A stretch of 64,000 nucleotides of DNA from NCBI RefSeq assembly GCF_988243305.1, contig NZ_OZ547136.1, one strand, 5' to 3'. A program made the position numbers and the translations under genes. This document shows, piece by piece, positions 1 through 64,000 of this stretch. Numbering within the stretch: position 1 is the stretch's first letter; every line of letters starts with the position of its first letter. The notes beneath the pieces are model-generated. The model worked only from the letters and a program-made list of their open reading frames with translations. It searched no databases and was not told the origin of the DNA.

Positions 1-334
1 GACGCTCGGTGCTGCTTGGGTTGTACTCTGAGTGACGAATACCCGTACCCGCACTCATAATCTGGAACTCACCCGCCGGAACCTGCTCTTTATTGCCCAT
101 GCTGTCCTGGTGCTCAACAGTACCTTCCAGCACGTAGGTCAAAATTTCCATATCTTTATGTGGGTGAGTGCCGAAGCCCTGCCCTGCTTCAATCACGTCG
201 TCGTTAATCACGCGCAGCGCGGAGAAACCCATAAAGTTCGGGTCGTAATAGTTGGCAAAAGAGAAAGTATGCCAGGAGTCCAGCCAGCCATGATTTGCAT
301 GACCACGTTCATTTGCTTTGCGTAAGTAGATCAT
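1..334 (-). CDS. yhhW: Pirin-family quercetin 2,3-dioxygenase, N-terminal part; gene runs off the window start
   Basis: Minus-strand ATG at 332-334; translation begins MIYLRKAN, matching E. coli YhhW as recalled; frame stays open to position 1. Confidence 0.75.
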
Positions 335-456
335 TTGTATTCGCCCCCTGAATGTTTTCGATGGGCTTAGTGTGGACCCGATCTGCCTGGGATGATAGAG
401 GGTGAAAATTGACCCCTCTGTTCAAAAAAATTGAACTATTCGAGGGGCCATCAAAC

Positions 457-1494
457 TTACTTCGCGAGAGTCACTGTGGAGGGAGAGGCTTGCTCAAATC
501 CTCGTTCAAGGATTTCCAGATTGGTAAGAACTTCAGATTCCTTGACGTAATTTGGCGCACCGTTGGTGATGGTTTGATACAACGCATCATAAACGCGCCC
601 GTAATCGCCCATCTCCGGCTTCATCTCTTCTCTGACCGTCACACCCTCGTCATTGACATACTCCAGCACACCGACCGAATCATCCGCCGCGAATCCCGGT
701 TCGCCCGGCATAATATTAGCCTTGAGGCTGGTTTCCTGCTGGTCGATACCGTATTTAATAAACGAACCTTTCTTACCGTGAACGATAAATTTCGGATAAT
801 CGATTTTCACCAGATGGCTGGTTTTGACGATGGCTTTCAGGTCGCCATAAAACAGTTGCGCTTCAAAGGTGTCGTCAGGATTGGCTTTATTGCGCAGGCT
901 GCGGATGTCATAAGCGACGTGATCCGGGCGACCGAACAGAGAAATAATCTGGTCCATCGTATGCACACCAAGGCCATAGAACGCGCCATCCTGCGGCAAC
1001 CCAGGTTTGGTTTCTGCCACCGGGCGGTAATAGTCAAAATGGCTTTCCACTTCAACAATCTCTCCCAGCTTACCGCTTTCAATCGCTCTTTTCGCCGTCA
1101 GGAAGCAGGAATCAAAGCGACGATTCTGATACGGCGTGACGGTCAGCCCTTTGCTTTTCGCCAGCGCAAACAGCTCTTTCGCCTGCGCAATTGTCGGAGT
1201 AAACGGTTTTTCGACCAGCACATTTTTCCCGGCTTCCAGCGCGCGTTTCGCGTATTCGAAATGACTATCCGCGTGGGTGCAGACGACAACCAGCTTAACA
1301 TCGGGATCGTTTAGCACTTCGTCGAGATCGCTGGTGAAATGGATATGAGAGTAAATGGGAGCCTGTTCTTCCGGCTTCGCATGGCGGCGAAAAATATGCG
1401 CGACATGCCAGCTATCCTTGCGGTTAAGTACATACGGCAGATGGTAACGGGTGGTGCTTTTGCCGAAGCCAATAAAGGCGCAGTTGATGACCAT
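457..1494 (-). CDS. yhhX: Gfo/Idh/MocA-family NAD(P)-dependent oxidoreductase
   Basis: 345-aa ORF; translation recognisable as E. coli YhhX. Confidence 0.9.
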   Translation of the reverse strand: MVINCAFIGFGKSTTRYHLPYVLNRKDSWHVAHIFRRHAKPEEQAPIYSHIHFTSDLDEVLNDPDVKLVVVCTHADSHFEYAKRALEAGKNVLVEKPFTPTIAQAKELFALAKSKGLTVTPYQNRRFDSCFLTAKRAIESGKLGEIVEVESHFDYYRPVAETKPGLPQDGAFYGLGVHTMDQIISLFGRPDHVAYDIRSLRNKANPDDTFEAQLFYGDLKAIVKTSHLVKIDYPKFIVHGKKGSFIKYGIDQQETSLKANIMPGEPGFAADDSVGVLEYVNDEGVTVREEMKPEMGDYGRVYDALYQTITNGAPNYVKESEVLTNLEILERGFEQASPSTVTLAK

Positions 1495-1616
1495 GATTTC
1501 GTCCTTTTTAAGGTGGTTATTTACACCTTAGCGCAAAGCGGACGTGGTTCCTACTGGAGTGCGCATAACGAACACAAGCACTTCCCGTGGATAAATTGAA
1601 AACGAAAGATCAAAAA

Positions 1617-1706
1617 AAAAGCCAGCACCCGGCTGGCTAAGTAATACTGGAAGCAATGTGAGCAATGTCGTGCTTTCAGGTTCTCCGCGAGGGTCTTCCT
1701 GATCGC
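1617..1706 (-). ncRNA. ryhB: RyhB small RNA (Fur-repressed iron-sparing sRNA)
   Basis: Minus strand reads GCGATCAGGAAGACCCTCGCGGAGAACCTGAAAGCACGACATTGCTCACATTGCTTCCAGTATTACTTAGCCAGCCGGGTGCTGGCTTTT, matching the recalled RyhB sequence; ends in a GC hairpin plus T9 terminator; sits between yhhX and yhhY as in K-12. Confidence 0.9.
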
Positions 1707-1709
1707 AAG

Positions 1710-1730
1710 ACAATAATAATCATTCTCATT
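1710..1730 (-). promoter_or_regulatory. Fur box overlapping the ryhB promoter
   Basis: AATGAGAATGATTATTATT on the minus strand, immediately upstream of the RyhB 5' end; resembles the GATAATGATAATCATTATC consensus. Confidence 0.6.
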
Positions 1731-1828
1731 CGCACTTGTCCAACACTTTTTGCAAAAAAAATGCATTTGACTCGCATTTGAAAGTCAATGATGTTGAAAG
1801 GGACATTTACCCCAAAGAGGACAAAGGA

Positions 1829-2317
1829 ATGAGTGAGATAGTGATACGCCATGCTGAAACGCGCGATTACGAGGCCATCAGGCAGATTCACGCCCAGCCG
1901 GAGGTGTATTGCAACACGCTACAGGTGCCTCATCCTTCCGATCATATGTGGCAGGAGCGACTCGCCGATCGTCCCGGCATCAAGCAACTCGTCGCCTGTA
2001 TTGATGGAGACGTCGTGGGCCATCTCACCATTGACGTGCAACAGCGCCCACGCCGCAGTCATGTTGCAGATTTTGGTATTTGTGTCGACTCCCGTTGGAA
2101 GAATCGCGGCGTCGCCAGCGCCCTGATGCGAGAGATGATTGAAATGTGCGACAACTGGTTGCGGGTAGATCGTATTGAGCTAACGGTGTTCATCGATAAC
2201 GCGCCAGCAATTAAGGTCTATAAAAAATTTGGATTTGAGATTGAAGGGACTGGCAAGAAGTACGCATTACGTAATGGTGAATATGTCGATGCGTATTATA
2301 TGGCGCGGGTGAAGTAA
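1829..2317 (+). CDS. yhhY: GNAT-family N-acetyltransferase
   Basis: ATG at 1829 preceded by AAAGGA; 162 aa starting MSEIVIRHAETRDYEAIRQIH; the ORF-track start at 1736 is probably an upstream extension. Confidence 0.85.
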   Translation: MSEIVIRHAETRDYEAIRQIHAQPEVYCNTLQVPHPSDHMWQERLADRPGIKQLVACIDGDVVGHLTIDVQQRPRRSHVADFGICVDSRWKNRGVASALMREMIEMCDNWLRVDRIELTVFIDNAPAIKVYKKFGFEIEGTGKKYALRNGEYVDAYYMARVK

Positions 2318-2324
2318 GATAGTG

Positions 2325-2349
2325 CCCTTTTTCTGAGATGGAAAAAGGG
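2325..2349 (+). terminator. Putative hairpin after yhhY
   Basis: CCCTTTTTC-tgagatg-GAAAAAGGG inverted repeat directly after the yhhY stop; no clear U-tract. Confidence 0.3.
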
Positions 2350-2551
2350 TGTCATTCAAAATCGGCATACCTTCCTTTAATGTATTTATTTTCCCAATAA
2401 ATATATAAGATTTACCTCATAATTACGTCCTAAAGTGTAATATTTTATTATTAATATATACGCCTACAATTTCCTGGAGTAAATAAATAACAATTAACAA
2501 GCATAATAGTGCCATTAATAAAATAGCATGCCATAAAAGGACTTTTCAGGG

Positions 2552-3730
2552 ATGAGTAATATTGTTTACCTGACAGTAACGGGAGAACAACAAGGAAACA
2601 TCTCCGCAGGTTGTGGGACTACTGAATCTATAGGTAATCGCTGGCAGAGTGGGCATGAGGATGAAATATTTACATTCTCACTCGCAAATAGAATTACTAA
2701 TACGGGACTTGGTTCACAGTTACAGGGTATGACATTTTGTAAATTAATTGATAAAAGCACTCCATTACTTATTAATTCCATTAACAATAATGAGCAATTA
2801 TTTATGGAATTTGACTTTTATAGAATCAATAGATTTGGTAGATGGGAAAAGTATTATTATATACAACTAAGAGGCGCTTTTTTATCGGCTATTCATCATC
2901 AGATCATTCAAAATCAACTGGATACAGAAACAATAACTGTTAGTTATGAATTTATCCTCTGTCAACATCTTATCGCAAATACCGAGTTCAGCTATTTGGC
3001 ACTCCCTGAAAATTATAACCGTTTGTTTTTACCAAATTCAAAAAACCAAACAAATAATCGTTTCAAAACTTTAAACAGCAAAGCTATTGGCAGGCTACTT
3101 GCTGCTGGTGGCGTATACAATGGGAACATTGAAGGATTCAGAGATACTGCGGAAAAACTGGGTGGAGATGCAATAAAAGGCTATGATCAAATACTAAATG
3201 AAAAAACAGCGGGCATAGCGATAGCAACAGCATCTATTCTTTTAACAAAGCGTTCTAATGTTGATACATATACAGAAATAAATAGTTACTTAGGCAAACT
3301 TAGAGGTCAACAAAAACTTCTTGATGGTATAGACATAATAGAAATAATATACATTAAGAGACCTTCAAAAGACTTAGCTAACTTACGAAAGGAGTTTAAT
3401 AAAACTGTAAGAAAAAATTTTCTTATCAAACTTGCAAAAACCTCCGAAGCATCTGGAAGATTCAACGCCGAAGACCTTTTAAGAATGAGAAAGGGCAATG
3501 TTCCTCTAAATTATAATGTTCACCATAAACTATCTCTAGATGATGGTGGTACTAATGATTTCGAAAATTTAGTATTAATCGAAAACGAACCATATCATAA
3601 AGTTTTTACTAACATGCAATCACGAATAGCTAAGGGAGTATTAGTAGGTGAAAGCAAAATCACTCCCTGGGCCATTCCATCTGGCTCAATTTATCCTCCC
3701 ATGAAAAATATTATGGAACCCACAAAATGA
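2552..3730 (+). CDS. yhhZ: Hcp-domain protein with a C-terminal HNH-like nuclease motif (T6SS-type polymorphic toxin)
   Basis: 392 aa; N-terminus IVYLTVTGEQQGN...EDEIFTFSL...KLIDKSTPLL fits the Hcp pattern; C-terminus has NVHHKLSLDDGGTNDFENLVLIENEPYH; AT-rich coding sequence. Confidence 0.85.
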   Translation: MSNIVYLTVTGEQQGNISAGCGTTESIGNRWQSGHEDEIFTFSLANRITNTGLGSQLQGMTFCKLIDKSTPLLINSINNNEQLFMEFDFYRINRFGRWEKYYYIQLRGAFLSAIHHQIIQNQLDTETITVSYEFILCQHLIANTEFSYLALPENYNRLFLPNSKNQTNNRFKTLNSKAIGRLLAAGGVYNGNIEGFRDTAEKLGGDAIKGYDQILNEKTAGIAIATASILLTKRSNVDTYTEINSYLGKLRGQQKLLDGIDIIEIIYIKRPSKDLANLRKEFNKTVRKNFLIKLAKTSEASGRFNAEDLLRMRKGNVPLNYNVHHKLSLDDGGTNDFENLVLIENEPYHKVFTNMQSRIAKGVLVGESKITPWAIPSGSIYPPMKNIMEPTK

Positions 3731-4221
3731 TGACTAAGACCCAAATAAATAAATTAAAAAAAATGATGAATGATTTAGACTATCCATTTGAAGCACCGCT
3801 TAAGGAATCATTTATTGAAAGTATAATCCAAATAGAATTTAATTCTAATTCAACTAATTGCCTGGAGAAGTTATGTAATGAAGTTAGTATTCTTTTTAAG
3901 AATCAACCTGATTATCTTACTTTTTTAAGAGCAATGGATGGATTCGAAGCTAATGGATTACGATTATTTAGCCTCTCGATTCCAGAACCTTCAGTTAAAA
4001 ACCTTTTTGCCGTAAATGAATTTTATAGAAATAATGATGATTTCATAAACCCTGATCTACAAGAACGGTTAGTGATCGGTGATGATAGCATTTCAATATT
4101 TACTTATGACATTAAAAATAACTTTTTTGAAATTAGAGATAATATTGGCACCGAAAATATATTCAGTTCGTTTAGTGATTTCTCTTCATTCTTAAACGAA
4201 ATCATGGACAGTTGTTCATAA
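3727..4221 (+). CDS. yrhA: Putative cognate immunity protein, translationally coupled to yhhZ
   Basis: 164-aa ORF overlapping the yhhZ stop (ATGA); AT-rich; intact here, whereas the K-12 locus is recalled to be interrupted by IS1. Confidence 0.6.
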   Translation: MMTKTQINKLKKMMNDLDYPFEAPLKESFIESIIQIEFNSNSTNCLEKLCNEVSILFKNQPDYLTFLRAMDGFEANGLRLFSLSIPEPSVKNLFAVNEFYRNNDDFINPDLQERLVIGDDSISIFTYDIKNNFFEIRDNIGTENIFSSFSDFSSFLNEIMDSCS

Positions 4222-4670
4222 TAATCAAAAGATAACAAAAATCATTGTAAACCATGCCATCTTTTTAGAGATTACCAGCAGAAAATTCCTTGTTCGAAAC
4301 TTAGCAATGCAAGCTATGGAAAAACTTACAACGGAACTACACTCCTTAAGTGAGATGGACCGAAGACATGTAATCTCTATTTTAGCCGAAATAGCTAATG
4401 GCTATGATGATTTTAGTGACATGTTGATTTAGTTAGAATTTCACCCGAATCATAAGATTCTGATATCTTAAATAAGAAAATCCCGTTCGACGTTCTGAAA
4501 AAGAAATCACAAAATATTAGCAGATACTTATTTCGTGACTGTATATTATCCGATGAACTTTTTTCAAAACTAGCATTTAATAATATCTTTGACGAAGATG
4601 AACGCGTCTTTGCTCAAAGTATAACGCAGGAATAATAATATAACGTTCAACAATAATATTTATTATAATT

Positions 4671-4955
4671 ATGATTACTTATCACGACGCATTCGCGAAA
4701 GCGAACCATTACCTTGATGATGCAGATCTCGCCGTCGTCATTACTCTACATGGACGCTTTAGCCAGGGCTGGTATTTCTGTTTCGAAGCACGAGAATTTC
4801 TCGAAACTGGTGATGAGGCCGCGCGTTTATCCGGTAACGCACCTTTTATTATTGATAAAGACAGTGGTGAAATTCATTCCCTTGGAACGGCAAAGCCGCT
4901 GGAAGAATATCTACAGGATTATGAAATAAAAAAGGCTACCTTCGGCTTGCCCTGA
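4671..4955 (+). CDS. yrhB: Small protein YrhB
   Basis: 94-aa ORF MITYHDAFAKANHYLDD... matching E. coli YrhB as recalled. Confidence 0.8.
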   Translation: MITYHDAFAKANHYLDDADLAVVITLHGRFSQGWYFCFEAREFLETGDEAARLSGNAPFIIDKDSGEIHSLGTAKPLEEYLQDYEIKKATFGLP

Positions 4956-4961
4956 CAATAC

Positions 4962-4985
4962 GGCCCTCTTCCCACGAAGAGGGCC
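4962..4985. terminator. GC-rich hairpin between convergent yrhB and ggt
   Basis: GCCCTCTT-cccacg-AAGAGGGC inverted repeat; no clear U-tract on either strand. Confidence 0.3.
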
Positions 4986-4992
4986 GCTAACC

Positions 4993-6735
4993 TTAATACC
5001 CCGCCGTTAAATCATCCACCGAGCGCGGATCGGATGCACCGTACAGCTCACCGTCCGGCCCAACCATAATGCTTTGTGTACTGCCCATCGCCTCTTTCAG
5101 CGCCACTTTCTGACCTTTTGCTTCCAGCAGCTTGAGCGTATCCGGGCTAAACCCTTTTTCGACACGCAGCTCGTCCGGCAACCACTGATGGTGGAAACGC
5201 GGTGCATTGGTCGCTTCGGCGACATTCATACCATAATCGATGCTGTTCACCACCATTTGCAGCACGGTAGTGATAATCCGGCTCCCGCCAGGGCTACCGG
5301 TAACCAGCCAGGTTTTACCGTCTTTCACCACAATGGTTGGGGACATCGACGACAGCGGGCGTTTATTCGGCCCGACCGCGTTGGCGTCACCACCCACCAG
5401 CCCGTAAACGTTCGGTACGCCAGGTTTGGCGGAGAAATCATCCATTTGGTTATTAAGCAGAATACCGCTCTCGCCCGCGACAATGCCCGTCCCGAAGGTG
5501 GTGTTCAGCGTATAGGTCACCGCTACCGCGTTGCCGTCTTTATCCACCACTGAGTAATGGGTAGTTTGATTACTCTCATAAGGCGCAAGCTTGCCGGGGC
5601 GAATTTCGCTGGATGGCTTCGCTTTATTGATATCGATTTGATCGGCAATAGATTTGGCATAGGCTTTATTGGTCAGCGCCTGCCACGGAACTTTGACAAA
5701 ATCCGGGTCGCCAAGATATTCCGAGCGGTCGGCGTAGGCATATTTCTCAGCTTCTGCCATGATTTGCATCGCGTCGGCGCTGCCAAAGCCGTATTTCTTC
5801 ATATCGAAGTTTTCCAGAATATTGAGGATTTGTACGATATGGATCCCGCCGGAAGATGGCGGTGGCATGGAGTAAACCTGATACCCGCGATAATCGCCGC
5901 TTATTGGTGTGCGCTCGACCGCTTTATACGCCGCTAAATCTTCTTTCGTGATCAGGCCGCCGTTTTTCTGCATCTCCTGAGCGATCTGCTCCGCTATTGT
6001 GCCTTTATAGAATTCGTCCGGGCCATTTTCGGCAATCATCTCCAGGCTCTTTGCCAGGTTCGCCTGCACCAGTTTGTCGCCCTTTTTCAGCGGCTCGCCC
6101 TCTTTCCAGAAGATAGCCTTGCTGTTTTCGTGATTCGGCAACACTTCGCTACCGTAGGTTTTGAGATCGTCAGCCAACGCGTCGTTAACGATAAAACCAT
6201 CGCGTGCCAGTTTAAACGCTGGCTGCACCACTTTGTTTAACGGCATGGTGCCGTATTTATCCAACGCCAGCGAGAAACCTGCTACCGTACCGGGCGTACC
6301 AGAAGCCAGATGCGAAGTGAGTGATTTTTTGCTGTCCGGGTTACCCTGATCATCAAGGAACATATCGCGGGTCGCTTTGGCGGGTGCCATTTCGCGGAAA
6401 TCGATAGCGGTGGTATTGCCATTTTTCGAGCGGATTAACATAAAACCACCACCGCCCAGATTCCCTGCCTGCGGATGCGTTACCGCCAGCGCGTAGCCCA
6501 CCGCCACGGCGGCATCAACGGCATTCCCACCCTCCTTGAGGATATCCACGCCCACCTGAGTGGCAGTAGCATCTACAGACGCCACCATCCCCTGTTTCGC
6601 GCGTACCGGATGGAAGACATCTTCCTCCACGCCATAAGAAACAGGTGGCGGAGGAGGCGCGGCGGCGGCGCTAAAACAACTTCCTGAGAGCAGAGCAGCA
6701 ATGGCCACCCGGCGTAAAAACGTCGGTTTTATCAT
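4993..6735 (-). CDS. ggt: Gamma-glutamyltranspeptidase
   Basis: ORF 4993..6762; start placed at MIKPTFLRR (580 aa) as in E. coli Ggt; signal peptide present. Confidence 0.95.
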   Translation of the reverse strand: MIKPTFLRRVAIAALLSGSCFSAAAAPPPPPVSYGVEEDVFHPVRAKQGMVASVDATATQVGVDILKEGGNAVDAAVAVGYALAVTHPQAGNLGGGGFMLIRSKNGNTTAIDFREMAPAKATRDMFLDDQGNPDSKKSLTSHLASGTPGTVAGFSLALDKYGTMPLNKVVQPAFKLARDGFIVNDALADDLKTYGSEVLPNHENSKAIFWKEGEPLKKGDKLVQANLAKSLEMIAENGPDEFYKGTIAEQIAQEMQKNGGLITKEDLAAYKAVERTPISGDYRGYQVYSMPPPSSGGIHIVQILNILENFDMKKYGFGSADAMQIMAEAEKYAYADRSEYLGDPDFVKVPWQALTNKAYAKSIADQIDINKAKPSSEIRPGKLAPYESNQTTHYSVVDKDGNAVAVTYTLNTTFGTGIVAGESGILLNNQMDDFSAKPGVPNVYGLVGGDANAVGPNKRPLSSMSPTIVVKDGKTWLVTGSPGGSRIITTVLQMVVNSIDYGMNVAEATNAPRFHHQWLPDELRVEKGFSPDTLKLLEAKGQKVALKEAMGSTQSIMVGPDGELYGASDPRSVDDLTAGY

Positions 6736-6854
6736 CGTTATTCTCCAGAGATTAAGGGGCAACCCCAGCTAAGCCTGGTATATAACTCTGAATTAATCCT
6801 GATGATTGCAGGAAAGGAGTAAACTTAAAGAATATCTTCAGAGGAGGATACGCG

Positions 6855-7295
6855 ATGAAACGACTTCTGATTCTTACGGCACTCCTGCCGTTTGTCGGCT
6901 TTGCACAGCCCATTAATACTCTGAACAACCCTAACCAGCCGGGGTATCAGATCCCCAGTCAGCAGCGGATGCAAACCCAGATGCAAACGCAGCAAATCCA
7001 GCAAAAAGGGATGCTGAATCAGCAACTGAAAACGCAAACTCAGTTGCAACAACAGCATTTAGAAAACCAGATAAACAATAATTCACAGCGGGTGTTGCAG
7101 TCACAGCCGGGGGAGCGAAATCCCGCCCGGCAGCAAATGCTGCCCAACACCAACGGCGGGATGTTAAACAGCAACCGTAATCCGGATAGTTCGTTGAATC
7201 AGCAGCATATGCTGCCGGAGAGGAGAAACGGCGACATGCTGAATCAGCCCGGCACGCCGCAGCCTGATATACCGTTGAAAACTATTGGGCCGTAA
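6855..7295 (+). CDS. yhhA: Secreted Gln/Asn-rich protein YhhA (DUF2756)
   Basis: 146 aa with an N-terminal signal peptide and a low-complexity Q/N-rich body; 14-bp overlap with the convergent ugpQ. Confidence 0.85.
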
Positions 7296-8025
7296 AGTTC
7301 GGACCAATCACGTCAATCGCATCGGTGCAGATGCAATCCACGCCCCAGCGCAGCAACTCTGCCGCGCGCTGGGGTTTATTGACGGTATAAACCAGAATCC
7401 GTAATCCGGCGTCTTTCAACTGCATCACTCGCGCTTTATCGAGCAACTTATGATTGAGATGAATAGAGACGCAGCCCAGCCGCGCGGTCAGTTCTCGCCA
7501 GTCGTCGCGCCACTCATCAAGCAATAAACCGCGCGGCAGTTCTGGTACTGCTTGTTGCGCGGCTTCTAAAGCATCAATCTCAAACGATGACAGCAGCGGC
7601 GGCGTCATATCGGCCCACAGTTCGCGTGCCGCCAGCGCCACCATTTTGCCCGTTAATGGCCCGGTGCCAGTGGTAGGTTTGATTTCGATATTCGCCATCA
7701 TCCCGTGTTCGCGACAGCGTTCCGCCACCTGCGAAAGCAACGGCAGCGGCTCACCTTTAAACGCTTTGCTGTACCAACTGCCCGCATCCACGCGCAGTAA
7801 ATCCTGCCAGTTCAGTTCACCCGCGACGCCCCAGCCGTTGCTGGTACGTTCAAGATTGTCGTCATGGAGCAGGAAGATCTCGCCATCTTTCGATAACTTC
7901 GCGTCAAATTCGATCATCTTATGACCGTATTTTGCCCCAACGTCGATTGCCGCCAGGGTGTTTTCCGGGGCCAGCTTACCGCCACCACGATGAGCGACGA
8001 TGCGGGGATAAGGCCAGTTACTCAT
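7282..8025 (-). CDS. ugpQ: Glycerophosphodiester phosphodiesterase
   Basis: 247-aa ORF matching UgpQ; last gene of the ugp operon. Confidence 0.95.
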
Positions 8026-9092
8026 ACTCGTTGTCCTGTTTCACCATCAAAAAGATGCAGCTGATTTTCTGGCAGATGCAGCCACAGCGTGCTGCCTGCT
8101 GTCGGGCGCTCCTGATGCGCCAGCCGAACCACCAGCTTCTGTTCGCCCCAGCGTCCGTGCGCCAGATTATCAGCGCCGAGGATCTCCAGCGTGTCCATCA
8201 CCAGCGGTACGCCGCCTTCTGCCTGCGAGCTTAGCGCTATATGTTCCGGGCGAATGCCGAGAGTCATTTTACGCCCGGCATACTGACGGTAGCCACCGTT
8301 TAGCGGCAGCGCGATACCGCCGTCCAGTTCGAAATGCGTGCCTTCGTTATTCACACGCCCTGCCAGCAGATTCATCGCCGGACTGCCGATAAAACTCGCC
8401 ACAAACAGGCTGGCGGGCTTTTCGTACACTTCAACTGGCGTGCCAATCTGTTCGGCAACGCCGCCGTTCATCACCATTACTCGCTGGGCGAGCGTCATCG
8501 CTTCAACCTGATCGTGAGTAACGTAGAGTGAAGTCGTTTTCAGGCGACGGTGCAGCTGTTGCAGTTCAAGACGCATCTGCACACGCAACTTGGCATCGAG
8601 GTTAGAGAGCGGCTCATCAAACAGGAACACTGCCGGCTCACGCACAATCGCACGCCCCATCGCCACGCGCTGACGCTGACCGCCAGATAGCTCACGCGGG
8701 CGGCGCTTAAGCAGGCCGTCCAGCTCCAGAATGCGCGCCGCTTCTTTAACACGTTCGGCAATTTGTTGCTTGCCCATGCCGCGAATTTTCAGCCCCCACG
8801 CCATGTTCTCCTCTACGCTCATATGCGGATAGAGCGCGTAGTTCTGGAACACCATCGCAATCCCGCGATCTTTCGGCTCCATTTCGGTGACACGCTTGCG
8901 GTCGATCCAGATATCGCCCGTCGTTACCCGCTCCAGTCCGGCCACCATTCGCAATAACGTCGATTTCCCGCAGCCAGACGGCCCGACCATCACGATAAAT
9001 TCGCCATCCGCCACATCAAGGGTCAGCGGTTTAATGACCTGGGTTTTGCCATCCCAGCTTTTGGTTACTGCCTGTAATTTCAGTCCTGCCAT
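8022..9092 (-). CDS. ugpC: sn-glycerol-3-phosphate ABC transporter ATPase
   Basis: Walker [10 protein letters not shown] and ABC signature LSGGQRQR; start placed at MAGLKLQAV (356 aa), not at the ORF-track start. Confidence 0.95.
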
Positions 9093-9093
9093 C

Positions 9094-9939
9094 TTATTTC
9101 TCACTATCGACCAGGCCGCGCACGAAGGCACGCTGCATCACTAAAACAATCACTACTGGTGGGATCAGGGTTAACAACATCGCCGCCATCACCGAGTTCC
9201 ATTCCGTTGTGCCTTCGCCTGTGGCGATCATCCCTTTAATCCCTGCCACGGTGGTGCCGAGATCCACGTCGGTAATAATCAACAACGGCCACAAATACTG
9301 GTTCCAGCCGTAAATAAAGGTGATCACAAACAGCGCCGCCAGATTAGTTTTGGAGAGCGGAAAAACGATGTCGCAAAAGAAGCGCATTGGTGACGCACCG
9401 TCGATCCGCGCCGCTTCCACCAGCTCATCCGGCAGCGTCATAAAGAACTGGCGGAAAAGAAACGTGGCGGTCGCCGAGGCCATCAGCGGCAGCGTTAAAC
9501 CGGCGTAGCTGTCGAGCATCTTCAGGTTGGCGATGACTTCCACCGTCGGGAAGATACGCACTTCAACCGGCAACATCAGAGTAATAAAAATCATCCAGAA
9601 GAAGAGGTTACGCAGCGGAAAACGAAACCAGACAATGGCAAATGCCGAGAGCATCGAGACGGTAATTTTGCCGAGCGTAATGCTGAACGCCATCACAAAG
9701 CTGTTAAGCAACATCCGCCAGAAAGGCGCACTATTCGTGCCTACCCCGTTCACCCAGATGTTGTGGATGTTTTCCAGCAGATGTGGGCCGGGGATGAGCG
9801 TCATCGGCGCGGCGTAGACGGCCTGTTTATCCAGCGTCGCCGCGACAAACGCCACGTACAGCGGGAAGAGGATCACCGCGATCCCGAGGATCAGCATGGT
9901 ATGGCTGAATATCGTCAGCCACGGACGGTTCTCAATCAT
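9094..9939 (-). CDS. ugpE: sn-glycerol-3-phosphate ABC transporter permease
   Basis: 281-aa polytopic membrane protein matching UgpE. Confidence 0.95.
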
Positions 9940-10823
9940 TGGTAACGCACCTTGCTTTCAACATAGCGGAACTGCACCACCGTCAGCACGATGACGAGGA
10001 ACATCAACACCACCGACTGCGCGGCAGACGAAGCCAGATCCAGTCCGGTAAAGCCTTCGCGGTAGATCTTATAAATCAGCGTCGTGGTAGCCTGAACCGG
10101 CCCGCCGGACGTAGCGGCGTCGATCACCGGGAAGGTGTCGAAGAAGGCGTACACCAGGTTCACCACCAGCAGGAAAAAACTCACCGGAGCGATAAGCGGC
10201 AGAGCAATCTTAAAGAAGCGGCGAATCGGGCCTGCACCGTCGATGGCTGCGGCTTCGATCAACGAACGGGGAATGGATTGCAGCGCGGCATAGAAGAACA
10301 GAAAGTTGTAGCTAATTTGCTTCCACACCGAGGCAAACACCACCAGGAACATCGCCTGACCGCTGTTTTGCGCATGGTTCCAGTCGTAGCCGAACTCAGC
10401 GAGAAAATGGGTGATCAACCCGCGACCGGGATTAAACAGGAAGATCCATAATACGGCAGCAACGGCGGGAGCCACGGCATACGGCAGCAGCATTAAGGTT
10501 TGATAGAAACGGCTGCCGCGCACGATGTACTCCACCAGCGCCGCAAAGAACAGCGACACCAGCAAACCGCTGACGGTGACAAAGGTGCTGAATTTTATCG
10601 TCGTCCAGAAGGAGTCGAGATAGTAGCTGTCATGAAACAGCGTGACGAAGTTATCCAGGCCGACAAACTGGCTGGAGAAACCAAACGGATCGACGCTTTG
10701 CAGCGAGTACCACAACGCTTCGCCCGCAGGCCAGATAAAAAAGATAACGGTGATGATGAGCTGCGGCGCGACCAGCAAATAGGGCAGCCAGCGCGAGCGG
10801 AACACCGGACGGGATGATGACAT
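9936..10823 (-). CDS. ugpA: sn-glycerol-3-phosphate ABC transporter permease
   Basis: 295-aa membrane protein matching UgpA; 4-bp overlap with ugpE. Confidence 0.95.
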
Positions 10824-10845
10824 AGTTAAACTCTTCGTGTTGTGT

Positions 10846-10990
10846 TCCCCTCACCCCGGCCCTCTCCCCAAAGGGGCGAGGGAGAAAGGCGGTGCATACT
10901 TTCCCACCGAGCGAAGTTGCAAACCGACACGGCACCTGGATACCACGCCGATCGGTCCCCTCTCCCTTTGGGAGAGGGTTAGGGTGAGGG
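10846..10990. repeat. Pair of inverted GC-rich REP-like extragenic palindromic elements between ugpA and ugpB
   Basis: 10846-10890 ...CCCTCACCCCGGCCCTCTCCCCAAAGGGGCGAGGGAG and 10955-10990 GTCCCCTCTCCCTTTGGGAGAGGGTTAGGGTGAGGG in opposite orientation; a third copy lies at 30131-30172. Confidence 0.6.
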
Positions 10991-10998
10991 TAAGAGAA

Positions 10999-12315
10999 TT
11001 AAGACTTCGTAGACTGCTCAAAGCGGCGCAGTAACTGGTTCCCACGCTCAACGGCGGTATCCAGTGCCTGCTGTGGTGTCTTCTTACCGGTCCACACGCT
11101 CTCCAGCTCTTCATCCACAATCACGCGGATCTGCGGCATGTTGCCCAGACGCAGCCCTTTGGTGAACGGTAACGGCGGCTTATTCAGCATCTGACGCGTC
11201 GCGGTATCCGCCCCTGGGTTTTTCTCATAAAAACCCTGCTCACGGGTCAGGTCATACGCCGCTTTGGTGATTGGCAGATAACCAGTTTTCTGATGCCACT
11301 CGGCAGCGTTTTCTGGCTTCGCGAGGAAGTCGAGGAACTTCGCCACACCCGTATAAGTTTCTTTATCTTTACCCTGCATTACCCACAAGCTGGCTCCGCC
11401 GATAATGGCGTTTTGTGGCGCATCTTTCGCATCGGCGTCGTAAGGCATCATGCCTACGCCGTAGTTAAATTTGGCGTACTCGCGAATGTTGGCAAGAGAA
11501 CCGGAAGAGGCGGTGGTCATCGCGCAATCACCGTTATAGAACTTCTCAGTGGATTCATCCTTACGCCCGACGTAGCTGAAATCGCCCTTCTTGTTCATCT
11601 CTTCGAGCATAGCGATGTGTTTCACCTGCTCCGGCTTGTTGAACTCCAGCACCGCGTCTGTGCCGTCAAAGCCGTTGTTTTTGCTGGCAAACGGCAGACC
11701 GTTCCAGGCGCTAAAGTTTTCCAGTTGGATCCAGCCCTGCCAGCCGCTGGCGTAGCCGCACTTCATACCGGAGGCTTTCAGTTTTGCGGCATAGTCCGCC
11801 AGATCCTGCCAGGTTTTCGGCGGCTGTTCCGGGTCTAAACCGGCTTTCTTGAAGGCGTCTTTGTTGTAATAGAGAACGGGAGTCGAGCTGTTGAACGGCT
11901 GGGAGAGTAAGTGGCCGGTTTTGCTGTCGGAGTAGTAGCCTGAAACCGTCGGCACAAACTGCGACTCATCGAACTGAATCCCCGCCTCTTTAAACACGTC
12001 ATATACCGGTTTAATGGCCTTCGACGCCATCATGGTGGCGGTGCCAACTTCATAAACCTGCAAAATAGCCGGCGCGTTGCCGGTACGAAATGCGGCAATC
12101 CCCGCGCTTAAATTCTGTTCGTAGTTGCCTTTATAGGTCGGTACAATTTTGTAATCCGGGTTTTCGGCGTTAAAACGTTGGGCCAGAGAATCCACCTCTT
12201 TACCCAGTTCCCCTTCCATAGAATGCCAGAACGGAATGGTCGTCACTGCCTGTGCATTCCCCATTAACGCCAGTCCGAGCGCCAGTGCTGAAGCTGTATA
12301 ATGTAACGGTTTCAT
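10999..12315 (-). CDS. ugpB: sn-glycerol-3-phosphate periplasmic binding protein
   Basis: 438-aa ORF with signal peptide, matching UgpB. Confidence 0.95.
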
Positions 12316-12433
12316 CGTTTATCTCTCTTGTTGTACCGAATGCGCGAATTCACGCGTTTTATGCTCGCGGGGTAACATGACATGCTCGAATTACAGAAAA
12401 ATAACTTTTTTGTTACATTTGTAAGATAGTAAG

Positions 12434-12451
12434 GTGTCAGAAAGATGACAA
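12434..12451 (-). promoter_or_regulatory. Pho box (PhoB site) in the ugpB promoter
   Basis: Minus strand TTGTCAT-cttt-CTGACAC, two 7-bp repeats 4 bp apart as in CTGTCAT-N4-CTGTCAT; about 120-135 bp upstream of the ugpB ATG. Confidence 0.5.
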
Positions 12452-12510
12452 GGCGGTGACGGCGTGGGTGAGGGAAAATGGGAGATGGGGCACGGATAAT
12501 GCTACGTTGG

Positions 12511-12542
12511 GGAAAATTAACGCGCCAGAGACTATCTGGCGC
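12511..12542 (-). terminator. Putative rho-independent terminator of the 248-aa TPR-like gene
   Basis: GCGCCAG-atagtct-CTGGCGC hairpin followed on the minus strand by TTAATTTTCCCC, just after the ORF stop at 12548. Confidence 0.4.
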
Positions 12543-12547
12543 AGCGC

Positions 12548-13294
12548 TTACTGAACAATACTCTGCTTCAGCCGTTCATTGGCGGTCTTAATCCATTCCC
12601 GGTGGTGTTTTCTATAATGCGGTCTTGAGCGTTTAGCCGTATCAACCACGGCAACATACTGCTCGTTGGCTTCACGTAACCGACTCATTTTCGCCAGCAT
12701 TTCCGCATAATAAATACGCGCCTGCGGGCCGGGGTAATAAGAAATCAATACTTCAAACTCGCTTTCCGCATCAGCGTATTTTTCTTGTGCGGCTAACGTT
12801 CTGGCAAATAACAAATGCCCGTCTGCCGACTGAAAATCAGGGTTATAACGCATCACATCTTCCAGCGTCTGCTGACAGGCGGCGAACTCCTGAATAGCAA
12901 ACTGCGCCTGCGCCAGGCTGAGCATCATTGCCGCTTCATGGACGAATATCCCGCTTAACGCCTGCTGATAATGGGGAACGGCTTCGTGATAACGCCCCAG
13001 ACGCGCCAGTTCATTAGCCAACGCATAATGGTTTTGATTCGTCTCGGCAATCGCCATTTCTTCGGTTAATTTGCGCAGGTGGCGCTCAGGGTTGACTTTG
13101 TCCTGCAGGCGCATCAGCAAAGTATGCCCGTGACGGTCAGCGCCCGTTTCAGGCAGCATCACTATGACGAAATACGCCACGCAGCCAATCACCGGAAAAC
13201 AGAAAATGATAAAAATCCAGTACCGCTCTTGTCCGGTACGGTAAGCGTGAATACAGCAAAGCAGTTCAAGCATGACAACAACGGCATAATGCAT
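12548..13294 (-). CDS. Hypothetical membrane-anchored protein: N-terminal two-helix PLDc_N-like domain plus TPR-like helical repeats
   Basis: 248-aa ORF; hydrophobic N-terminus YRTGQERYWIFIIFCFPVIGCVAYFVIVMLPE then amphipathic repeats (YALANELARLGRYHEAVPHYQQAL...); lies between the liv terminator and ugp promoter; host-like GC content. Confidence 0.65.
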   Translation of the reverse strand: MHYAVVVMLELLCCIHAYRTGQERYWIFIIFCFPVIGCVAYFVIVMLPETGADRHGHTLLMRLQDKVNPERHLRKLTEEMAIAETNQNHYALANELARLGRYHEAVPHYQQALSGIFVHEAAMMLSLAQAQFAIQEFAACQQTLEDVMRYNPDFQSADGHLLFARTLAAQEKYADAESEFEVLISYYPGPQARIYYAEMLAKMSRLREANEQYVAVVDTAKRSRPHYRKHHREWIKTANERLKQSIVQ

Positions 13295-13370
13295 GGGAGG
13301 GAACCTTTCCGTGGCAAATAAGTGGTCTGGTTTTAATCCTCCCGGTCAGTTGAAACAAGTCTGTATACGG

Positions 13371-13402
13371 ACGAAAAGCCCGGCAGAACGTGGCTGCCGG
13401 GT
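13371..13402 (-). terminator. Rho-independent terminator after livF (end of liv operon)
   Basis: CCCGGCAG-ccacgt-TCTGCCGGG hairpin followed by CTTTTCGT on the minus strand, 11 bp after the livF stop. Confidence 0.55.
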
Positions 13403-13412
13403 ATTCGATAAT

Positions 13413-14126
13413 TTACCCGCCTAAATACGCACTTCTCACCGCTTCGTTCGCCAGTAGTGCATCACCAGTATCGGAGAGCACCACATGACCGTTTTCCAGC
13501 ACGTAGCCGCGATCCGCCAGCTTTAGCGCCTGGTTGGCGTTCTGCTCGACGAGGAAGATAGTCATCCCCTGCTCGCGCAGCTGCTCGATGGTGTCGAAAA
13601 TTTGCTGGATGATAATCGGCGCCAGTCCGAGCGAGGGTTCATCAAGCAACAACAAACGCGGGTTGCTCATCAGCGCACGACCAATCGCCAGCATCTGCTG
13701 TTCACCACCAGACATCGTTCCCGCCCGCTGAACACGGCGCTCATGTAGACGCGGAAACAGTTCATAGACCCACTTTATGCGCTCCTGAAACTGGTCGCGT
13801 TCGGCAAAAAAGCCGCCCATCGCCAGGTTCTCTTCCACCGTCATCCGCGAGAAGACGCGACGCCCTTCCGGGACAATCGCTACCGCTTCGCGCATGATTT
13901 TCGCCGTCTGCCAGTCGGTAATGTCTTTATCATCAAACACAATTCGCCCACTGGTGGCGCGCGGATCGCCGCATAACGTGCCGAGCAAGGTGGTTTTCCC
14001 CGCCCCGTTCGCGCCAATAAGGGTGACAATCTCGCCCTGATTGATATGCAGGCTCACCTCATGCAGCGCCTGGATTTTGCCGTAGTGGGCGCTGACTTTG
14101 TCAAAGGACAACATGACTTTTTCCAT
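13413..14126 (-). CDS. livF: Branched-chain amino acid ABC transporter ATPase
   Basis: Start placed at MEKVMLSFDKVSAHYG (237 aa); Walker A GANGAGKTT. Confidence 0.95.
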   Translation of the reverse strand: MEKVMLSFDKVSAHYGKIQALHEVSLHINQGEIVTLIGANGAGKTTLLGTLCGDPRATSGRIVFDDKDITDWQTAKIMREAVAIVPEGRRVFSRMTVEENLAMGGFFAERDQFQERIKWVYELFPRLHERRVQRAGTMSGGEQQMLAIGRALMSNPRLLLLDEPSLGLAPIIIQQIFDTIEQLREQGMTIFLVEQNANQALKLADRGYVLENGHVVLSDTGDALLANEAVRSAYLGG

Positions 14127-14127
14127 C

Positions 14128-14895
14128 TTATGCCTCACCTAAATAGGCACGGATCACGTCCGGGTTATTACGGATTTGCTCCGGCGTACCGTTTGCCAGC
14201 GGCGTCCCCTGGTTGACCACGTAAATTCGGTCTGAAATCCCCATCACCAGCTTCATATCGTGTTCAATCAACAAGATAGTGGTGTTGTGATGGTTACGCA
14301 GTTCGGCAATCAGCTCATCCAGCTCTTTCGTCTCTTTCGGGTTAAGACCTGCCGCAGGTTCGTCGAGCATTAAAATCTCCGGCTGCGTCACCATACAGCG
14401 GGCGATCTCCAGACGGCGCTGGTCGCCATAGGCCAGGTTACTCGCCTGGCGGTTGGCGTGTTCCAGCAAACCAATGCGCTCAAGCCAGGTGGCGGCGCGG
14501 TCGAGCGCTTCGCTCTGGGCGCGACGGAAAGAAGGCGTTTTCAACAGGCCAGAGAACAGCCCGGTTTTCAGTTGCTGATGCTGCGCCACCAGCAGGTTTT
14601 CAATTACCGTCATTTCACGGAACAGACGCACATGCTGGAAGGTGCGCACCACGCCCATGCGGGCGATTTGCTGCCCCGGTAAACCTTCAAGATGCTGATC
14701 ACGCAATAAAATAGTGCCGCCGGTGGGTTTGTAGAATCCGGTCAGGCAGTTAAAAACCGTGGTTTTTCCGGCACCGTTAGGGCCGATTAACGAGACGATC
14801 TCCTGCGGGTACAGTTCAAGATTGACGTTGTTCACCGCCAGCAGGCCGCCGAAGCGCATCATCAGGCCGTTAACAGATAATAATGGCTGACTCAT
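14128..14895 (-). CDS. livG: Branched-chain amino acid ABC transporter ATPase
   Basis: 255 aa; Walker [10 protein letters not shown]; matches LivG. Confidence 0.95.
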
Positions 14896-16169
14896 GCCTG
14901 CTCTCCTTTCGCTGCGCCGTTTTTCAGCTTCAGTTGCGGGCGCGTCATGGGCAGCAAACCCTGCGGACGCCAGATCATCATCAGCACCATCAAACCACCG
15001 AGCATTAACATGCTGTATTCGTTGAAATCACGCATCAATTCGCGCGACACCACCAGCAAAATTGCCGCCAGAATTACCGCAAATTGCGAGCCCATACCGC
15101 CGAGCACCACTATCGCCAGCACAAACGCCGATTCGGCAAAGGTGAAGGATTCCGGGCTGACAAAGCCCTGACGCGCAGCAAACAGCGTTCCGGCAAAACC
15201 GGCAAACGCGGCACTGATGGTAAAGGCAGTCAGCTTGATACGACGCGGGCTTAAGCCCAGCGAACGGCAGGCGATCTCGTCTTCACGCAACGCTTCCCAC
15301 GCACGGCCCAGCGGCATCCGCAGCAGGCGGTTAATGACAAACAGGCTTAGCACCACCAGCAGCAACGCCACCAGGTACAGGAAGATGACGCGATCGGAGG
15401 GATCGTATTTCAGGCCAAAGAAATTACTGAACGTGTCCCAGCCGCCTTCGCGGGCGGTACGGCTGAACTCGAGGCCGAAGAAAGTCGGTTTCGGGATCTG
15501 ACTAATTCCGTTCGGGCCACCAGTGATTTCAGTGTTATTGAGCAGCAATATGCGCACAATTTCGCCGAAACCGAGGGTAACGATCGCCAGATAGTCACCG
15601 CGCAGACGCAGCACCGGAAAGCCGAGCAGGAAGCCCGCCGCCGCCGCCATTAACCCGGCAATCGGCAGACAGGTCCAGAAGCCCAGACCGTAATAGTGAT
15701 TGAGCAGCGCAAAAGTGTAAGCGCCGATGGCGTAAAAGCCGCCGTACCCCAGCACCAGCAGACCAGAAAGACCTACCACCACGTTCAGCCCGAGGCCAAG
15801 GATAATGTAGATCATGGTCAGGGTGGCAATATCCACCGTCCCGCGTGAAACCATAAACGGCCACGCCACCGCAAGCACCAACAGCGCCACGAGGAACAGT
15901 TTCTGTTTCACCGTGGAGCCATCAATCGCGGGCAGAATAAACTTCGGTCCGGAAACGCTTTTCAGCCCTTTCTGGAAAGCCGGTCGCAAAAGCTGGAAGA
16001 AAAAGACCACCGCCGTGCCGATAAACACCCACTGCCAACGGATGTCTGAAGCCGTGTCGACCACCAGTTTGGTGCCATCCAGCTCCAGTTGCACGCCCAT
16101 AAAGACGCCAGCGAGGACAAAGAACATCGCGGCAGAGAGCAACGCCATTGCAATATGCATCGGTTTCAT
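14892..16169 (-). CDS. livM: Branched-chain amino acid ABC transporter permease
   Basis: 425-aa polytopic membrane protein matching LivM. Confidence 0.95.
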
Positions 16170-17092
16170 ACTTTCTCTACCTCCGGGCGACCCAGAATAC
16201 CGGTCGGCATCACCAGCAACACAAGAATCAGCAGGGCGAATGAGACCACATCTTTATATTCCGTACTCAGATAGGCAGAAGAGAGCGCCTCCGCAATCCC
16301 CAGGATCAGCCCGCCAATCATCGCTCCCGGAATGCTGCCAATCCCACCGAGCACCGCAGCGGTAAAGGCTTTCATCCCGGCCATAAAGCCGATGTAGGGG
16401 TTAATGACGCCGTAGAACTGACCGAGTAGCACACCCGCCACCGCCGCCATCGCCGCGCCAATCACAAAGGTCAGCGCAATCACCCGATCGGTGTTGATGC
16501 CAAGCAGGCTCGCCATTTTCAGATCTTCCGCGCAGGCACGGCAGGCGCGCCCCATACGGGAATAGCGAATGAAAATCGTCAGCGCCAGCATGGCGAGGAA
16601 AGTAACAATCCATATCACCGCCTGCATGGTGGTAATAGAGGCAGAGAAGTTTTCGCTATGGCCCACCACCCACTGACCGTTAAACAGACTGGGCAGCGCC
16701 ACGTCGCGCGAACCTTCGGTCAGACTGACATAGTTTTGCAGGAAGATGGACATGCCGATTGCGGAAATGAGCGCAATCAGGCGCTTAGAGTTACGCACCG
16801 GGCGATAGGCCACCCGTTCGATACTCCAGCCGTAGGCGCTGGCAATGACGATTGCGCCGACGAATCCCGCCGCCACCAGTAGCCAGCCGGTATCAATGCC
16901 CAGCATCATCAGTGCGGCGATGATCATAAAGGAGACATAGCTACCAATCATATAAACCTCGCCGTGGGCGAAGTTGATCATGCCGATAATGCCGTAAACC
17001 ATGGTGTAGCCGATGGCTATCAGCGCGTAGGTACTGCCCAGCGTGACGCCGTTAAACATCTGCTGCAAGAAATACAAAAACTGCTCAGACAT
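16166..17092 (-). CDS. livH: Branched-chain amino acid ABC transporter permease
   Basis: 308-aa membrane protein matching LivH. Confidence 0.95.
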
Positions 17093-17139
17093 AAGGTAAC
17101 CTTTCTAAACCCGCCCGTTTTTCACGGGCGGTGGGATGA

Positions 17140-18249
17140 TCACTTGGCTGCCGTGGATGAACCGTCGGCGTGCCACTGGAAGACACCAAAATCAAATCCC
17201 TTAAGATCGCCTTTTTCATCCCAGTTCAGCGGCCCAATCACGGTGTTCGCACCGTTAGCTTTTAAATCTTTCACCAGTGCCAGCGGCTCATCGCTGCCGG
17301 TACGCTCAAGGGCAGTCGCCAGAGATTGCACCGCCGCGTAAGTGATCCAGACATAAGGCCCGGACGGATCTTTCTTGTCTGCTTTCAACGCATCAACAAT
17401 GCCCTGGTTTGCCGGATCCTGGTCATAGCGTTTTGGCATAGTGACCAACATGCCTTCGGCAGCATCGCCAGCAATATTCGACAACGACGCATTACCCACA
17501 CCTTCCGGCCCCATAAACTGAGTTTTCAGGCCAACGGAACGGGCCTGGCGCAGCATCTGCCCCATTTCCGGGTAGTAACCGCCGTAGTAAACGAAGTCGA
17601 TGTTTTCTTTTTTCAGGCGGGCGATCAGCGCGGAGAAATCTTTCTCCCCGGCGGTAATACCGTCGAAGAAAACGACGTTGGCATTGGCTGCTTTCAATCC
17701 GTCCTGCACCGAACGCGCCAGCCCTTCACCATACTGTTGTTTGTCGTGAATGATCGCGATGCGCTGGGGCTTCACCGTCTCAAGAATGTATTTTGCCGCC
17801 GTTGGCCCCTGGGAAGAGTCCAGCCCGGCAGTGCGCATGATGTGTTGATAACCGCGTTGGGTCAGCTCCGGGTTGGTCGCTCCCGGCGAGATCATCAGAA
17901 TACCTTCGTCTTCGTAGATATCTGAAGCAGGCTGGGTAGAGGAGGAACACAGATGGCCGATGACGTATTTAATGCCGTCGTTAACGATTTTGTTGGCGAC
18001 CGCAACGGCTTGTTTCGGATCGCAGGCGTCGTCATATTCCACGCCCACCAGCTTATCGCCCTTAATTCCCCCTTTGGCATTAATGTCTTTAATGGCCTGA
18101 CGCGCGCCGTTAAATTCCATATCGCCCCACTGAGCAATCGGACCGGACATCGCGCCGACAACGGCAACTTTAATATCATCGGCTAAAGCGGTGTGTGAAA
18201 TTGCCAGTGCAATCATCCCTGCGATGATAGTTTTCGCATTCCGTTTCAT
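17140..18249 (-). CDS. livK: Leucine-specific periplasmic binding protein
   Basis: Start placed at [11 protein letters not shown] (369 aa, signal peptide); paralog of livJ. Confidence 0.9.
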
Positions 18250-18672
18250 AGTCAAAAATCCCCACTCGTAATGTTGTGTTGCTTTGTTTTTATGTGTTAA
18301 CAAATCAGGCTGTTCTTTTTTTATACTGCGCTGTTTTTACCTGTCTGATTAAGGGTTTAGCGCAGTATTTTGTGATAATAGCGATTAAAATCCCTATTTT
18401 TCAGTCGATTAAGAACAGATAATATTCTGAATTAATTGATAGATAAACAGAAAAAAGCACCGTTGTCAGCATAAAATAACGGAACAAAGGGCAGAATAAT
18501 TCACTACCATTCAGGGGATTATGCTGGACATTTTTCATTCTCTAATGTTTTAACTTTGTAATTATTGCTGAAAAAAAATTAATCACCTGCCAAAAGAAAT
18601 AAAAAAGAGAAAGCCTCCGATTAAATTATTTCGCTACACTGGTTCCTCTTTTGTGATTTACACGGGTTACCC

Positions 18673-19056
18673 ATGAAGCTGACCATCATTCGATTAGAAA
18701 ACTTTAGCGACCAGGACCGGATTGACCTGCAAAAGATCTGGCCGGAGTATTCCCCTTCCTCTTTACAGGTTGACGATAACCACCGTATCTACGCCGCGCG
18801 TTTTAACGAGCGCCTCCTAGCGGCCGTGCGGGTAACCTTAAGCGGCACCGAGGGGGCACTGGATTCTCTACGTGTGCGGGAAGTCACCCGCCGTCGCGGT
18901 GTGGGGCAATATCTGCTGGAAGAGGTTTTGCGTACCAATCCTGGCGTTTTAGGCTGGTGGATGGCGGATGCTGGCGTGGAAGATCGCGGTGTGATGACGG
19001 CGTTTATGCAGGCGCTGGGGTTTACGGCACAACAGGGCGGCTGGGAGAAGCGTTAA
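18673..19056 (+). CDS. panM: PanD maturation factor (PanZ/PanM)
   Basis: 127-aa ORF MKLTIIRLENFSDQDRIDLQKIW... matching E. coli PanM/YhhK. Confidence 0.9.
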   Translation: MKLTIIRLENFSDQDRIDLQKIWPEYSPSSLQVDDNHRIYAARFNERLLAAVRVTLSGTEGALDSLRVREVTRRRGVGQYLLEEVLRTNPGVLGWWMADAGVEDRGVMTAFMQALGFTAQQGGWEKR

Positions 19057-19580
19057 TCGCTCTGTGTAAAAAGCAGTTCAATGGATTTGGTTGGGAAAAA
19101 TAACGCATTTTCGTTTTCTCCGACCAGCGGGATAAAGCCCAGCGACTGATAAAACGTATGGGCTTTTTCATTCAGCGCCTCGACAAAAAGACCGTGAATA
19201 CCTACCGCTAAAGAGGCTGACCAGACGACTTTCATGGCATGAGCAACCAGTGTTGCTCCCCATCCCTGTCCCTGTAATGAACGATCAATTGCCAGACGCC
19301 CAAGAGTGACGCTGGGAATATTTTTGTAGGGAATTTTTTTCTGTTTCGATTTCGAGGGCAATGCGGCTCGTTCAAAACAACTGCCGGATAATGTGTAATA
19401 TCCCAGGACCTGACGTTCTGGAGTGTTGCGACAAAGGATATACGCTCGCAGAATTTTATTGCGATGTTGACGAATCAGATGTGCCGTCAGAAAGAGATTT
19501 AACGCTTCCTCGCCGCAGTCGAATCGCTGTAGATCATAATCTGCATCATCGGTCAGAATCTCTATCGTCAGATCATCCAT
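19053..19580 (-). CDS. ataT: GNAT-family acetyltransferase toxin of a type II TA system (AtaT/TacT/ItaT family)
   Basis: 175-aa ORF MDDLTIEILTDDADYDLQRFDCGEEALN...; immediately downstream of a DUF1778-like gene; resembles AtaT of E. coli O157 as recalled. Confidence 0.75.
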   Translation of the reverse strand: MDDLTIEILTDDADYDLQRFDCGEEALNLFLTAHLIRQHRNKILRAYILCRNTPERQVLGYYTLSGSCFERAALPSKSKQKKIPYKNIPSVTLGRLAIDRSLQGQGWGATLVAHAMKVVWSASLAVGIHGLFVEALNEKAHTFYQSLGFIPLVGENENALFFPTKSIELLFTQSD

Positions 19581-19586
19581 AAATGA

Positions 19587-19853
19587 TTACATTCCCTGAA
19601 GACGTTTTGTCGCACGTTTTAGCTTTTCACCTGGCGACGGTGGATTACTCAGCGCATCCATCACCCGCGTCCAGGATTCCTCATTGAGGATCACCCGCCG
19701 ATGCTGTTCAATCACTTCCGCAGCCCGCTGCGAAGCGCTGTTCAACATAAATTGGCTGACGGACTGATTAGATATCGCTGCCGCTTCCTCAATCATACTT
19801 TTGTCATCGTCAGTTAAACGCAGATCGATACGCTGCTTTTTAACAGCAGACAT
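19587..19853 (-). CDS. ataR: DUF1778 antitoxin (AtaR/TacA family)
   Basis: 88-aa ORF MSAVKKQRIDLRLTDDDKSMIEEAAAISNQSVSQF...; upstream of and co-oriented with the GNAT toxin gene. Confidence 0.75.
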   Translation of the reverse strand: MSAVKKQRIDLRLTDDDKSMIEEAAAISNQSVSQFMLNSASQRAAEVIEQHRRVILNEESWTRVMDALSNPPSPGEKLKRATKRLQGM

Positions 19854-19950
19854 GTGAACTCTCCTGCTCCGTATAATATGTACGGCATATCACCGTACAA
19901 TAAGCATATCCTGGATTGTTTAATCTTTCTACAACCATTTCGACAAACAC

Positions 19951-19983
19951 AAAAAAACCCGATGGACGTTAAGCGCATCGGGC
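19951..19983 (-). terminator. Rho-independent terminator after livJ
   Basis: CCCGATGCGCTTAACGTCCATCGGG hairpin followed by T7 on the minus strand, 20 bp after the livJ stop. Confidence 0.6.
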
Positions 19984-20002
19984 ATTTTCATTTATCTATC
20001 TG

Positions 20003-21106
20003 TTACTTCGCATCTGTCGCCGTGCCGTTGGCGTGCCAGTCAAATACGCCGAACTCAAAGCCTTTCAGATCGCCTTTCTCATCCCACGTCAGCGGCCCCA
20101 TCACCGTATCAACCGAGTTTGCTTTCAGGTATTTGGCGATCTCCGCCGGATCGTCAGACTGATTCAGCCCCGCCTGCAAAGATTGCAGCGCCGCGTAGGT
20201 GGTCCAGACGAATGCGCCGCTTGGATCTTGTTTTTTCGCTTTGATCGCGTCAACAATCGGTTTGTTCGCCGGAACCTGATCGTAGTTCTTCGGCTTGGTC
20301 ACCAGCAGTCCTTCCGCTGACTCGCCCGCGATATTAGACAGCGAGACGTTAGCCACACCTTCCGGCCCCATAAACTGAGTTTTCAGCCCCGCCGCGCGCG
20401 CCTGACGCAGGATCTGCCCCATTTCCGGGTGATAACCGCCGTAGTAAACGAAGTCGATATTCTCTTTCTTCAGGCGTGCCACCAGCGTCGAGAAATCTTT
20501 TTCCCCGGCGGTGATGCCATCAAAGAACACTACGTTAGCATTGCCTTTCTTCAGGCCGTCCTGCACCGCACGCGCCAGACCTTCGCCGTACTGTTGTTTG
20601 TCGTGAACGATAGCAATACGCTGCGGTTTCACTTTCTCAAGAATATATTTCGCCGCCGTTGGTCCCTGGTCGGAGTCCAGGCCAGTGGTGCGCATAATCA
20701 ACTTATAGCCGCGCGCGGTCAGTTCTGGCGCGGTTGCCGCAGGGGTTATCATTAAAATGCCTTCATCTTCATAGATGTCTGACGCTGGCTGCGTTGATGA
20801 AGAACAGAGGTGACCAATCACATATTTAATGCCGTCGTTAACGACTTTGTTCGCCACCGCAACCGCCTGTTTCGGGTCACAGGCATCGTCATATTTCACG
20901 ATTTGCAGTTTGTTGCCTTTGATACCACCTTTAGCATTGATATCCGCAACCGCCTGCTCAGCACCAGTAAACTCCTGGTCACCGTACTGGGCCACCGGAC
21001 CGGACATTGCGCCCACGACCGCGACTTTAATATCTTCTGCCAGAGCCATATTGCTGAATGCCAGCGCGATACATCCTGCCAGTAACGCTTTACCCTTCAT
21101 GTTCAT
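20003..21106 (-). CDS. livJ: Leu/Ile/Val periplasmic binding protein
   Basis: Start placed at [18 protein letters not shown] (367 aa; K-12 has MNIKGK); the ORF-track start is an upstream extension. Confidence 0.9.
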
Positions 21107-21321
21107 CCTGAGGTTCCCCATTCTTCTGGTTATTACGTGTGTTGTGATGTTGTTGTTCAGCACTTTATTTCGTTTTATGCATAACTACCCGTGCTTTAGC
21201 AGCATACTCTGCTAAAACATACCCGATTTTTATGATATTGGAATAGCTATTTTGACAGTTTATTAACAATCTGCGTGGGGATTGGCGTTTTGCCGGAGGG
21301 GGAAACTGATTATTGCAGAGG

Positions 21322-21358
21322 CCCAAAAAACAAAAACCCCGGATTCTCATCCAGGGTT
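21322..21358 (-). terminator. Rho-independent terminator after rpoH
   Basis: AACCCTGG-atgagaat-CCGGGGTT hairpin followed by TTTTTGTTTTTTGGG on the minus strand. Confidence 0.6.
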
Positions 21359-21377
21359 CTCTGCTAAGTAGCGGAAA

Positions 21378-22232
21378 TTACGCTTCAATGGCAGCGCGAA
21401 GTTTTTTCATCGCGTTCTTTTCCAGCTGGCGCACACGCTCAGCGGAAACACCGTAACGGTCAGCCAGTTCCTGCAACGTGGACTTGTTGTCTTCGTCCAG
21501 CCAGCGCGCGCGGATGATATCCTGGCTACGCTCGTCCAGACCTTGCATCGCGTCGGTCAGACGGTTTGCCGCCTGCTCTTCCCAGTTATCATCTTCAATG
21601 CCGTCAGCAAAGTTAGATGATTTATCCTGCAGATAGAGCACCGGAGCCATCGGCTGGCTATCGGAATCGTCGTCGGAAGACAGGTCAAAGGTCATGTCCT
21701 GTGCCGCCATACGCGATTCCATCTCAAGTACGTCTTTGCTGGTTACGCCCAGTTCACGGGCCACCATTTCGACTTCATCCTGGTTAAACCAGCCCAGACG
21801 CTGCTTGGTTTTACGCAGGTTGAAGAACAGTTTGCGCTGCGCTTTGGTGGTCGCAACTTTGACGATACGCCAGTTACGCAGAACGTATTCGTGGATCTCT
21901 GCTTTGATCCAGTGGACGGCGAAGGAGACCAGGCGCACACCCACTTCCGGGTTAAAACGGCGCACTGCTTTCATCAGGCCGATGTTACCTTCCTGAATCA
22001 AATCCGCCTGTGGCAGGCCATAGCCCGCATAATTACGAGCAATATGAACAACAAACCGCAGGTGAGACAGGATCAGCGTTTTAGCTGCTTCCAGATCGCC
22101 ATGGTAATGCAGCTTTTCAGCCAGCGCCCGCTCCTCGTCAGCCGACAACATCGGCCACGCGTTAGCTGCCCGGATGTAAGAATCCAGGTTGCCAACTGGG
22201 GCTAAAGCTAAACTTTGCATTTTGTCAGTCAT
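21378..22232 (-). CDS. rpoH: RNA polymerase sigma-32 (heat-shock sigma factor)
   Basis: 284-aa [30 protein letters not shown]... matching RpoH. Confidence 0.97.
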
Positions 22233-22476
22233 TCAAATCCTCTCAATCGATATCTTCTGGCGCTTCAGTGGTAGCAACAACTGTGCCAGAGCTTAAGAGC
22301 AACGAGGTTATCATTCACTGTTTTATCAGACCGTGATTTTATCCACAAGTTCAATGCAAGCTTGTGAATAAATTACGCACAAAATGTGACATAGAGATGA
22401 AATACCGGGAAGAGACAACGGGGTCTCTTTCCCTGCTACGGAACCCATTGCAGGGAAAGAGTATAACACGCTTTTA

Positions 22477-23535
22477 TTATTCAGGCGTAAAGTGGCGTAA
22501 ATGTTGTACCGTGGCAAGCCACGCTGCCACCCAGCCAATCATCGAGCATACCAGCAGCAACAGCAGGCATTCATCGAACGATAAGCCATTGATATCAAAC
22601 TTCGTTCCGAAAACCTGTGCCACTTCTGCAACCGCCGATGACAAACGCAGTACCAGAATTTCTGACAAAATTAATGACAGCAATGCGCCAGAAAATCCCA
22701 GCAATGCGCCTCCGTACAGGAACGGGCGCAGGATGAAACCATCCGTCGCACCAATCAGTTTTTGTACGTTAATGGAGTCACGGCGAGCAAAGATGCTCAG
22801 ACGCACACTGTTGCCGATGACGAGGAACACTGCTGCCACCATCAACACGCCGATCATCGCGGAAACGCGCCCGACCAGCCCGGTCAACGCCGCCAGACGG
22901 GCAAACCAGCTGTCATCCATCCGCACTTCGTCAATGCCGTTGATCTGGGTGATACGATCACGCAGCGTATTCAGTGATTCCGTCCCCTGAAAATCGAGTT
23001 TCGGGATCACCACCGCCACTGCCGGAAGCGGGTTTTCTTCCAGCATATCCAGCGCGCCGCCAAAACCAGACCAGTTACGGAACTCGCCCAGCGCGTCTTC
23101 ACGAGAAAGATAGTTCACTTTCTCTACGCCCTGCTCGGCCTGTAGCTGTGCCACCACGCCCGCAGCGGCGTCATCGTCCAGCGTTTTTTGCAGATAAACA
23201 GTGATTTGCGGTGACGGATAATACTGCGTCGCCGCCTGGTTAACGTTTTTGTACACCATATAACAGACGCTGGGCAGCGTCAGGGAGATGGCGATAACCA
23301 TCACCGTTAAAAACGTGGCGAACGGTTTGCTTTTCAGATCCTGCAATGCGCCGTGGAAGGCATAGCGCACCTGTTCGTTGAAAACGTTGGTTTTGCGATT
23401 TACCGGTTTTGGCGAGGATTTCGCGCGTTTCGGTGCGTTACGACCGCCGTCGCCTGAGCCGCCGACCGATTTACGGAAGCGATCCAGACGCCCGCCAAAC
23501 TGCCGAATATGATTGATTGCATCGCGCTTATTCAT
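22477..23535 (-). CDS. ftsX: Cell division ABC-type permease-like protein
   Basis: Start placed at [15 protein letters not shown] (352 aa); 8-bp overlap with ftsE. Confidence 0.93.
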
Positions 23536-24196
23536 GGCCCACGCCTCCATGCAAGTGACCATCGCTCAGGGTGAGCATGCGATAGGAACGCCGCGAAATC
23601 AGGTTGATGTCGTGCGTTGCCATCAATACGGTTACCCCAACGCGGTTAAACTCTTCAAACAGACGTAAAATGCCTTCCGACAACGCGTCGTCCAGGTTAC
23701 CAGTCGGTTCGTCCGCCAGCAGTACCGCGGGCTTGTTCACCACCGCGCGGGCAATGCCAACACGCTGTTGTTCACCGCCGGAAAGCTGAATAGGGAAGTT
23801 CTTCGCTTTGTCCAGTAGCCCGACTTTATCCAGCGCCGCCGACACCCGGCGACGAATATCGTCACCGCTGGCACCAGCGATAATCAGCGGGATCGCCACG
23901 TTATCGTAGACAGTACGGTCCATCAGTAGATGGTGATCCTGGAAAATCATGCCAATCTGGCGGCGCAGAAACGGAACTTCACGGTTTTTCAGACGCGTGA
24001 TGTCATGGCCGCTAAACCAGATTTTCCCGGCGCTGGGCCGCTCAATCCCACAGATCAGCTTCAGGAGGGTACTTTTCCCTGCGCCGGAATGACCGGTCAG
24101 AAACGCCATCTCACCCGGCTGCATATGGAACGTAACGCCCTGCAGCGCCTGTCTCCCACCGAGATAAGCCTTGCTGACATGTTCAAAGCGAATCAT
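23528..24196 (-). CDS. ftsE: Cell division ATP-binding protein
   Basis: 222 aa; Walker [10 protein letters not shown] and signature LSGGEQQR. Confidence 0.95.
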
Positions 24197-24198
24197 TG

Positions 24199-25695
24199 TT
24201 AATCCTCTCGGGCAAAAAGTGCCTCTATAAAGTCGTCCGCCTTAAACGGACGCAAATCCTCAATACGTTCGCCGACACCAATGTAGCGGATAGGGATACC
24301 AAACTGGTCAGCCACCGAGAAAATTACCCCGCCTTTCGCCGTGCCGTCCAGTTTCGTTAGCGTGATGCCGGTTAAGCCAACGGCTTCGTGGAACAGTTTG
24401 GCCTGGCTTACCGCGTTCTGCCCGGTGCTGGCATCAATAGTCAGCATAACTTCATGCGGCGCTTCAACGTCGAGTTTCTTCATCACGCGGACGATTTTCT
24501 TCAACTCTTCCATCAGGTGCGATTTGTTCTGCAGGCGTCCGGCGGTATCGGCAATCAGGACGTCGATATTACGCGCTTTAGCGGCCTGAATGGCGTCGAA
24601 GATAACAGAGGCGGAATCCGCCCCGGTATGCTGGGCAATCACCGGAATATTGTTGCGCTGACCCCAGACCTGAAGCTGTTCAACCGCTGCTGCACGGAAA
24701 GTATCGCCCGCCGCCAGCATCACCGATTTACCCTGCTGCTCAAACTGACGCGCCAGCTTACCAATCGTCGTGGTTTTACCCACACCGTTGACGCCCACCA
24801 TCAGGATCACGAACGGCGTTTTACCTTCAACATTCAGCGGCTCATCGACTTTCGCCAGAATCTCGCCCATCTCTTCTTTCAGCAGGCCATAGAGCGCCTC
24901 GGCATCACGAAGCTGCTTGCGGGATGCGCCTTCCGTCAGATTGGTGATAATTTTACGTGTGGTTTCCACGCCCACATCGGCGATCAACAGCTGTTCTTCC
25001 AGCTCTTCAAACAGATCATCGTCGATTTTTTTACCGCGGAACAGGCTGATAAATCCGGAACCGAGGTTTTCTTTGGTTTTTAACAGGCTGCGTTTCAGGC
25101 GCGCGAAGAAACCTTCTTTGGTCGGTTTTTCCTGCTCCTGAGCGATTTCATCCACCGGCTGCTCTTCTTCTGCCGGAGGAACCACCATCACCGCCTCTTC
25201 TGCCGCTTCGGCAGCCAGCGCCTGTGTTTCCAGCTCTTCGTCGGTGATTTCTTCTTTAGCCGCTTCTTCTTCCGCCGCTTCGACAATCTCTACGGTTTCC
25301 GCTTCAGCCCGCCACTCTTCTGGCGAAACCTCTTCGGCGTTGACGTCTTCCGGCAACGGCAGCTCTTCACGTTCGATAGCCACTAGCTCCGGCGTTTCTT
25401 CTGCGATCAGTTCCGGCTGTGCAACGACTTCCGCTTCAGGCTGCGCTTTTTCACTTTCAGCAACCTGTTCAGTGACTTCCACAACTTCGGCAGCAAAAGT
25501 TTCCGCTTCGGCCTCAGTATGCGCCTGCGGCTGCTCTTCAACGGCGTGTTCAGAAGCCTTCGCAGGCTCTTGCGCCTGAACGATTTCTTCTACAACCGGT
25601 TGTTCATTCTGAACTTCTGTCTCTTTTTCCGGGGTCTGCTCTTTTTGACCAAAGCCCAGCCAGGAAAAAAAGCCACGTTTTTTTTCTTTCGCCAT
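24199..25695 (-). CDS. ftsY: Signal recognition particle receptor
   Basis: 498 aa; acidic A/E-rich N-terminal domain then an SRP-type GTPase domain (GVNGVGKTTT). Confidence 0.95.
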   Translation of the reverse strand: MAKEKKRGFFSWLGFGQKEQTPEKETEVQNEQPVVEEIVQAQEPAKASEHAVEEQPQAHTEAEAETFAAEVVEVTEQVAESEKAQPEAEVVAQPELIAEETPELVAIEREELPLPEDVNAEEVSPEEWRAEAETVEIVEAAEEEAAKEEITDEELETQALAAEAAEEAVMVVPPAEEEQPVDEIAQEQEKPTKEGFFARLKRSLLKTKENLGSGFISLFRGKKIDDDLFEELEEQLLIADVGVETTRKIITNLTEGASRKQLRDAEALYGLLKEEMGEILAKVDEPLNVEGKTPFVILMVGVNGVGKTTTIGKLARQFEQQGKSVMLAAGDTFRAAAVEQLQVWGQRNNIPVIAQHTGADSASVIFDAIQAAKARNIDVLIADTAGRLQNKSHLMEELKKIVRVMKKLDVEAPHEVMLTIDASTGQNAVSQAKLFHEAVGLTGITLTKLDGTAKGGVIFSVADQFGIPIRYIGVGERIEDLRPFKADDFIEALFARED

Positions 25696-25844
25696 TTGCG
25701 ACTACACTCCTCGCTGTTGCTTCATGGCACAGCGTTAACGCTATGTACATAGCAGCTAAAAAAATGATGAAATAGTCTATCACTTAACTTAATTCACATC
25801 ACCGCCTGCAAGTATGTGTTATCTGGCGGATTGAGCAATTTATC

Positions 25845-26441
25845 ATGAAAAAACCGAATCATTCCGGCAGCGGCCAAATCCGCATTATTGGCGGGCAGTG
25901 GCGAGGCCGTAAACTCCCGGTTCCTGATAGCCCAGGTCTGCGCCCCACCACCGACCGCGTACGCGAAACGTTGTTTAACTGGCTGGCTCCGGTCATTGTT
26001 GACGCCCAATGTCTGGATTGCTTCGCCGGAAGCGGCGCGCTGGGGCTGGAAGCGTTGTCGCGCTACGCTGCGGGGGCCACGTTGATTGAGATGGATCGCG
26101 CGGTTTCTCAGCAGTTAATTAAGAATCTGGCGACACTAAAAGCAGGCAATGCACGCGTGGTGAACAGCAACGCGATGTCATTCCTGGCGCAAAAAGGCAT
26201 ACCGCATAATATCGTGTTTGTCGATCCACCGTTCCGCCGTGGCTTGTTAGAAGAGACGATAAATTTACTGGAAGATAACGGCTGGCTGGCTGACGAAGCC
26301 CTGATTTATGTCGAAAGCGAAGTCGAAAACGGTCTGCCCACCGTTCCGGCGAACTGGTCATTACATCGGGAAAAAGTGGCGGGTCAGGTGGCTTATCGGC
26401 TGTATCAACGCGAAGCACAAGGAGAAAGTGATGCTGATTAA
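25845..26441 (+). CDS. rsmD: 16S rRNA m2G966 methyltransferase
   Basis: 198-aa ORF MKKPNHSGSGQIRIIGGQWRGRKL... with DPPF motif. Confidence 0.93.
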   Translation: MKKPNHSGSGQIRIIGGQWRGRKLPVPDSPGLRPTTDRVRETLFNWLAPVIVDAQCLDCFAGSGALGLEALSRYAAGATLIEMDRAVSQQLIKNLATLKAGNARVVNSNAMSFLAQKGIPHNIVFVDPPFRRGLLEETINLLEDNGWLADEALIYVESEVENGLPTVPANWSLHREKVAGQVAYRLYQREAQGESDAD

Positions 26442-26700
26442 TATTGGTCGTTTGTTAATGCTCTGTGTTTGGGGATTTTTAATCCTCAACCTGGCGCATC
26501 CCTTCCCGCGTCCGCTGAATATTTTCGTTAACGTGGCGCTGATTTTTACCGTGCTGATGCATGGTATGCAACTGGCGCTATTGAAATCCACTTTACCGAA
26601 AGATGGCCCGCAGATGACCACCGCCGAAAAGGTGCGGATTTTCCTTTTCGGCGTGTTTGAACTGCTGGTCTGGCAGAAGAAATTTAAAGTTAAAAAATAA
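26431..26700 (+). CDS. yhhL: Small inner-membrane protein (DUF1145)
   Basis: Start placed at MLINIGRLLMLCVWGF (89 aa); overlaps the rsmD 3' end by 11 bp. Confidence 0.8.
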   Translation: MLINIGRLLMLCVWGFLILNLAHPFPRPLNIFVNVALIFTVLMHGMQLALLKSTLPKDGPQMTTAEKVRIFLFGVFELLVWQKKFKVKK

Positions 26701-26702
26701 CC

Positions 26703-27062
26703 TTATTGTTCGCCTACAAAGCTGACAAAGCGCGTTCCTTTATAGCTCAGCGTACCTTTATCGCCCACTGTCAGGGCGTGGTACTGCTGGGCGTCGAGGC
26801 GAAACGTCTGCTCCATTCCTCCGCTTTGCGGTTTGAAGCTTGCCTCATAGCGCATACTGGTGCCTGCCGGAGTCACTTCCTGCTGGCGCGAACGGCGATC
26901 GTTAATCGGTTTTTCCCGCTTATTGCTCACCACCACCAGCTTTTGCTGGAGCGGTGCCATATCATTATCAGCTTTTTCCCGTCGTTGTTGCATAAAACGA
27001 AACGATGCGGCGACGACAATTAAGCCAATGATAACAATAAAGAAAAGAGGTGGTTTGCTCAT
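26703..27062 (-). CDS. yhhM: DUF2500 membrane-anchored protein
   Basis: 119-aa ORF with one N-terminal TM helix; convergent with yhhL. Confidence 0.85.
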   Translation of the reverse strand: MSKPPLFFIVIIGLIVVAASFRFMQQRREKADNDMAPLQQKLVVVSNKREKPINDRRSRQQEVTPAGTSMRYEASFKPQSGGMEQTFRLDAQQYHALTVGDKGTLSYKGTRFVSFVGEQ

Positions 27063-27202
27063 CTTTATCCCTCATCGGAAAATGCGGAATTAAGCATACC
27101 CTGCCAGTTATGGTGTTGTCATCCGTCCACCCTCGCCACTAAACTGGAAGCAAGACCGTAGGCATTCCGCTTACGAAAAAATAACGAATTCAAGGAACTA
27201 AG

Positions 27203-27829
27203 ATGCTTTGGTCGTTTATCGCTGTCTGTCTTTCCGCATGGCTATCTGTGGATGCATCGTATCGTGGGCCAACCTGGCAACGCTGGGTGTTTAAACCGTT
27301 AACCCTTCTTCTCCTGCTGTTACTGGCCTGGCAAGCGCCGATGTTCGACGCCATTAGCTATCTGGTGCTGGCAGGGCTGTGCGCCTCACTGCTGGGCGAT
27401 GCGCTAACCCTGTTGCCACGTCAACGTCTGATGTACGCCATCGGCGCGTTTTTCCTCTCGCACCTGCTGTACACCATCTATTTCGCCAGTCAGATGACAC
27501 TCTCTTTCTTCTGGCCTCTGCCACTGGTGTTGCTGGTTCTGGGTGCGCTGTTACTGGCGATTATCTGGACGCGGCTAGAAGAGTATCGTTGGCCTATCTG
27601 CACGTTTATCGGCATGACGCTGGTGATGGTGTGGCTGGCAGGTGAACTGTGGTTCTTCCGTCCGACCGCTCCGGCGCTCTCTGCGTTTGTTGGCGCTTCA
27701 TTGCTGTTTATCAGTAACTTTGTCTGGCTGGGTAGCCACTATCGCCGCCGCTTCCGGGCAGATAACGCGATTGCTGCGGCCTGCTACTTTGCCGGTCATT
27801 TCCTCATCGTCCGCTCGCTGTATCTCTGA
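27203..27829 (+). CDS. yhhN: YhhN-family inner-membrane protein
   Basis: 208-aa polytopic membrane protein matching YhhN. Confidence 0.88.
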
Positions 27830-27838
27830 TAAAACTTG

Positions 27839-27860
27839 ACTCTGGAGTCGACTCCAGAGT
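27839..27860 (+). promoter_or_regulatory. ZntR (MerR-family) operator within the zntA promoter spacer
   Basis: Perfect palindrome ACTCTGGAGTCGACTCCAGAGT between a -35-like CTTGAC and a -10-like TATCCT, about 45 bp before the zntA ATG. Confidence 0.7.
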
Positions 27861-27902
27861 GTATCCTTCGGTTAATGAGAAAAAACTTAACCGGAGGATG
27901 CC

Positions 27903-30101
27903 ATGTCGACTCCTGACAATCACGGCAAGAAAGCCCCTCAATTTGCTGCGTTCAAACCGCTAACCAAGGTACAGAACGCCAACGACTGTTGCTGCGACGG
28001 CGCATGTTCCAGCACGCCAACGCTCTCTGAAAACGTCTCCGGCACCCGCTATAGCTGGAAAGTCAGCGGCATGGACTGCGCCGCCTGTGCGCGCAAGGTA
28101 GAAAATGCCGTGCGCCAGCTTGCAGGCGTGAATCAGGTGCAGGTACTGTTCGCCACCGAAAAACTGGTGGTTGATGCCGACAATGACATCCGTGCACAAG
28201 TTGAATCTGCGGTGCAAAAAGCGGGCTATTCCCTGCGCGATGAACAGTCCGCCGACGAACCGCAAGCATCACGCCTGAAAGAGAATTTGCCGCTGATTAC
28301 GCTAATCGTGTTGATGGCAATCAGTTGGGGGCTGGAACAGTTTAATCATCCGTTCGGGCAACTGGCGTTTATCGCGACCACGCTGGTTGGGCTGTACCCG
28401 ATTGCTCGTCAGGCATTACGGCTGATCAAATCCGGCAGCTACTTCGCTATTGAAACCTTAATGAGCGTAGCCGCTATTGGTGCACTGTTTATTGGCGCAA
28501 CGGCTGAAGCTGCGATGGTGTTGCTGCTGTTTTTGATTGGTGAACGACTGGAAGGCTGGGCCGCCAGCCGCGCGCGTCAGGGCGTTAGCGCGTTAATGGC
28601 GCTGAAACCAGAAACCGCCACGCGCCTGCGTAACGGTGAGCGTGAAGAGGTGGCGATTAACAGCCTGCGCCCTGGCGATGTGATTGAAGTCGCCGCAGGT
28701 GGACGTTTGCCTGCCGACGGTAAACTGCTCTCACCGTTTGCCAGTTTTGATGAAAGCGCCCTGACCGGCGAATCCATTCCTGTGGAGCGCGCGACGGGCG
28801 AAAAAGTTCCTGCAGGAGCCACCAGCGTAGACCGTCTGGTAACGCTGGAAGTGCTGTCAGAACCGGGTGCCAGCGCCATTGACCGGATTCTGAAACTGAT
28901 CGAAGAAGCCGAAGAGCGTCGCGCCCCCATTGAGCGGTTTATCGACCGTTTCAGCCGTATCTACACGCCCGCGATTATGGCCGTCGCCCTGCTGGTAACG
29001 CTGGTGCCGCCGCTGCTGTTTGCCGCCAGCTGGCAAGAGTGGATTTATAAAGGGCTGACGCTGCTGCTGATTGGTTGCCCGTGTGCGTTAGTTATCTCCA
29101 CGCCCGCGGCGATTACCTCCGGGCTGGCGGCAGCAGCGCGTCGTGGGGCGTTGATTAAAGGCGGTGCGGCGCTGGAACAACTAGGTCGTGTTACCCAGGT
29201 GGCGTTTGATAAAACCGGTACCCTGACCGTCGGTAAACCGCGCGTTACCGCGATTCATCCGGCAACGGGTATTAGTGAATCCGAACTGCTGACACTGGCG
29301 GCGGCGGTCGAGCAAGGCGCGACGCATCCACTGGCGCAAGCCATTGTGCGCGAAGCACAGGTTGCTGAACTCGCCATTCCCGCCGCCCAATCACAGCGGG
29401 CGCTGGTTGGGTCTGGCATTGAAGCGCAGGTTAACGGTGAGCGCGTGTTGATATGCGCTGCCGGAAAACATCCGGCTGTTGCATTTGCTGGTTTGATTAA
29501 TGAACTGGAAAGCGCCGGGCAAACGGTAGTGCTGGTAGTGCGTAACGATGACGTGCTTGGCGTAATTGCATTGCAGGATACCCTGCGCGCCGATGCTGCA
29601 ACTGCCATCAGTGAACTGAACGCGCTGGGCGTCAAAGGGGTGATCCTCACCGGCGATAATCCACGCGCAGCGGCGGCAATTGCCGGGGAGTTGGGGCTGG
29701 AGTTTAAAGCGGGCCTGTTGCCGGAAGATAAAGTCAAAGCGGTGACCGAGCTGAATCAACATGCGCCGCTGGCGATGGTCGGTGATGGTATTAACGACGC
29801 GCCAGCGATGAAAGCCGCCGCTATTGGGATTGCAATGGGCAGTGGCACAGACGTGGCCCTGGAAACCGCCGACGCAGCATTAACCCATAACCACCTGCGC
29901 GGCCTGGTGCAAATGATTGAACTGGCACGCGCCACTCACGCCAATATCCGCCAGAACATCACTATTGCGCTGGGGCTGAAAGGGATCTTCCTCGTCACCA
30001 CACTTTTAGGGATGACCGGACTGTGGCTGGCAGTGCTGGCAGATACCGGTGCGACGGTGCTGGTGACGGCGAATGCGTTAAGGCTGTTGCGCAGGAAATA
30101 A
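27903..30101 (+). CDS. zntA: Zn/Cd/Pb-exporting P-type ATPase
   Basis: 732 aa; N-terminal metal-binding GMDCAAC, CPC motif (IGCPCALVISTP), DKTGT phosphorylation site. Confidence 0.97.
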   Translation: MSTPDNHGKKAPQFAAFKPLTKVQNANDCCCDGACSSTPTLSENVSGTRYSWKVSGMDCAACARKVENAVRQLAGVNQVQVLFATEKLVVDADNDIRAQVESAVQKAGYSLRDEQSADEPQASRLKENLPLITLIVLMAISWGLEQFNHPFGQLAFIATTLVGLYPIARQALRLIKSGSYFAIETLMSVAAIGALFIGATAEAAMVLLLFLIGERLEGWAASRARQGVSALMALKPETATRLRNGEREEVAINSLRPGDVIEVAAGGRLPADGKLLSPFASFDESALTGESIPVERATGEKVPAGATSVDRLVTLEVLSEPGASAIDRILKLIEEAEERRAPIERFIDRFSRIYTPAIMAVALLVTLVPPLLFAASWQEWIYKGLTLLLIGCPCALVISTPAAITSGLAAAARRGALIKGGAALEQLGRVTQVAFDKTGTLTVGKPRVTAIHPATGISESELLTLAAAVEQGATHPLAQAIVREAQVAELAIPAAQSQRALVGSGIEAQVNGERVLICAAGKHPAVAFAGLINELESAGQTVVLVVRNDDVLGVIALQDTLRADAATAISELNALGVKGVILTGDNPRAAAAIAGELGLEFKAGLLPEDKVKAVTELNQHAPLAMVGDGINDAPAMKAAAIGIAMGSGTDVALETADAALTHNHLRGLVQMIELARATHANIRQNITIALGLKGIFLVTTLLGMTGLWLAVLADTGATVLVTANALRLLRRK

Positions 30102-30130
30102 GGCAAACCGATCGCAACATTGAGCGCGAT

Positions 30131-30172
30131 CGGTCCCCTCGCTCCTCTGGGGAGAGGGTTAGGGTGAGGGGA
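30131..30172. repeat. REP-like GC-rich palindromic element between convergent zntA and tusA
   Basis: CGGTCCCCTCGCTCCTCTGGGGAGAGGGTTAGGGTGAGGGG, near-identical to the copy at 10955-10990. Confidence 0.6.
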
Positions 30173-30202
30173 AAAGGCGGCATCGAAGCCAATCAGCCCC
30201 CA

Positions 30203-30448
30203 TCAACCGCCTTTGCGAATCAAATAACGATAAGGCAGTCCATCCGTCTCTTTAGCAACCAGTTCGTGTTCCATAAAGGTACAAAACCCAGGAATATCGC
30301 GGGTAGTGGCCGGATCGTCGGCGATAATCAGCAACGTTTCGCCAGGCTGCATATTGCGCACGGTTTTGCGCACCATCATCACCGGTTCCGGGCAGCGCAG
30401 GCCAAGCGCGTCGAGTGTGTGGTCAGGGCTGGAAAAGAGATCGGTCAT
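30203..30448 (-). CDS. tusA: Sulfur carrier protein TusA
   Basis: 81-aa ORF with the [11 protein letters not shown] active-site cysteine motif. Confidence 0.95.
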
Positions 30449-30627
30449 TTTCTTCTCATCACTTAAAAAAACGGCGCTAGTTTACGCCCTGTGAGTCCGT
30501 AAGCAAACCAGGTTAACGATTGCGTGAAAATTAACCATTGCATTGTCAACGTAAAGCAGTATCATGCGGCGGCTCGAAAAAAGGGTAAGAACGTTATTTA
30601 ATCAAGGTAAAATAGCGTGTCGTACGT

Positions 30628-30663
30628 ATTGGGTTCCCTCACCCCAATGGTTAATCAAAAAGG
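30628..30663 (+). ncRNA. Candidate preQ1-I riboswitch aptamer in the yhhQ leader
   Basis: AUUGGG-UUCCCUCA-CCCCAAU stem-loop then GGUUAAUCAAAAAGG tail overlapping the yhhQ SD; resembles the class I aptamer of Thermoanaerobacter as recalled (CUGGGUCGCAGUAACCCCAGUUAACAAAACAAGG). Confidence 0.4.
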
Positions 30664-30669
30664 TACAAT

Positions 30670-31335
30670 ATGAACGTTTTCTCGCAAACTCAACGCTATA
30701 AGGCGTTGTTCTGGTTATCGTTATTTCATCTTCTGGTGATCACCTCCAGTAACTATCTGGTTCAGCTTCCGGTCTCCATTTTTGGTTTTCATACCACCTG
30801 GGGCGCGTTTAGCTTTCCGTTTATCTTTCTCGCTACTGACCTGACCGTGCGTATTTTTGGCGCACCGCTGGCCCGTCGTATCATCTTTGCGGTGATGATC
30901 CCGGCGTTGCTGATCTCCTACGTCATCTCGTCGCTGTTCTATATGGGCTCCTGGCAGGGATTCGGCGCACTCGCTCACTTCAACCTGTTTGTCGCCCGTA
31001 TCGCCACCGCCAGTTTCATGGCCTACGCGCTGGGCCAGATCCTCGACGTGCACGTTTTTAACCGCCTGCGTCAGAGTCGCCGCTGGTGGCTGGCACCAAC
31101 AGCTTCCACCCTGTTTGGGAACGTCAGCGACACGCTGGCCTTCTTCTTCATTGCCTTCTGGCGCAGCCCCGATGCCTTTATGGCTGAACACTGGATGGAA
31201 ATCGCGCTGGTCGATTACTGTTTCAAAGTGTTAATCAGTATCGTTTTCTTCCTGCCAATGTATGGCGTATTACTCAATATGCTGTTGAAAAGACTGGCAG
31301 ATAAATCTGAAATCAACGCTTTGCAGGCGAGTTAA
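30670..31335 (+). CDS. yhhQ: Queuosine precursor (preQ0/preQ1) transporter, COG1738
   Basis: 221-aa polytopic membrane protein matching YhhQ. Confidence 0.92.
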   Translation: MNVFSQTQRYKALFWLSLFHLLVITSSNYLVQLPVSIFGFHTTWGAFSFPFIFLATDLTVRIFGAPLARRIIFAVMIPALLISYVISSLFYMGSWQGFGALAHFNLFVARIATASFMAYALGQILDVHVFNRLRQSRRWWLAPTASTLFGNVSDTLAFFFIAFWRSPDAFMAEHWMEIALVDYCFKVLISIVFFLPMYGVLLNMLLKRLADKSEINALQAS

Positions 31336-31407
31336 AGGTTCGTGATCAGAGTTGTGATAAGATGGATGAATGAGCCGTTATGGCCGTTTATCGAAAGGAA
31401 GAAGTCA

Positions 31408-31965
31408 ATGCGCAATCTGGTTAAATATGTCGGAATTGGCCTGCTGGTTATGGGGCTTGCGGCCTGTGATGATAAAGACACTAACGCTACGGCGCAGGGT
31501 TCGGTCGCGGAAAGTAACGCTACCGGGAATCCCGTCAACCTGCTTGATGGCAAGTTAAGTTTCTCGCTGCCAGCGGATATGACCGACCAGAGCGGTAAGC
31601 TGGGAACGCAGGCCAATAACATGCATGTCTGGTCCGACGCCACCGGGCAGAAAGCAGTCATCGTCATCATGGGCGATGACCCGAAAGAAGATCTGGCGGT
31701 GCTGGCGAAGCGTCTGGAAGATCAGCAACGTAGCCGCGATCCGCAGCTGCAAGTGGTAACCAATAAAGCCATTGAGCTGAAAGGTCACAAAATGCAGCAG
31801 TTAGACAGCATTATCTCCGCGAAAGGCCAGACGGCGTACTCTTCCGTTATTCTGGGTAACGTGGGTAATCAACTGCTGACCATGCAAATTACGCTGCCCG
31901 CTGACGATCAGCAAAAAGCGCAGACCACCGCAGAAAACATCATTAATACGCTGGTTATTCAGTAA
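31408..31965 (+). CDS. dcrB: Periplasmic lipoprotein DcrB
   Basis: Start placed at [22 protein letters not shown] (lipobox LAAC) after AAGGAAGAAG; 185 aa. Confidence 0.9.
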
Positions 31966-31968
31966 GTT

Positions 31969-33186
31969 TTAAGATGATGAGGCGGCCTCAGGGACGTGTT
32001 CCGGAGGCCGTTTTTTTAATCGCCACGTCAGTAATAACGCGATTGCGACCAGTCCCGCCGCCGCCAGATAAATCACCGGTACGCCCGCCCAGCTCATCAC
32101 CAGCCCAGCCAGTGGTCCGGTCACGCCAAGCGATAAATCCATAAATACGGTGTAAGTTGCCAGCGCCGCCCCCTGATTTTGCTGCGGAACCGCTTTTACC
32201 GCCACTACACCCAATGCAGGGAACACCAGCGAAAACCCTGCCCCCGCCAGTAAGACGCCGATTTTCGCCATCCACGGCATAGTCGCCACGCCAACCAGTA
32301 GCAGGCCGATTATCTCAACGCTAAAGCAAATCATCGCCACGTTTAAGCCGCCGATACGGTTAATACCATTAGGGAATAACAAACGCGTACCGACAAACGC
32401 ACAGCTAAACAGCGTCAACGCGAAAGCCGCACCGTCCCAACCTTTAGCGTCATAAAACAGCGTGATAAAGGTGGCGATGACGCCAAATCCGGCGGAAGCC
32501 AGTGCCAGCGCCATACCGTACAGCCAGACGCGCCCAAGCACCGCGCGAAACGGCAGCGGTTTGCCTTTACTGGCTTTTACCGTCGGACGCGGGATCGCCA
32601 ACAAAATGGCCACCAGCGCCACGCCCATAATGATTAACGCTAACGCCTGCAAGCCGCCCCAGTGATAAAACACGACACCTAACGGCGCACCCATCGCCAT
32701 CGCCCCGTAAGTGACAATGCCGTTCCACGAAATCACCCGCCCGATATGCAGCGAGCCAACCACGCCAACGCCCCACAGGGTCGATCCCGTTCCGGCAAAA
32801 CTTTGCCCAATCCCAAGGATGACGCGTCCCAGGCAAAGTAATAACAGGCTGATGACGGGCAGACTGGCGGTTAATCCTGCCGTCAGATATCCCAAACCGC
32901 TCAAAAAGCAGCCGCATAAACCGAAGACGACAATCTTTTTGGGGCCCAGCAAATCGGCGTAACGTCCGGCATGAGGGCGGCTCAGCAAGGTGGCGAAATA
33001 TTGCAGGCTGATAACCAATCCTGCCCAGAAAGCGCTAAAGCCCATCACATCATGGACATAGCCCGGTAATACAGCGAGCGGCAACCCGATGGTGAGGTAG
33101 CTGGCGAAGTTAAACATGACAATGGAGACAATGCGCAAATTCAGGCGCAATCCGTTTAGCGCGGGTTCGGCTACGGGTTCGGGCAT
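31969..33186 (-). CDS. yhhS: MFS-family transporter
   Basis: Start placed at MPEPVAEPALNGLRLN (405 aa); 12-TM-type membrane protein. Confidence 0.9.
   Translation of the reverse strand: MPEPVAEPALNGLRLNLRIVSIVMFNFASYLTIGLPLAVLPGYVHDVMGFSAFWAGLVISLQYFATLLSRPHAGRYADLLGPKKIVVFGLCGCFLSGLGYLTAGLTASLPVISLLLLCLGRVILGIGQSFAGTGSTLWGVGVVGSLHIGRVISWNGIVTYGAMAMGAPLGVVFYHWGGLQALALIIMGVALVAILLAIPRPTVKASKGKPLPFRAVLGRVWLYGMALALASAGFGVIATFITLFYDAKGWDGAAFALTLFSCAFVGTRLLFPNGINRIGGLNVAMICFSVEIIGLLLVGVATMPWMAKIGVLLAGAGFSLVFPALGVVAVKAVPQQNQGAALATYTVFMDLSLGVTGPLAGLVMSWAGVPVIYLAAAGLVAIALLLTWRLKKRPPEHVPEAASSS
31983..32017 (+). terminator. Rho-independent terminator after dcrB, embedded in the 3' end of the convergent yhhS coding region
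   Basis: CGGCCTC-agggacgtgttccg-GAGGCCG hairpin followed by T7 on the plus strand. Confidence 0.55.
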
Positions 33187-33317
33187 GAGGATCACCACAT
33201 TTTTACAACAGTGTTTCATTTTTACCACGTGCTGACGTGAAAATCAGCAGTAAGAATCAGAATATTGCTGGCGTGACTCCCGCTACACTTAATACAAAAA
33301 GTCACAAGGAAGCCCCA

Positions 33318-34367
33318 ATGGAAACCCCTCAACCCGATAAAACGGGCATGCACATTCTGCTCAAGCTGGCCTCGCTGGTAGTGATCCTCGCGGGCATTCA
33401 CGCAGCGGCAGATATCATTGTGCAGCTGTTACTGGCGCTGTTTTTTGCCATCGTCCTCAACCCGCTCGTCACCTGGTTTATTCGTCGGGGAGTACAACGC
33501 TCCGTTGCCATTACGATTGTGGTGGTGGTGATGCTGATCGCACTAACTGCGCTGGTCGGCGTACTGGCGGCATCGTTTAACGAATTTATCTCTATGCTGC
33601 CGAAGTTTAATAAGGAGCTGACGCGCAAACTTTTTAAATTGCAGGAGATGTTGCCTTTTCTTAATTTGCATATGTCGCCGGAGCGAATGCTGCAGCGGAT
33701 GGACTCGGAAAAAGTGGTTACCTTCACCACGGCGCTAATGACCGGGCTTTCCGGGGCAATGGCGAGCGTGCTTTTGCTGGTGATGACCGTAGTTTTCATG
33801 CTGTTTGAAGTGCGCCACGTCCCTTACAAAATGCGTTTCGCGTTGAATAATCCACAGATTCACATCGCCGGACTACACCGCGCACTTAAAGGCGTTTCGC
33901 ATTATCTGGCGTTAAAGACGCTACTCAGTTTATGGACGGGTGTCATCGTCTGGCTGGGGCTGGCGCTAATGGGCGTACAGTTTGCGCTGATGTGGGCAGT
34001 ACTGGCGTTTTTGCTCAACTACGTGCCCAATATCGGTGCGGTAATTTCCGCCGTACCGCCAATGATTCAGGTGCTGCTGTTTAATGGTATTTACGAATGT
34101 ATTCTGGTCGGCGCATTGTTTTTAGTGGTCCATATGGTCATCGGCAATATTTTAGAGCCACGGATGATGGGCCATCGCCTGGGGATGTCCACCATGGTGG
34201 TATTTCTTTCATTGTTAATTTGGGGATGGCTGCTCGGCCCGGTAGGGATGCTACTTTCGGTGCCATTAACCAGCGTGTGTAAAATCTGGATGGAAACCAC
34301 CAAAGGCGGTAGCAAACTGGCGATTTTACTGGGACCAGGCAGACCGAAAAGTCGGTTACCGGGATGA
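33318..34367 (+). CDS. yhhT: AI-2E/UPF0118-family membrane transporter
   Basis: Start placed at METPQPDKTGMHILLK after AAGGA; 349 aa. Confidence 0.9.
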   Translation: METPQPDKTGMHILLKLASLVVILAGIHAAADIIVQLLLALFFAIVLNPLVTWFIRRGVQRSVAITIVVVVMLIALTALVGVLAASFNEFISMLPKFNKELTRKLFKLQEMLPFLNLHMSPERMLQRMDSEKVVTFTTALMTGLSGAMASVLLLVMTVVFMLFEVRHVPYKMRFALNNPQIHIAGLHRALKGVSHYLALKTLLSLWTGVIVWLGLALMGVQFALMWAVLAFLLNYVPNIGAVISAVPPMIQVLLFNGIYECILVGALFLVVHMVIGNILEPRMMGHRLGMSTMVVFLSLLIWGWLLGPVGMLLSVPLTSVCKIWMETTKGGSKLAILLGPGRPKSRLPG

Positions 34368-34421
34368 GGCGACAAGTGTTACGATACGCACTTTCATTTT
34401 CCATTAAACGTTGGCCCTGAT

Positions 34422-35009
34422 ATGTATCGGATAGTTCTGGGGAAAGTTTCGACCTTAAGCGCAGCTCCTCTGCCACCGGGTTTACGCGAGCAAGCACCGC
34501 AAGGTCCACGACGTGAACGCTGGCTGGCGGGGCGTGCATTGCTTTCGCACACGCTTTCCCCGCTACCGGAGATCATCTATGGCGAACAAGGCAAACCGGC
34601 ATTCGCGCCGGAAACGCCGCTATGGTTCAACTTAAGCCATAGCGGTGACGATATCGCCCTGCTGTTGAGCGATGAAGGCGAAGTCGGCTGCGATATCGAA
34701 GTGATTCGCCCGCGCGCCAACTGGCGCTGGCTGGCGAACGCCGTGTTCAGCCTCGGGGAACACGCTGAGATGGACGCCGTGCATCCTGATCAGCAACTGG
34801 AAATGTTCTGGCGCATCTGGACGCGCAAAGAAGCCATCGTTAAACAGCGTGGCGGCAGCGCCTGGCAAATCGTCAGCGTAGACAGCACCTATCAGTCATC
34901 ACTGTCAGTCAGCCATTGTCAGCTAGAAAATTTAAGCCTGGCGATCTGCACCCCTACCCCCTTTACGCTCACCGCCGACAGTGTGCAATGGATCGATTCA
35001 GTTAACTGA
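34422..35009 (+). CDS. acpT: 4'-phosphopantetheinyl transferase
   Basis: 195-aa ORF matching AcpT. Confidence 0.9.
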   Translation: MYRIVLGKVSTLSAAPLPPGLREQAPQGPRRERWLAGRALLSHTLSPLPEIIYGEQGKPAFAPETPLWFNLSHSGDDIALLLSDEGEVGCDIEVIRPRANWRWLANAVFSLGEHAEMDAVHPDQQLEMFWRIWTRKEAIVKQRGGSAWQIVSVDSTYQSSLSVSHCQLENLSLAICTPTPFTLTADSVQWIDSVN

Positions 35010-35054
35010 TCCGCCCACCCGACTGCCCATCTATTGATCCAGAACAGGTAATCA

Positions 35055-35082
35055 GTATGACGAATACTTAAAATCGTCATAC
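35055..35082 (+). promoter_or_regulatory. NikR operator in the nikA promoter
   Basis: GTATGA-N16-TCATAC dyad about 40 bp before the nikA ATG; an FNR-like half site TTGATccagAACAG lies at 35034-35047. Confidence 0.75.
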
Positions 35083-35119
35083 TTATTTCCGCCATCTATT
35101 TTAATCCATTGGGGTTACC

Positions 35120-36694
35120 ATGTTCTCTACACTCCGCCGCACTCTATTTGCGCTGCTGGCTTGTGCGTCTTTTATCGTCCATGCCGCTGCACCAGATGAA
35201 ATCACCACCGCCTGGCCGGTGAATGTCGGGCCACTAAACCCGCACCTTTACACGCCTAACCAAATGTTCGCCCAGAGCATGGTTTATGAACCGCTGGTGA
35301 AATATCAGGCAGACGGTTCGGTGATCCCGTGGCTGGCAAAAAGCTGGACTCATTCAGAAGATGGTAAAACCTGGACCTTCACCCTGCGTGATGACGTGAA
35401 ATTCTCCAACGGCGAACCGTTTGATGCAGAGGCGGCGGCAGAAAACTTCCGCGCAGTGCTCGATAACCGTCAACGTCACGCCTGGCTGGAGCTGGCAAAC
35501 CAGATTGTTGATGTCAAAGCACTCAGTAAAAACGAGCTGCAAATCACCCTGAAAAGCGCCTACTATCCTTTCCTGCAAGAACTGGCCCTGCCCCGTCCTT
35601 TCCGTTTTATCGCACCCTCGCAGTTTAAAAACCACGAAACCATGAACGGAATTAAAGCGCCGATTGGCACCGGGCCGTGGGTTTTACAGGAATCGAAACT
35701 GAATCAGTACGATGTCTTCGTCCGTAACGAAAACTACTGGGGCGAAAAGCCGGCGATTAAAAAGATCACCTTTAACGTGATCCCGGACCCGACTACCCGC
35801 GCGGTGGCGTTTGAAACTGGCGATATCGACCTGCTGTACGGAAACGAAGGGTTATTACCGCTCGATACCTTCGCCCGCTTTAGCCAGAACCCGGCTTACC
35901 ACACCCAACTGTCACAGCCGATCGAAACCGTGATGCTGGCGCTCAATACCGCCAAAGCCCCCACCAACGAGCTGGCCGTACGTGAAGCTCTTAATTACGC
36001 GGTAAACAAAAAATCGCTGATTGATAACGCGTTGTATGGCACCCAGCAGGTCGCCGACACCCTGTTTGCTCCTTCTGTGCCCTATGCCAACCTCGGCCTG
36101 AAACCGCGCCAGTACGATCCGCAGAAAGCGAAAGCGTTGCTGGAAAAAGCCGGTTGGACGTTGCCTGCGGGCAAAGACATCCGCGAGAAAAATGGTCAGC
36201 CGCTGCGCATTGAACTGTCGTTCATCGGCACCGATGCGTTAAGCAAATCGATGGCGGAAATCATTCAGGCTAATATGCGCCAGATTGGCGCAGATGTCTC
36301 ACTGATTGGCGAAGAAGAGAGCAGTATCTATGCTCGTCAGCGCGACGGTCGTTTTGGCATGATTTTCCATCGCACCTGGGGCGCGCCATACGATCCACAC
36401 GCCTTCCTGAGTTCAATGCGCGTACCGTCGCACGCTGATTTCCAGGCACAGCAAGGATTAGCCGACAAGCCGCTGATTGATAAAGAGATCGGCGAAGTGC
36501 TGGCGACCCATGACGAAACGCAACGTCAGGCGCTGTATCGCGACATTCTGACCCGTCTGCATGACGAGGCGGTTTATCTGCCTATCAGTTACATCTCAAT
36601 GATGGTGGTATCAAAACCGGAGCTGGGTAACATCCCCTACGCGCCGATCGCCACCGAAATTCCGTTCGAACAGATTAAACCGGTGAAACCTTAA
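35120..36694 (+). CDS. nikA: Nickel ABC transporter periplasmic binding protein
   Basis: 524 aa with signal peptide; matches NikA. Confidence 0.95.
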
Positions 36695-37634
36695 TGTTGC
36701 GTTACGTATTACGCCGCTTTCTGCTGCTGATCCCGATGGTGCTCGCCGCCTCGGTGATCATTTTTCTGATGCTGCGCCTCGGCACCGGCGACCCGGCGCT
36801 CGATTATCTGCGTCTGTCTAACCTGCCGCCGACGCCGGAGATGCTGGCTTCTACCCGCACCATGCTGGGGCTGGATCAGCCGCTGTATGTCCAGTACGGC
36901 ACCTGGTTGTGGAAGGCGCTGCATCTTGACTTTGGTATCTCATTCGCCAGCCAACGCCCGGTGCTGGACGATATGCTGAACTTCCTGCCCGCCACGCTGG
37001 AACTTGCAGGTGCCGCGCTGGTGTTAATTCTGCTCACTTCCGTACCGCTCGGTATCTGGGCGGCGCGCCATCGCGATCGTCTGCCGGATTTCGCCGTACG
37101 TTTCATCGCGTTTCTCGGCGTGTCGATGCCCAACTTCTGGCTGGCGTTTTTACTGGTGATGGCGTTTTCGGTGTATCTGCAATGGCTACCCGCGATGGGC
37201 TACGGCGGCTGGCAGCACATCATTTTGCCTGCGGTTTCCATTGCCTTTATGTCGCTGGCGATTAATGCACGGCTACTGCGCGCCAGTATGCTGGACGTCG
37301 CCGGTCAGCGTCACGTCACCTGGGCGCGGCTACGCAGCCTGAACGACAAACAGACCGAACGTCGTCATATTCTGCGCAATGCCTCGCTGCCGATGATCAC
37401 CGCCGTGGGGATGCACATTGGCGAACTGATTGGCGGGACGATGATTATCGAAAACATCTTTGCCTGGCCGGGCGTCGGGCGCTATGCGGTATCGGCGATT
37501 TTTAACCGTGACTATCCGGTGATCCAGTGCTTTACGCTGATGATGGTGGTGGTTTTTGTGGTCTGTAATTTGATTGTTGATTTGCTCAACGCCGCGCTGG
37601 ACCCGCGCATTCGTCGTCATGAAGGAGCCCACGC

Positions 37635-37638
<4 letters not shown>
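36694..37638 (+). CDS. nikB: Nickel ABC transporter permease
   Basis: 314-aa membrane protein; start overlaps the nikA stop. Confidence 0.95.
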
Positions 37639-40441
<2,803 letters not shown>

Positions 40442-40639
40442 CACCTCCCAACGCGCCGTTATTTCCTGACGGCGCAGTAGACTTCTGCCAAATATCGACT
40501 CACGTCACATTTTTTTGATCACGATTTGGTCCCTCAAAATGTGAGACGCTTCGATCCTCTTTTTCTCCCGTTCACCTACTATACGCTTGAAGTTGTCCAT
40601 GATTGTCCATAGACAACTGTAAATGTTCAGGTGCGCGCC

Positions 40640-41386
40640 ATGAAATCATTAAGTAAGTCGTCACAAATACCGCTCTATCAACAAGTGGTGGAGTGGATAA
40701 GAGAAAGTATTTATACCGGGGATTTGGTGGAAGACGATCGCATTCCTTCGGAATACCAGATTATGGATATGCTGGAAGTGAGTCGGGGAACCGTTAAAAA
40801 AGCAGTCGCCCAACTGGTAAAAGAAGGCGTGTTGATTCAGGTCCAGGGGAAGGGAACATTTGTCAAAAAAGAGAACGTGGCATATCCGTTAGGTGAAGGA
40901 TTATTGTCATTCGCGGAATCGCTGGAAAGCCAGAAAATACACTTTACCACTGAAGTTATTACGTCACGGATTGAACCGGCTAATCGTTATGTGGCAGAGA
41001 AATTAAGAATAACGCCCGGTCAGGATATTCTTTACCTTGAGCGTTTACGTTCAATTGGTGATGAAAAAGCGATGCTGATAGAGAACCGTATCAATATTGA
41101 GCTATGCCCCGGCATCGTGGAAATCGATTTTAATCAACACAATTTATTTCCAACAATAGAAAGTTTGTCGCAAAGAAAAATTCGTTACTCGGAAAGTCGC
41201 TATGCCGCGCGATTAATTGGTAATGAACGCGGTCATTTTTTAGATATCAGTGAAGATGCACCCGTTTTGCATCTGGAGCAGTTAGTCTTTTTCTCCCGAG
41301 AGTTACCCGTTGAGTTTGGCAACGTCTGGTTAAAAGGAAATAAATATTATCTGGGTACCGTGCTGCAACGGCGGGAATTGAGTTAA
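40640..41386 (+). CDS. GntR/HutC-family transcriptional regulator (winged HTH plus UTRA-type effector domain)
   Basis: About 248 aa; N-terminus IPLYQQVVEWIRESIYTGDLVEDDRIPSEYQIMDMLEVSRGTVKKAVAQLVKEGVL is a typical GntR HTH; not in K-12 at this position. Confidence 0.8.
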   Translation: MKSLSKSSQIPLYQQVVEWIRESIYTGDLVEDDRIPSEYQIMDMLEVSRGTVKKAVAQLVKEGVLIQVQGKGTFVKKENVAYPLGEGLLSFAESLESQKIHFTTEVITSRIEPANRYVAEKLRITPGQDILYLERLRSIGDEKAMLIENRINIELCPGIVEIDFNQHNLFPTIESLSQRKIRYSESRYAARLIGNERGHFLDISEDAPVLHLEQLVFFSRELPVEFGNVWLKGNKYYLGTVLQRRELS

Positions 41387-41410
41387 ATACACTTTTTTAT
41401 GAGGAATAAA

Positions 41411-41884
41411 ATGCAAGGCATACAGTTTCAGGAAAATTATATTCAACGACTTCCGTCAGGGTTAAGCGTTGAACAGATCATCCGTCAGTTAGCGCAACCG
41501 TTGGTTGCTGCTGAGCTGGTGGTCCCTGATTTTGCCGATCACGTACTGAAACGTGAGGCGACGTACCCAACGGGGCTGCCTACCGAACCACCGTGCGTCG
41601 CCATTCCGCACACGGACCATAAATATGTCAGGCACAATGCAATTGCCGTCGGCATCCTGCCGGAACCGGTAGAGTTTGCCGATATGGGCGGCGATCCTGA
41701 CCCCGTACCTGTCAGGGTGATTTTTTTGCTCGCCTTAAGCGAAAGTAATAAACAATTAAATGCCCTGGGCTGGATTATGGAGATGATTCAGGATACGCCC
41801 TTTATGTGCGCCCTGCTTACGATGGAAACAACAGAAATACACACAGTAATCTTAAACAAAATGAAAGAACGAGGTGAAATATGA
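41411..41884 (+). CDS. PTS enzyme IIA, type-2 (fructose/mannitol/galactitol class)
   Basis: ATG at 41411 after GAGGA; contains VAIPHTDH, a candidate phospho-His site; about 157 aa. Confidence 0.75.
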   Translation: MQGIQFQENYIQRLPSGLSVEQIIRQLAQPLVAAELVVPDFADHVLKREATYPTGLPTEPPCVAIPHTDHKYVRHNAIAVGILPEPVEFADMGGDPDPVPVRVIFLLALSESNKQLNALGWIMEMIQDTPFMCALLTMETTEIHTVILNKMKERGEI

Positions 41885-42162
41885 GTCAAACCATTTTATT
41901 TGTCTGCGCCACGGGTATTGCCACATCCACGGCGGTAACAGAAAAAGTCATGGAATATTGTAAAGAGCACGGTCTTAACGTCAATTATTCCCAAACCAAC
42001 GTTGCCTCTTTACCTGGAAATACTGACGGCGTAGCACTGGTAGTCTCAACGACTAAAGTGCCTTATGAACTCGACGTCCCGGTGGTTAACGGCTTGCCGA
42101 TTATTACCGGTATTGGCGAAGAGAAAGTACTGGCGCAAATTGTTTCGATCCTTAAAAAGTAA
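41881..42162 (+). CDS. PTS enzyme IIB, galactitol family
   Basis: 93 aa; MSQTILFVCATGIATSTAV resembles GatB with the phospho-Cys in the C(A)TG motif; 4-bp overlap with IIA. Confidence 0.8.
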   Translation: MSQTILFVCATGIATSTAVTEKVMEYCKEHGLNVNYSQTNVASLPGNTDGVALVVSTTKVPYELDVPVVNGLPIITGIGEEKVLAQIVSILKK

Positions 42163-42238
42163 TTAATAATAATTAATTTCAACCCACTCCATCAGGCGCT
42201 AACGCGAGGTGCGCTCTCGCCTGAAAAAGAGGTTTATT

Positions 42239-43597
42239 ATGAACGATATCGCGCATACCCTCTATAATATTGTGCAATATATATTGGGATTTGGTCCCAC
42301 GGTAATGTTGCCGTTGGTGTTATTTATTCTTGCTCTCTTTTTTAAAGTAAAACCCGCTAAAGCCTTACGTTCGTCATTAACGGTCGGCATTGGTTTTGTC
42401 GGTATTTATGCCATTTTCGATATTCTTACCAGCAATGTCGGGCCAGCGGCCCAGGCGATGGTTGAACGCACCGGAATTAATTTACCGGTGGTGGATTTAG
42501 GCTGGCCGCCGCTTTCCGCTATTACATGGGGTTCGCCAATTGCCCCGTTTGTTATTCCCCTGACTATTCTGATTAACGTGGCGATGCTGGCGTTAAATAA
42601 AACCCGCACCGTTGACGTAGATATGTGGAACTACTGGCATTTTGCCCTTGCCGGTACGCTGGTTTATTACAGCACCGGCAGCCTGTTCTTTGGTTTGCTG
42701 GCAGCGGCGATTGCTGCGGTGGTAGTACTTAAACTCGCCGACTGGTCTGCGCCACTGGTACAAAAATACTTTGGCCTGGAAGGGATCTCTTTGCCGACGC
42801 TCTCTTCGGTGGTGTTCTTCCCGGTCGGTCTGCTGGTCGACAAAATCATCGACCATATCCCCGGCCTCAATCGTATTCATATCGATCCGGAAACCGTGCA
42901 GAAAAAGTTTGGCATCTTCGGTGAACCGATGATGGTTGGCACTATTCTGGGCATTCTGCTCGGCGTAATTGCCGGATACGATTTCAAAAAAGTCTTGCTG
43001 CTTGGCATCAGCATTGGCGGTGTGATGTTCATCCTGCCACGCATGGTTCGCATTCTGATGGAAGGTTTATTACCGCTGTCTGAAGCCATTAAAAAGTATC
43101 TCAATGCCAAATACCCTGACCGTGACGATCTCTATATCGGCCTGGATATCGCCGTTGCCGTAGGTAACCCAGCGATTATCTCCACCGCCCTGCTGCTGAC
43201 GCCAATCTCGGTCTTTATCGCGTTTGTCCTTCCGGGTAATGAAGTCCTGCCGCTTGGCGACCTTGCCAACCTGGCGGTAATGGCGTCGATGATTGCTTTA
43301 GCCAGCCGTGGCAACATTTTCCGCACCGTTCTGGCGGCGATTCCGGTGATTATTGCCGATCTGTGGATTGCGACTAAAATCGCGCCGTTTATTACCGGAA
43401 TGGCGAAAGACGTTAATTTCAAATTTGCCGAAGGCTCCAGCGGCCAGGTCTCCAGTTTCCTTGATGGCGGTAACCCATTCCGCTTCTGGCTGCTGGAAAT
43501 CTTCAACGGCAATCTCATCGCCATTGGTCTGGTGCCGGTTATCGCCCTGGTACTGTATGGTATTTTCCGAATGACGCGGAGCACGGTTTATGCCTGA
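42239..43597 (+). CDS. PTS enzyme IIC, galactitol family
   Basis: ATG at 42239 after AAGAGG; polytopic membrane protein with clear similarity to GatC (GPTVMLP..., ...VDVGWP..., ...PRMV..., ...GNEVLPLGDLA...). Confidence 0.85.
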   Translation: MNDIAHTLYNIVQYILGFGPTVMLPLVLFILALFFKVKPAKALRSSLTVGIGFVGIYAIFDILTSNVGPAAQAMVERTGINLPVVDLGWPPLSAITWGSPIAPFVIPLTILINVAMLALNKTRTVDVDMWNYWHFALAGTLVYYSTGSLFFGLLAAAIAAVVVLKLADWSAPLVQKYFGLEGISLPTLSSVVFFPVGLLVDKIIDHIPGLNRIHIDPETVQKKFGIFGEPMMVGTILGILLGVIAGYDFKKVLLLGISIGGVMFILPRMVRILMEGLLPLSEAIKKYLNAKYPDRDDLYIGLDIAVAVGNPAIISTALLLTPISVFIAFVLPGNEVLPLGDLANLAVMASMIALASRGNIFRTVLAAIPVIIADLWIATKIAPFITGMAKDVNFKFAEGSSGQVSSFLDGGNPFRFWLLEIFNGNLIAIGLVPVIALVLYGIFRMTRSTVYA

Positions 43598-45098
43598 TAA
43601 CAGCGCAGCTATCGTTATCGATATTGGCACCACCAATTGCAAAGTCACCTGCTTTTCCTGCCTGGACGCAACGACGTTGGGCGCGCATAAATTCGTGACG
43701 GCAAAACAGATCTCCCCACAGGGCAATGTCGATTTCGATATCGACGCCCTCTGGCAGGAGGTCCGCCAGGCGATAGCGCAACTGAACGCCGCTTCGCCGC
43801 TGCCAGTCAGGCGGATAAGCATTGCCAGTTTTGGCGAGTCAGGCGTGTTCCTTGACGAGCATGGCGAGATCCTGACGCCAATGCTGGCATGGTATGACCG
43901 TCGCGGTGAAGAGTATCTGGCTACACTTAGCGAGGCAGACAGTGCGGCACTTTATGACATTTGCGGGTTACCGCTGCACAGCAATTACTCTGCCTTCAAA
44001 ATGCGTTGGTTGCTGGAACATTACCCACTGCGTAATCGCCGCGGCCTGCGTTGGCTACATGCGCCGGAAGTACTGCTCTGGCGGCTGACCGGCGAACAGC
44101 GCACGGATATCACCTTAGCCAGCCGCACGCTGTGTCTTGACGTGCGCAAAGGCGAATGGTCAGCGAAAGCGGCGGCGTTGTTACACGTTCCCTGTTCAGC
44201 ATTTGCGCCATTGGTGCAGCCAGGCGAACACGCCGGATGGGTCAGCGAGTCGCTCTGCAAAATGCTTGGGTTCTCGCAACCGGTCAGCGTGACGCTGGCC
44301 GGACATGACCATATGGTGGGTGCGCGAGCGTTGCAGATGATGCCGGGCGATATCCTTAACTCGACGGGGACCACAGAAGGCATTCTGCAACTGGATACAC
44401 AACCGACGCTGGATGAACAGGCCAAACGTGACAAGCTGGCAAACGGCTGTTATTCGCTTGCAAACCAGTTCACCCTGTTTGCGTCGCTGCCCGTGGGCGG
44501 TTTCGCTCTGGAGTGGCTGCGTAACACGTTCCGGCTAACCGATGAGGAGATCGCCGCATCACTTACTCGCGGACATGCGGATTACCTGGCGGGGAACTGG
44601 TCGCTCGATGACATTCCCCTCTTTATTCCACATCTTCGCGGTTCGGGTTCGCCCTATAAAAATCGCCATACTCGTGGATTATTTTATGGGCTTGGCGATA
44701 CGTTAAATATCGACATGTTAATTGCCAGCGTCTCACTGGGATTAACCATGGAATTTGCCAACTGCTTCGCCTGTTTTAATGTGCCTGGCACCAGCGCGTT
44801 AAAAGTGATAGGTCCGGCAACCCAAAATCCCCTTTGGCTGCAATTAAAAGCGGATATTTTACAGCGTCCGGTTGAAGCAATTGCATTTAACGAGGCGGTT
44901 TCTGTCGGAGCATTATTAACTGCCGCACCGGATATTCCACCGCCGCAAGTTACCATAGCCCAACGTTTGTTACCGAATCGGGCGAGATACCATCAATTAC
45001 AGCGTTATCAGCACAAATGGAAAAGCTGGTATCAGTTGAAATTACAACAAGAAGGCGTGATGCCATTACATCATCGGGAGGAACACTATGTTGAATAA
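43590..45098 (+). CDS. FGGY-family carbohydrate kinase
   Basis: 502 aa; N-terminal VIDIGTTNCKV is an FGGY/actin-fold ATPase motif; overlaps IIC and the HPr-like gene. Confidence 0.75.
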   Translation: MPDNSAAIVIDIGTTNCKVTCFSCLDATTLGAHKFVTAKQISPQGNVDFDIDALWQEVRQAIAQLNAASPLPVRRISIASFGESGVFLDEHGEILTPMLAWYDRRGEEYLATLSEADSAALYDICGLPLHSNYSAFKMRWLLEHYPLRNRRGLRWLHAPEVLLWRLTGEQRTDITLASRTLCLDVRKGEWSAKAAALLHVPCSAFAPLVQPGEHAGWVSESLCKMLGFSQPVSVTLAGHDHMVGARALQMMPGDILNSTGTTEGILQLDTQPTLDEQAKRDKLANGCYSLANQFTLFASLPVGGFALEWLRNTFRLTDEEIAASLTRGHADYLAGNWSLDDIPLFIPHLRGSGSPYKNRHTRGLFYGLGDTLNIDMLIASVSLGLTMEFANCFACFNVPGTSALKVIGPATQNPLWLQLKADILQRPVEAIAFNEAVSVGALLTAAPDIPPPQVTIAQRLLPNRARYHQLQRYQHKWKSWYQLKLQQEGVMPLHHREEHYVE

Positions 45099-45357
45099 AA
45101 CCGTGGAGGTCAGAAACAGTACTGGCCTGCATGCACGTCCGGCGGCCTGTCTGGCGAAAGCCGCCAAAAAATATAGCTGTAAAGTGACGCTGCACTATGA
45201 GGGTAATGATATTAATGCCACCAGCATGATGAATATTATGCGCGCCGGAATAAAAGGCGGAAAAACGGTGGAAATACGCTGCGACGGTGATGATGAAAAC
45301 GAGGCCATACAGACTCTCACCGACTTATTTCGCGACCGCTTCGGTGAAGCTGAATAA
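45088..45357 (+). CDS. HPr-family phosphocarrier protein
   Basis: 89 aa; GLHARPAA contains the conserved active-site His; preceded by GGGAGGA. Confidence 0.8.
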   Translation: MLNKTVEVRNSTGLHARPAACLAKAAKKYSCKVTLHYEGNDINATSMMNIMRAGIKGGKTVEIRCDGDDENEAIQTLTDLFRDRFGEAE

Positions 45358-45388
45358 TTAACTGATATTAAAAGATGAGGTTTTCAAT

Positions 45389-46249
45389 ATGCCATTAGTT
45401 AATGGACGGATACTGCTCGACCGCATTCAGGAAAAACGGGTATTAGCGGGCGCGTTTAATACCACCAATCTGGAGACGACGATTTCAATTTTAAACGCCA
45501 TTGAGCGTTCAGGATTACCCAACTTCATTCAGATTGCGCCCACCAATGCACAACTCTCGGGATACGATTACATTTATGAAATCGTGAAACGTCACGCCGA
45601 TAAAATGGATGTTCCGGTCAGTCTTCATCTGGATCACGGGAAAACTCAGGAGGATGTTAAACAGGCGGTGCGCGCGGGCTTTACCTCGGTCATGATTGAC
45701 GGTGCCGCATTATCTTTTGAAGAGAATATCGCTTTCACCCAGGAAGCTGTCGATTTCTGTAAATCCTATGGCGTACCGGTTGAAGCGGAGCTGGGGGCGA
45801 TTCTCGGCAAAGAAGATGATCACGTCAGCGAAGCCGATTGCAAAACGGAACCGGAAAAGGTGAAGACCTTTGTCGAGCGCACCGGTTGCGACATGCTGGC
45901 AGTTTCTATTGGCAACGTTCATGGCCTGGACGATATACCGCGTATCGATATCCCCCTGCTGAAGCGCATTGCCGAAGTCTGCCCGGTGCCGCTGGTTATT
46001 CACGGCGGCTCCGGTATCGCCCCGGAAATATTACGCAGCTTTGTTAATTATCGCGTCGCTAAAGTAAATATCGCCAGCGATCTGCGCAAAGCGTTTATCA
46101 CCGCCGTCGGCAAAGCGTATGTGAATAATCACAACGAGGCGAATCTGGCACGAGTGATGGCATCAGCAAAAAACGCCGTCGAGGAAGATGTGTATAGCAA
46201 AATCCTGATGATGAATGAGGGGCATCGGTTGATTAGAAAGGCATCTTAA
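45389..46249 (+). CDS. Class II ketose-bisphosphate aldolase (tagatose/fructose-bisphosphate aldolase family)
   Basis: 286 aa; LHLDHG and VIHGGSG motifs typical of class II aldolases such as GatY/KbaY/FbaA. Confidence 0.8.
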   Translation: MPLVNGRILLDRIQEKRVLAGAFNTTNLETTISILNAIERSGLPNFIQIAPTNAQLSGYDYIYEIVKRHADKMDVPVSLHLDHGKTQEDVKQAVRAGFTSVMIDGAALSFEENIAFTQEAVDFCKSYGVPVEAELGAILGKEDDHVSEADCKTEPEKVKTFVERTGCDMLAVSIGNVHGLDDIPRIDIPLLKRIAEVCPVPLVIHGGSGIAPEILRSFVNYRVAKVNIASDLRKAFITAVGKAYVNNHNEANLARVMASAKNAVEEDVYSKILMMNEGHRLIRKAS

Positions 46250-46262
46250 GAGCCACAAAAAT

Positions 46263-46297
46263 ATAGCGGCGCAACAGAAATTGTTGGGCCGCTATAA
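46263..46297. terminator. Strong hairpin between convergent aldolase and hicB-like genes
   Basis: ATAGCGGCGCAACA-gaaa-TTGTTGGGCCGCTAT inverted repeat; A/T-rich flanks on both sides. Confidence 0.35.
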
Positions 46298-46298
46298 G

Positions 46299-46658
46299 TT
46301 ATAAATGATTCAAACGCTCATTCAGTGTTTCAATAATATAGGTATTTACAGAGACTTGTTGCTGCGCAGCCGCATTATTAAGGCGTTCACTCAGCGATTC
46401 TGGATAGCGTAATGTAAAGGTCTTAATCTTTTCTGTACGCGCATACGGCTCAATACCCGCAGCTTTACAATCCTCAAGATACTCTCGCAGGGAAAGCTCC
46501 CCTTCTTTTTGCAGCCCCTGAATGCTGTCAGAGACAAAATCACAATAACCTGACAAGCCCAGGAATTTGCCACGAAATGCATTCAGTTCTGGCACGTAAG
46601 TGATAACTGCAGGTTGCCCGGCAATCTCCATAGAGTTTGGTGTCTTCAGTTTGATCAT
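46299..46658 (-). CDS. hicB: HicB-family antitoxin (UPF0150 domain plus C-terminal ribbon-helix-helix)
   Basis: 119 aa; C-terminus TFTLRYPESLSERLNNAAAQQQVSVNTYIIETLNERL is RHH-like; 4-bp overlap with the upstream toxin gene. Confidence 0.7.
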   Translation of the reverse strand: MIKLKTPNSMEIAGQPAVITYVPELNAFRGKFLGLSGYCDFVSDSIQGLQKEGELSLREYLEDCKAAGIEPYARTEKIKTFTLRYPESLSERLNNAAAQQQVSVNTYIIETLNERLNHL

Positions 46659-46930
46659 GGTTTTACCCCTATACTTAGTAACCAGTCACGCACGCTTTCT
46701 ACAGCGCCTTTATCGGTATCTGGCGACGGATGAGGCCGATGGAAACACGCAACGCTCATATTTAGTATGAACTTACAACGCGAACCTCTTCCTTCCTTAA
46801 TTTCTCCGCCTAATGCTTTAACCAGTGACTCTATATCAGACCACTTAATCCCTTGAGGAACAGGAGATTTAAATATTTGATCCAATGTATTTTTTTGTTT
46901 CTTCCGTAAAGCCTGTACCTGGGTTCTCAT
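46655..46930 (-). CDS. hicA: HicA-family (YcfA-like) toxin
   Basis: 91 aa; LVKALGGEIKEGRGSRCKF...FHRPHP...VRDWLLSIGV fits the HicA pattern; lies upstream of the antitoxin gene as in hicAB. Confidence 0.6.
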   Translation of the reverse strand: MRTQVQALRKKQKNTLDQIFKSPVPQGIKWSDIESLVKALGGEIKEGRGSRCKFILNMSVACFHRPHPSPDTDKGAVESVRDWLLSIGVKP

Positions 46931-46940
46931 GGCATGTCCT

Positions 46941-46990
46941 TATGACTTCACTTTATGACATCAATAGTATGACATCACAATATGAAGTCA
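46941..46990 (-). promoter_or_regulatory. Candidate hicAB promoter/operator with reiterated TATGAC(A/T)TCA motifs
   Basis: TATGACTTCA, TATGACATCA, GTATGACATCA and TATGAAGTCA (the last is the reverse complement of the first) within 50 bp upstream of hicA. Confidence 0.4.
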
Positions 46991-47002
46991 AGTTTCCCTT
47001 CC

Positions 47003-48127
47003 TTACGCCATTGTCCCAATCGTCTTCCTGAATCGCAGCAGTGCGATGGTGAAAAATGCGCCGCCAATTGCCATCAGCGTCAGGAACTGCGGCCAGACGA
47101 TTTCGAATCCGGCACCACGGTAGAGAATGGCCTGCGCAAGGCTAACAAAGTGTGTCGTCGGCATGGTCAACATAATGTCCTGCACCGTCTGCGGCATACT
47201 TTCGCGCGGCGTGGATCCACCGGAAAGCATTTGCAGCGGTAGCAGCACCAGAATCACCAGCAGCCCCAGTTGCGGCATTGAACGCGCTATCGTCCCCATA
47301 AAAATGCCGATTGACGTGGTGGCAAACAGACTGAGCGCCACGCCCAGCATAAACAGCGGGATCGAGCCTTCAATCGGTACGCCCAGCACGCCTTTCACCA
47401 TCAGTACCAGCGATAATCCCGACACCATCAGCACCACCAGCCCCATCGACCAGACCTTCGCCATCATGATCTCAAACGGCGTTATCGGCATCACCAATAA
47501 GTGTTCCACCGTGCCGTGTTCACGCTCGCGGATCAGCGCCGATCCGGTCAATACAATCGCCAGCATGGTAATGTTGTTGATGATCGCCATCACCCCACCG
47601 AACCACGCGGGATCAAGGTTCGGGTTAAAGCGCATCCGGGTTTCCAGCGATACCAACGGTTCGCTGTTATCACGGTAGCGCGCGACAAAGCTGTTCACTT
47701 CACCGTTGATAATATTCTGGATATACCCATTGCCGGTAAATGCCTGGCTCATGCGCGTGGCATCGACGTTCACCTGAATATCTGGCTGGCGTCCGGCGAG
47801 GACATCACGCTGAAAATTAGGCGGAATATTTATCGCGAAGGTATAGCATCCGGCGTCCAGCCCGGCATCCATCTCATCGGCGGTGATCATCTCCGGTGGC
47901 AAAAACCACGGGCGATAGAAGCTGTTAACGATCCTGTTCGATAACTGCGATTGATCCATATCGGCAATGGCGATCGGCGCGAGGTTCAACGATCCTGGCG
48001 TAACGGTCGCTGACGAATACACCGACACCGTAAACGAGAAGACAATCAGCGTCAGCATCGCTTTATCACCGAGCAAACTGCGCAACTCTTTGATACCCAG
48101 ATTAAAAATATTGCGTAAATGGCGCAT
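47003..48127 (-). CDS. yhhJ: ABC-2-type efflux permease
   Basis: Start placed at [20 protein letters not shown] (374 aa); ATGA overlap with the rbbA stop. Confidence 0.9.
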   Translation of the reverse strand: MRHLRNIFNLGIKELRSLLGDKAMLTLIVFSFTVSVYSSATVTPGSLNLAPIAIADMDQSQLSNRIVNSFYRPWFLPPEMITADEMDAGLDAGCYTFAINIPPNFQRDVLAGRQPDIQVNVDATRMSQAFTGNGYIQNIINGEVNSFVARYRDNSEPLVSLETRMRFNPNLDPAWFGGVMAIINNITMLAIVLTGSALIREREHGTVEHLLVMPITPFEIMMAKVWSMGLVVLMVSGLSLVLMVKGVLGVPIEGSIPLFMLGVALSLFATTSIGIFMGTIARSMPQLGLLVILVLLPLQMLSGGSTPRESMPQTVQDIMLTMPTTHFVSLAQAILYRGAGFEIVWPQFLTLMAIGGAFFTIALLRFRKTIGTMA

Positions 48128-50862
48128 CATCCCTCCTGTTTTTTCAGCAGCAGGATGCTTAAGCCCATCACCAGCGGGATGGCTATCAGCAACGGGATAA
48201 AAAGTTGCCACAAATCAGTCAAATCCAGCGCCTTCGAGAACGTCCCGCGGGCAATAGTCAGAAAATGACTGGTCGGGTAAACCTCGCCGATCCAGCGTCC
48301 TGGACCTTCCAGCGAAGCTACCGGATCAATCATCCCGGAAAACTGTGTCGCCGGGATCAACGTGATAATCGCCGTACCGAAAATAGCGGCAATCTGGCTT
48401 TTCATAAAGGTGGAGATCAGCAGCCCCATTCCGGTGGCGATGATGATATACAGCAGCGCCGCCAGGGTGAGCGTCAGGAAACTGCCTTTATGCGGTACGC
48501 CAAACACAAACACCGACAGGCCGCAGAGCAGGAAAAAGTTCAGCATCCCCAGCGCGATGTATGGCAACTGTTTACCAAGCAAAAATTCGCTACGGGTGGT
48601 GGGGGTCACGTAAAGGTTGATAATCGACCCTAGCTCTTTTTCCCGCACCACGCTAAGGGCGCTTAGCATTGACGGGATCATCATCAGCAGAAGCGGGATC
48701 ACCGCCGGAACAATCGCTGGCAGGCTTTTTACGTCCGGGTTATAGCGATAGCGCGTCTCAATGTTCATCAGCCCGCTTTGGCTGGAGGGTGTGGATTGTC
48801 GGCTCGCCACATCCTGTAGCCAGCTCTGGTGCATAGCCTGCACGTAACCTTTTACCGTTTCGGCACGACTGGGCATCGCACCGTCGATCCAGACACCGAG
48901 TTCCACGGGCGTACCACGCGCGATATCGCGCCCGAAATTGGGCGGGATCTCAATCGCCACCGTGATATCGCCCGCACGCATCCGACGATCAAGCTCGTCA
49001 TAACTGGTGAGCGGCGGCTGTTCGATAAAGTAACGGGAACCGGAGAGATTGAGCGTCCACGCCTGGCTACTGACGGTCTGGTCGCGGTCGAGCACCGCAA
49101 AGCGCAGGTTTTCCACATCCATACTGATGCCGTAACCCATTATCAGCATCAGGATCACCGTTCCCATCAGCGCCAGCGTCGAACGTACCGGATCGCGTCG
49201 CAGCTCCAGTGCTTCGCGGCGGCTGTAGCTAAACAGACGGCGCAGGCTAAATCCCTGACGCGGCGCGTGGGTGGTGTCGTGTATCACGGGCGGCGCTTCG
49301 GCTTCGTTGCTCTGCCCTGCCGCTTCCTGCAAATAGGCGATAAATGCCTCTTCCAGACTGGCGGCTCCGCGTTTTTCAACCAGCTCCTGCGGTGTACCGC
49401 TGGCAAGCACTTTTCCGGCGTGCATCAGGGAGATGCGGTCGCAACGTTCCGCTTCGTTCATAAAGTGGGTGGAGATGAAGATAGTCACTTTGTCCTGACG
49501 CGAGAGATCGACCATCAACTGCCAGAACATATCCCTCGCCACCGGATCAACACCAGAAGTAGGCTCATCGAGGATTAACATCTCCGGGCGATGAATCACC
49601 GCCACCGCCAGCGAAAGCCGCTGGCGAATGCCGAGCGGTAATGACTCCGGCAGAACATCTTCAACGTCGTTGAGCTTAAAACGCTCGCTCATTTCAGCCA
49701 CTCGCGCGGGAATTTCCGCTTCCGGGATGTGAAACAAACGGGCATGTAACTCCAGGTTTTGCCGCACGGTGAGCTCGTTATAGAGCGAAAACGCCTGCGA
49801 CATATAGCCTACCCGACGGCGAGTATCGATATCTTTTGGATCAACCGGTTGCCCGAACAACCACGCCTCACCTTCGCTGGCGGGCAACAATCCGGTAAGC
49901 ATTTTCATGGTGGTGGATTTACCGCAGCCGTTCGAACCAAGAAAACCAAAAATCTCCCCGCGTGGAATGCGGAAATTGACGTGATCAACGGCAACGAAGG
50001 AACCAAAACGCATGGTCAGATCGCGCGCTTCGATGGCAATCTCTGCGTTTTCCGGTTGATATGGTGGGATCACTACCGCCTGATGCGCCTGGCGTTGCGC
50101 TTGCGGTAACAGATTTATAAACGCCTCTTCCAGCGTCGCACTTTGCGTTTGCTGCCGCAGCTCTTCGGCGCTGCCGGTTGCCAGCACTTCTCCGGCATTC
50201 ATCGCTACCAGCCAGTCGAAGCGTTCGGCCTCTTCCATATAGGCGGTGGCGACCAGCACGCTCATATTGCTCTGCCGCTGGCGAATACTGTCGATCAGAT
50301 CCCAGAACTGGGCACGGGAGAGCGGGTCAACCCCCGTTGTTGGCTCATCAAGAATCAACAGTTCCGGGTCGTGGATTAACGCACAGCACAGCCCAAGTTT
50401 TTGCTTCATCCCGCCGGAGAGCTTCCCCGCAGGACGATCGCGAAACGGTGCTAACCCGGTGCTGGTCAGCAGCTCATTGATTCGGACTTCCCGCTCCGCT
50501 TTGTCGTGACCGAACAAGCGGGCGAAAAAATCGACGTTTTCATACACCGATAAGGTGTGGTAGAGGTTTTTGCCCAGCCCTTGCGGCATCCAGGCGATGC
50601 GCGGGCAGACGTCGCGGCGATGCTTCGGGTCGCGCATATCGCCGCCCAGCACTATCACATTGCCCTGCTCAATGACACGGGCACCGGAAATCAACGACAA
50701 CAAACTCGACTTACCGACGCCGTCCGGGCCAATCAGCCCGACCATGCAGCGTGCCGGAATATCGAGAGTGATATTGTTCAGCGCAACGGTTTTTCCATAA
50801 TGCTGGCTCACGCCCGCCAGTTGCGCGACAGGCGGGACGGGAACCAGTTCCAGATGCGTCAT
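48127..50862 (-). CDS. rbbA: Ribosome-associated ATPase: fused tandem ABC ATPase domains plus a permease domain
   Basis: 911 aa; two Walker A motifs ([18 protein letters not shown]) and C-terminal TM segments. Confidence 0.93.
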
Positions 50863-51926
50863 TGCGGCAACCTCACCACCAGGTCTTCAGGCCACGGACG
50901 TTCTTCGTTCACCCGCACCCACGCCACGCCCGGCAAACCCGTTTTGACATATTCCAGATGCTGCTGGAGTAATTCCGGTGGGATACGCGCTTTGACGCGG
51001 AACATCAGTTTCAGCCGCTCATCGCTGGTTTCGACGGTTTTTGGCGTGAACTGGGCGACGCTGGCGACAAAACTGATGGTTGCAGGAATACGCAGATCTG
51101 GCGCGGCATCGAGGATCAGCCGGGCTTCACCGCCCAGTTTCAGCGTGCCCGCCTGTTCGGTTGGCAGGAAGAAGGTCATATAGACGTCGCTGAGATCGAC
51201 CATATTCAGCACCCGACCGCCTGCCGCCAGCACTTCCCCTGGCTCGGCAACCCGATACTGCACGCGTCCGTCACGCGGGGCTTTCAGTTCGCTGTCATCG
51301 ATATCTGCGGCAATGCGCCGTTCAGTGGCTTGCGCGGCTTCGACGCGAGTTTGCGCCTGAATGATATTGGTGCGTGCCGCTTCTATAGCGGCTTTAGAAG
51401 CCGAAACCTGGGCTTTTGCCGATTCCAGCGCAGCTCGGGCGCTCTCAGCGGCGGCGCGGTCGTCATCCAGCTGTTGCGCAGAAATAGCCCCTCGTTGGGC
51501 GAGCGAGCGGGAACGCGTATGACGTTTGGCAACGGAGTCCAGTTCGGCCTGGCGTTGATTAACCAGCGACTGTGCGGCGCGAGTTTCGCTTTGCCGTTGC
51601 TCCAGCAAAGCCTGCGCGGCGGCAACGGCGCTTTGTGCCTCTTTGATTTGCGCGATGGCTTCCAGTCGCTGTTCCTGCAACACGCGAGTATCCATCTTCG
51701 CCAGCACTTCACCTTCGCGAACAAACTGGCCTTCTTTCACCAGAATGGTGTCGATACGCCCGGCAATTTTGCTGGCGATATCGACTTCCGTCGCTTCAAT
51801 GCGCCCATTGCTGACGGCAAAGCCTTCCGGCACACCTGCCGGGCGCAACAGCCACCACGCCACGATAGCAGCCACCGCCAGTAACCCGACAACCCACCAC
51901 GCCAGATGGCGCTTACTCTTATCCAT
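50859..51926 (-). CDS. yhiI: HlyD-family membrane fusion protein
   Basis: 355 aa; N-terminal TM anchor, coiled coil and beta-barrel regions; 4-bp overlap with rbbA. Confidence 0.9.
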
Positions 51927-52291
51927 AATCGACCCGCCATAATCCCTGTAAGCAAACGACGCGTGTTACAACTGCCGCCGAACGACGTTCAGCGGATTCT
52001 TCCATCCGGGATAAGAAGGAAACGGCAAATACGACCAGCGCGCAGAGCATTGAGCGCCAACGTGGAAGGCTTAGTGAAAACGGGTAGTAATGTTGTCATC
52101 ATCAGCATTCCTGGCCGTAAATGAAACACGCATACTCATAAGTGTGATCTATAAAACTGGCTGACAAAACGGTATCCATCCTGTTGGATAGCGTTTCACG
52201 CCTGTTCAGTTGCAGGAACAGAGCATTCCTTATTACGTTTTATCAACAGTCTCAACCAGATAGTAACATTAATATTCATGTTGTCTATGGT

Positions 52292-53914
52292 TCAGAGCTG
52301 TAACATTGTGCGCCTTCTAATCAAAGGCATAAGTCCATTTCTGTTTTTTTCATGCTGGTAAGACTTCCAGGGAGTGGTTATCTCAGGCCCTGCACCAGGG
52401 TTAATTTGGCAATTATGCATGCTGAACATTCTTCCAGCATGTTTACTGTCACGGGCGTTAAGACCTAAAACTGTCCCCGTTTCACCTATGCGTTCTCTTC
52501 CACCATTACCGTTATGTGCAACAACTTGATTTATACCTAACATTTGTGAGCATGCTAATAGTTCTTCAAGTTTCGGTCTGTAATCTGTCGAAACAGAAAA
52601 ATAACGATTAAAGGATCGACAAGAGATAGCCCGGCTAGTTTTAAACTTTTTACCATTAATTATAGTATGATGCTTTTTATTAATAATTGCCGCTAATTCG
52701 ACCGGATCGAGAGCATTGGCCATTTCATCAATAGAGACTGTTATCGGTCCTATAATGTAACGTTTTCGCTGATCATCAAAAGTTATCCCATGATGATTTG
52801 CCATTATTTTGTATTTGGGGTCATAGAAACATACAGGATAATCTTTTATCCCAGCGTAGGTATCCTCATCAAGTGGTTTCATACGCGTGAAGTTCTGCAT
52901 ATAGTTACCATTGCAATTCGTTTCATGATTACCAGCTAATACATGAACATTTTTATTAATACTCATTATGCGTTTTAACAAATCGATGATAAATTGATCG
53001 CCACAGATATTACTAAATCGATCGCCGGTTTGGTCACCCAGAAACGTACATGGCGTCACAGCGTCTTTATTAATAACTAAATAAGGCTGAAGACTTTCTA
53101 AAACTATATCTCTTCTGTTCAGAATACTGATTATTGTATTAACATTAGTGTCAAGTTGCTCATTAAAGTTCTCCCTTAGCAATACGTTGAGAACTTCATC
53201 TTCTATATTAAGCAACTGGCTAAGGAAATTTTCCCCTTCAGCCATGATTCCCAAATATCCCGTTGCGAAAAGCGCGTATAAAACTGCACCAACTGAGCCA
53301 TCGGTATCGCCAAAATAGGTTGGTCTGGTACTTGTGGGATCAACAGGTGAACAATTGGAGAAATAGATTCTGTCAGCGAACTGGGGTTTTATCATTGTTT
53401 CGAATTTAATATCAGATACATTGTATTGCGATATTTTCCAGTTCCAGATGGGTTTGTACGACTCAGTAACTGCAACATCATTAGCATTATCATTTACTGT
53501 CATATTATTAAGTAAATAAACAATGCTGCACCAATTAATATCGGTATCATCAAGAGGGCAACCGTAATTTTTACTATTAATTGTCACAATAAACTGATAA
53601 CTATTATTCCTACGTAGAATATGGGCACGCATGCCCGATAGCATACTATATTTTTCTGAATGATTCGTTTCTATGGTAAATGAAATTTTGTCATCTTGAA
53701 AAGATTGTTGGAAACGTTCTATTTGCCAATCATCAATTTTTTCCACAACTTCACCGAGCATTGTCCTGGCAATACTTGATATATCATCACCTATACCATT
53801 TGCAATATACCCAAACAGTTCTTTAGTGAAGTTAGTAACATGCTCTTGCACCATATCATTTGTTGCGATAGTCGTTATACTGTCGTTAGTACCTGCCACA
53901 GTTCCAATTTTCAT
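52292..53914 (-). CDS. yhiJ: DUF4049-type protein with metallophosphoesterase-like motifs
   Basis: 540 aa; AT-rich; contains YFGDTDGSVG, FLGDQTGDRF and, 29 aa later, LAGNHETN, then HHG; recognisable as E. coli YhiJ. Confidence 0.85.
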   Translation of the reverse strand: MKIGTVAGTNDSITTIATNDMVQEHVTNFTKELFGYIANGIGDDISSIARTMLGEVVEKIDDWQIERFQQSFQDDKISFTIETNHSEKYSMLSGMRAHILRRNNSYQFIVTINSKNYGCPLDDTDINWCSIVYLLNNMTVNDNANDVAVTESYKPIWNWKISQYNVSDIKFETMIKPQFADRIYFSNCSPVDPTSTRPTYFGDTDGSVGAVLYALFATGYLGIMAEGENFLSQLLNIEDEVLNVLLRENFNEQLDTNVNTIISILNRRDIVLESLQPYLVINKDAVTPCTFLGDQTGDRFSNICGDQFIIDLLKRIMSINKNVHVLAGNHETNCNGNYMQNFTRMKPLDEDTYAGIKDYPVCFYDPKYKIMANHHGITFDDQRKRYIIGPITVSIDEMANALDPVELAAIINKKHHTIINGKKFKTSRAISCRSFNRYFSVSTDYRPKLEELLACSQMLGINQVVAHNGNGGRERIGETGTVLGLNARDSKHAGRMFSMHNCQINPGAGPEITTPWKSYQHEKNRNGLMPLIRRRTMLQL

Positions 53915-54175
53915 CTTTTACCTCATATAATTCACCGCGAGGAATACATAGTTATCATTTAATCTTATGACAAACACCTCATGTTCGATGGAAAAATAAT
54001 TATATTTTGCACAAATCATTCAGCCTTAAAGCATAATATGAAATTTCTTATCTCATAGTAGAGAAAGTCCCTAAAGATTGTAGAGGCGTCATCAGAACAT
54101 GCCTCTACAATCGATTAAGAAAAACTATGAAATACTGGCAGGATTAAAAAGATATACCACCGTATTCATGGAGTT

Positions 54176-64000: not shown

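Follow-up and report, generated by a model that had tools for sequence, protein, structure and literature searches.

The 64 kb window, i.e. the whole stretch of DNA analysed here, almost certainly carries the chromosomal, canonical ryhB gene of an Escherichia coli strain, which specifies a Fur-repressed, Hfq-dependent, trans-acting and iron-sparing sRNA. The gene resides on the minus strand (1612-1706) between yhhX and yhhY and is identical to its counterpart in E. coli K-12 over its complete length. It is a real but ordinary copy of an already known gene and nothing about it alters the current understanding of RyhB.

Identity and extent of the ryhB gene

Alignment of the whole intergenic region places the 95 annotated nucleotides of K-12 ryhB (b4451; NC_000913.3, 3580922-3581016) on positions 1612-1706 of the window with 95 of 95 positions identical. 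The 5' end (+1) is the G at 1706 on the minus strand. The classical 90-nt RyhB RNA extends from there to 1617, and the b4451 annotation reaches 1612, the last T of the terminal run; read from 1706 to 1612, the minus strand is GCGATCAGGAAGACCCTCGCGGAGAACCTGAAAGCACGACATTGCTCACATTGCTTCCAGTATTACTTAGCCAGCCGGGTGCTGGCTTTTTTTTT. When the entire window was compared with Rfam 15, RyhB (RF00057) was the sole match (1613-1677, minus strand; 83.1 bits against a gathering score of 55, E = 3.6e-14). The match spans model positions 1-67 of 67 and is not truncated, and the full-transcript alignment revealed that the 5' part of RyhB lying outside the Rfam model is identical to K-12 as well. The original prediction of a 90-nt RyhB on the minus strand had named alignment to K-12 ryhB and a search with the Rfam covariance model as ways of checking it; both were carried out and both bear it out, down to the 90-nt end at 1617. 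A permissive Rfam scan of the 64 kb yielded no second match at E <= 0.5 and ARAGORN detected neither tRNA nor tmRNA in the window, so RyhB is the only recognisable non-coding gene by these two tools. Its earlier description as the main non-coding gene of the window holds as far as Rfam and ARAGORN show.

Six-frame translation delivers three open reading frames that overlap ryhB (1551-1766, minus strand, 71 aa; 1528-1713, minus strand, 61 aa; 1665-1781, plus strand, 38 aa), from which one could suppose that the region encodes a small protein. We attach next to no probability to this reading. It is ruled out by the lack of an ATG in the RyhB transcript, by an RNA-type conservation across genera, in which an exact 27-nt core sits beside a compensatory stem and indels are not multiples of three, and by RefSeq, where not a single CDS is annotated at ryhB in the sampled genomes. 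Moreover, the start of the 71-aa frame lies upstream of the promoter.

Promoter and Fur box

The canonical sRNA gene is preceded by a sigma-70-like promoter on the same strand, consisting of a -35-like hexamer TGGACA (1742-1737), which is identical in K-12, an 18-nt spacer and a -10-like hexamer TATTAT (1718-1713); the promoter as a whole scores 10 of 12 matches. The -10 hexamer ends 7 nt upstream of the +1 G, and a simple promoter scan of positions 1450-1900 found no other sigma-70-like site on either strand. Matching against the palindromic 19-bp Fur consensus GATAATGATAATCATTATC uncovered a Fur-box cluster at 1709-1733 that overlaps the -10 hexamer and thereby the core promoter, as is characteristic of promoters in the Fur regulon. 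The best 19-mer (1709-1727) agrees with the consensus at 16 of 19 positions on the plus and at 15 of 19 on the minus strand; it is the only Fur match with three or fewer mismatches on both strands of the 64 kb, and shuffles lead one to expect 0.01 such matches. Further registers overlap it at 1715-1733 (14/19) and 1712-1730 (12/19), and together these putative sites make up a staggered array that is typical of Fur sites. Work on K-12 by Chen et al. (2007, PMC2189734) placed a Fur site of 25.2 bits at -15 of ryhB, one of four that are clustered within 31 bp, and a gel shift confirmed that Fur binds. The cluster in the window is the same as in K-12 throughout, including all of 1709-1733, apart from position -1, and Fur control of the promoter is predicted via this K-12-identical site.

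Similar arrangements recur well beyond E. coli. Among 78 loci from other genera that contain the exact RyhB core and offer enough upstream sequence, the best Fur-consensus match in the 150 nt before the core scores 14/19 or better in 75, a score reached by only 0.13% of 1560 control windows taken from the same loci; the Fur-like sites are mostly found 53-72 nt before the core. A Fur-box-like sequence over the promoter had been proposed at the outset, and that proposal is upheld by a 16/19 match far beyond chance, by the K-12 gel shift and by this conservation. The region then assigned to sRNA and Fur box (1617-1735) does contain these features. Its start at 1617 is the end of the classical 90-nt RNA and therefore takes in only four of the nine T residues of the terminator, and the -35-like hexamer (1737-1742) falls just outside.

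Position -1 of ryhB (1707, minus strand) is a T in the window, whereas K-12 and the majority of E. coli have a C, as seen in the alignments. From the -35 hexamer to the 3' end of ryhB, window and K-12 differ nowhere else. The 64 nt covering promoter and 5' segment (1685-1748) are identical to the window in 394 of 5405 complete E. coli genomes (~7%) and the other genomes sampled differ at one base over this segment, as K-12 does; the -1 T is therefore a natural minority allele. Position 1707 sits at the edge of the Fur-site cluster. Counted over the aligned 334-nt yhhX-yhhY spacer, the remaining differences from K-12 are a T run ~50 nt before +1 that comprises 8 T (1756-1763) instead of 7, and one substitution plus a single-nucleotide indel in the part that leads from the terminator to yhhX.

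Terminator and putative Hfq-binding module

At its 3' end the gene has a Rho-independent terminator (1612-1638, minus strand) that was recognised by a terminator scan as well as in the minimum free energy (MFE) fold. The hairpin AGCCAGC-CGGGT-GCTGGCT (1638-1620) combines a G+C-rich stem of 7 bp, five of them G-C pairs, with a 5-nt loop and leads into a run of nine T (1620-1612), the first of which closes the stem, in agreement with the terminator hairpin and T9 run originally described. When 69 sequences, 59 of them distinct, were aligned, 98.3% pairing was retained in the stem, and both sides have changed at three of the seven pairs (A-U to G-C or C-G). The observed covariation score was reached by none of 500 shuffles and slid registers performed far worse. 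The changes in the stem are compensatory, and covariation backs the terminator stem. The MFE fold reproduces the terminator and leaves the A/U-rich stretch AGUAUUACUU unpaired and most of the core weakly structured. For the whole RNA, the MFE has a z of -0.67 versus shuffles, a value often seen in sRNAs whose seed is unstructured, and one that speaks neither for nor against the assignment.

A terminator with a long U tail that is preceded by an A/U-rich stretch is characteristic of Hfq-dependent sRNAs, and we infer that the terminator region is an Hfq-binding 3' module. Hfq binding and dependence are known for K-12 RyhB (PMC4509938), and the same dependence is probable for RyhB from the window, judging from its sequence identity to K-12.

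Conserved core and predicted pairing with sodB

RNA nucleotides 34-60 form the conserved RyhB core GCACGACAUUGCUCACAUUGCUUCCAG (1647-1673, minus strand), which contains the target-pairing seed. Within it, nucleotides 38-46 (GACAUUGCU; window 1669-1661, minus strand) are complementary to positions -4 to +5 of sodB (AGCAAUGUC) in nine of nine Watson-Crick pairs that span the start codon, the partner in this comparison being K-12 sodB; the sodB gene of the source strain lies outside the window. No exact complement of RyhB to sodB -60 to +40 is longer than this 9-mer. RNAduplex assigned -35 kcal/mol to full-length RyhB and the same sodB segment, and 57 of 1000 dinucleotide shuffles were as good; for long RNAs, a fold that admits intermolecular pairs only is not informative. 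As the full-length duplex is not significant, the evidence for pairing comes from the exact 9-mer together with published work: Geissmann and Touati in 2004 and Vecerek et al. in 2003 reportedly described RyhB-sodB pairing with which the 9-mer agrees.

A variation of the seed was noted in E. coli 23AR0151 (NZ_CP195448.1, 310684-311026), where a 9-nt tandem duplication ACATTGCTC is present inside the RyhB seed, aligned to window positions 1653-1669. A near-repeat thus occurs three times in this strain versus twice in the window and in K-12, which would lengthen or double the target-pairing region.

Proposed mode of action

The mode of action that we propose takes its steps from the literature on RyhB, reportedly established by Masse and Gottesman in 2002 and by Masse et al. 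in 2003 and 2005, and the part contributed by the window consists of K-12 identity, promoter geometry, Fur box, terminator and seed. When iron is plentiful, Fe2+-Fur would occupy the box over the -10/+1 region and block RNA polymerase. When iron becomes scarce, Fur would leave the site and the RyhB RNA of ~90 nt would be transcribed and then bound by Hfq via its U tail and the adjacent A/U-rich stretch. The seed would pair around the translation start of mRNAs that encode non-essential iron proteins, with sodB, sdhCDAB, acnB, fumA, ftnA, bfr and others as probable targets, and pairing would lead to a block of translation and coupled decay by RNase E, such that iron is spared. A few targets, e.g. 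shiA and cirA, would be activated instead.

Neighbouring genes and possible readthrough into yhhX

Downstream of ryhB and on the same strand lies yhhX (457-1494), encoding an oxidoreductase of the GFO/IDH/MocA family of 345 aa according to the ORF list, Pfam and the RefSeq annotation of matching DNA. On the other side, yhhY (1829-2317, plus strand) is transcribed divergently and encodes a GNAT N-acetyltransferase of 162 aa (RefSeq annotation, Pfam PF00583). The placement of ryhB between divergent yhhX and yhhY, assumed from the start, is thus confirmed by Pfam and by the RefSeq annotation of near-identical DNA, and this context is the same in K-12 and in other Enterobacteriaceae.

The vicinity of yhhX raises the question of whether the main task of the promoter is Fur-regulated transcription of a ryhB-yhhX operon, with the sRNA as its terminated 5' product that acts as a leader or attenuator in addition to its function in trans. 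The distance to yhhX on the ryhB strand is only 117 nt, the linkage is kept in 16 loci from Enterobacteriaceae, and a simple scan revealed no sigma-70-like promoter in the stretch that separates the terminator from the start of yhhX (1495-1611), although a scan of this kind, based on the consensus, has little power to detect promoters that are weak or not of the sigma-70 type. Morita et al. (2015, PMC4509938) reported that transcription frequently continues past the ryhB terminator, and described co-transcription of yhhX as suspected but not shown. The terminator is, however, strong in form (7 bp, five G-C pairs, T9), termination was reported to rise under iron depletion, just when the ryhB promoter fires (PMC4509938), and outside the Enterobacteriaceae RyhB occurs without a downstream yhhX. 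We therefore regard an operon promoter as the main role as rather unlikely, and even such an operon would complement the role of RyhB as a trans-acting sRNA and not replace it. Between the ryhB terminator and yhhX, a weak second terminator-like hairpin is located at 1589-1573 (minus strand).

Returning to the canonical sRNA gene, yhhY may share the Fur-bound control region with ryhB. A rather unlikely and clearly speculative prospect is that the ryhB promoter drives iron-responsive yhhX expression by readthrough and affects yhhY via the shared Fur-bound spacer, and that the C-to-T change at -1 shifts start-site use, Fur occupancy or RyhB output.

Distribution and copy number

The ryhB locus is present in 5424 of 5426 complete E. 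coli genomes, always on the chromosome and with a median of one copy, and 5277 complete genomes share at least 99% identity over the 134 nt of promoter and gene. Beyond E. coli, the exact 27-nt core was detected in at least 120 sequence stretches from Enterobacterales, Aeromonas, Vibrionaceae and Zobellella, often twice per genome. The divergent yhhY-ryhB pair is found in more than 30 loci of other genera and reaches Yersinia, Serratia, Rahnella, Pantoea, Mixta and Hafnia, with the yhhY start ~150 nt upstream of the RyhB core, while yhhX is linked downstream within the Enterobacteriaceae only. In Salinivibrio costicola (10920-11253), two copies of the RyhB core are arranged in tandem, 307 nt apart, and a Fur-like site precedes each of them.

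Many genera possess the exact core at two loci, and in a small number of E. coli genomes as many as three places match, so that the copy in the window could in principle be a second, paralogous RyhB-like locus comparable to Salmonella RyhB-2/IsrE or to one of the two copies in Yersinia, Serratia and Photorhabdus. This is extremely improbable. The copy is situated between yhhX and yhhY exactly like K-12 b4451 and has the identical sequence, a single copy is the norm in E. coli, and the window contains one Rfam match only. Synteny and copy number rule out a paralogue.

Annotation and other features of the window

As a master regulator, RyhB controls iron use at the post-transcriptional level, and the value of the copy described here is one of annotation only. 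In the RefSeq/PGAP records of every non-K-12 E. coli sampled, ryhB is unannotated; among the records inspected, K-12 MG1655 alone has an ncRNA feature. As the PGAP tables lack a ryhB feature, a track based on open reading frames would miss RyhB.

Over 62.6 kb, the window aligns collinearly with E. coli strain Z1323HEC0462, with an identity of ~98%. Adjoining yhhY, the segment 2552-4221 encodes a 392-aa protein with an N-terminal type VI secretion system (T6SS) Hcp domain (YhhZ; TssD in RefSeq), followed with a 4-nt overlap by YrhA, a 164-aa protein without a Pfam match. YhhZ and YrhA look like a pair of Hcp-fused effector and immunity protein. Two type II toxin-antitoxin systems, ataR/ataT with a GNAT toxin between livJ and panM (19053-19853, minus strand) and hicA/hicB adjoining yhhJ (46299-46930, minus strand), are 98-100% identical to strain Z1323HEC0462. 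Compared with the same strain, the ugpB-ugpA spacer (10824-10997) contains ~77 nt of additional G+C-rich inverted repeat of the CCCTCTCCC...GGGAGAGGG type, and ~1.5 kb with a DUF3829 gene are absent beside nikR at about 40439-40444.

Comparison with known systems

The closest relative is RyhB from K-12 (b4451; RF00057), which agrees with the gene from the window in its 95 nt, flanks, orientation, -35 and -10 hexamers, Fur box and terminator, and differs in the C at -1, one T fewer in the upstream run and the two spacer changes near yhhX. Second RyhB copies in enterobacteria, which in Salmonella we take to be named RyhB-2/IsrE/RfrB and which are represented by RyhB2 in Yersinia, Serratia and Photorhabdus, likewise feature the 27-nt core, an upstream Fur box and an intrinsic terminator; in contrast, they reside elsewhere in the genome without yhhY and yhhX and have other 5' parts and Fur-box distances. 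RyhB from Vibrionaceae (e.g. Vibrio cholerae, >200 nt) shares the exact core and a Fur-like site ~60-70 nt before it but not the yhhX/yhhY synteny, and in the Photobacterium and Aliivibrio loci the sequence behind the core does not run straight into a terminator but goes on into additional structure, as would suit a longer RNA. PrrF1 and PrrF2 from Pseudomonas and FsrA from Bacillus, which to our knowledge have no sequence homology to RyhB and are not members of RF00057, are functional analogues, that is, Fur-repressed sRNAs that lower the mRNAs of iron proteins.

Follow-up and report, generated by a model that had tools for sequence, protein, structure and literature searches.

Two probable orphan-immunity pseudogenes in tandem between yrhA and yrhB, at the 3′ end of a type VI secretion effector islet of Escherichia coli

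Organization of the yhhY–ggt interval

The window analyzed here is a 64,000-nucleotide (64-kb) stretch of an E. coli chromosome (RefSeq assembly GCF_988243305.1, contig NZ_OZ547136.1), in which yhhY is followed by yhhZ (tssD), yrhA, an interval at positions 4222-4670, yrhB, and ggt on the minus strand. The genes flanking the interval, yrhA (3727-4221) and yrhB (4671-4955), were assigned from the RefSeq annotation of an identical genome. The GC content of the interval is 0.31-0.34, versus 0.50-0.60 in the flanking backbone, and zero ORFs of at least 60 codons are found in it when both strands are listed, as a preliminary description of this AT-rich stretch had stated. The features of the locus are as follows.

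2316-4654, no strand assigned: AT-rich islet between yhhY and yrhB (GC 0.28-0.35), containing yhhZ, yrhA, and two pseudogenes
2552-3730, plus strand: yhhZ/tssD, fusion of an Hcp tube protein and an HNH-type nuclease domain, the intact effector of the islet (Pfam, NCBIfam, RefSeq annotation)
3727-4221, plus strand: yrhA, intact, presumed cognate immunity gene of the YrhA/YPO0640 family (NCBIfam NF038335, E 4.4e-37)
4223-4471, plus strand: pseudogene 1 (frame 2), remnant of a fam1 immunity-type gene of ~82 aa (alignment, BLASTP, HMM)
4307-4432, plus strand: residual ORF, truncated yrhD allele (ORF listing, K-12 comparison, PGAP label)
4471-4635, plus strand: pseudogene 2 (frame 1), N-terminal 54 codons of a fam2 gene of 85-88 aa (BLASTP, family alignment, HMM, DNA alignment)
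4671-4955, plus strand: yrhB, intact orphan immunity-type gene of the Imm35 family on the backbone side of the junction (Pfam PF15567, E 4.4e-22)

The product of yhhZ matches the Pfam family T6SS_HCP (E 1.3e-12), HNH weakly, and NCBIfam TIGR03344 (E 2.4e-36). In E. coli GZM7 (L005), which lacks the islet, BLASTN homology to the window stops at 2315 and restarts at 4655; 95 unrelated bases replace the islet, and yhhY is followed almost directly by yrhB. By this comparison the islet spans 2316-4654, which places the interval at the 3′ end of an acquired islet of ~2.3 kb. The yrhB gene is kept even in E. coli without the whole islet, and no toxin lies near it; as an Imm35 member retained without the islet, it appears to be an orphan immunity gene too, the third one at this site, and is intact. 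The interval itself was detected by megablast in 4048 of 5426 complete E. coli genomes, on the chromosome every time, and the feature annotated under the matches is “protein YrhD”.

The fragments had also been suggested to be sequence around the insertion point of IS1 in K-12, which proved wrong. The K-12 IS1 (777 bp including the target duplication) maps after window position ~4107, inside yrhA, and neither an IS1 end sequence nor a target duplication occurs in 4222-4670. Alignment with the K-12 yrhA-IS1-yrhB region, the check proposed with that suggestion, showed point substitutions only and no indel within the interval.

The first fragment is a truncated yrhD allele

An ORF of 41 aa opening with ATG occupies 4307-4432, stop included, and translates to MQAMEKLTTELHSLSEMDRRHVISILAEIANGYDDFSDMLI. 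The preliminary description had given this translation exactly, but its coordinates (4306-4431) were one base off, and the ORF is not anonymous as it had appeared there, since it is the annotated K-12 gene yrhD (b4612, 51 aa, MEKL...KILIS; UniProt entry YRHD_ECOLI) shortened by a TAT-to-TAG nonsense change at 4430-4432. DNA identity to K-12 at yrhD, in the syntenic position between yrhA and yrhB, is 96-97%. The K-12 start corresponds to the ATG at 4316, and the upstream ATG at 4307, which is GTG in K-12, adds three codons. The TAG falls at yrhD codon 39 and costs the last 13 codons, leaving 38, or 41 when counted from the upstream ATG, so that the intact 51-codon ORF is absent from the window; over residues 1-38 the window and K-12 sequences show two differences, V20I and N34S. 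In identical genomes, PGAP already calls this allele a pseudogene at the equivalent of 4316-4429, under the names “protein YrhD, incomplete” or “hypothetical protein”. When complete genomes were sorted by identity band and annotation, the following allele classes were obtained.

K-12-type allele: 2846 genomes; 51-codon yrhD ORF intact
H22-type allele: 481 genomes; ATG-to-ATA change and an internal TAG in yrhD
Window-type allele: 475 genomes; TAG at yrhD codon 39
Region absent: about 1620 genomes; no yrhD

Pseudogene 1 belongs to a family found next to toxin C-terminal domains

A query fusing the two fragments returned E. coli-type sequences only in a word-indexed search of 5.8 billion proteins, and an exhaustive HMMER search, covering 1.84 billion representative proteins, likewise gave YrhD relatives of E. 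coli type only. One distant match, P0014 (1824 aa), was matched over eight short stretches and was treated as compositional. A tblastn search of a plasmid collection gave only three mislabelled E. coli chromosomes. Because the fragment searches stayed within E. coli, loci encoding YrhA relatives in other genera were examined, and homologs of both fragments, grouped as fam1 and fam2, were reached through synteny by tblastn against these loci. The homolog check proposed with the preliminary description thus gave E. coli-type sequences alone in direct protein searches, but yielded intact homologs by this indirect route. No Pfam or NCBIfam model was matched above its cut-off by the remnants, by the intact members of fam1 and fam2, or by the associated toxin C-terminal domains; the curated immunity families (Imm35, Imm63, Imm70, SMI1/KNR4, and others) matched neither the remnants nor the intact members; and no relative of fam1 or fam2 was found in the PDB.

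In frame 2, the stretch 4223-4468 comprises 82 codons beginning right after the yrhA stop, and it aligns end to end with an 82-aa ORF of Leclercia at 33-34% identity (BLASTP, 41.6 bits). The Leclercia ORF, first seen as a weak tblastn match, sits in a CdiA orphan array. A profile HMM built from ten fam1 members, none of them from E. coli, was searched against the six-frame translation of the window and matched only the frame stretch 4196-4429 (57.0 bits, E 2.4e-16), the match covering 4220-4411 and model positions 3-66 of 82. The original stop of the gene is the TAA at 4469-4471, upstream of which lies the in-frame TAG at 4430-4432. The first 28 codons have no start codon, and the window sequence holds no in-frame ATG, GTG, or TTG between 4196 and 4306; YrhD is therefore equivalent to the last 51 residues of the ancestral protein, and K-12 yrhD itself appears, from these sequence comparisons, to represent the final 51 codons of a gene of ~82 codons that has decayed. 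AlphaFold predicts fam1 as four helices (pLDDT 82), and in this model the YrhD ORF corresponds to helices 2-4, with helix 1 missing. Foldseek comparison of the model with the PDB gave no significant match (best E 1.4). A weak BLAST segment of 19.6 bits pairs the C-terminal “DMLIYLEF” of YrhD with the N-terminal “DMAIFLEF” of fam1; a tandem second fam1 copy, which this segment might suggest, was not claimed because the score is too weak.

In a scan of one genome per species, fam1 was found at nine loci, in Leclercia, Silvania, Pantoea, Collimonas, Azonexus, Paraburkholderia, and Sphingomonas, as ORFs of 81-85 aa in which the AIFLEF motif is invariant. The fam1 gene overlaps the stop of the upstream ORF in Leclercia (L017, 1305-1559), Azonexus (L022, 1025-1282), and Sphingomonas (L024, 3959-4204), and the C-terminal ~125-160 aa of these three upstream ORFs are 45-66% identical to one another, ending in “...LGIKNIxVKxV”. 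In Leclercia this C-terminal domain follows a PT-VENN pre-toxin domain, and VENN pre-toxin domains are typical of CdiA-type toxins. An arrangement of this kind is the genetic hallmark of a toxin C-terminal domain paired with the immunity gene cognate to it. The E. coli copy follows yrhA, and no cognate toxin is found near it in the window.

The CdiA orphan array of Leclercia L017 carries three fam1 copies (1305-1559, 3246-3497, and 3998-4246), namely a copy cognate to the VENN-CT module, a degenerate copy, and a copy preceded by a 160-aa ORF, with small ORFs for membrane proteins of 73-79 aa in between. In another Leclercia locus (L012), a YrhA-family gene and an upstream effector-like gene (DUF8093) occupy 2845-4501, and an intact fam1 gene (6633-6881) is encoded on the other strand, ~2 kb from the YrhA-family gene, where a CdiA orphan array ends. 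The gene types that adjoin in E. coli are therefore also close together in Leclercia.

Pseudogene 2 belongs to a family found next to an Rhs toxin domain

The second fragment had been described as a startless open frame ending at about 4632, and frame 1 is indeed open without a start for 59 codons at 4456-4632, ending in ...DELFSKLAFNNIFDEDERVFAQSITQE and followed by two stops. Its intact counterpart was found at the syntenic locus of Citrobacter youngae (yhhY, hcp fusion, yrhA ortholog, ggt), where an 85-aa fam2 ORF begins 20 bp after the yrhA ortholog. The E. coli fragment is 47% identical over 53 aa to residues 2-54 of this ORF (BLASTP, 51.6 bits), and a fam2 HMM built without E. coli sequence matched only the frame stretch 4456-4632 of the window (45.1 bits, E 1.1e-12; model positions 2-52 of 87). 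At the position of the Citrobacter ATG, the E. coli copy reads AAT; its stop is at 4633-4635, and the C-terminal ~31 codons are absent. Both DNA and protein homology to fam2 end at residue 54 (~4632), ~20 bp before the right junction of the islet at 4654/4655; the conserved C-terminal third is therefore gone in E. coli, including the conserved segment RxRMNIYxGEGxVEYVGLER. The stop of pseudogene 1 (TAA, 4469-4471) shares one base with the AAT at 4471-4473 that is ATG in Citrobacter. More speculatively, if stop and start overlapped as TAATG in the ancestor, the two immunity genes would then have been neighbors coupled in translation.

The fam2 family comprises 33 clusters, nearly all of 85-88 aa, from many Citrobacter species and Budvicia; its members are all annotated as “hypothetical”, and none carries a Pfam domain. 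The predicted fam2 model (pLDDT 43) was too poor for use. At five loci outside Citrobacter (L014, L015, L016, L026, and L027), a fam2 gene begins 1-2 bp beyond an Rhs C-terminal toxin domain, and the Rhs protein of L026 is full-length (1654 aa). The core of this Rhs protein type matches solved Rhs structures (E 7.5e-33), and the fam2-linked C-terminal domain of ~155 aa is 67-99% identical among the four loci directly compared. In L016 the Rhs C-terminus is frameshifted, with 74-87% identity to the Budvicia domain; an 82-aa ORF upstream of fam2 in this locus, considered as a possible ancestor of YrhD, was rejected as part of that frameshifted C-terminus. The domain carries a conserved SSHVHPDG...SxGD motif (L014:3977-4999; L026:1-3998; L027:1-588), which recalls a metal-binding site, and it has no relative in Pfam, NCBIfam, or the PDB. 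In Budvicia L014, an ORF of 165-175 aa beginning MKKEVCGLCNN follows each fam2 copy and also the main Rhs gene (1899-2396, 3252-3779, and 5304-5801); these ORFs have no Pfam match and could represent a second immunity or accessory family.

These results bear on the possibility that the fragments are merely chance ORFs in a random AT-rich spacer, or the scar of the K-12 IS1. The AT-rich composition and the absence of longer ORFs would be expected of such a spacer. However, two independent profiles match exactly these two stretches, at E values between 1e-12 and 1e-16, and no other part of the window, where the next-best matches of both HMMs have E > 2; an intact gene stands at the syntenic position in Citrobacter; and the IS1 lies within yrhA while the interval is free of indels. 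This explanation is therefore regarded as refuted. The description of the fragments as degraded genes was correct, in that both are truncated and homologous to families of small proteins, and the further proposal that they are remnants of additional immunity genes gains support from the occurrence of both families elsewhere directly downstream of a polymorphic-toxin C-terminal domain.

Variation at the yhhY–ggt locus extends beyond the two remnants. In C. youngae (L007), an extra 294-aa ORF precedes the hcp fusion (1671-2555), and an ORF of 83-87 aa that is not assigned to a family (L007:4807-5070) takes the place of yrhB; in C. koseri, an 81-aa ORF (L010:2581-2826) occupies the corresponding position before ggt. 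In E. coli SX12 (L006:3617-4945), an IS1 truncates tssD/yhhZ and adjoins yrhB, and yrhA, yrhD, and pseudogene 2 are gone, which is an independent IS1-mediated erosion of the islet. The yhhY-ggt interval is thus a hotspot that gains, swaps, and erodes toxin/immunity cassettes in Escherichia and Citrobacter.

Decay of the two genes within E. coli

Within 4222-4670, the three E. coli alleles differ by substitutions only, without indels; the window allele has 17 relative to K-12 and 36 relative to H22. Each allele carries its own disabling changes: TAG at yrhD codon 39 in the window allele; ATG-to-ATA and TAG at codon 23 of pseudogene 1, together with a stop at codon 49 of pseudogene 2, in the H22 type; and, in K-12, a pseudogene 2 interrupted by a stop at codon 14. 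In a further E. coli variant (P0001, a 150,806-bp contig), a small deletion joins the yrhD frame to the pseudogene 2 frame and creates a chimeric ORF of 63 aa, …YPNHTDILNKKIPFDVLKKKS. At the nucleotide level, the window and H22 diverge by 8.0% in the interval, compared with 3.0-5.7% in the flanking genes. The Nei-Gojobori dN/dS ratio is 0.95-1.5 for pseudogene 1, 0.2-1.2 for pseudogene 2, and 0.06-0.46 for yhhZ, yrhA, and yrhB; these values derive from just 6-20 substitutions per comparison and so serve as supporting evidence only.

The allele data are also relevant to the view that E. coli has in yrhD a true small-protein gene, of which the window allele is a loss-of-function variant, and that the second fragment alone is a pseudogene. 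Of the 3802 genomes that carry the region, about 2846 (about 75%) retain the 51-codon ORF intact, PGAP names a gene there, and yrhD is treated as a gene in the K-12 annotation and has its own UniProt entry. The near identity of the intact copies, however, reflects shared ancestry rather than demonstrated constraint, and the two other widespread alleles, which make up about 25% of the carriers, are disabled in different ways. Furthermore, the ORF covers three helices of a predicted four-helix family without the first, the 28 codons upstream of it are still in frame and homologous to fam1 despite having no start, and its dN/dS ratio is about 1. Protein searches gave no homolog of the 51-aa form outside E. 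coli, and neither a functional study of yrhD nor a report of its expression was found among the searchable papers. A genuine yrhD gene is accordingly considered improbable, and there is little chance that the K-12-type ORF is translated and does anything. Marginally less probable again is a related scenario, in which translation of the ORF would yield a micro-protein rescued from a defunct immunity gene, with some residual or new activity, and fam1 and fam2 with their partner toxins would form new pairs; if this were true, the window allele would be a natural yrhD knockout.

Persistence of the remnants could also be explained if they served as non-coding sequence, either as the promoter or 5′ leader of yrhB or as a small RNA. 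A weak sigma-70-like match at 4647-4675, just upstream of yrhB, and the maintenance of the region without indels in three divergent alleles are compatible with such a role. On the other hand, promoter-like sites in the interval are at the level of shuffled sequence (3 found versus 3.4 expected), no terminator is present there, and no Rfam family was found within 4222-4670, the sole match of the scan being a sub-threshold one at 4021-4117 in yrhA. Moreover, the interval diverges faster than its flanking genes, and yrhB in strains without the islet is expressed from a different upstream sequence of 95 bp. A non-coding function is thus very unlikely, clearly more so than a coding one for yrhD.

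Proposed origin of the interval

Taken together, the interval 4222-4670 is best explained as the decaying 3′ end of a type VI secretion effector islet that contains two tandem orphan-immunity pseudogenes, a reading to which a probability of roughly 0.87 is assigned. It draws on direct observations, namely the homology and colinearity of the remnants with intact genes, synteny, the position of their relatives with respect to toxins, lineage-specific disabling mutations, and substitution patterns. The islet of ~2.3 kb would have been acquired horizontally with the Hcp-HNH effector gene yhhZ and the immunity gene yrhA. The ancestor of pseudogene 1 probably encoded a protein of ~82 aa, predicted to form four helices, whose intact relatives follow one conserved toxin C-terminal domain. 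In E. coli this gene has lost its start codon, an internal Met leaving the 51-codon ORF that is named yrhD in K-12, and in the window strain a further TAT-to-TAG change trims the ORF to 38 codons (41 from the upstream ATG). The ancestor of pseudogene 2 probably encoded a protein of 85-88 aa, with intact relatives located 1-2 bp after one Rhs-CT and, as an orphan, beside yrhA in Citrobacter; in E. coli it has lost its ATG, and its last third was removed at or near the right junction of the islet. Most likely, both remnants were carried in with the Hcp-HNH/YrhA cassette or accreted onto it, and they may now be eroding neutrally.

The location of fam1 after homologous toxin C-terminal domains in three genera, and of fam2 after one Rhs-CT at five loci, in combination with what is known of CDI and Rhs systems, suggests that the intact ancestors bound and neutralized cognate toxins. 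The window contains a cognate toxin for neither family and so gives no direct indication that these genes ever functioned in E. coli. The remnants presumably make no functional product at present and persist only because deletion has yet to remove them.

For annotation, the K-12 reference gene yrhD is best regarded as an ORF left over from an orphan immunity gene that has decayed, and pseudogene 2, which follows it, is unannotated in the RefSeq records inspected. Modestly new, besides these two points, is the recognition of two small immunity-type families and their partner toxin domains, which are undescribed in Pfam, NCBIfam, and the PDB. The phenomenon itself is of a known kind, pseudogenized orphan immunity genes at a toxin-immunity hotspot undergoing ordinary gene decay, and the understanding of how toxin-immunity systems work is unchanged by these findings.

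Comparison with known systems

The window shares both locus and sequence with yrhD of K-12 (b4612), but its copy is truncated at codon 39. The intact part of the islet, an Hcp-HNH fusion followed by the small overlapping gene yrhA, resembles a module of the Hcp-ET1/ETI1 type (Hcp with an HNH-DNase extension plus an immunity gene), of which yhhZ is presumably a member; in contrast, the remnants come after the effector/yrhA pair and are unrelated in sequence to YrhA. Like them, the Imm35 gene yrhB (PF15567) is a small orphan immunity-type gene at the same hotspot, although it has no sequence relation to either remnant, is intact, and lies on the backbone side of the junction.

The CDI (cdiA-CT/cdiI) and Rhs (rhs-CT/rhsI) arrays of Enterobacteria harbor orphan immunity genes. 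Unlike these, the E. coli copies of fam1 and fam2 are pseudogenes in an islet of a T6SS Hcp effector, outside any CDI or Rhs array. In other respects the two families resemble such orphan genes: they are small, their intact relatives are encoded directly 3′ of a variable toxin C-terminal domain, Leclercia L017 and Budvicia L014 have orphan arrays with several copies, and toxinless orphans are found in Citrobacter and E. coli.

Follow-up and report, generated by a model that had tools for sequence, protein, structure and literature searches.

The window analysed here, a stretch of 64,000 nucleotides, carries between ggt and ugpQ a small open reading frame whose product has an unusually high content of glutamine and asparagine. 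Two questions arise from this locus, namely whether such a reading frame represents a genuine gene that is selected for its sequence, and, if so, which role the encoded protein could play in the cell.

Identity and genomic context of yhhA

Profile comparisons identified the product as YhhA, the name it had already been given in a preliminary description of this DNA. The protein matched PF10956 (DUF2756) across the complete profile (positions 1–105 of 105) with 202.9 bits and an E-value of 1.1e-60, above the gathering score of 21 bits, and PRK10350, the NCBIfam equivalog of YhhA, across positions 1–145 of 145 with 264.6 bits and an E-value of 1.9e-79 (curated cut-off 136 bits). No Pfam family other than DUF2756 matched YhhA. 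Compared to b3448 of E. coli K-12, 145 of 146 residues are identical, with G133S as the sole substitution; the window allele carries glycine at this position, whereas most E. coli carry serine, and the window protein is otherwise in substance the YhhA of DUF2756/PRK10350. YhhA is the founding member of this family (PF10956; PRK10350).

In a megablast search with positions 6700–7400, the locus was recovered from 5424 of 5426 complete E. coli genomes, in which the gene flanked by ggt and ugpQ carries the RefSeq annotation yhhA, “DUF2756 family protein”. The window allele is nearest to O157:H7 strains (99.3%), while the divergence from K-12 amounts to about 4% for the whole ggt–ugpQ region and about 2% for yhhA. 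Profile matches, species-wide annotation and dN/dS values well below 1 (see below) show that yhhA is a real gene and no chance open reading frame, and it belongs to the core genes of Escherichia and related genera. The features of the locus are as follows:

4993–6735, minus strand: ggt (gamma-glutamyltranspeptidase), the divergent neighbour, with a 119-nt spacer common to ggt and yhhA
6820–6828, plus strand: conserved block TAAACTTAA, a putative −10 element of sigma-S type for yhhA transcription
6843–6847, plus strand: Shine-Dalgarno sequence GGAGG, 7 nt upstream of the yhhA ATG
6855–7295, plus strand: yhhA coding sequence (146 amino acids plus stop, ATG start, TAA stop; DUF2756 family)
6855–6905, plus strand: putative Sec signal peptide of YhhA by its sequence features, residues 1–17, predicted cleavage between GFA and QP
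6906–6953, plus strand: conserved N-terminal motif of mature YhhA, beginning with QP, residues 18–33
6954–7100, plus strand: Gln-rich alpha-helix predicted in the AlphaFold2 (AF2) model, residues 34–82, where conservation within the family is highest
7113–7292, plus strand: disordered Pro/Asn-rich tail, residues 87–146, pLDDT < 50, with conserved Met-Leu motifs and a C-terminal motif
7282–7295, both strands: 14-nt overlap of the convergent yhhA and ugpQ coding sequences
7282–8025, minus strand: ugpQ (glycerophosphodiester phosphodiesterase), the convergent neighbour
7343–7380, plus strand: GC-rich hairpin CCCCAGCGC...GCGCTGGGG followed by TTTATT, a weak candidate for the yhhA terminator, 48 nt past the yhhA stop and inside ugpQ

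The overlap of the yhhA 3′ end with the convergent ugpQ had been noted before and is indeed present, since the ugpQ reading frame on the minus strand ends at 7282. Elsewhere in the window, RyhB lies at 1613–1677.

Family range and synteny

A word-indexed search of 5.8 billion proteins returned 467 relatives, and PF10956 was found in 120 of the 120 matches listed; the named relatives among these derive from Escherichia, Salmonella, Citrobacter, Enterobacter, Yokenella, Phytobacter, Buttiauxella, Kosakonia and others. Among 1.84 billion cluster representatives, a search with the profile gave 80 hits, mostly fragments or short forms and DUF2756-like among the sequences listed, and it revealed no link of DUF2756 to another family. 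At least one weak profile match (P0194) is a repetitive sequence that looks unrelated. When one genome per species was scanned with a pattern across 100,044 species, 126 loci were obtained; the loci listed belong by title to Enterobacteriaceae, apart from MAGs and one “Chryseobacterium”. The latter assembly contains an enterobacterial yhhA locus and is mislabelled. Members were also found in Lelliottia, Kosakonia, Buttiauxella and Erwinia. Judging from these searches, the YhhA family is confined to Enterobacteriaceae and Erwiniaceae.

Short relatives of 87–110 amino acids, among them those of Erwinia psidii, Erwinia sp. and Apirhabdus, have kept the signal peptide, the motif NN-x-NQPGY-NPSQQRMQ, the Gln-rich stretch and QRVLxSQPG, but the tail is absent. 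The flanking genes ggt and ugpQ were found on either side of yhhA in 78 of 80 species loci, and neither is present beside the homolog at one locus (L080). Of two distant short forms, P0158 and P0188, one is located between gamma-glutamyltranspeptidase and GDPD genes and the other adjoins a GDPD gene on a contig that ends before its other flank would be visible. One homolog resides in a prophage-like block that contains neither ggt nor ugpQ. Comparison with PHROGs gave no meaningful match for E. coli YhhA, Rz-like spanins included, and the weak spanin match of the prophage-borne homolog P0173 (E 4e-4) is probably an effect of its Gln-rich composition; a spanin assignment was therefore rejected.

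Export and composition

The N-terminus of YhhA shows the order typical of a signal peptide, with the positively charged n-region MKR, a 13-residue hydrophobic core and the small residues G-F-A at −3/−1, followed by QP; A17, Q18 and P19 are 87–98% conserved. These features agree with the signal peptide proposed earlier, and by the n-, h- and c-region rules YhhA is predicted to be exported via Sec. Since the protein has no cysteine, the signal would be of the signal-peptidase-I type and YhhA no lipoprotein. The signal peptide, together with proteomics of surface/periplasm-enriched extracts (see below), points to a periplasmic location.

The translated reading frame includes the Q/N-rich string quoted in the preliminary description, and this composition is rare among local proteins: glutamine and asparagine make up 32% of the whole protein, while the 76 open reading frames of at least 120 amino acids found in the window have a median of 8.1% and the runner-up reaches 17%. 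In the mature protein (129 amino acids), Q+N reaches 36% (Q 22.5%, N 14.0%), accompanied by 10.9% proline (14 residues), 5.4% methionine and 6.2% glycine; cysteine, phenylalanine and tryptophan are absent, histidine occurs twice, charged residues are few (K+R 10, D+E 6) and the GRAVY value is −1.40. The description of this region as repeats was overstated. There is one tandem of 12 nt (2.1 copies, encoding MQTQ-MQTQ, positions 6968–6992) and one diverged duplication of about 24 amino acids in the tail, with a local score of 40 versus 21.6 ± 4.7 for shuffled sequences (p about 0.005), so that true repetition exists but is modest.

Selection and conservation

Selection was assessed by pairwise Nei–Gojobori dN/dS against 18 species. 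Values for the whole gene range from 0.05 to 0.25, those for residues 18–85 from 0.01 to 0.11 and those for the tail (residues 86–146) from 0.15 to 0.67, compared to 0.02–0.08 for ggt and 0.05–0.14 for ugpQ. Residues 18–85 are under purifying selection as strong as that acting on the flanking enzymes and do not represent a drifting low-complexity sequence. Among Escherichia species, dS of residues 18–85 is high (0.59–0.79), a value resting on few sites; in the comparison with K-12, this high dS is absent, and ggt and ugpQ have diverged further than yhhA.

The constraint can be followed residue by residue in the alignment of 97 sequences. M43 is present in 97 of 97, and P34, S35, Q37, R38, Q40, Q46, Q47, Q49, L54, Q56, Q61, Q66, Q67 and Q72 are 94–99% conserved, followed by Q50 (91%), Q65 (90%), M53 (87%) and M39 (86%). 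In the N-terminal motif, N21, N24, P26, N27 and Y31 reach 80–94%, the Erwiniaceae short forms included. The tail contains the motifs QQMLPN (residues 93–98), GGMLN (101–105), QHMLP (117–121) and GDMLN (126–130), of which GGMLN, QHMLP and G[DS]MLN are kept across genera wherever a tail exists; M103, M119 and M128 occur in 78–85% of the 97 sequences, i.e. in nearly all tail-bearing ones. Residues 34–82 are conserved position by position, which is unlike the evolution of a purely compositional disordered region, and the constraint on YhhA is sequence-specific, going beyond the mere upkeep of composition.

Rare E. coli variants of 96–165 amino acids carry in-frame deletions or duplications within residues 39–116, with both ends invariant. 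As the predicted helix is affected too, the segment tolerates such changes and the exact helix length is dispensable. Phase variation was rejected as an explanation of the length differences, because the variants are rare and the 441-nt allele was found in 39 of 39 evenly sampled complete genomes.

Predicted structure and the question of aggregation

An AF2 model of YhhA based on a 23-sequence alignment reached a mean pLDDT of 59.9 and a pTM of 0.24, with one continuous helix across residues 34–82 (pLDDT 74–85) and values below 50 for residues 87–145. The suggestion that the protein is intrinsically disordered is thus supported for the tail, but the most Q-rich part is spanned by the predicted helix. 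Fourier analysis of residues 36–82 gave no indication of a coiled coil, with the power at 3.5 residues being no higher than in shuffled sequences (hydropathy p 0.87, conservation p 0.86); the periodicity signals of the helix are weak and lie at 3.7 and 3.3, corresponding to a weak amphipathic pattern. The search for related solved structures returned only a chance-level match to RIB43A (E = 3).

The composition led to the earlier suggestion of an aggregation-prone secreted polypeptide. In a fuller form of this idea, YhhA would be prion-like or amyloid-forming, with self-assembly of its Q/N-rich segment taking place in the periplasm or on the cell surface. The Michelitsch-Weissman census is said to apply a threshold of at least 30 Q/N per 80 consecutive residues, and YhhA lies above it with 36 Q/N in residues 21–100, its best 80 residues; a 50-residue stretch (residues 35–84) is free of proline and contains 25 Q/N, and the protein has been found in surface protein extracts. 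Nevertheless, we consider prion-like assembly quite unlikely. The segment in question is predicted to be helical at moderate confidence, mature YhhA contains its 14 prolines, the heptad pattern required for a polar-zipper coiled coil is missing, and prion-like domains depend on composition over order, so that strict position-specific conservation is atypical for them. We also modelled residues 18–90 as a tandem of two copies, with a Gly/Ser linker of 30 residues between them and a paired alignment of 22 sequences. This model was less confident than the full-length monomer in pLDDT (48.4, compared to 59.9), had a pTM of 0.31 (0.24 for the monomer) and showed no packed dimer; this comparison, made without a scrambled control, lends no support to self-association. 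With Q/N-rich prion-like domains such as that of Clostridium botulinum Rho, YhhA shares a Q/N density above the threshold and few charges, whereas its export, its many prolines outside the helix, its predicted helicity and its conserved sequence set it apart.

A related and still less probable idea is that YhhA reversibly self-assembles at stationary-phase entry or during drying, and that the resulting condensate, gel or polar-zipper fibre shields the envelope. The Q/N density, the proline-free Gln-rich stretch and the abundance of YhhA in stationary-phase extracts are compatible with this idea, while the predicted helix, the strict conservation and the tandem model speak against it. If it were true, YhhA would join a small number of prion-like or phase-separating stress proteins in bacteria and would be the first of them in the periplasm.

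Expression and promoter

The possibility that the reading frame is not expressed, which the preliminary description had named as the point that would speak against it, is contradicted by detection of the protein by mass spectrometry in three independent studies and by stress induction of the mRNA in several transcriptomes. YhhA was detected in surface/periplasm-enriched extracts of STEC in stationary phase, which also contained small stress proteins of the periplasm (PMC9731836), in ESBL E. coli under antibiotic stress (PMC9927464), and in Salmonella, with an 8.8-fold decrease inside lettuce (PMC4265081). At the transcript level, yhhA increases 2.5-fold together with rpoS as O157:H7 passes into stationary phase (PMC2241611), 5.6- and 9.9-fold upon treatment with a LolCDE inhibitor (PMC5105897), and also upon acid treatment (PMC2270276, PMC7824302). 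It was further described as a hub that is up-regulated by multiple stresses, oxidative stress among them, and that clusters with rpoS (PMC9501238).

Genomic SELEX placed a site of the sigma-S holoenzyme in the ggt/yhhA spacer (PMC5493296). Our alignment of this spacer across 16 genera showed an invariant TAAACT and a nearly invariant TAA, as well as a purine-rich GGAG/GAGG block at the position of the yhhA Shine-Dalgarno sequence in 16 of 16 genera. The extended −10 consensus of sigma-S is TATACTTAA. The TAAACTTAA block resembles it and may represent the −10 element of the yhhA promoter. A sigma-70 consensus scan found no promoter. The gene is transcribed from the ggt–yhhA spacer, to which sigma-S RNA polymerase binds, and a strong ribosome-binding site serves its translation.

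This regulation also bears on a 2018 preprint (10.1101/364117), which counts YhhA among the type III secretion effectors of pathogenic E. coli and has it mimic ATM-kinase substrates. yhhA is co-regulated with the general stress response and not with virulence genes, it is a chromosomal core gene in K-12, in nearly all E. coli genomes searched and in many non-pathogenic genera, and the protein sequence carries a Sec signal of the classical, cleavable type. The S/TQ motifs are expected by chance at 22% Gln. An effector role is highly improbable, and we rejected YhhA as an effector because it is not restricted to pathogens bearing a type III secretion system and carries a cleavable Sec signal.

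The 3′ end and antisense overlap with ugpQ

The coding sequences of yhhA and ugpQ overlap by 4–23 nt in 71 of 79 species loci, most commonly by 4 or 14 nt. As there is no room for a terminator between the two genes, transcription of yhhA would run on in antisense orientation and enter the ugp operon from its 3′ side, independently of the YhhA protein. In E. coli MG1655, RNA-seq listed yhhA–ugpQ among 165 convergent “excludons”, present in at least 50% of 58 transcriptomes (PMC12288877). The locus resembles other convergent excludons in that the stop regions overlap and a transcript overlap has been reported in MG1655; by its 14-nt coding overlap and this listing, it belongs to the class defined by overlapping convergent transcripts.

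The consensus scan found no intrinsic terminator on the plus strand after the yhhA stop and did not call the hairpin at 7343–7380. The region 7270–7420 has a fold z of −3.6 and the hairpin itself (7343–7374) folds well; its stem is kept in 20 genera, yet without covariation, and this conservation is accounted for by the ugpQ codons. The hairpin could mark the end of yhhA transcripts.

These observations raise the question whether the main role of the locus is played at the RNA level, with sigma-S-driven antisense transcription of yhhA lowering expression of ugpQ and the ugp operon in stationary phase and the protein being secondary. The conserved overlap, the junction into which no terminator fits and the recurrent listing in the MG1655 “excludome” all speak for such a role. 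On the other hand, a transcript overlap is trivially expected where stop codons overlap, and the hairpin with its U-tract could halt read-through after about 85 nt. Moreover, strong purifying selection on the YhhA sequence and the fact that the protein is made indicate that the coding function matters. We therefore regard a primary RNA-level role as unlikely.

A proposed role in the periplasm

Our preferred reading, held tentatively and at somewhat less than even confidence, is that YhhA is a general-stress periplasmic binder, with a holdase or shield and a dedicated adaptor taken together as one class. The 17-residue signal peptide would take the protein via Sec to the periplasm. The mature protein would consist of a conserved 70-residue module, made up of the Asn/Pro-rich motif and the long Gln-rich helix, followed by a faster-evolving disordered tail. 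Alone, YhhA would be largely unfolded and would act by binding other envelope proteins, serving either to protect them in the manner of a holdase or shield or as the adaptor of a single conserved partner; the Gln-rich segment may become helical upon binding, and the four Met-Leu motifs of the tail may serve as hydrophobic contact points. This reading builds on the sigma-S site and stress induction of yhhA, the signal-peptide features, the AF2 model, the specific constraint on residues 18–85 and the hydrophilin-like bulk properties. Against it stand the rare variants with indels inside the helix and the weak amphipathic periodicity, and neither a related solved structure nor a Pfam family other than DUF2756 was found that would point to an activity.

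Two known groups of proteins provide points of comparison. Hydrophilins are, according to the definition attributed to Garay-Arroyo et al. from 2000, said to have more than 6% glycine and a mean hydrophilicity above 1. The composition of mature YhhA lies within these limits, although its glycine content barely passes. Like the desiccation-protective disordered proteins DtpA and DtpB of Acinetobacter baumannii (PMC10732645), YhhA is small, hydrophilic and above 6% glycine, largely disordered by prediction, and induced in stationary phase by stress regulators. It differs from hydrophilins in being Gln/Asn-rich, almost uncharged, exported and conserved by position, and it has no sequence homology to them.

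The second group comprises CpxP, Spy and ZraP (LTXXQ), which are also small, helical, periplasmic and stress-induced, the helix and the location of YhhA being predicted; ZraP and Spy were found in the same proteomic fractions as YhhA (PMC9731836, PMC4265081). In contrast to this group, YhhA appears from published data to be regulated by sigma-S and not by Cpx/Bae, and a single predicted helix with a disordered tail stands in place of the helical hairpin cradle. No match of YhhA to the LTXXQ family was obtained in Pfam at E ≤ 1.

Within the class of periplasmic binders, a non-specific shield would not usually show such strong conservation by position, and a single dedicated partner fits better. 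In its strict form, this would make YhhA a dedicated adaptor or regulator whose N-terminal module binds and modulates one specific conserved envelope protein, with no general protective role, an alternative that we regard as doubtful. Conservation by position extends to all faces of the predicted helix, dN/dS is as low as in enzymes, and the tailless short forms of Erwiniaceae have retained the module. The conserved ggt–yhhA–ugpQ order, with neighbours partly seen even for the distant P0158 and P0188, could be taken in the same direction, but high synteny is general among Enterobacterales core genes and proves no functional link, and neither the homolog in the prophage context nor L080 has these two neighbours. 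The literature yielded no interaction data for YhhA. Ggt is a candidate partner in this adaptor model solely by its periplasmic location and by the spacer from which ggt and yhhA are divergently transcribed.

The six conserved methionines allow for another function, in which they would be sacrificed to oxidants and restored by the methionine sulfoxide reductase of the periplasm, or would serve as soft-metal (Cu+/Ag+) ligands like those of disordered periplasmic metal sponges. The methionine content of the mature protein, the conservation of M43, M53, M39, M103, M119 and M128 and the induction of yhhA by oxidative and other stresses are consistent with it. Nonetheless, methionine always stands beside leucine in fixed motifs (GMLN, HMLP), which look like hydrophobic contacts and not like metal sites; the protein has just two histidines and no cysteine, it shows no similarity to known metal-binding families, and the literature provided no indication of copper or silver regulation of yhhA. 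We consider a methionine-based function very unlikely, and return to a periplasmic binder as the reading we favour.

Significance

yhhA, its family and its regulation included, is already catalogued, so that as a finding of a genome scan it adds nothing new and is no discovery. It is firmly established that yhhA is real, expressed, conserved and stress-induced and that it encodes a small Gln/Asn-rich protein with a predicted export signal. What our analysis adds is a sharper picture, in which the Gln-rich region emerges as a conserved and probably helical module, held by purifying selection of the strength seen in enzymes, and in which the restriction of the family to Enterobacteriaceae and Erwiniaceae, the adjacency to ugpQ and the stop-to-stop overlap conserved across genera become apparent. 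YhhA is among the remaining E. coli genes without a known function, even though it is nearly universal in the species, conserved and made as a protein. Its role, once known, would supply a piece of how the cell envelope survives stationary phase.

Divergence of the ggt-yhhA-ugpQ locus

Across positions 4993-8025, the locus was compared with its K-12 counterpart, from which ggt diverges by 4.4% and ugpQ by 4.0%, values that are unusually high among E. coli core genes, while yhhA, lying between them, differs by only about 2%. The nearest relatives of the window allele are found in O157:H7 strains.

Within yhhA, divergence is unevenly distributed. In comparisons with three loci from other Escherichia species (L003, L007 and L026), the synonymous divergence (dS) of the Gln-rich residues 18-85 was estimated, from few sites, at 0.59-0.79, i.e. 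two- to fivefold that of the tail (residues 86-146; 0.11-0.27) and also above the 0.23-0.42 of the flanking genes. The nonsynonymous divergence (dN) of residues 18-85 is very low in the same three loci. The high dS of this region may arise from frequent switching between CAA and CAG.

The spacer between ggt and yhhA shows 11 differences from K-12, 10 of which are confined to 18 nt at 6799-6816, immediately upstream of the conserved TAAACT block, part of a candidate sigma-S-type -10 element of yhhA. In the spacer alignment, this variant is common to the window and E. albertii, and an alternative form of the segment is present in E. whittamii and the remaining aligned genera. This distribution suggests that a small patch in the promoter spacer was recombined or replaced.

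Exceptions to the conserved gene order

A megablast search of 5426 complete E. coli genomes with positions 6700-7400 gave no match whatever to the yhhA locus in two of them. In the complete genome of the otter strain A16 (NZ_CP028758.1, 4498179-4498386), the match is limited to nt 1-208 of yhhA, and the gene appears to be truncated or interrupted there.

Outside E. coli, Intestinirhabdus alba (L080) is among the rare exceptions to the conserved ggt-yhhA-ugpQ synteny: neither ggt nor ugpQ was detected within 4 kb on each side of its yhhA homolog (4001-4390). Unlike other members of the DUF2756 family, which almost always adjoin ugpQ, one homolog of 87 amino acids (P0173; L084, 4001-4264) is located in a prophage-like block together with terminase, portal and capsid genes. 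Its weak PHROG matches to Rz-like spanins (E 4e-4) are probably compositional.

A typical enterobacterial ggt-yhhA-ugpQ locus was also found under the title “Chryseobacterium sp. 18061” (CACSKA010000004.1), with 88% (Ggt) and 86% (UgpQ) identity to the window. This assembly is nearly identical to “Citrobacter sp. 18056”, which belongs to the same project, and is probably mislabelled or contaminated.

RNA elements and putative terminators

The following elements were identified:

1613-1677, minus strand: RyhB small RNA gene (Rfam match, 83 bits, E 4e-14)
7024-7012, minus strand: terminator-like hairpin TGCTGATTCAGCA followed by a T-run, antisense to yhhA
7343-7380, plus strand: GC-rich hairpin CCCCAGCGC...GCGCTGGGG, then TTTATT, inside ugpQ and 48 nt 3' of the yhhA stop

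RyhB is the sole Rfam family exceeding its gathering score in the entire 64,000-nt window. The minus-strand hairpin, approximately 260 nt past the ugpQ stop, falls in the yhhA codons of the conserved KGMLNQQ motif; transcripts of the ugp operon might end here, with terminator-like sites in the surrounding region numbering as expected by chance.

For the region holding the plus-strand hairpin, a fold z-score of -3.6 was obtained. Its stem, which coincides with the PQR and RWG codons of ugpQ, is kept across the 20 genera compared, among which no covariation was seen in it. This hairpin could be bidirectional, serving yhhA and ugpQ transcripts alike.

Follow-up and report, generated by a model that had tools for sequence, protein, structure and literature searches.

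We find that the three GC-rich repeats in the window (the whole 64-kb stretch of DNA analyzed here) are, judged by their sequences, members of the BoxC family, also known as PIT or TMECO, and are distinct from REP elements. Two of the copies form an inverted pair in the gap between ugpB and ugpA, and the third lies between zntA and tusA. We hold the BoxC identity of the repeats and the inverted A/B architecture of the ugp pair, taken together, with very high confidence, and we consider our explanation as a whole, which is weighted mostly toward identity, architecture, and distribution, to be likely. BoxC is an established family, and the copy between zntA and tusA has itself been catalogued individually. 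The dimorphism of the ugpB-ugpA slot, which is filled with a REP pair in some genomes and a BoxC pair in others, is a small new observation as far as we have checked.

BoxC, PIT, and TMECO are three historical names for the same motif (Holder et al. 2015, NAR, PMC4666352). The name BoxC dates from the 1990s (Bergler 1992, Bachellier 1990s), and the element is quoted as 56 bp long and present in ~32 copies; PIT denotes “potential intrastrand triplex” elements (Hoyne and Maher 2000, 2002). The family consists of non-coding enterobacterial repeats of ~36-56 bp, each made of three blocks with short loops between them: one that is C-rich, one that is G-rich and complementary to it, and another that is also G-rich. 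The first two blocks make up a hairpin, and the second G-rich block can serve as the third strand of an intrastrand purine-motif triplex, in which it runs antiparallel to the purine block and the triads G·G:C, A·A:T, and T·A:T are allowed (PMC4666352). A total of 63 TMECO loci have been catalogued (PMC4666352).

The three copies in the window were located with a 21-nt core query, GGGAGAGGGTTAGGGTGAGGG, with up to 3 mismatches allowed and 100 dinucleotide-preserving shuffles of the window as a control. The core matched at 10848-10868 (minus strand, as GGGAGAGGGCCGGGGTGAGGG), 10970-10990 (plus strand), and 30150-30170 (plus strand), and none of the 100 shuffles contained a match. Each match is part of a motif of the form GGGAGAGGG-(TTA/CCG)-GGGTGAGGG, which occurs three times in the 64-kb window compared to a chance expectation of 0. 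All three copies are intergenic, and clear homology is apparent when they are aligned together with their flanks. The first-pass annotation had described a GC-rich, partly palindromic family of extragenic repeats with three related copies, two of them inverted between ugpA and ugpB and one between zntA and tusA, and these matches and their coordinates bear this out. Its description of the motif holds for a sequence present in three copies and fails for the segment between the G-rich blocks of the left ugp copy, which is CCG and not TTA. A further partial match at 12454-12474, with 2 mismatches, covers only blocks 2 and 3 and lacks the C-rich block; we took it to be a chance occurrence.

The assignment to BoxC is based on agreement with the published TMECO consensus, CCCTCNCCC-N3-6-GGGNGAGGG-N3-GGGNGAGGG (Holder et al. 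2015, PMC4666352). Both ugp copies match this consensus exactly, at 10848-10882 on the minus strand and 10958-10990 on the plus strand, and the zntA-tusA copy is one base off the strict consensus in block 1 (CCCTCGCTC), with blocks 2 and 3 intact. When the copies were compared with the 23 K-12 copies in Table 1 of PMC4666352, the left ugp copy (10847..10882, minus strand, CCCTCGCCCCTTTGGGGAGAGGGCCGGGGTGAGGGG) was identical to K-12 TMECO 3 at 36/36 positions. This copy is of type B with one mismatch in the stem (“B mm”), and the published “B mm” oligonucleotide has the same sequence. The right ugp copy (10958..10991, plus strand, CCCTCTCCCTTTGGGAGAGGGTTAGGGTGAGGGT) is of type A with perfect stems and is identical to K-12 TMECO 2 at 33/35 positions. 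The copy between zntA and tusA (30136..30171, plus strand, CCCTCGCTCCTCTGGGGAGAGGGTTAGGGTGAGGGG) is of type A “mm” with one extra substitution, and is identical at 35/36 positions to the sequence of K-12 copies 16, 9, 19, and 22. The two ugp copies differ in the second loop, which is TTA in the right copy and CCG in the left; since CCG stands between its G-rich blocks, the left copy belongs to the recognised type B variant. Pairing in the hairpin varies, with Watson-Crick pairs at 8/9 positions in the left ugp copy, 9/9 in the right ugp copy, and 7/9 in the zntA-tusA copy. The purine-motif triad rules, which are compatible with reverse-Hoogsteen pairing and serve here as a sequence rule only, are obeyed at 9/9 positions in each of the three copies. 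This triplex-capable third G-rich block, which defines the family, had gone unrecognised in the earlier description.

The distribution of the motif is that of a dispersed chromosomal repeat. The 165-bp pair, used as a query, matched 101,252 places distributed over 5,400 of the 5,426 complete E. coli genomes; the per-genome median is 21, and only 68 of these places are on plasmids. The genome-wide enrichment expected of such a family is therefore present. A search of Rfam in E-value mode with positions 10000-12000 yielded only sub-threshold chance matches, the best being whalefall-1 at 17.7 bits compared to a gathering score of 37, and we found no Rfam family for the BoxC element. In the accessible part of the supplement of Holder et al. 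2015 (PMC4666352), the term “ugp” does not appear. The copies in the window do not differ in kind from catalogued BoxC/TMECO elements; what sets the ugpB-ugpA locus apart is its absence as a BoxC site from K-12, which has a REP pair there.

The third copy occupies a site already on record. In Suppl. Table S2 of PMC4666352, TMECO 16 is placed between zntA and tusA, 33 and 31 nt from these genes. The copy described here lies 34 nt from the stop codon of zntA (27903-30101, plus strand) and 31 nt from the stop codon of the convergent gene tusA (30203-30448, minus strand), and is orthologous to TMECO 16. The 5' extension of this copy is adjoined and overlapped by a terminator-like hairpin at 30105..30136 on the minus strand (GGACCGATCGCGCTCAATGTTGCGATCGGTTT followed by GCCTTATTTC), which is a candidate terminator of tusA. 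It is the only terminator-like site in 30000-30300, and in the predicted RNA structure it stands apart as a 9-bp hairpin of its own.

The ugp pair separates a gene for a periplasmic binding protein from a gene for a permease. According to the open reading frames of the window and the annotation of matching E. coli records, ugpB (10999-12315, minus strand) lies directly upstream of the pair on the mRNA and ugpA (9936-10823, minus strand) directly downstream, leaving an intergenic gap of 175 nt (10824-10998, minus strand). The two copies form an inverted pair; their 42-nt arms, at 10840-10881 and 10957-10998, show 74% complementarity and are separated by 75 nt. On the ugp mRNA, the UAA stop codon of ugpB is followed by 8 unpaired nt, the complement of the type A copy, the 75-nt spacer, the type B copy, a 24-nt leader, and the AUG of ugpA. 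The type A complement is C-rich and reads CCCUCACCC-UAA-CCCUCUCCC-AAA-GGGAGAGGG, and the type B copy, in its G-rich sense orientation, reads CCCUCGCCCC-UUU-GGGGAGAGGG-CCG-GGGGUGAGGGG.

This composition agrees with what is known of BoxC pairs. Paired TMECOs are inverted and always combine one type A (TTA) with one type B (CCG) copy, as seen in 5 K-12 pairs (PMC4666352). The ugp pair, too, sets a type A copy head-to-head with a type B copy, in the same arrangement as the K-12 pair TMECO 17/18 between lldD and trmL. The TTA/CCG difference prevents the arms from forming a perfect long palindrome, and this imperfection may be the reason that only pairs of A plus B survive. The spacer between the two copies (10883..10957) has two kinds of sequence. 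Its ends are conserved BoxC 5' extensions, CGCCGATCGGT beside the type A copy and GCCTTTCT beside the type B copy, which are shared with K-12 TMECO 17/18 (CGCCGAnCGGT by type A, GCC…CTTTCT by type B) and also align with the zntA-tusA copy. Its middle is lineage-specific, with no counterpart in the BoxC-type gaps of other genera.

The first-pass annotation had called the repeats REP-like, a label that we replace with BoxC. The REP consensus, an imperfect palindrome of the GCCGGATG...CTTATCCGGCCTAC type, is absent from the BoxC sites, and a REP-tail pattern with up to 2 mismatches allowed matched the whole window only once, at 61766, and at none of the three repeats. The two families resemble each other in being extragenic, multi-copy, and GC-rich with partial dyad symmetry, in forming inverted pairs, and in giving a long GC-rich RNA stem 8-10 nt past a stop codon, and both REP/BIME (PU) and BoxC pairs are found in the same slot after the gene for the binding protein of an ABC importer. 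These likenesses, together with the presence of true REPs in this slot in other strains, are what would recommend treating the window copies as REPs that work in the classical way. Their sequences, however, are unrelated to REPs, the REP-containing gap of K-12 cannot be aligned with the one described here, and the three-block architecture, with a third G-rich block and triplex potential, is found in BoxC only. BoxC also numbers ~20 copies per genome compared to hundreds for REP, and the literature treats BoxC and PU-BIME as separate families. We consider membership in the REP family extremely improbable. We know of no link between BoxC and RAYT/TnpA_REP.

Two other classes of element share some features with the pair. 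Miniature inverted-repeat elements (MITEs) such as ERIC/IRU are like the BoxC composite in having a length of ~145 bp, terminal inverted arms, and a long RNA hairpin. In contrast to MITEs, the borders of the pair (…TGTGTT | … | AAGAGA…) have no target-site duplication, single BoxC copies are common, and, to our knowledge, there is no cognate transposase for BoxC. We rejected the interpretation of the pair plus spacer as a MITE on the basis of the missing target-site duplication and of spacers that are unrelated between taxa and loci; since the spacer between the arms is not conserved across loci, the pair is not a discrete mobile unit. Consistent with this, no association of TMECO with mobile elements has been reported (PMC4666352). 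Rho-independent terminators are also GC-rich hairpins downstream of a stop codon, and differ from the ugp pair in that no U-tract follows the ugp stem on the mRNA strand. In published assays, moreover, PIT elements had neither promoter nor terminator activity and left RNA polymerase unaffected (Hoyne and Maher, as related in PMC4666352). Our scans of both strands of 10600-11200 gave no terminator-like site, and no promoter consensus was found in the ugp gap.

The claim that the repeats can form stable RNA hairpins is upheld by structure prediction. Folded as mRNA, the whole ugp gap has a predicted minimum free energy of -87.3 kcal/mol (z = -5.0) and forms a single long stem-loop closed by base pairs between the type A complement and the type B copy. 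Between the ugpB stop codon and the predicted stem there are 8 nt, and between the stem and the ugpA ATG there are 24 nt. Of the window's 18 intergenic gaps in the size range of 50-320 nt, the ugp gap is the most stable per nucleotide (-0.50 kcal/mol/nt, z = -6.7), nearly equaled by the gap that contains the zntA promoter (-0.49 kcal/mol/nt, z = -9.4). The zntA promoter gap contains a perfect palindrome. Any inverted pair inserted in a gap yields a strongly negative folding z, and structure alone is therefore not proof of selection.

Within E. coli, the ugpB-ugpA gap exists in two forms. The BoxC pair is found in 317 of 5426 complete genomes (~6%) and an inverted REP pair in 5105 (94%), such that two allele classes account for 5422/5426 genomes. 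The gap in K-12 belongs to the REP class, with 97 bp and an inverted pair of classical REPs. Folded as RNA, the K-12 REP pair is predicted to reach -50 kcal/mol (z = -6.2), with a stem that begins 10 nt past the stop codon. The BoxC allele and its junction with ugp are 100% identical in at least 60 E. coli genomes. The window itself is E. coli DNA, with a ugp junction that many complete genomes of the species match at 100% identity. The segment that has been replaced is the gap itself, and the coding flanks of 90 nt are 94-98% identical to K-12. We considered whether the BoxC allele was imported from another genus on a long recombination tract and rejected this, given that the flanking 90 nt of coding sequence have 94-98% identity to K-12 compared to 80-92% for other genera. 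A K/Q difference at the C terminus of UgpB is independent of the gap type. We found no usable data in the literature on REPs or 3' ends at ugpB/ugpA.

The same two kinds of repeat recur in this slot across genera. Using UgpA as the query and one genome per species, we took the gap from 49 Enterobacterales and outgroup genomes. A BoxC pair in the same position and orientation as in the window is present in a Pseudocitrobacter MAG, Pluralibacter sp. UBA7423, Kluyvera genomosp. 1, Superficieibacter electus, Enterobacteriaceae RIT691, and Enterobacter cloacae DSM 26481. A REP pair is present in the E. coli representative genome, E. albertii, Pseudocitrobacter faecalis, three Citrobacter, Pseudescherichia, Cedecea, and others, and in Leclercia the loop of a REP pair encloses a BoxC-like unit. 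Collapsed or degenerate BoxC gaps occur in Enterobacter BIGb0383, which has a collapsed version, and in P. gergoviae, and the hairpin is still kept in both. Such retention of the hairpin by collapsed variants has been described as the “palindrome effect” (Holder et al., PMC4666352).

The BoxC-type gaps of the 6 other taxa have a common geometry. The type A complement begins 9-15 nt past the stop codon, and 22-42 nt separate the end of the type B copy from the ugpA ATG; the arms match perfectly in blocks 2 and 3, with a mismatch in loop 2 in every case. Spacer lengths run from 12 to 209 nt, and the spacer sequences show no conservation. In Pluralibacter UBA7423 and RIT691, a T-to-A change is found in block 3 of both copies, which fits either maintained pairing or concerted evolution and was probably a single event in these two genomes. 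Repeat type and ugpA leader go together: the leader in REP gaps is …TTCAGGAA…, and that in most BoxC gaps is a …AGAGTTTAACT-like ending, with RIT691 as an exception. The ugpA leader in the window is nearly identical to that of Kluyvera. The BoxC-pair allele together with a leader ending in AGAGTTTAACT is common to the window and Kluyvera and, less closely, to other Enterobacteriaceae genera.

Almost every Enterobacteriaceae gap that we examined folds strongly. The folding z is at or below -4 in 21 of the 24 Enterobacteriaceae-type gaps, whichever repeat forms the stem, and is weaker in more distant Enterobacterales, falling to ~0 in Erwinia, Pectobacterium, and Dickeya. The gaps of these last three genera are unstructured, and the hairpin is therefore not universally required. 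The orientation of the pair relative to transcription is alike in the ugp gaps of 7 taxa and in K-12 lldD-trmL. A head-to-head pair between phnK and phnL in E. coli strain NT1W25 has the opposite orientation to transcription, which rules out a fixed orientation and means that there is no orientation rule such as a strand-specific RNA function might impose.

How might the pair act on ugp expression? RNA does not form purine-motif triplexes, as stated in the introduction of Holder et al. (PMC4666352), and therefore the RNA hairpin is what would matter at this level. On the polycistronic mRNA, the type B copy would pair with the type A complement to create a very stable stem-loop. This stem-loop could be a barrier to 3'-to-5' exonucleases that shields the upstream ugpB segment, such that ugpB would outlast ugpAEC. 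The most likely effect would be that of the REP pair it replaces. REPs reportedly stabilise upstream mRNA, as in malE-malF (Newbury et al. in 1987), and we know of no published evidence or experiment that ties BoxC to mRNA stability. Given the same slot and the shared features of pair and stem, a BoxC pair plausibly works like a REP pair. We tentatively favor, by analogy, a REP-equivalent role in setting the ratio of ugpB to ugpAEC. That the element has some selected effect on ugp expression is a possibility that we take seriously while stopping short of calling it probable. A hairpin after ugpB that acts in mRNA stability or gene coupling is plausible in that the evidence fits it, and this fit is not proof. 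The differential stabilisation of ugpB mRNA suggested in the first-pass annotation has indirect support in the strong stem-loop that occupies the slot in nearly all Enterobacteriaceae, whichever family provides it, and in the high rank of the ugp gap for structure within the window. Speaking against polarity or termination are the missing U-tract, the reported lack of promoter and terminator activity, and the lack of a bias in operon position. It is also conceivable, and in our view somewhat unlikely, that the ugpB-ugpA junction is selected for any very stable stem-loop ~10 nt past the stop codon, with REP and BoxC pairs as interchangeable alleles; both haplotypes, with their linked leaders, may then persist or be exchanged across several Enterobacteriaceae genera.

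The main rival to a selected role is that the pair is neutral or selfish DNA in one of the few gaps within operons that tolerate insertions, with the dimorphism resulting from the instability and turnover of TMECOs. Much of the variation described above agrees with neutrality: the gap is wholly replaced between the E. coli alleles, the spacers vary in length and sequence, collapsed or degenerate versions occur in two lineages, and BoxC pairs are found in either orientation to transcription. The published record points in the same direction, with intergenic changes between E. coli strains at 39% of TMECO loci compared to <1% of controls, no function found, no bias in position relative to ORFs or operons, and no common function among adjoining genes (PMC4666352), in addition to the absence of promoter and terminator activity. 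However, neutrality does not readily explain why two unrelated repeat families should provide a strong stem-loop in almost every Enterobacteriaceae genome examined, why the stem should always begin 8-15 nt past the stop codon and leave 22-42 nt for the ribosome-binding site of ugpA, or why the hairpin should be kept even in collapsed variants. We regard neutrality as a substantial possibility that falls short of being probable.

A role at the level of DNA would place the action of the element in a transient intrastrand triplex, or a cruciform made by the pair, on single-stranded DNA during replication, repair, or transcription, which would stall polymerases and promote deletion, mutation, or recombination, making the locus a hotspot of variation. 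The adherence of all three copies to the triad rules would allow this, as would the behavior of TMECO oligonucleotides in vitro, which form triplexes with melting temperatures of 70-82 C, as demonstrated by CD and NMR for oligonucleotides of these types, and block polymerase in primer extension (PMC4666352). The association of TMECO loci with variability and the dimorphism of the ugp gap in E. coli are likewise in line with it. In vivo, though, DMS footprinting revealed no protection, and double-stranded TMECO behaved as duplex DNA (PMC4666352). The perfect identity of the BoxC allele across many E. coli genomes, and the existence of just two allele classes, are also unlike an unstable site, and we judge an effect of this kind to be improbable. 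If the RNA hairpin is instead what acts, it could conceivably lower UgpB synthesis, with a stem so close to the stop codon hindering the terminating ribosome and leading to stalling, mRNA cleavage, and trans-translation. When REP hairpins lie <16 nt from a stop codon, the upstream gene is translated less (Liang et al. 2015, as related in PMC12306157), and the stem is within this distance in the BoxC allele (8 nt), the REP allele (10 nt), and other genera (9-15 nt). This effect is known from REPs and not from BoxC. ABC importers normally require more of the binding protein than of the membrane components, which would make down-regulation of ugpB counter-intuitive; we think it improbable that the pair acts mainly in this way.

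For the annotation of this locus, the useful correction is the name of the family and the recognition of its triplex-capable third block. The comparative results add modestly to this in showing that the same intra-operon slot is filled with either a REP or a BoxC pair, both in E. coli and across genera. The two alleles offer a natural, isogenic-style test of whether BoxC has a function at the RNA level, which has not been established in 25 years, and also allow a test of the functional equivalence of REP and BoxC. If the reading of the slot as one in which the two repeats are interchangeable is true, BoxC would for the first time have a physiological role, modulating mRNA stability or gene coupling as an equivalent of REP.

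The gap between ugpB and ugpA occurs in two haplotypes, as seen by comparing window positions 10824-10998 with the K-12 ugp locus (L001, 4913-5009) and with the gap loci of other genomes (L004-L048). The REP haplotype consists of an inverted REP pair followed by a ugpA leader containing …TTCAGGAA…, and the BoxC haplotype of an inverted BoxC pair with a leader that mostly resembles …AGAGTTTAACT. E. coli segregates for the two: the REP haplotype was found in 5105 of the 5426 complete genomes searched, versus 317 for the BoxC haplotype. Both are also found in several further genera of the Enterobacteriaceae, and within a single genus in the case of Pseudocitrobacter (L006 versus L007).

In the ugpB-ugpA gap of a metagenome-assembled genome of Leclercia adecarboxylata (L016), a degenerate BoxC-like unit (CCCTCATCCCAACCCTCTCCCACAGGGAGAGGGAG) is located inside the loop between the arms of the REP pair, and the gap folds at -92 kcal/mol with an RNA folding z-score of -9.5. 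The gap of Superficieibacter electus (L018) reaches 308 nt because the spacer that separates its two BoxC copies holds a tandem duplication of approximately 115 nt, itself containing a partial BoxC unit. The Kluyvera gap (L014) likewise has a partial copy of BoxC in its interior.

A further head-to-head BoxC pair within a Pho-regulon operon was observed in the phnK-phnL gap of E. coli NT1W25 (L085, 601-713). Its orientation relative to transcription is opposite to that of the ugp pair, with the complement of a type B unit (CCG loop) followed by a type A unit (TTA loop). We believe that the coordinates of the K-12 BoxC (TMECO) element #22 fall within the phn operon. The K-12 list places one TMECO (#22) at approximately 93 min (PMC4666352).

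Directly adjoining the zntA-tusA copy of BoxC is a terminator-like hairpin (30105-30136, minus strand) that carries a T-rich tail and reads in the direction of tusA. This hairpin, which is likely the tusA terminator as predicted from its sequence, has CGATCGG in common with the 5' extension of the BoxC copy. The most significant fold among the gaps of the window lies at 27830-27902 (z = -9.4), just upstream of zntA, where TTGACT and TATCCT flank a perfect palindrome, ACTCTGGAGTCGACTCCAGAGT, which we take to be the ZntR (MerR-type) operator of the zntA promoter.

Upstream of ugpB, CGGTGACGGCGTGGGTGAGGG (12454-12474, plus strand) fits BoxC blocks 2 and 3 with two mismatches and is without the C-rich block; the match is probably due to chance. 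The 250-nt bin that holds it (12251-12500) has zero substitutions relative to K-12. Identity to K-12 is 97.8% across ugpB and its upstream region, and only 95.7% over the stretch that runs from a point inside yhhA to the start of ugpA (window 6501-14000 compared). Judged from these alignments, the ugp operon of this strain is rather divergent for E. coli. Between ugpB and livF lies a gene for a 248-aa tetratricopeptide-repeat protein (12548-13294, minus strand) that is absent from K-12. This gene is present in 659 of the 5426 E. coli genomes, O157:H7 among them, and its distribution is therefore unlike that of the BoxC allele.

Follow-up and report, generated by a model that had tools for sequence, protein, structure and literature searches.

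A probably ancestral gene between the liv and ugp operons, missing from most Escherichia coli genomes, encodes a predicted membrane-tethered TPR protein

Introduction

The window, the whole stretch of 64,000 nucleotides of contig NZ_OZ547136.1 that was analysed, holds between livF and ugpB a gene that K-12 does not have. The locus raises the question of whether this gene was inserted into a K-12-like ancestor or was lost on the way to K-12, and of what its product may do. The first-pass annotation had read it as a strain-variable single-gene insertion between the liv terminator and the ugp promoter, coding for a membrane-anchored protein with tetratricopeptide (TPR)-like repeats that could serve as a scaffold or sensor. 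The comparisons below uphold much of this description and reverse the direction of the event. With moderate confidence, we consider the gene an ancestral one between liv and ugp that ~85% of E. coli lost through one shared deletion and that would encode a membrane-tethered TPR adaptor.

Layout of the livF-ugpB spacer

The list of open reading frames (ORFs) of the window places ugpA and ugpB as well as livF, livG and livM on the minus strand. Between livF, with its stop codon at 13413-13415, and ugpB, with its start at 12315, lies a minus-strand ORF of 248 aa with an ATG start (12548-13294), just as initially described. The spacer that houses it measures 1097 bp vs. 398 bp in a K-12-type genome, which bears out the much shorter K-12 gap given in the first-pass annotation. 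RefSeq annotates the ORF in matching genomes as a 'tetratricopeptide repeat protein', and the exact 248-aa protein is already public (UniRef A0A1M2G7X7_ECOLX) and found on 366 contigs.

The part of the spacer that varies between strains is a segment of 913 bp (12500-13412). It starts at 12499|12500 on the left and reaches up to the livF stop codon on the right. The ugpB upstream region (12316-12499, minus strand) is outside the variable segment, is common to all alleles and is 100% identical to K-12. Just after livF, a hairpin of eight base pairs, seven of them GC (13379-13401, minus strand), is followed by the T-tract CTTTTCGTCC and matches the liv operon terminator assumed in the first reading. 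This hairpin lies inside the variable segment, and K-12 has another hairpin in its place. With zero Rfam matches at E<=1 in the livF-ugpB spacer, a structured RNA or riboswitch was rejected there.

The first-pass annotation gave the gene an upstream region and a putative terminator of its own. Five nucleotides past the stop codon lies a terminator-like hairpin (12521-12543, minus strand) followed by TTAATTTTCC, with an unexceptional folding energy (z = -1.4). On the 5' side, a simple scan of 13295-13378 found no consensus sigma-70 promoter. Inspection of the alignments by eye showed a weak promoter-like element missed by the consensus scan, TTGTTT-17 nt-TAAAAC (13330-13358, minus strand). Conservation across Escherichia extends over the 80 nt 5' of the start codon, also where they are preceded by another gene. 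E. coli, E. albertii, E. whittamii and C. freundii have the footprint ACAGACTTGTTTCA in identical form, and its conservation as far as C. freundii comes with a 17-nt spacer to a TA-rich hexamer. The conservation of the upstream 80 nt and of this footprint suggests a putative weak promoter belonging to the TPR gene itself.

Repeat content also depends on the strain between the ugp genes. The ugpA-ugpB spacer of the window (10824-10998) is 175 bp long and contains a GC-rich inverted pair (CCCCTCACCCCGGCCCTCTCCCC... / ...GGGAGAGGGTTAGGGTGAGGG), and the same spacer in K-12 is 97 bp long with ordinary REP elements.

Distribution of the gene among E. coli genomes

A megablast search with 12300-13420, the check suggested by the first-pass annotation for presence and boundaries, was run over 5426 complete E. 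coli genomes. The whole query is found in 658 of these genomes, and nearly all the remaining ones match its first 200 bases only, which are the ugp upstream region. The gene alone is carried by 659 genomes, always on the chromosome and with 93.6-100% identity. It is thus strain-variable and missing from K-12, as had been proposed, rather than a core gene shared by K-12 and essentially all E. coli. Carriers include O157:H7 (EDL933 among them), O55:H7, O145:H28, ST38 and O7:K1 CE10; genomes of the K-12 type, ST131 and O111:H8 are without the gene.

The K-12-type filler allele occurs in 4630 of the 5426 genomes (~85%), and ~137 have neither the TPR gene nor the full K-12-type filler. Of the 398 bp of the K-12-type spacer, the 184 bp beside ugpB are those of the window, and the other 214 bp are unrelated to it. 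These 214 bp consist of REP/BIME sequence and a different terminator hairpin, which replace the 913-bp segment, and no gene remnant was found among them in K-12. The gene-less junctions of K-12, ST131 and O150:H6 are identical.

The occupied alleles comprise at least three variants. The junction of the window, in which the hairpin lies directly beside the ugp upstream region, is rare among E. coli (17 of the 5426 genomes), and the same 3' junction is found in Escherichia sp. E1V33 and E. whittamii. The O157-type allele, that of most E. coli carriers, has ~127 extra bp between the stop codon of the gene and the ugp upstream region, and the E. albertii-type allele carries REP. At the site of the O157-type allele that corresponds to 12499|12500 of the window (L003, 1700-1875), the hairpin terminator of the window is not present.

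The same site in other species and the direction of the event

One genome per species was scanned for the gene, followed by tblastn with LivF, LivG, UgpB and UgpA of the window. In six other taxa the gene comes immediately after livF, with its orientation unchanged. The full livF-gene-ugpB order is found in five, namely Escherichia sp. E1V33, E. whittamii, E. albertii, Citrobacter sp. NCU1 and a Pseudocitrobacter MAG. The sixth, Escherichia sp. MOD1-EC7003, likewise has the gene after livF, but no ugpB within 4 kb downstream. In C. freundii the arrangement is alike, except that additional genes separate the TPR gene from ugpB, and E. fergusonii has a protein of 94% identity.

The spacer of the window aligns end to end with that of E1V33 at 96.5%. 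Six Escherichia and Citrobacter alleles were analysed, each of them an intact ORF of 248 codons, and the dN/dS of the TPR gene among Escherichia alleles is 0.07-0.23. These ratios, the hundreds of full-length homologues and the RefSeq annotation show, as far as sequence comparison reaches, that the gene is real and under purifying selection. Between the window and E. whittamii, dS is 0.30 for the TPR gene vs. 0.29 for livF. The divergence of the gene, 0-6.4% within E. coli and ~30% to Citrobacter, tracks or exceeds that of the flanks.

The insertion of a mobile element or genomic islet was rejected. The site is occupied in outgroups, the GC content of the segment is ordinary (0.49-0.52), its edges have no terminal or boundary repeats, target-site duplication or inverted repeats, and the ORF list of the window has no integrase or recombinase. 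A 16-nt imperfect inverted match between 12501-12516 and 13492-13507 has its second arm inside livF and was taken as chance. Comparison of the gene-less filler with the occupied alleles showed that ~95 bp of it, beside the ugp upstream region, are 89% identical to the E. albertii spacer downstream of the TPR gene. The gene-less allele would be derived, since its filler shares a spacer that lies downstream of the gene. Synteny, co-divergence, ordinary GC, the lack of repeats and the shared junctions likewise argue for an ancestral gene rather than an inserted one. The comparative evidence shows the gene to be, in all probability, ancestral at the livF-ugpB site in Escherichia/Citrobacter and the gene-less state to be a derived deletion, so that the insertion of the first-pass annotation is turned around.

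Outside Escherichia, Citrobacter and Pseudocitrobacter the next best homologue has ~48% identity, followed by Pseudomonas with ~42%, in homology searches that did not include a direct look at Salmonella and Klebsiella. Because no close homologue appears beyond the three genera, an old transfer into the common ancestor or between-genera recombination via the conserved flanks is possible. In the draft assembly of the E. albertii type strain NBRC 107761 (L014, about 4555), the TPR gene is frameshifted at codons 185/186, representing either a pseudogene or a sequencing error. Given its loss from most E. coli and the frameshift in the E. albertii type strain, the TPR gene is dispensable.

Further small genes were observed around the TPR gene. 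E. whittamii (L013, about 3590-3890) and E. albertii (L014, about 3580-3920) have an extra ORF of ~95-110 aa between livF and the TPR gene. This ORF is conserved in both, encodes a small hydrophobic protein (MDFLTV..LKLFCCAVVLRW...) and is not in the window or O157. In C. freundii (L004, 5850-7324), two small ORFs (93 and 135 aa) and a PhdYeFM-antitoxin/Fic(Doc) pair lie between the TPR gene and ugpB. In MOD1-EC7003 (L010, 4744-8744), a 231-aa ORF overlaps the TPR stop codon (ATGA) and is followed by an IS200-like transposase ORF. The genes after the latter are presumably yhhA- and yhhX-like, as named from the K-12 map, and this lineage seems either to be without the ugp operon or to carry it elsewhere. 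The livF-ugpB spacer looks like a hot spot of small-gene gain and loss.

Protein architecture and family

The two-helix domain resembling PLDc_N and the TPR repeats recognised by the first-pass annotation are both matched by Pfam. The matches of the profile search, which had been suggested as a check, are TPR_19 (2.5e-5), TPR_1 and TPR_2 (1e-4) and PLDc_N (PF13396, i-Evalue 6.9e-4, residues 26-44). The protein is thus a TPR repeat protein of the Pfam TPR clan. Its assignment to PLDc_N is weak as a single-sequence match and is supported at the level of the family, in which PLDc_N is matched at E<=1e-3 in 19 and at E<=0.1 in 48 of the 67 members.

The AF2 model calculated on the 67-sequence alignment is all-helical (pLDDT 96, pTM 0.85). 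A hairpin of helices 2-19 and 25-52 is followed by 12 more helices, which form two linker helices, ~four TPR pairs and a cap. The predicted PLDc_N/ClsA-type membrane hairpin, placed by Pfam, hhalign, column conservation and AF2, comprises codons 1-48 (13151-13294, minus strand), with TM1 at residues ~3-18, a basic loop at 19-25 and TM2 at 26-47. TM2 contains the motif W26-x7-P34-x2-G37-x3-Y41, and Q10, H16 and E45 are conserved polar residues of the hairpin. The basic spacer and the two linker helices after TM2, as seen in AF2 and the alignment, occupy codons 49-85 (13040-13150, minus strand). They lead to the TPR domain of ~four helix-turn-helix repeats and capping helices at codons 86-247 (12554-13039, minus strand). 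In the 67-sequence alignment, H16, W26, P34, G37, Y41, P48 and P69 are invariant or near-invariant, and a GHLLYAR-like motif is conserved around residues 158-165.

An exhaustive homology search over 1.84 billion representatives returned 1808 clusters of the family at E<1e-3, 821 at E<1e-10 and 124 at E<1e-30. Nearly all of the 1808 are 243-256 aa long and align over their full length. In AFDB50 the family extends over gamma- and alpha-proteobacteria and Desulfonema, with members in Xenorhabdus, Pseudomonas, Xanthomonas, Lysobacter, Gilliamella and methanotrophs. None of these members has a functional name, one of them being auto-named 'LapB' in UniProt, and the literature search found no paper on the gene, consistent with the initial statement that its function is undescribed. 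The searches show a large, stand-alone, uncharacterised proteobacterial family of ~245 aa. Nine contexts of the gene (E. coli, C. freundii, P. alcaligenes, Exilibacterium and five metagenomic/SRA contigs) are all different and share no neighbour, and the assignment of a function from the gene neighbourhood was dropped. An anti-phage defence system was also rejected, with 0 PADLOC families at E<=1.

The ClsA-type hairpin and membrane topology

Comparison of residues 1-100 of K-12 ClsA with the family profile by hhalign aligned W26-M46 to ClsA W40-E60 (E 2e-5, prob 77%). The motif is in register, with W26/P34/G37/Y41 on W40/P48/G51/Y55. Both proteins have two hydrophobic helices, a short basic loop, W-x7-P-x2-G-x3-Y in TM2 and a basic spacer next. 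However, the hairpin of ClsA is followed by PLD/HKD catalytic domains, whereas TPR repeats follow here. A cardiolipin synthase was rejected on the TIGR04265 score (12.3 bits vs. a cut-off of 290, over residues 22-82 only), the lack of a PLDc Pfam match and the TPR nature of the C-terminal 200 aa.

The ClsA hairpin has been studied experimentally by Sawasato, Dowhan and Bogdanov (Sci Adv 2025, PMC11698083). They report that the ClsA domain past the hairpin is cytoplasmic as long as the cells are normal and contain PE, that the basic spacer behind TM2 signals retention, and that the hairpin is required for the topological inversion upon PE depletion or osmotic down-shock. In LepB, positive charges within ~30 residues after TM2 block export (PMC11698083).

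In the present family, the N-tail has almost no K/R, the seven-residue loop has 2.2 K+R on average, and the 25 residues after TM2 have 5.1. Because the N-tail is without K/R and the inter-helix loop and the post-TM2 spacer are both basic, the positive-inside rule alone is ambiguous, as for ClsA. Cysteines in the soluble domain of the 67 members are common and unconserved, with 35 odd vs. 32 even counts; the protein encoded in the window has one, C139. An even-cysteine bias is expected of exported proteins in DsbA-containing bacteria, and the lack of such a bias argues mildly against a periplasmic domain. On the ClsA analogy, the basic spacer and the cysteine counts, the TPR domain is fairly likely to be cytoplasmic.

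Comparison with known TPR systems

LapB (YciM) is anchored in the inner membrane and serves as a cytoplasmic TPR adaptor in the presentation of LpxC to FtsH. Both LapB and the protein here are small, with a membrane anchor at the N-terminus and TPR repeats right after it at the membrane surface, and LapB is the best working analogy for the putative mode of action. However, LapB has a C-terminal rubredoxin-type zinc finger, whereas the protein here ends at residue 248 and has no CxxC pairs. We know of no PLDc_N-type hairpin in LapB. No LapB model is among the NCBIfam matches at E<=1, and LapB is not among the 60 PDB sequence matches listed. Without rubredoxin Cys pairs and a LapB NCBIfam match, the protein was not assigned to LapB/YciM.

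YfgM and CpoB/YbgF, TPR-like proteins that belong to the Sec/PpiD and Tol-Pal systems in the periplasm, differ from the protein here in the type of anchor and probably in the side of the membrane. CpoB/YbgF (TIGR02795) was rejected with 31.1 bits vs. a cut-off of 90.1 and with a two-helix hairpin instead of a cleavable signal peptide at the N-terminus. The YfgM-like arrangement, a TPR_21 (PF09976) profile match after a single N-terminal TM, was not found. The structural scores of YfgM and YbgF are no better than those of dozens of unrelated TPR proteins. The best structural matches are TPR scaffolds of the MamA, YrrB and Cdc16 types, at 10-20% identity and without the membrane hairpin. This similarity is that of the generic TPR fold and is uninformative on the ligand.

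Discussion

In the account that we favour, the gene would always have sat between the liv and ugp operons in the Escherichia/Citrobacter lineage. The ~85% of sequenced E. coli without it, K-12, ST131 and O111:H8 among them, would share one deletion allele with the gap filled by REP elements, and the strain of the window, O157:H7/O55:H7, O145:H28, ST38, CE10 and others would have kept it. The product would be a small inner-membrane protein in which the ClsA-homologous hairpin anchors a four-repeat TPR domain through the basic spacer. With the TPR domain facing the cytoplasm, the protein would be an adaptor that is tethered to the inner membrane and keeps one or several partner proteins there. 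Q10, H16, Y41 and E45, conserved polar residues of the hairpin, are possible contact sites for the head groups of lipids or for a second hairpin of the PLDc_N type. By analogy, the reading with the best support is that of a TPR adaptor which stands alone, is tethered to the inner membrane and works as LapB does, though outside the LapB family. Of the scaffold or sensor suggested at first, the scaffold is a reasonable reading and the sensor found no support.

Recent acquisition of a single-gene module by a K-12-like ancestor, with entry between the liv terminator and the ugp promoter, would agree with the lack of the gene in K-12 and 85% of complete E. coli genomes. The identity of only 42-48% to the nearest relatives outside Escherichia, Citrobacter and Pseudocitrobacter also indicates that the gene entered the lineage at some time. 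However, at least five lineages of Escherichia and three enterobacterial species outside the genus share the site and orientation, and the divergence between alleles keeps up with that of the flanks or exceeds it. Nor is there any target-site duplication, inverted repeat, integrase or GC shift, and spacer sequence of the gene-less allele has its homologue on the downstream side of the E. albertii gene. We consider a recent insertion extremely improbable. The loss in most E. coli may also be read as decay, in which the gene is a dispensable remnant without current function in E. coli that some lineages have kept by chance. The frameshift in the E. albertii type-strain assembly points the same way, as do the promoter scan that found no consensus and the lack of literature on the gene. 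However, the six intact alleles with their low dN/dS, the conserved 80 nt upstream and the conservation of the length and motifs of the family across proteobacteria make decay improbable.

The same gene and history could go with the opposite topology, N-out/C-out like leader peptidase, placing the TPR domain in the periplasm for a part in envelope biogenesis like that of YfgM or CpoB/YbgF. The basic inter-helix loop (2.2 K+R in seven residues) and the N-tail without positive charge fit such a LepB-like arrangement. However, the spacer after TM2 is basic as well (5.1 K+R in 25 residues), and post-TM2 positive charges block the export of LepB, while the homologous ClsA hairpin keeps its domain cytoplasmic (PMC11698083). 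The cysteine counts without even bias, the CpoB score far under the 90-bit cut-off and the YfgM/YbgF structural scores at the level of unrelated TPR proteins also stand against it. A periplasmic TPR domain is unlikely on this balance, though a credible competitor, and we retain the cytoplasmic adaptor.

The locus would represent a common presence/absence polymorphism from one old deletion rather than a fresh module, with K-12 in the derived state. The two modules of the protein are known, and their combination is an uncharacterised family, with the ClsA-type hairpin as its unusual angle. This proteobacterial family, of more than 800 clusters at E<1e-10, joins a cardiolipin-synthase-type hairpin to a TPR scaffold, and its function is unreported. 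It escapes work on K-12 as K-12 is without the gene; O157:H7 carries the gene, so the family is experimentally tractable. The homology of the hairpin to ClsA and the charge balanced on both of its sides also raise the idea of a lipid-responsive switch, in which the side of the membrane taken by the TPR domain, or its association with ClsA or a PLDc_N protein, would follow membrane composition. This idea is very improbable; if true, it would couple lipid state to protein-protein interaction. If the hairpin acts as in ClsA, the protein would provide a second, simpler test case for lipid-dependent membrane-protein topology.

Follow-up and report, generated by a model that had tools for sequence, protein, structure and literature searches.

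The two genes situated between panM and livJ in the window, i.e., the whole 64-kb stretch of DNA that was analyzed, almost certainly constitute ataR-ataT, a known type II toxin-antitoxin operon of the E. coli chromosome, in its customary location. AtaR-AtaT is an already known system, for which genetics, biochemistry, and structures have been available since 2017 and which is named by standard genome annotation. The toxin, a GNAT protein of 175 amino acyl residues, matches PDB entries 6GTS_A (E 2e-114, 97% identity) and 6AJM_A (E 1e-113) over residues 1-175 and contains the Pfam GNAT domains PF13508, PF00583, and PF13673. It is identical to AtaT from the O157:H7 strain EDL933 at 170 of 175 positions, the differences being T33A, V36I, C65S, N117K, and K145Q. 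Its partner, a DUF1778/TacA ribbon-helix-helix protein of 88 residues (Pfam PF08681, TacA1, 3e-25), matches 6AJM_C (E 2e-51) and differs from EDL933 AtaR only by A82T (87/88 identical). RefSeq names ataT and ataR at the panM-livJ junction of strain Z1323HEC0462, where the DNA is 100% identical, and of EDL933 (97.4%), in which the locus corresponds to Z4833-Z4832 (PMC7957018). Altogether, about 1600 RefSeq genomes bear this annotation of the pair at the panM-livJ junction. A scan with NCBIfam encountered no dedicated model for AtaT or AtaR but only generic matches below threshold, and membership therefore rests on identity to proteins of solved structure. An earlier note, made from the sequence alone, had assigned the toxin to the AtaT/TacT/ItaT family and the antitoxin to DUF1778; this identification of the pair was correct and can now be sharpened, as the toxin is AtaT itself and its partner is AtaR.

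Within the window, ataR (19587-19853), coding for the antitoxin and repressor, precedes ataT (19053-19580), coding for the toxin, an aminoacyl-tRNA N-acetyltransferase. Both ORFs are intact, lie on the minus strand with a gap of 6 nt between them, and converge on panM (panZ; plus strand, 18673-19056; Pfam PF12568 PanZ, 2e-55), whereas livJ (20003-21106) is encoded on the minus strand on the other side, so that the module between panM and livJ described earlier is present as such. The coding regions of panM and ataT have 4 bp in common (19053-19056). The overlap had been ascribed to the stop codons, but the two TAA stops themselves share only 2 bases. A Shine-Dalgarno sequence AGGAG (minus strand, 19861-19865) is located 7 nt before the ATG of ataR and is kept in the intact alleles that were aligned. 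The intrinsic terminator of livJ (minus strand, 19952-19988), consisting of GCCCGATG...CATCGGG followed by T7, is situated inside the segment that varies among strains; its RNA fold has a free energy of -23.3 kcal/mol (z = -5.3), and the K-12 sequence differs at this position. A consensus scan for sigma-70 promoters and terminators between 18950 and 20100 gave no hit above thresholds. It missed the livJ terminator because the loop has 11 nt, and this element was recovered by an inverted-repeat search combined with folding. No RNA family was found by an Rfam scan of positions 18250-21450 at E ≤ 1.

According to the earlier note, panM is directly followed by livJ in K-12, and indeed K-12 possesses between panZ/panM and livJ a 187-bp spacer without any gene, composed mostly of REP-type repeats that match dozens of places per genome. 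Homology between the window and K-12 breaks off behind TTAATCG (19059/19060) and is found again from the stop codon of livJ (20003) onward. The extent first proposed for the module, 19053-19983, is therefore roughly right, but the difference from K-12 extends slightly further and comprises 943 bp (19060-20002) in place of the 187-bp spacer. Rather than as a simple insertion relative to K-12, the whole intergenic segment, including its own livJ terminator, is better put as an alternative allele. As its last codon, panM has CGT (Arg) in all examined alleles that carry ataRT, whereas K-12 has TGT (Cys). When remnants of the cassette were sought in the K-12 spacer, only chance matches of 7-13 nt were obtained.

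Among 5426 complete E. coli genomes, 5424 possess panM, whereas the cassette occurs in only 1624 (about 30%; 1612 with at least 80% coverage), always on the chromosome and always in a single copy. A K-12-like panM-livJ junction is present in 3748 genomes. Comparison of this junction across E. coli thus bears out that the module is variable, being neither universal nor present in K-12. In strain HH97, the cassette persists as a frameshifted, internally deleted remnant, which implies that decay or loss of the module does occur.

Beyond E. coli, one genome per species was scanned, and the module was found at 98-99% AtaT identity in the type strain of E. albertii, in E. whittamii, and in one further representative named E. 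coli. All three genomes share the gene order livJ-ataR-ataT-panM-livK and the 4-bp overlap, and the cassette of E. albertii and E. whittamii has junctions identical to those in E. coli. In comparison with E. albertii, ataT (97.7%) and ataR (97.4%) are more similar than the neighboring livK, panM, and livJ (92-93%), and the same holds for non-coding DNA, with 95.9% identity in the cassette vs. 88.3% in the flanks. Synonymous differences per synonymous site amount to 0.06-0.13 in the cassette and to 0.15-0.29 in the flanks in each of the pairs compared (Fisher p between 4e-2 and 2e-9), i.e., synonymous divergence is 2-4 times lower in the cassette, and the tract of low divergence coincides with it. 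The closest homologs on plasmids and phage-plasmids, where such copies are common, are of the KacT type and only 68.8% identical, and the plasmids of the collection contain no copy above 80% identity. Taken together, sequence comparisons suggest that the cassette was horizontally derived and now exists only at this locus. Homologous recombination has probably carried it from one Escherichia lineage to another, a lead from six genomes and not yet a result.

A wider proposal would be that ataRT represents a genus-wide alternative spacer allele, which moved between species after the flanks had diverged, and that the conserved overlap of the convergent panM and ataT could link these genes by antisense transcripts reading through from one into the other. 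Taken as a whole, this proposal is speculative and seems unlikely as it stands. Somewhat more doubtful still is the idea that the cassette was inserted only recently, and only in the lineage of the window strain, and that the K-12 state is ancestral. The low G+C content of the cassette (45.8% vs. 54-57% in the flanks) shows foreign ancestry, and both its absence from K-12 and from the 3748 genomes with a similar junction and the lack of any remnant in the K-12 spacer would agree with such an insertion. However, the same panM overlap and the same livJ terminator are encountered in E. albertii, E. whittamii, and several E. coli lineages, and the decayed copy of HH97 shows that loss happens. Also, the cassette has diverged by 2.5-4% between lineages and therefore is not recent. 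A variable allele of low G+C content that is better conserved than its flanks offers a modest lead on how chromosomal toxin-antitoxin systems persist and spread.

Upstream of ataR, the window contains the perfect inverted repeat TGTACGG-N7-CCGTACA (19879-19899), whose arms are fully complementary over 7 + 7 nt. A distance of 25 bp separates it from the ataR start, and it covers the putative promoter. This pattern occurs once in the 64-kb window, and 0.15 matches would be expected even if two mismatches were allowed. Generic inverted repeats with 7-nt arms and a 7-nt gap occur 13 times in the window, and the weight of the element therefore comes from its position, its conservation, and its identity to a known operator rather than from palindromy. 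The 27-bp KacAT operator that was crystallized with KacA4KacT2, AAATGTACGGTTATTAACCGTACATGA, contains TGTACGG-N7-CCGTACA as well (PMC6698736), and the arms and their spacing are identical in the window. No base of the 7-nt arms changes among the window, EDL933, AR_0058, the HH97 remnant, E. albertii, and E. coli SCPM-O-B-8794, whereas E. whittamii keeps only the 6-nt core; the core GTACGG-N7-CCGTAC thus is retained in seven Escherichia alleles, and three of the seven positions of the spacer vary among alleles. Given the KacAT sequence and secondary accounts in which the ataRT operator is palindromic, positions 19879-19899 are regarded as the putative AtaR-AtaT operator.

Two overlapping autoregulatory palindromes had been proposed for this region. 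The one with the core GTACGG-N7-CCGTAC stands, as it matches the KacAT operator. The other, CCGTATAATATGTACGG (19869-19885), is imperfect, with pairing at six of eight positions, and its left arm is not conserved. This arm, CCGTAT (19869-19874), matches CCGTAC at five of six positions and reads CCATAT in E. albertii and ACTTAT in E. whittamii; a third half-site at this place is doubtful and would be unsupported by the alleles compared. The data support one operator and not two overlapping palindromes. TATTAT (minus strand, 19873-19878), located just downstream of the operator, is a plausible candidate for the -10 box of ataRT, in which case the operator would span the spacer and the -35 position.

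The system of EDL933 (PDB 6AJM, 6AJN, 6GTO-6GTS, and 7CHD) has the same genes at the same panM/ataT/ataR/livJ junction as the window. The two loci have identical operator arms, an identical Shine-Dalgarno sequence, and the same gap of 6 nt between the genes; they differ in two bases of the spacer within the operator and in one base flanking it, and the cassette DNA is 97.4% identical. Next-best structural relatives are KacT (E 3e-74) and KacA (E 7e-38) from Klebsiella pneumoniae (PDB 5XUN and 5ZGN). Like AtaT, KacT is a clade A GNAT toxin with the same targets, i.e., tRNAs charged with Gly or with hydrophobic amino acids, and KacAT forms the same T-A2-A2-T hexamer as AtaR-AtaT. In contrast, the proteins share only about 67-73% identity with those of the window and are encoded at another genomic location. 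TacA-TacT from Salmonella and ItaR-ItaT from E. coli HS likewise combine a GNAT toxin that acetylates aminoacyl-tRNAs with a DUF1778/ribbon-helix-helix antitoxin. However, TacT and ItaT are distant from the AtaT of the window (PDB matches with E 1e-11 to 1e-21), belong to other clades, and have different or narrower tRNA specificities.

For EDL933, AtaT is toxic and AtaR neutralizes it (PMC7595197, PMC7957018). With acetyl-CoA as donor, AtaT acetylates the α-amino group of aminoacyl-tRNAs, as established by LC/MS and crystal structures (PMC7595197, PMC9177977). The target first reported was the initiator Met-tRNAfMet, to which Gly-, Trp-, Tyr-, and Phe-tRNAs were added later, and the latter are acetylated more efficiently than Met-tRNAfMet; the consequence is a global inhibition of translation (PMC7595197, PMC9177977). 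The mechanism by which AtaR-AtaT exerts repression has been described as well (PMC8138530, PMC10135005, PMC6698736). As the proteins of the window are 97-99% identical to those of EDL933, for which the following steps are established, they would be expected to operate in the same way. An AtaT homodimer would acetylate aminoacyl-tRNAs and block translation and growth, and the disordered C-terminal half of AtaR would wrap around AtaT and prevent formation of the active dimer. Together, the two proteins would form a T-R2-R2-T heterohexamer, which would occupy the palindromic operator with high affinity through its two ribbon-helix-helix dimers and repress the operon. An excess of AtaT would alter the stoichiometry, giving a complex of lower affinity for DNA that would be released from the operator.

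The residues known to matter for these functions are preserved. In the AtaT of the window, the CoA loop reads Q103-G-Q-G-W-G108, in agreement with the GNAT motif R/Q-x-x-G-x-A/G, and alignment shows that G108, involved in acetyl-CoA binding, and the catalytic Y144 are intact. Residues of the aminoacyl pocket (A26, L27, and L136) and those contacting the tRNA acceptor stem (F30, H34, R37, R40, R71, S76, K77, S78, K79, K81, K82, Y85, and R95) are present. The roles of AtaT residues, including G108 and Y144, were defined by mutagenesis (PMC7595197), and every residue whose mutation lowers the toxicity of AtaT is unchanged in the window allele. In AtaR, R8, D10, and R12 of the ribbon-helix-helix β-strand are present; their equivalents in KacA contact operator bases. 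From the identity to the EDL933 proteins, we infer that the window allele would be toxic and would be neutralized by its antitoxin, and its AtaT presumably acetylates the α-amino group of aminoacyl-tRNAs. Between the window and E. albertii, ataT shows 2 nonsynonymous and 10 synonymous differences, and a dN far below dS indicates that ataT and ataR are under purifying selection.

At three of the five positions at which the AtaT of the window differs from that of EDL933, S65, K117, and Q145 are common among the other Escherichia alleles and EDL933 is the odd one. T33A and V36I in AtaT and A82T in AtaR, however, occur in none of the five other intact alleles that were compared. T33A and V36I are located in helix α1, which binds tRNA, A82T falls into the toxin-binding tail of AtaR, and K145Q adjoins the catalytic Y144. 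Strain Z1323HEC0462 carries the same allele as the window, with 931 bp of module DNA being 100% identical, whereas the rest of the window is about 97.9% identical. One might suspect that T33A, V36I, and the A82T exchange in AtaR weaken toxicity or shift the preference for aminoacyl-tRNAs with respect to EDL933: the two substitutions in AtaT flank H34, R37, and R40, and toxicity is attenuated when these three residues are mutated together (PMC7595197), the allele is rare (at least 99% identity in only 2 of the 5426 complete E. coli genomes), and shifts in specificity are known from the evolution of GNAT toxins (PMC9177977). A functionally altered allele nevertheless appears very unlikely, as Thr to Ala and Val to Ile are conservative exchanges, all residues tested by mutagenesis are unchanged, neither ORF is disrupted, and dN is much lower than dS; furthermore, the set of targets is unchanged even in clade A toxins as remote as KacT and AcaT (PMC9177977).

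It is equally improbable that protein acetylation and virulence, i.e., the action of AtaT on K206 of EspB, rather than tRNA-based growth control, constitute the relevant role of the module. Deletion of ataT reportedly lowers adhesion of EHEC and colonization of mice, and AtaT is reported to acetylate EspB (PMC7957018). This evidence comes from a single study, whereas tRNA acetylation is backed by structures and LC/MS from several groups, and the module occurs equally in E. whittamii and in E. coli strains obtained from carrots, wolves, wastewater, and commensal sources.

That ataT might be an ordinary housekeeping acetyltransferase beside a small regulator, and not part of a toxin-antitoxin pair, as the generic GNAT domains reported by Pfam, the lack of a dedicated NCBIfam HMM, and the GNAT fold of the neighboring PanM might suggest, has practically no probability left and is refuted by the 97 and 99% identity to characterized proteins proven to be toxic and neutralizing, respectively, by the absence of detectable similarity between AtaT and PanM, and by the lack of the module in 70% of genomes; the closest matches are AtaT and, for the DUF1778 partner, AtaR.

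An origin of ataT as a duplicate of panM was considered separately and rejected, since BLASTP gives E = 5.3 between AtaT and the GNAT-fold protein PanM. As a side observation, AtaT is a toxin that consumes acetyl-CoA, and PanM/PanZ is an acetyl-CoA-sensing regulator of CoA biosynthesis.

Comparison of the window with strain Z1323HEC0462 (NZ_CP148331.1; locus L001) gives 100% identity for livK, ataT, ataR, and livJ and 99.7% for panM. Because identity is thus close to 100% from livK to livJ and only about 97.9% in the remainder of the 64 kb, the stretch at about 17140-21106 points to a recombinant patch, which spans both the cassette carrying the toxin-antitoxin genes ataR and ataT (ataRT) and its flanks. 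Between the window and five further comparison loci from other genomes (L002, L007, L008, L009, and L010), synonymous differences per site in the ataRT cassette (19060-20002) are 2-4 times lower than in the adjacent livK, panM, and livJ, and this low synonymous divergence holds in all pairwise comparisons, between-species pairs included. The G+C content of the cassette is 45.8%, that of the flanks 54-57%. In E. coli HH97 (locus L006, 3305-3656), ataRT has decayed: of ataT only a 3' fragment is left, and of ataR only a 5' fragment with a frameshift. Nevertheless, the operator, i.e., the inverted repeat upstream of ataR, the Shine-Dalgarno region, and the livJ terminator are nearly intact in this remnant.

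The last residue of PanM is Cys (TGT) in K-12 and Arg (CGT) in all ataRT-carrying alleles examined (window 19051-19056), and the differing base falls just beyond 19053, where the coding region of ataT ends. The segment formed by panM and ataRT is bracketed by the paralogues livK and livJ, which lie in the same orientation and share about 76-77% DNA identity (17162-18177 and 20025-21046). Divergence of livJ between lineages is unusually high, with a dS of about 0.3 for the window versus the O157:H7 strain EDL933 and of 0.05 for EDL933 versus K-12.

Across the whole window (1-64000), identity to K-12 is only 96-97.4%, and over 14000-26000 the best complete E. coli genome in RefSeq does not exceed 98.9%, the majority being at 97.3%. 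Since both values are this low, the window comes, as judged from sequence identity, from a lineage without a close relative among complete genomes, which possibly represents a divergent or cryptic Escherichia clade.

Further differences from K-12 are found outside the livK-livJ region. Between nikR and yhhJ, a 6.5-kb island (40440-47002) stands in place of rhsB-yhhH-yrhC-yhhI of K-12 and encodes a GntR/UTRA regulator, galactitol-type PTS components IIA, IIB, and IIC, an FGGY kinase, an HPr-like protein, and a class II aldolase. These genes are followed by a second type II toxin-antitoxin pair on the minus strand (46299-46930), absent from the corresponding position in K-12 and consisting of a HicA-like toxin (46655-46930; PF07927, 2e-9) and a HicB-like antitoxin (46299-46658; PF05534, 2e-15), whose genes overlap by 4 bp. 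The ugpB-livF spacer comprises 913 bp in the window versus 214 bp in K-12, where it lacks the minus-strand gene (12548-13294) for a 248-aa TPR-repeat protein whose N-terminal hydrophobic segment matches PLDc_N weakly and below threshold (residues 26-44). The IS1E element splitting yrhA in K-12 (3583428-3584195) is not present at window position 4108-4116 and, therefore, yrhA is uninterrupted in the window.

Follow-up and report, generated by a model that had tools for sequence, protein, structure and literature searches.

The control region of rpoH in enteric bacteria is said to follow a general plan laid out by Ramirez-Santos et al. in 2001 (NAR 29:380), in which a sigma-70-type promoter at a distal site, over 200 nt upstream, is combined with proximal sigma-E and sigma-70 promoters. 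The distal promoter P1 is reportedly used by sigma-70 or sigma-S, in work attributed to Janaszak in 2009, and the sigma-54 promoter P6 is said to go back to Janaszak in 2007. DnaA reportedly represses rpoH, a finding credited to Wang and Kaguni in 1989, the CRP/CytR assignment is said to stem from Kallipolitis and Valentin-Hansen in 1998, and the concept of the rpoH mRNA as a thermosensor is attributed by report to Morita et al. in 1999. Two further sigma-70 promoters, P4 and P5, presumably lie in the neighbourhood of P3 and are taken here from the literature only. The record for rpoH as a whole comprises five promoters and five transcription factors (PMC3661553). Among these promoters, P3 is the founding sigma-E promoter, through which sigma-E itself was discovered (PMC8103513); it is sigma-E-dependent and serves as the standard sigma-E reporter (PMC8103513, PMC3326320, PMC9239242), and in genomic SELEX the rpoH/ftsX spacer shows a strong peak for the RpoE holoenzyme (PMC5493296). 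In Salmonella Typhi, a cis-antisense RNA of rpoH has also been described under the name ArpH (PMC5963218).

The locus analysed here lies in a window of 64,000 nucleotides (64 kb), by which the whole stretch of DNA under analysis is meant. In the open reading frame listing, rpoH (284 aa) occupies 21378..22232 on the minus strand with its ATG at 22232, and the stop codon of ftsX, the gene upstream of rpoH on the same strand, occupies 22479..22477. Positions 22233..22476 are exactly the 244-bp ftsX-rpoH intergenic spacer, read 5' to 3' on the minus strand; the names of the two flanking genes are taken from the RefSeq annotation of matching E. coli genomes. The first-pass annotation had described a 244-bp leader or promoter region ahead of rpoH, and its coordinates are exact by the open reading frames as well as by the RefSeq neighbours. 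The same annotation called the region AT-rich, which is mildly supported by a GC content of 42.6% against 51.1% in the window and approximately 54% in the two flanking genes, but AT-richness is not a marked feature, the spacer standing at the 15th percentile of GC among 244-bp windows, with a minimum of 35% GC in its central 80 bp.

Alignment with K-12, which had been proposed as a check, revealed no rearrangement: the spacer is colinear with that of K-12 MG1655 (NC_000913.3 3600784..3601027) and identical to it at 244 of 244 positions with zero gaps. The 444 bp spanning the spacer carry two substitutions against K-12 MG1655, both in the flanking coding sequences. With this 444-bp query, megablast found at least 95% identity in 5425 of the 5426 complete E. 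coli genomes, and all matches are single-copy, chromosomal and annotated with ftsX on one side and rpoH on the other. Compared with the K-12 rpoH regulatory region (P1, P3, P4, P5, and P6, with DnaA, CRP/CytR, and CpxR sites), the locus, the length and the bases are the same; every element that can be searched by consensus lies at the corresponding position, and the spacer is without any difference. Since the spacer sequence is identical to that of K-12, everything established for K-12 applies directly. The interval is almost certainly the canonical E. coli rpoH regulatory region, with the promoters of several holoenzymes and the sites of several regulators packed into 244 bp. As such, it is an already known, textbook control region with the K-12 sequence.

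The comparison was extended to other species by a search for the P3/DnaA core (19 specified bases), with one genome per species, which returned at least 120 loci over Enterobacteriaceae and Erwinia. The alignment comprises 109 usable loci, one per enterobacterial species. Its conservation islands fall on motif positions, with mean identities of 0.85-1.0, as against 0.39-0.53 in the stretches between motifs (109 species). P3 and DnaA box 1 owe part of their apparent conservation to the way in which the loci were selected, their bases having served as the search pattern. The layout of distal and proximal promoters in the plan reported for other enteric rpoH regions by Ramirez-Santos in 2001 is reproduced in the 109-species alignment, and three features go beyond that general plan as cited here, namely, a hairpin overlapping P1, a CpxR-type box in ftsX, and the footprints of sigma-54.

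The sigma-E promoter P3 occupies 22326..22352 on the minus strand and is composed of a -35 element, GAACTT (22352..22347), a 16-bp spacer, and a -10 element, TCTGA (22330..22326). Its predicted start, placed from the hexamers, is at approximately 22320-22319, near -87. The pattern GAACTT-N15-17-TCTGA has one match on both strands of the 64 kb, where 0.03 would be expected. The first-pass annotation had expected a sigma-E-dependent promoter here; the motif scan confirms a consensus P3, and the dependence on sigma-E comes from published work (PMC8103513, PMC5493296). Two of the four DnaA boxes (TTATNCACA) in the window sit in the spacer. Box 1, a perfect TTATCCACA at 22339..22347 on the plus strand, is located inside the P3 spacer, and box 2, TTATTCACA at 22371..22363 on the minus strand, forms the end of a conserved block; together, the two boxes constitute the inverted repeat I3. 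The conserved block (TGTCACATTTTGTGCGTAATTTATTCACA, 22363..22391, minus strand) has a mean identity of 0.91 compared with 0.50-0.53 in the flanking spacers (109 species), and it presumably holds the distal CRP/CytR zone. A CRP-like box, TGTGGATAAAATCACG, with 8 of 10 half-site bases, lies at 22332..22347 on the minus strand, sharing positions with DnaA box 1 and with the P3 spacer. It is presumably the box of the catabolite-sensitive promoter P5; as a pattern, the CRP consensus with two mismatches occurs 15 times in the window against 22.8 expected and so is not above chance.

The sigma-54 promoter P6 (TGGCAC-N5-TTGC, 22274..22288, minus strand) is the single match to its pattern in 64 kb, where 0.21 would be expected, and its predicted start, placed from the positions of the elements, is at approximately 22262. 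Its -24 and -12 elements are 70-100% conserved around a variable spacer, the -24 TGGCA at 0.7-1.0 per position and the -12 TTGC with a mean identity of 0.89 (109 species). The homologous S. Typhimurium site, TGGCACGGTTGTTGCTCG, is found among sigma-54 binding sites and scored promoter sequences (PMC3844500).

The -24 element is also included in a 5'-UTR stem, UCUGGC/GCCAGA (22290..22285 / 22261..22256, minus strand), which is part of the MFE fold. The fold of the UTR from 22320 to 22233 does not exceed shuffles in stability (z = 0.08), and RNAalifold gave no consensus structure for the proximal 5' UTR across species. A strong RNA 3' end is reported by Term-seq at K-12 position 3600804 on the minus strand, with a score of 262424 (PMC7815308). 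This position corresponds to 22253 in the window, which is -21 from the ATG and 3 nt past the UCUGGC/GCCAGA stem, and it is marked 'Yes' in a column of the supplement that we read as the Rho-termination call (PMC7815308). The Shine-Dalgarno sequence GAGAGGA follows at 22238..22244 on the minus strand, with a mean identity of 0.96 (109 species), and in the predicted fold it is paired at 30-37 C.

At the other end of the spacer, P1 is recognised by pattern match as an extended -10 element, TGTTATACT (TGnTATAcT), at 22460..22468 on the minus strand. Of the 9 positions of TG-n-TATA-m-T, 7 are conserved to at least 95% (109 species), and there is no -35 hexamer at a distance of 17 bp. Its predicted start, placed from the position of the hexamer, lies at approximately 22453, some 221 nt before the ATG. 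TATACT is the hexamer favoured by sigma-S, and its occurrence in P1 is consistent with the reported use of this promoter by sigma-70 or sigma-S. A ChIP peak of sigma-S RNA polymerase has been mapped at the rpoH promoter (U00096.2 3598950-3599099; PMC4447067); with our own 1977-bp offset between genome versions, it corresponds to about 22376-22525 in the window and covers P1.

Outside the flagged interval, in the last ftsX codons, lies a CpxR-type box, a direct repeat with the exact consensus GTAAA-N5-GTAAA (22487..22501, plus strand), whose centre is approximately 41 bp upstream of the predicted P1 start. The exact pattern occurs twice in the 64 kb against 0.14 expected; the second occurrence, at 32566..32580 on the minus strand, is inside the coding sequence of a yhhS-like transporter, as judged by K-12 colinearity, and is probably due to chance. 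Both pentamers of the box in ftsX (TTTAC on the ftsX strand) are at least 95% conserved, and the synonymous third positions of its Gln, His, Leu, and Phe codons are 98-100% conserved compared with 17-50% in their neighbours (109 species); the conserved Leu codon is the rare TTA. Such synonymous conservation argues for a DNA-level constraint inside ftsX, and the motif itself suggests that 22487..22501 is a candidate CpxR box near P1. It occupies a position from which an activator could replace the absent -35 element of P1. CpxR involvement in rpoH control is attributed to Zahrl et al. (2006) in a later source (PMC3661553), and neither rpoH nor ftsX appears among the entries of a CpxR regulon supplement.

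The elements of P1, P3, and P6 are thus located, and with five promoters documented for rpoH (PMC3661553), the statement of the first-pass annotation that the region carries multiple promoters stands. Generic tools recover little of this organisation. A sigma-70 scan returned one weak site, which overlaps the start codon and is not above shuffles, and it missed P1, P3, P4, P5, and P6 altogether, as is expected for extended -10 and activator-dependent promoters. In a permissive Rfam scan of 20900..23700, only chance-level matches were obtained (E above 2), none of them in the spacer, and no rpoH/ftsX start site or 3' end is found among the matches listed for the supplements of further genome-wide mapping studies. 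The single weak sigma-70 site, equal to shuffles, together with a CRP-like match that is not above chance and an unremarkable AT-richness, could suggest a plain AT-rich gap that holds just one promoter and in which the motif matches arose by chance. This reading is effectively refuted, and we give it practically no credence, because the sigma-E, sigma-54, DnaA, and CpxR patterns are unique or enriched in the window, the motifs coincide with conservation islands in 109 species, and the bases are identical to those of an experimentally dissected region.

In the canonical reading of the region, the distal extended -10 promoter P1, of the sigma-70/sigma-S type, would give rise to a leader of approximately 220 nt. 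P3, with its consensus sigma-E elements, would initiate approximately 87 nt before the ATG, with a perfect DnaA box and a CRP-like box set among its elements, and P6, with its sigma-54 -24/-12 elements, would do so approximately 30 nt before the ATG. Because the promoters and regulator sites are packed together, rpoH transcription would integrate several signals, and translation of rpoH would in turn be controlled by long-range base pairing within the mRNA that involves the initiation region.

The thermosensor segment of rpoH extends from -19 to +247 (21986..22251, minus strand) and is located mostly within the coding sequence. In the predicted fold of 22251..21986, the SD/AUG region pairs with a distal coding segment, and the predicted probability that the AUG is unpaired rises from 0.02 at 30 C to 0.07 at 37 C, 0.24 at 42 C, and 0.69 at 50 C. 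The predicted sequestration of SD and AUG by long-range pairing is the same as in the thermosensor reportedly described by Morita in 1999, and its loosening falls in silico between 42 and 50 C. Rfam holds no curated family for the rpoH leader or thermosensor. The claim that the rpoH mRNA itself acts as a thermosensor agrees with a predicted thermolabile pairing of the SD/AUG region, but its location does not, as the element is almost wholly outside the flagged interval. The control region reaches past this interval on both sides, with the CpxR-type box in ftsX and the thermosensor mostly in the rpoH coding sequence.

The one loose end of this otherwise characterised region is the role of the RNA hairpin that overlaps P1, a feature absent from the first-pass annotation. 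The hairpin (CTCTTTCCCTGC / 13-nt loop / GCAGGGAAAGAG; 22425..22461, minus strand) is the inverted repeat I1 of 12+4 bp. It starts inside the P1 -10 hexamer, 16 nt past the ftsX stop codon, and the final bases of that hexamer, as well as the predicted P1 start, fall within its 5' arm. It is the sole long stem in the -30 kcal/mol fold of a 116-nt segment (z = -2.7), and folded alone, the E. coli sequence reaches -25 kcal/mol. A stable hairpin is present in all 83 distinct enterobacterial species versions, with a median of -22 kcal/mol, and its onset is 5-11 nt past the T of TGnTATAmT, that is, within or just after the -10 hexamer.

The stem is also supported by strong covariation. In an alignment of 44 sequences, the 9-bp consensus stem is 95.5% paired with compensatory changes in 7 of its 9 pairs; compensatory cells number 57 compared with 16.5 in shuffles, and values as extreme as those observed do not occur in 500 shuffles. 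Trimming of the sequences followed the hairpin ends predicted for each of them, a choice that slightly favours pairing; the signal is nevertheless argued to be real, since controls in which the 3' partner was slid by 1-3 columns are only 46-63% paired. The loop is unconserved, with a mean identity of 0.41 (109 species). Approximately 20 cells are of the G-U type in the sense RNA, as against approximately six that would form G-U pairs on the opposite strand alone; G-U-type cells thus outnumber the A-C type, which favours pairing in the sense transcript.

With Rho-independent terminators, the hairpin shares a stable, GC-rich, covarying stem-loop just past a stop codon, and the ftsYEX operon could be taken to end here at a canonical terminator of this kind; a minority of species show a T3-T4 run soon after the stem. 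We regard this as rather unlikely. The defining U-tract is absent after the stem in E. coli and in most species: the 10 nt past the stem contain 3 T at the median, which equals the background (frequency of T, 0.34), and 68 of the 83 versions have no T run longer than 2. A terminator scan of 22100..22700 returned zero sites, and the Term-seq table contains no 3' end at the hairpin (PMC7815308). The hairpin further differs from such terminators by having a promoter start, as predicted, within its 5' arm.

A second possibility is that the P1 mRNA itself is the beneficiary: as a stem-loop at its 5' end, the hairpin would shield the long leader from 5'-end-dependent decay. RNA beginning at the predicted P1 start loses a median of 7 of 15 pairs and drops from approximately -22 to approximately -9 kcal/mol; it keeps a 5'-terminal hairpin of approximately -8.4 kcal/mol in E. 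coli (-8.8 as the median), and its 5' end is still paired. We consider a protective role of this kind doubtful, since the covariation extends to 22459..22456, which lie upstream of the predicted +1 and would be absent from P1 RNA; this argument is not decisive, because the +1 on which it depends is a predicted one.

The overlap with the P1 -10 element and start, together with a core, CCCTGC...GCAGGG, that is nearly invariant, would also fit an inverted repeat that acts as DNA, either as a cruciform or as a protein-binding palindrome modulating P1. To this we assign a very small probability because the loop varies in length as well as in sequence, the outer stem changes by compensatory substitution so that the sequence itself is not kept, and the G-U bias favours pairing in the sense transcript.

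The reading that we prefer is that the full stem probably acts on the read-through RNA of ftsYEX, as a 3'-end, stabilising, or insulating structure. Transcripts from P1 would begin within the 5' arm of the hairpin and thereby escape the element, since the full stem would be missing from them. In its most specific form, that of a promoter inside a 3'-end element, this proposal would have the full 12-16-bp stem arise in the ftsYEX read-through RNA, which would be processed, stabilised, or insulated there, with the P1 mRNA free of the element; we put this version forward tentatively and rate its probability as low. If it is true, the hairpin and the 3' end at -21, with its putative Rho call, would constitute an RNA-level layer upstream of the thermosensor.

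A second stem, GGGAAAGAGAC/GTCTCTTCCC (22407..22432, minus strand), was considered as a conserved element and rejected, as its mean identity is 0.53 and it is absent in many species. Beyond the group of Escherichia, Citrobacter, and Enterobacter, its conservation is poor. Some bases of this stem also belong to the 3' arm of the main hairpin, with which it could compete, and it could form in P1-initiated RNA.

Elsewhere in the window, a GNAT toxin and DUF1778-type antitoxin pair adjoins livJ (19053-19853, minus strand). In matching RefSeq genomes, the pair is named ataT/ataR and lies beside panM, and 1612 of 5426 complete E. coli genomes match a 991-bp query over at least 80% of its length. In K-12, such a toxin-antitoxin pair is not known to be annotated beside livJ.

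As the rpoH region is unchanged from K-12, it says nothing new about the strain, and its value is that of a positive control, a textbook regulatory region having been correctly recognised from sequence. The region itself sets the amount of heat-shock sigma factor made per cell, and through it the cytoplasmic heat-shock response is linked to envelope stress (sigma-E and Cpx), carbon status (CRP/CytR), replication (DnaA), and signalling of the nitrogen type (sigma-54).

Follow-up and report, generated by a model that had tools for sequence, protein, structure and literature searches.

The type III subtype of the class I preQ1 (preQ1-I) riboswitches was defined bioinformatically in 2014 (McCown et al.) from 293 sequences, almost all of them from Pseudomonadota and located upstream of yhhQ, as relayed in PMC10622847 and PMC11625349. 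We used the type III consensus second-hand, in the form in which PMC10622847 and the review PMC11625349 give it. The gene in question encodes YhhQ, an experimentally supported importer of preQ0 and preQ1 (Zallot 2017, PMC5372724).

The closest described system is the E. coli (Eco) preQ1 riboswitch, for which a 2.30 Å cocrystal structure is available (PDB 8fza; Schroeder et al., J Biol Chem 2023, PMC10622847). In the same study, isothermal titration calorimetry (ITC) of a 36-mer RNA gave a preQ1 KD of 57.9 nM (N = 0.9), while surface plasmon resonance (SPR) gave 120 nM for preQ1 versus 16 µM for preQ0, a 133-fold preference for preQ1. A GFPuv reporter in E. coli ΔqueC was repressed 6.1-fold by preQ1 with an EC50 of 291 nM; this in-cell assay relied on a plasmid-borne fusion, in which C-G replaced the P1 closing pair, rather than on the yhhQ leader in the chromosome. 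Switching was abolished by U7C, C16U and A33C, with A33C and A33Pur causing loss of both switching and binding. The C15U substitution weakened binding 64,000-fold and raised the EC50 311-fold, and deletion of 1–3 nt in the L3 linker improved affinity in vitro. In the crystal, U12-A34, C11-G35 and C10-G36 (wild-type numbering) form Watson-Crick pairs, U7 and U8 touch preQ1 and A33, and C9 is part of a ceiling triple. Base triples place A33 and A34 in the ligand pocket and its ceiling, leaving all four Shine-Dalgarno (SD) bases buried.

The yhhQ leader analysed here matches the Eco type III riboswitch in its 36 nucleotides, its yhhQ context, its P1/P2 pairing, its specificity base and the placement of the SD in the pocket. 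Type II riboswitches, which form the core of Rfam family RF00522 and include those of T. tengcongensis and B. subtilis queC, have in common with it an H-type pseudoknot, the ‘AC’ before the P1 3′ strand that includes the specificity C and an L3 rich in A that lies along the minor groove of P1 (PMC10622847, PMC11625349). In contrast, type II loops are longer and contain purines, only the first two SD bases are sequestered, and the B. subtilis example acts by transcription termination (PMC11625349). Type I riboswitches (Carnobacterium antarcticum, Haemophilus, Neisseria) likewise carry UU after the P1 5′ strand and adopt the same overall fold (PMC11625349), but their expanded loop accommodates two preQ1 molecules in a stack, whereas type III holds one in a very tight pyrimidine loop (PMC10622847, PMC11625349).

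Identity and anatomy of the yhhQ leader element

We analysed a 64,000-nucleotide stretch of DNA (NZ_OZ547136.1), hereafter the window. The region was matched in 5,425 of 5,426 complete genomes, identifying the window as E. coli. The gene order is zntA (27903–30101, + strand), tusA (30203–30448, − strand), yhhQ (+ strand), dcrB and yhhS. From the sequence alone, a first-pass annotation had proposed a candidate preQ1-I riboswitch immediately before yhhQ, with a 6-bp stem (AUUGGG/CCCAAU), a 9-nt loop, a 3′ strand beginning CCCC and an A-rich tail that includes the SD. It had also assigned YhhQ to COG1738 as a preQ0/preQ1 importer, in line with the published experiments and the PF02592 match.

Positions 30628–30663 of the + strand, the very coordinates proposed, are base-for-base identical to the ‘WT Eco 36-mer’ AUUGGGUUCCCUCACCCCAAUGGUUAAUCAAAAAGG listed in supplementary Table S1 of PMC10622847, and this string occurs once in the window. 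The proposal of a class I aptamer is thus borne out, with the 36-mer identity specifying subtype III, but the element is an established riboswitch rather than a candidate: the class was defined in 2014, and the exact E. coli sequence was crystallized and functionally validated in 2023. We are very nearly certain that 30628–30663 constitutes the preQ1-I type III riboswitch of E. coli, which acts as an OFF switch on translation of the importer YhhQ. Published work on this very sequence demonstrates ligand binding, structure and reporter repression, and our conservation and covariation data support the pairing scheme.

Adding 30627 to the published nucleotide number gives the position in the window (Table 1). 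The leader reads ATTGGG TTCCCTCAC CCCAAT GGTTAATC AAAAA GG TACAAT ATG. The 6-bp stem and 9-nt loop are present as first described, although conservation is confined to the four inner pairs of the stem (UGGG/CCCA). The four cytosines noted at the start of the 3′ strand comprise the last base of the loop, C15 (C30642), which is the specificity cytosine, and three cytosines of P1. The A-rich tail with its SD lies exactly where it had been placed.

Table 1 Features of the yhhQ leader and their positions in the window
Feature	Position	Strand	Basis
PurR operator AGGTTAACGATTGCGT, 16-mer	30510–30525		Conserved across Enterobacteriaceae genera
Putative sigma-70 promoter: TTGCAT (30538–30543), 16 nt, TATCAT (30560–30565)	30538–30565	+	Cross-genus conservation CCATTGCA...AAAGCAGTATCAT
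Escherichia-specific polymorphic leader segment, ~50–55 nt	30573–30627	+	Lies between the putative transcription start and the aptamer
Complete preQ1-I type III aptamer and expression platform, nt 1–36	30628–30663	+	Identity to Table S1 of PMC10622847; model R1, 46 bits
P1 5′ strand, A1–G6 (ATTGGG)	30628–30633	+	Conserved core U3–G6 at 30630–30633
9-nt loop TTCCCTCAC / UUCCCUCAC	30634–30642	+	Sequence
Pyrimidine turn, U7 U8 C9	30634–30636	+	Invariant in all aligned sequences; roles from PMC10622847
P2 5′ strand (anti-SD), C10 C11 U12	30637–30639	+	Complementary to A34 G35 G36, invariant, 100% paired; crystal pairs
L2: C13, A14 (proposed gatekeeper), C15 (specificity base pairing preQ1)	30640–30642	+	
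P1 3′ strand, C16–U21 (CCCAAT)	30643–30648	+	Pair counts; C16U abolishes switching (PMC10622847)
Tail GGTTAATCAAAAAGG	30649–30663	+	Directly after the P1 3′ strand
Variable part of L3, linker GGUUAAUC	30649–30656	+	Length and sequence free between genera
A-tract A30–A34, in P1 minor groove	30657–30661	+	A33 reads preQ1 edge, A34 pairs U12 (PMC10622847)
SD AAGG, A33–G36, of which A34–G36 make up the P2 3′ strand	30660–30663	+	PMC10622847
yhhQ coding sequence, 221 aa, regulated gene	30670–31335	+	Open reading frame; PF02592; RefSeq ‘7-cyano-7-deazaguanine/7-aminomethyl-7-deazaguanine transporter’

The features that define type III are all found at this site: a pyrimidine-rich loop, UU after the P1 5′ strand and AC before the P1 3′ strand (as defined in PMC11625349), four to five conserved A residues before P2 with a variable linker back to P1 (as defined in PMC10622847), and a position immediately 5′ of yhhQ (COG1738) in a gamma-proteobacterium. 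Among the aligned leaders, loop bases U7, U8, C9–U12, A14 and C15 are invariant, while position 13 is C, A or U. Five A residues make up the A-tract in 47 of 48 distinct leaders. The SD lies 6 nt from the ATG here and 6–7 nt from it in other leaders. The spacer at 30664–30672, (U/C)(C)ACAAUAUG, is near-invariant across genera.

The minimum free energy (MFE) of the 65-nt leader was −8.4 kcal/mol (z = +0.75 versus shuffles), so that the hairpin alone is thermodynamically unremarkable, as expected for a small ligand-dependent pseudoknot. The MFE fold also contained an alternative helix between CAAUAUG, which includes the start codon, and the P1 5′ strand with bases upstream of it (30624–30630); we rejected this helix, as genera with a different P1 showed no compensating change.

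On the basis of the published structure, the riboswitch would act as follows. With no ligand, the 3′ tail and its SD (AAGG) would be free and yhhQ would be translated. As preQ1 accumulates, it would stack on the top of P1 and pair with C15 at 30642, its other edges being read by U7 and U8 and by A33, the first base of the SD. The A-tract would then occupy the P1 minor groove, and P2 would arise from pairing between A34-G35-G36 and U12-C11-C10. In this H-type pseudoknot, all four SD bases would be buried, so that the 30S subunit could not bind and import of queuosine precursors would be shut off once the cell has preQ1. Occlusion of the SD by the ligand-bound pseudoknot, which the first-pass annotation had anticipated, agrees with the burial of AAGG in the crystal (PMC10622847).

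Conservation and covariation of the aptamer

We fetched 80 Enterobacteriaceae yhhQ loci. Stem and tail, whose conservation in this family had been put forward as a check, were retained throughout: the core GGGUUCCCUNACCC (GGGTTCCCT(C/A)ACCCC) followed by an AAAAAGG tail was found upstream of yhhQ in 80/80 loci. The linker between core and tail was free in both sequence and length, spanning 3–8 nt beyond the three bases after P1, or 44–70 nt in Klebsiella and Raoultella. Among 41 distinct Enterobacteriaceae leaders, the outer pairs 2-20 and 1-21 were unpaired in 14 and 30, respectively; the conserved P1 is therefore 4 bp long. In every E. coli variant sampled, the sequence from the aptamer through the ATG was identical, whereas the DNA immediately 5′ of it was polymorphic, which places a sharp constraint boundary at aptamer nucleotide 1.

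Within Enterobacteriaceae alone, we found one compensatory P1 pair (U-A to A-U, in Buttiauxella), which was not significant by pair-count measures. As this covariation was insufficient, more distant leaders were needed. A plain homologue search returned only relatives with ≥87% identity; the wider sample was therefore drawn from YhhQ representatives at 50% identity, together with their contigs. The motif was present upstream of 4 of 9 diverged YhhQ homologues (53–63% protein identity), with stems GAGG/CCUC (L088), CGGCGG/CCGCCG (L091), GAGGG/CCCUC (L096) and UGGG/CCCA (L090). The five other diverged homologues (L093, L094/L095, L097, L098 and L099; 41–60% identity) had no type III motif upstream. 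In L094 and L097, there is almost no gap, or an overlap, with the preceding gene, with which these two yhhQ homologues are presumably co-transcribed.

We aligned 33 non-Escherichia sequences in register (alignment A3). When the published pseudoknot was placed on A3, 88% of cells were paired and four pairs showed double changes. The covariation score was 0.118, compared with 0.023 ± 0.010 after shuffling; 0 of 500 shuffles scored as high, and the score dropped when the pairing partners were slid. Pairs 3-19, 4-18, 5-17 and 6-16 were never broken among 31 distinct non-Escherichia sequences, with compensatory changes at 3-19 (UA/AU/GC) and 4-18 (GC/AU/CG). P2 showed no covariation on A3: C10-G36, C11-G35 and U12-A34 were complementary and 100% paired, with both strands invariant, as expected when one of them is the SD. 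Support for P2 thus comes from complementarity and the published crystal structure.

Covariance models and alternative readings

We built a covariance model from A3, which contains no Escherichia sequences, and ran it unfiltered over the whole 64-kb window. This model (R1) matched 30628–30664 with 46 bits (E = 2.3e-13), the next best match in the window scoring 9.5 bits (E = 0.44). Together with the exact identity to a characterized RNA, this single strong match indicates that the element is more than a chance resemblance.

The first-pass annotation had also proposed a search with the Rfam PreQ1 model, RF00522, as a check. Using Rfam 15 and cmscan, we obtained no RF00522 match at E ≤ 10 on either 701 nt or 66 nt around the site, nor in six other type III loci (L007, L060, L088, L090, L091 and L096). 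As a positive control, we used a B. subtilis-type queC leader from a metagenome (L100 2296–2340), a type II aptamer; RF00522 found it with 44.2 bits, above the gathering score of 39, and R1 failed to detect it. Type II and type III models therefore do not detect each other’s aptamers in either direction. Since RF00522 finds type II and misses all seven type III examples, its negative result reflects a gap in the coverage of subtype III, which makes the check invalid for this subtype, and we discarded it as a refutation of the riboswitch. The miss lies with the model and has no bearing on what defines the class biologically. In the RefSeq/PGAP records sampled for E. coli, tusA and yhhQ are the only entries at this site, and no riboswitch is annotated. 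Downstream of yhhQ in Buttiauxella (L060 2764–2851), Rfam gave a sub-threshold match to a PyrR binding site (30.3 bits versus a gathering score of 54), which is probably just a terminator-like hairpin.

The missing Rfam match and the z-score of +0.75 could both be taken to mean that the hairpin and A-rich tail resemble an aptamer by chance, or that they form a conserved translation-initiation region without ligand sensing; the aptamer is, moreover, mostly invariant in close relatives, so that conservation alone could reflect orthology. We find this reading barely conceivable, given that the identical RNA binds preQ1 at 58 nM and switches in cells (PMC10622847), that P1 carries compensatory changes in diverged taxa, and that conservation begins sharply at nucleotide 1 while the linker between the conserved blocks varies freely. 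That preQ0, the preferred substrate of YhhQ, might be the physiological ligand in place of preQ1 is very improbable in view of the 133-fold difference in SPR affinity (120 nM versus 16 µM; PMC10622847).

It has next to no plausibility, in turn, that the element is a transcriptional attenuator or part of a leader-peptide open reading frame instead of a translation-initiation switch. A 45-aa frame (30564–30701) does span the region, and a terminator-like hairpin was called at 30691–30708, inside yhhQ. However, no U-tract follows P1 or P2, and the SD itself helps to build the ligand pocket (PMC10622847). In most E. coli, a 1-nt indel shifts the 45-aa frame, and other genera lack its 5′ half; these same defects led us to reject it as a gene.

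Leader context and implications for yhhQ regulation

Upstream of the aptamer, the PurR operator is the same 16-mer, AGGTTAACGATTGCGT, that is given as the yhhQ PurR motif in a ChIP–chip study (PMC3159470, Table 1), so that, besides the riboswitch, yhhQ receives a purine signal at the level of transcription. TTGCAT and TATCAT form a plausible −35/−10 pair that would place the transcription start site near 30572. A strain-specific TAAAAT at 30608–30613 would instead go with a start near 30620. A consensus promoter scan called nothing at the yhhQ leader, and our search of the supplement of Kim 2012 turned up no yhhQ start site.

Most genera lack the segment at 30573–30627, and in these the −10 element ends 11–13 nt before the aptamer, so that the mRNA would open with the aptamer at its extreme 5′ end. 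Within E. coli, the segment differs by SNPs and by indels of 1 nt and 12 bp, and it is wholly replaced in one strain; most E. coli genomes are ~94% identical to the window over 30560–30700. Other genera carry unrelated insertions of 20–150 nt at the same spot. In E. coli MSB1_8B (NZ_LR890536.1, L086 1–204), DNA that includes a group II intron reverse transcriptase/maturase gene (ltrA), in the orientation of yhhQ, replaces the native upstream sequence to ~2 nt before the aptamer, thus displacing the PurR box and promoter and leaving the aptamer intact. The published work used the 36-mer on its own, a 30-mer for crystallization and a reporter on a plasmid. In its native setting, the leader would add a 5′ extension of ~55 nt and a PurR-controlled promoter, and operation of the riboswitch at this chromosomal locus is inferred.

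Long insertions were seen in the L3 linker of Klebsiella, Raoultella and one Enterobacter sp. (L075 1396–1494, L079 1396–1494, L076 60–132 and L081 522–594), where L3 spans 44–70 nt versus 3–8 nt elsewhere. The core and the AUAAAAAGG tail are retained in these leaders. Each insert is predicted to fold into a separate hairpin (−12 to −23 kcal/mol); these hairpins share a closing stem, GYCC...GGGC, and an inner stem, UUCA/UGAA. In L075 and L079, the loop motif CCCUCAC occurs a second time, within the insert. Our literature search, which did not extend to McCown 2014, found no description of long L3 insertions.

These observations lend themselves to two speculative proposals, which we rate as unlikely overall. 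One is that yhhQ is a two-input gate, controlled at its promoter by PurR–hypoxanthine and at its SD by preQ1, in which the polymorphic Escherichia 5′ leader might modulate switching. The other is that L3 may be a natural site of expansion, exemplified by the self-folding 44–70-nt insertions of Klebsiella and Raoultella; if true, L3 expansion would define a structurally distinct sub-variant of type III.

The yhhQ aptamer itself adds no new biology and is fully accounted for. It provides a calibration point, in that a reader without tools recognized a real 36-nt riboswitch from sequence that neither Rfam 15 nor RefSeq/PGAP flags. A small pseudoknotted riboswitch from a poorly represented subtype should thus not be discounted for lack of an Rfam match, and a type III seed in Rfam would remedy the missing annotation in E. 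coli and in other Enterobacteriaceae with the motif.
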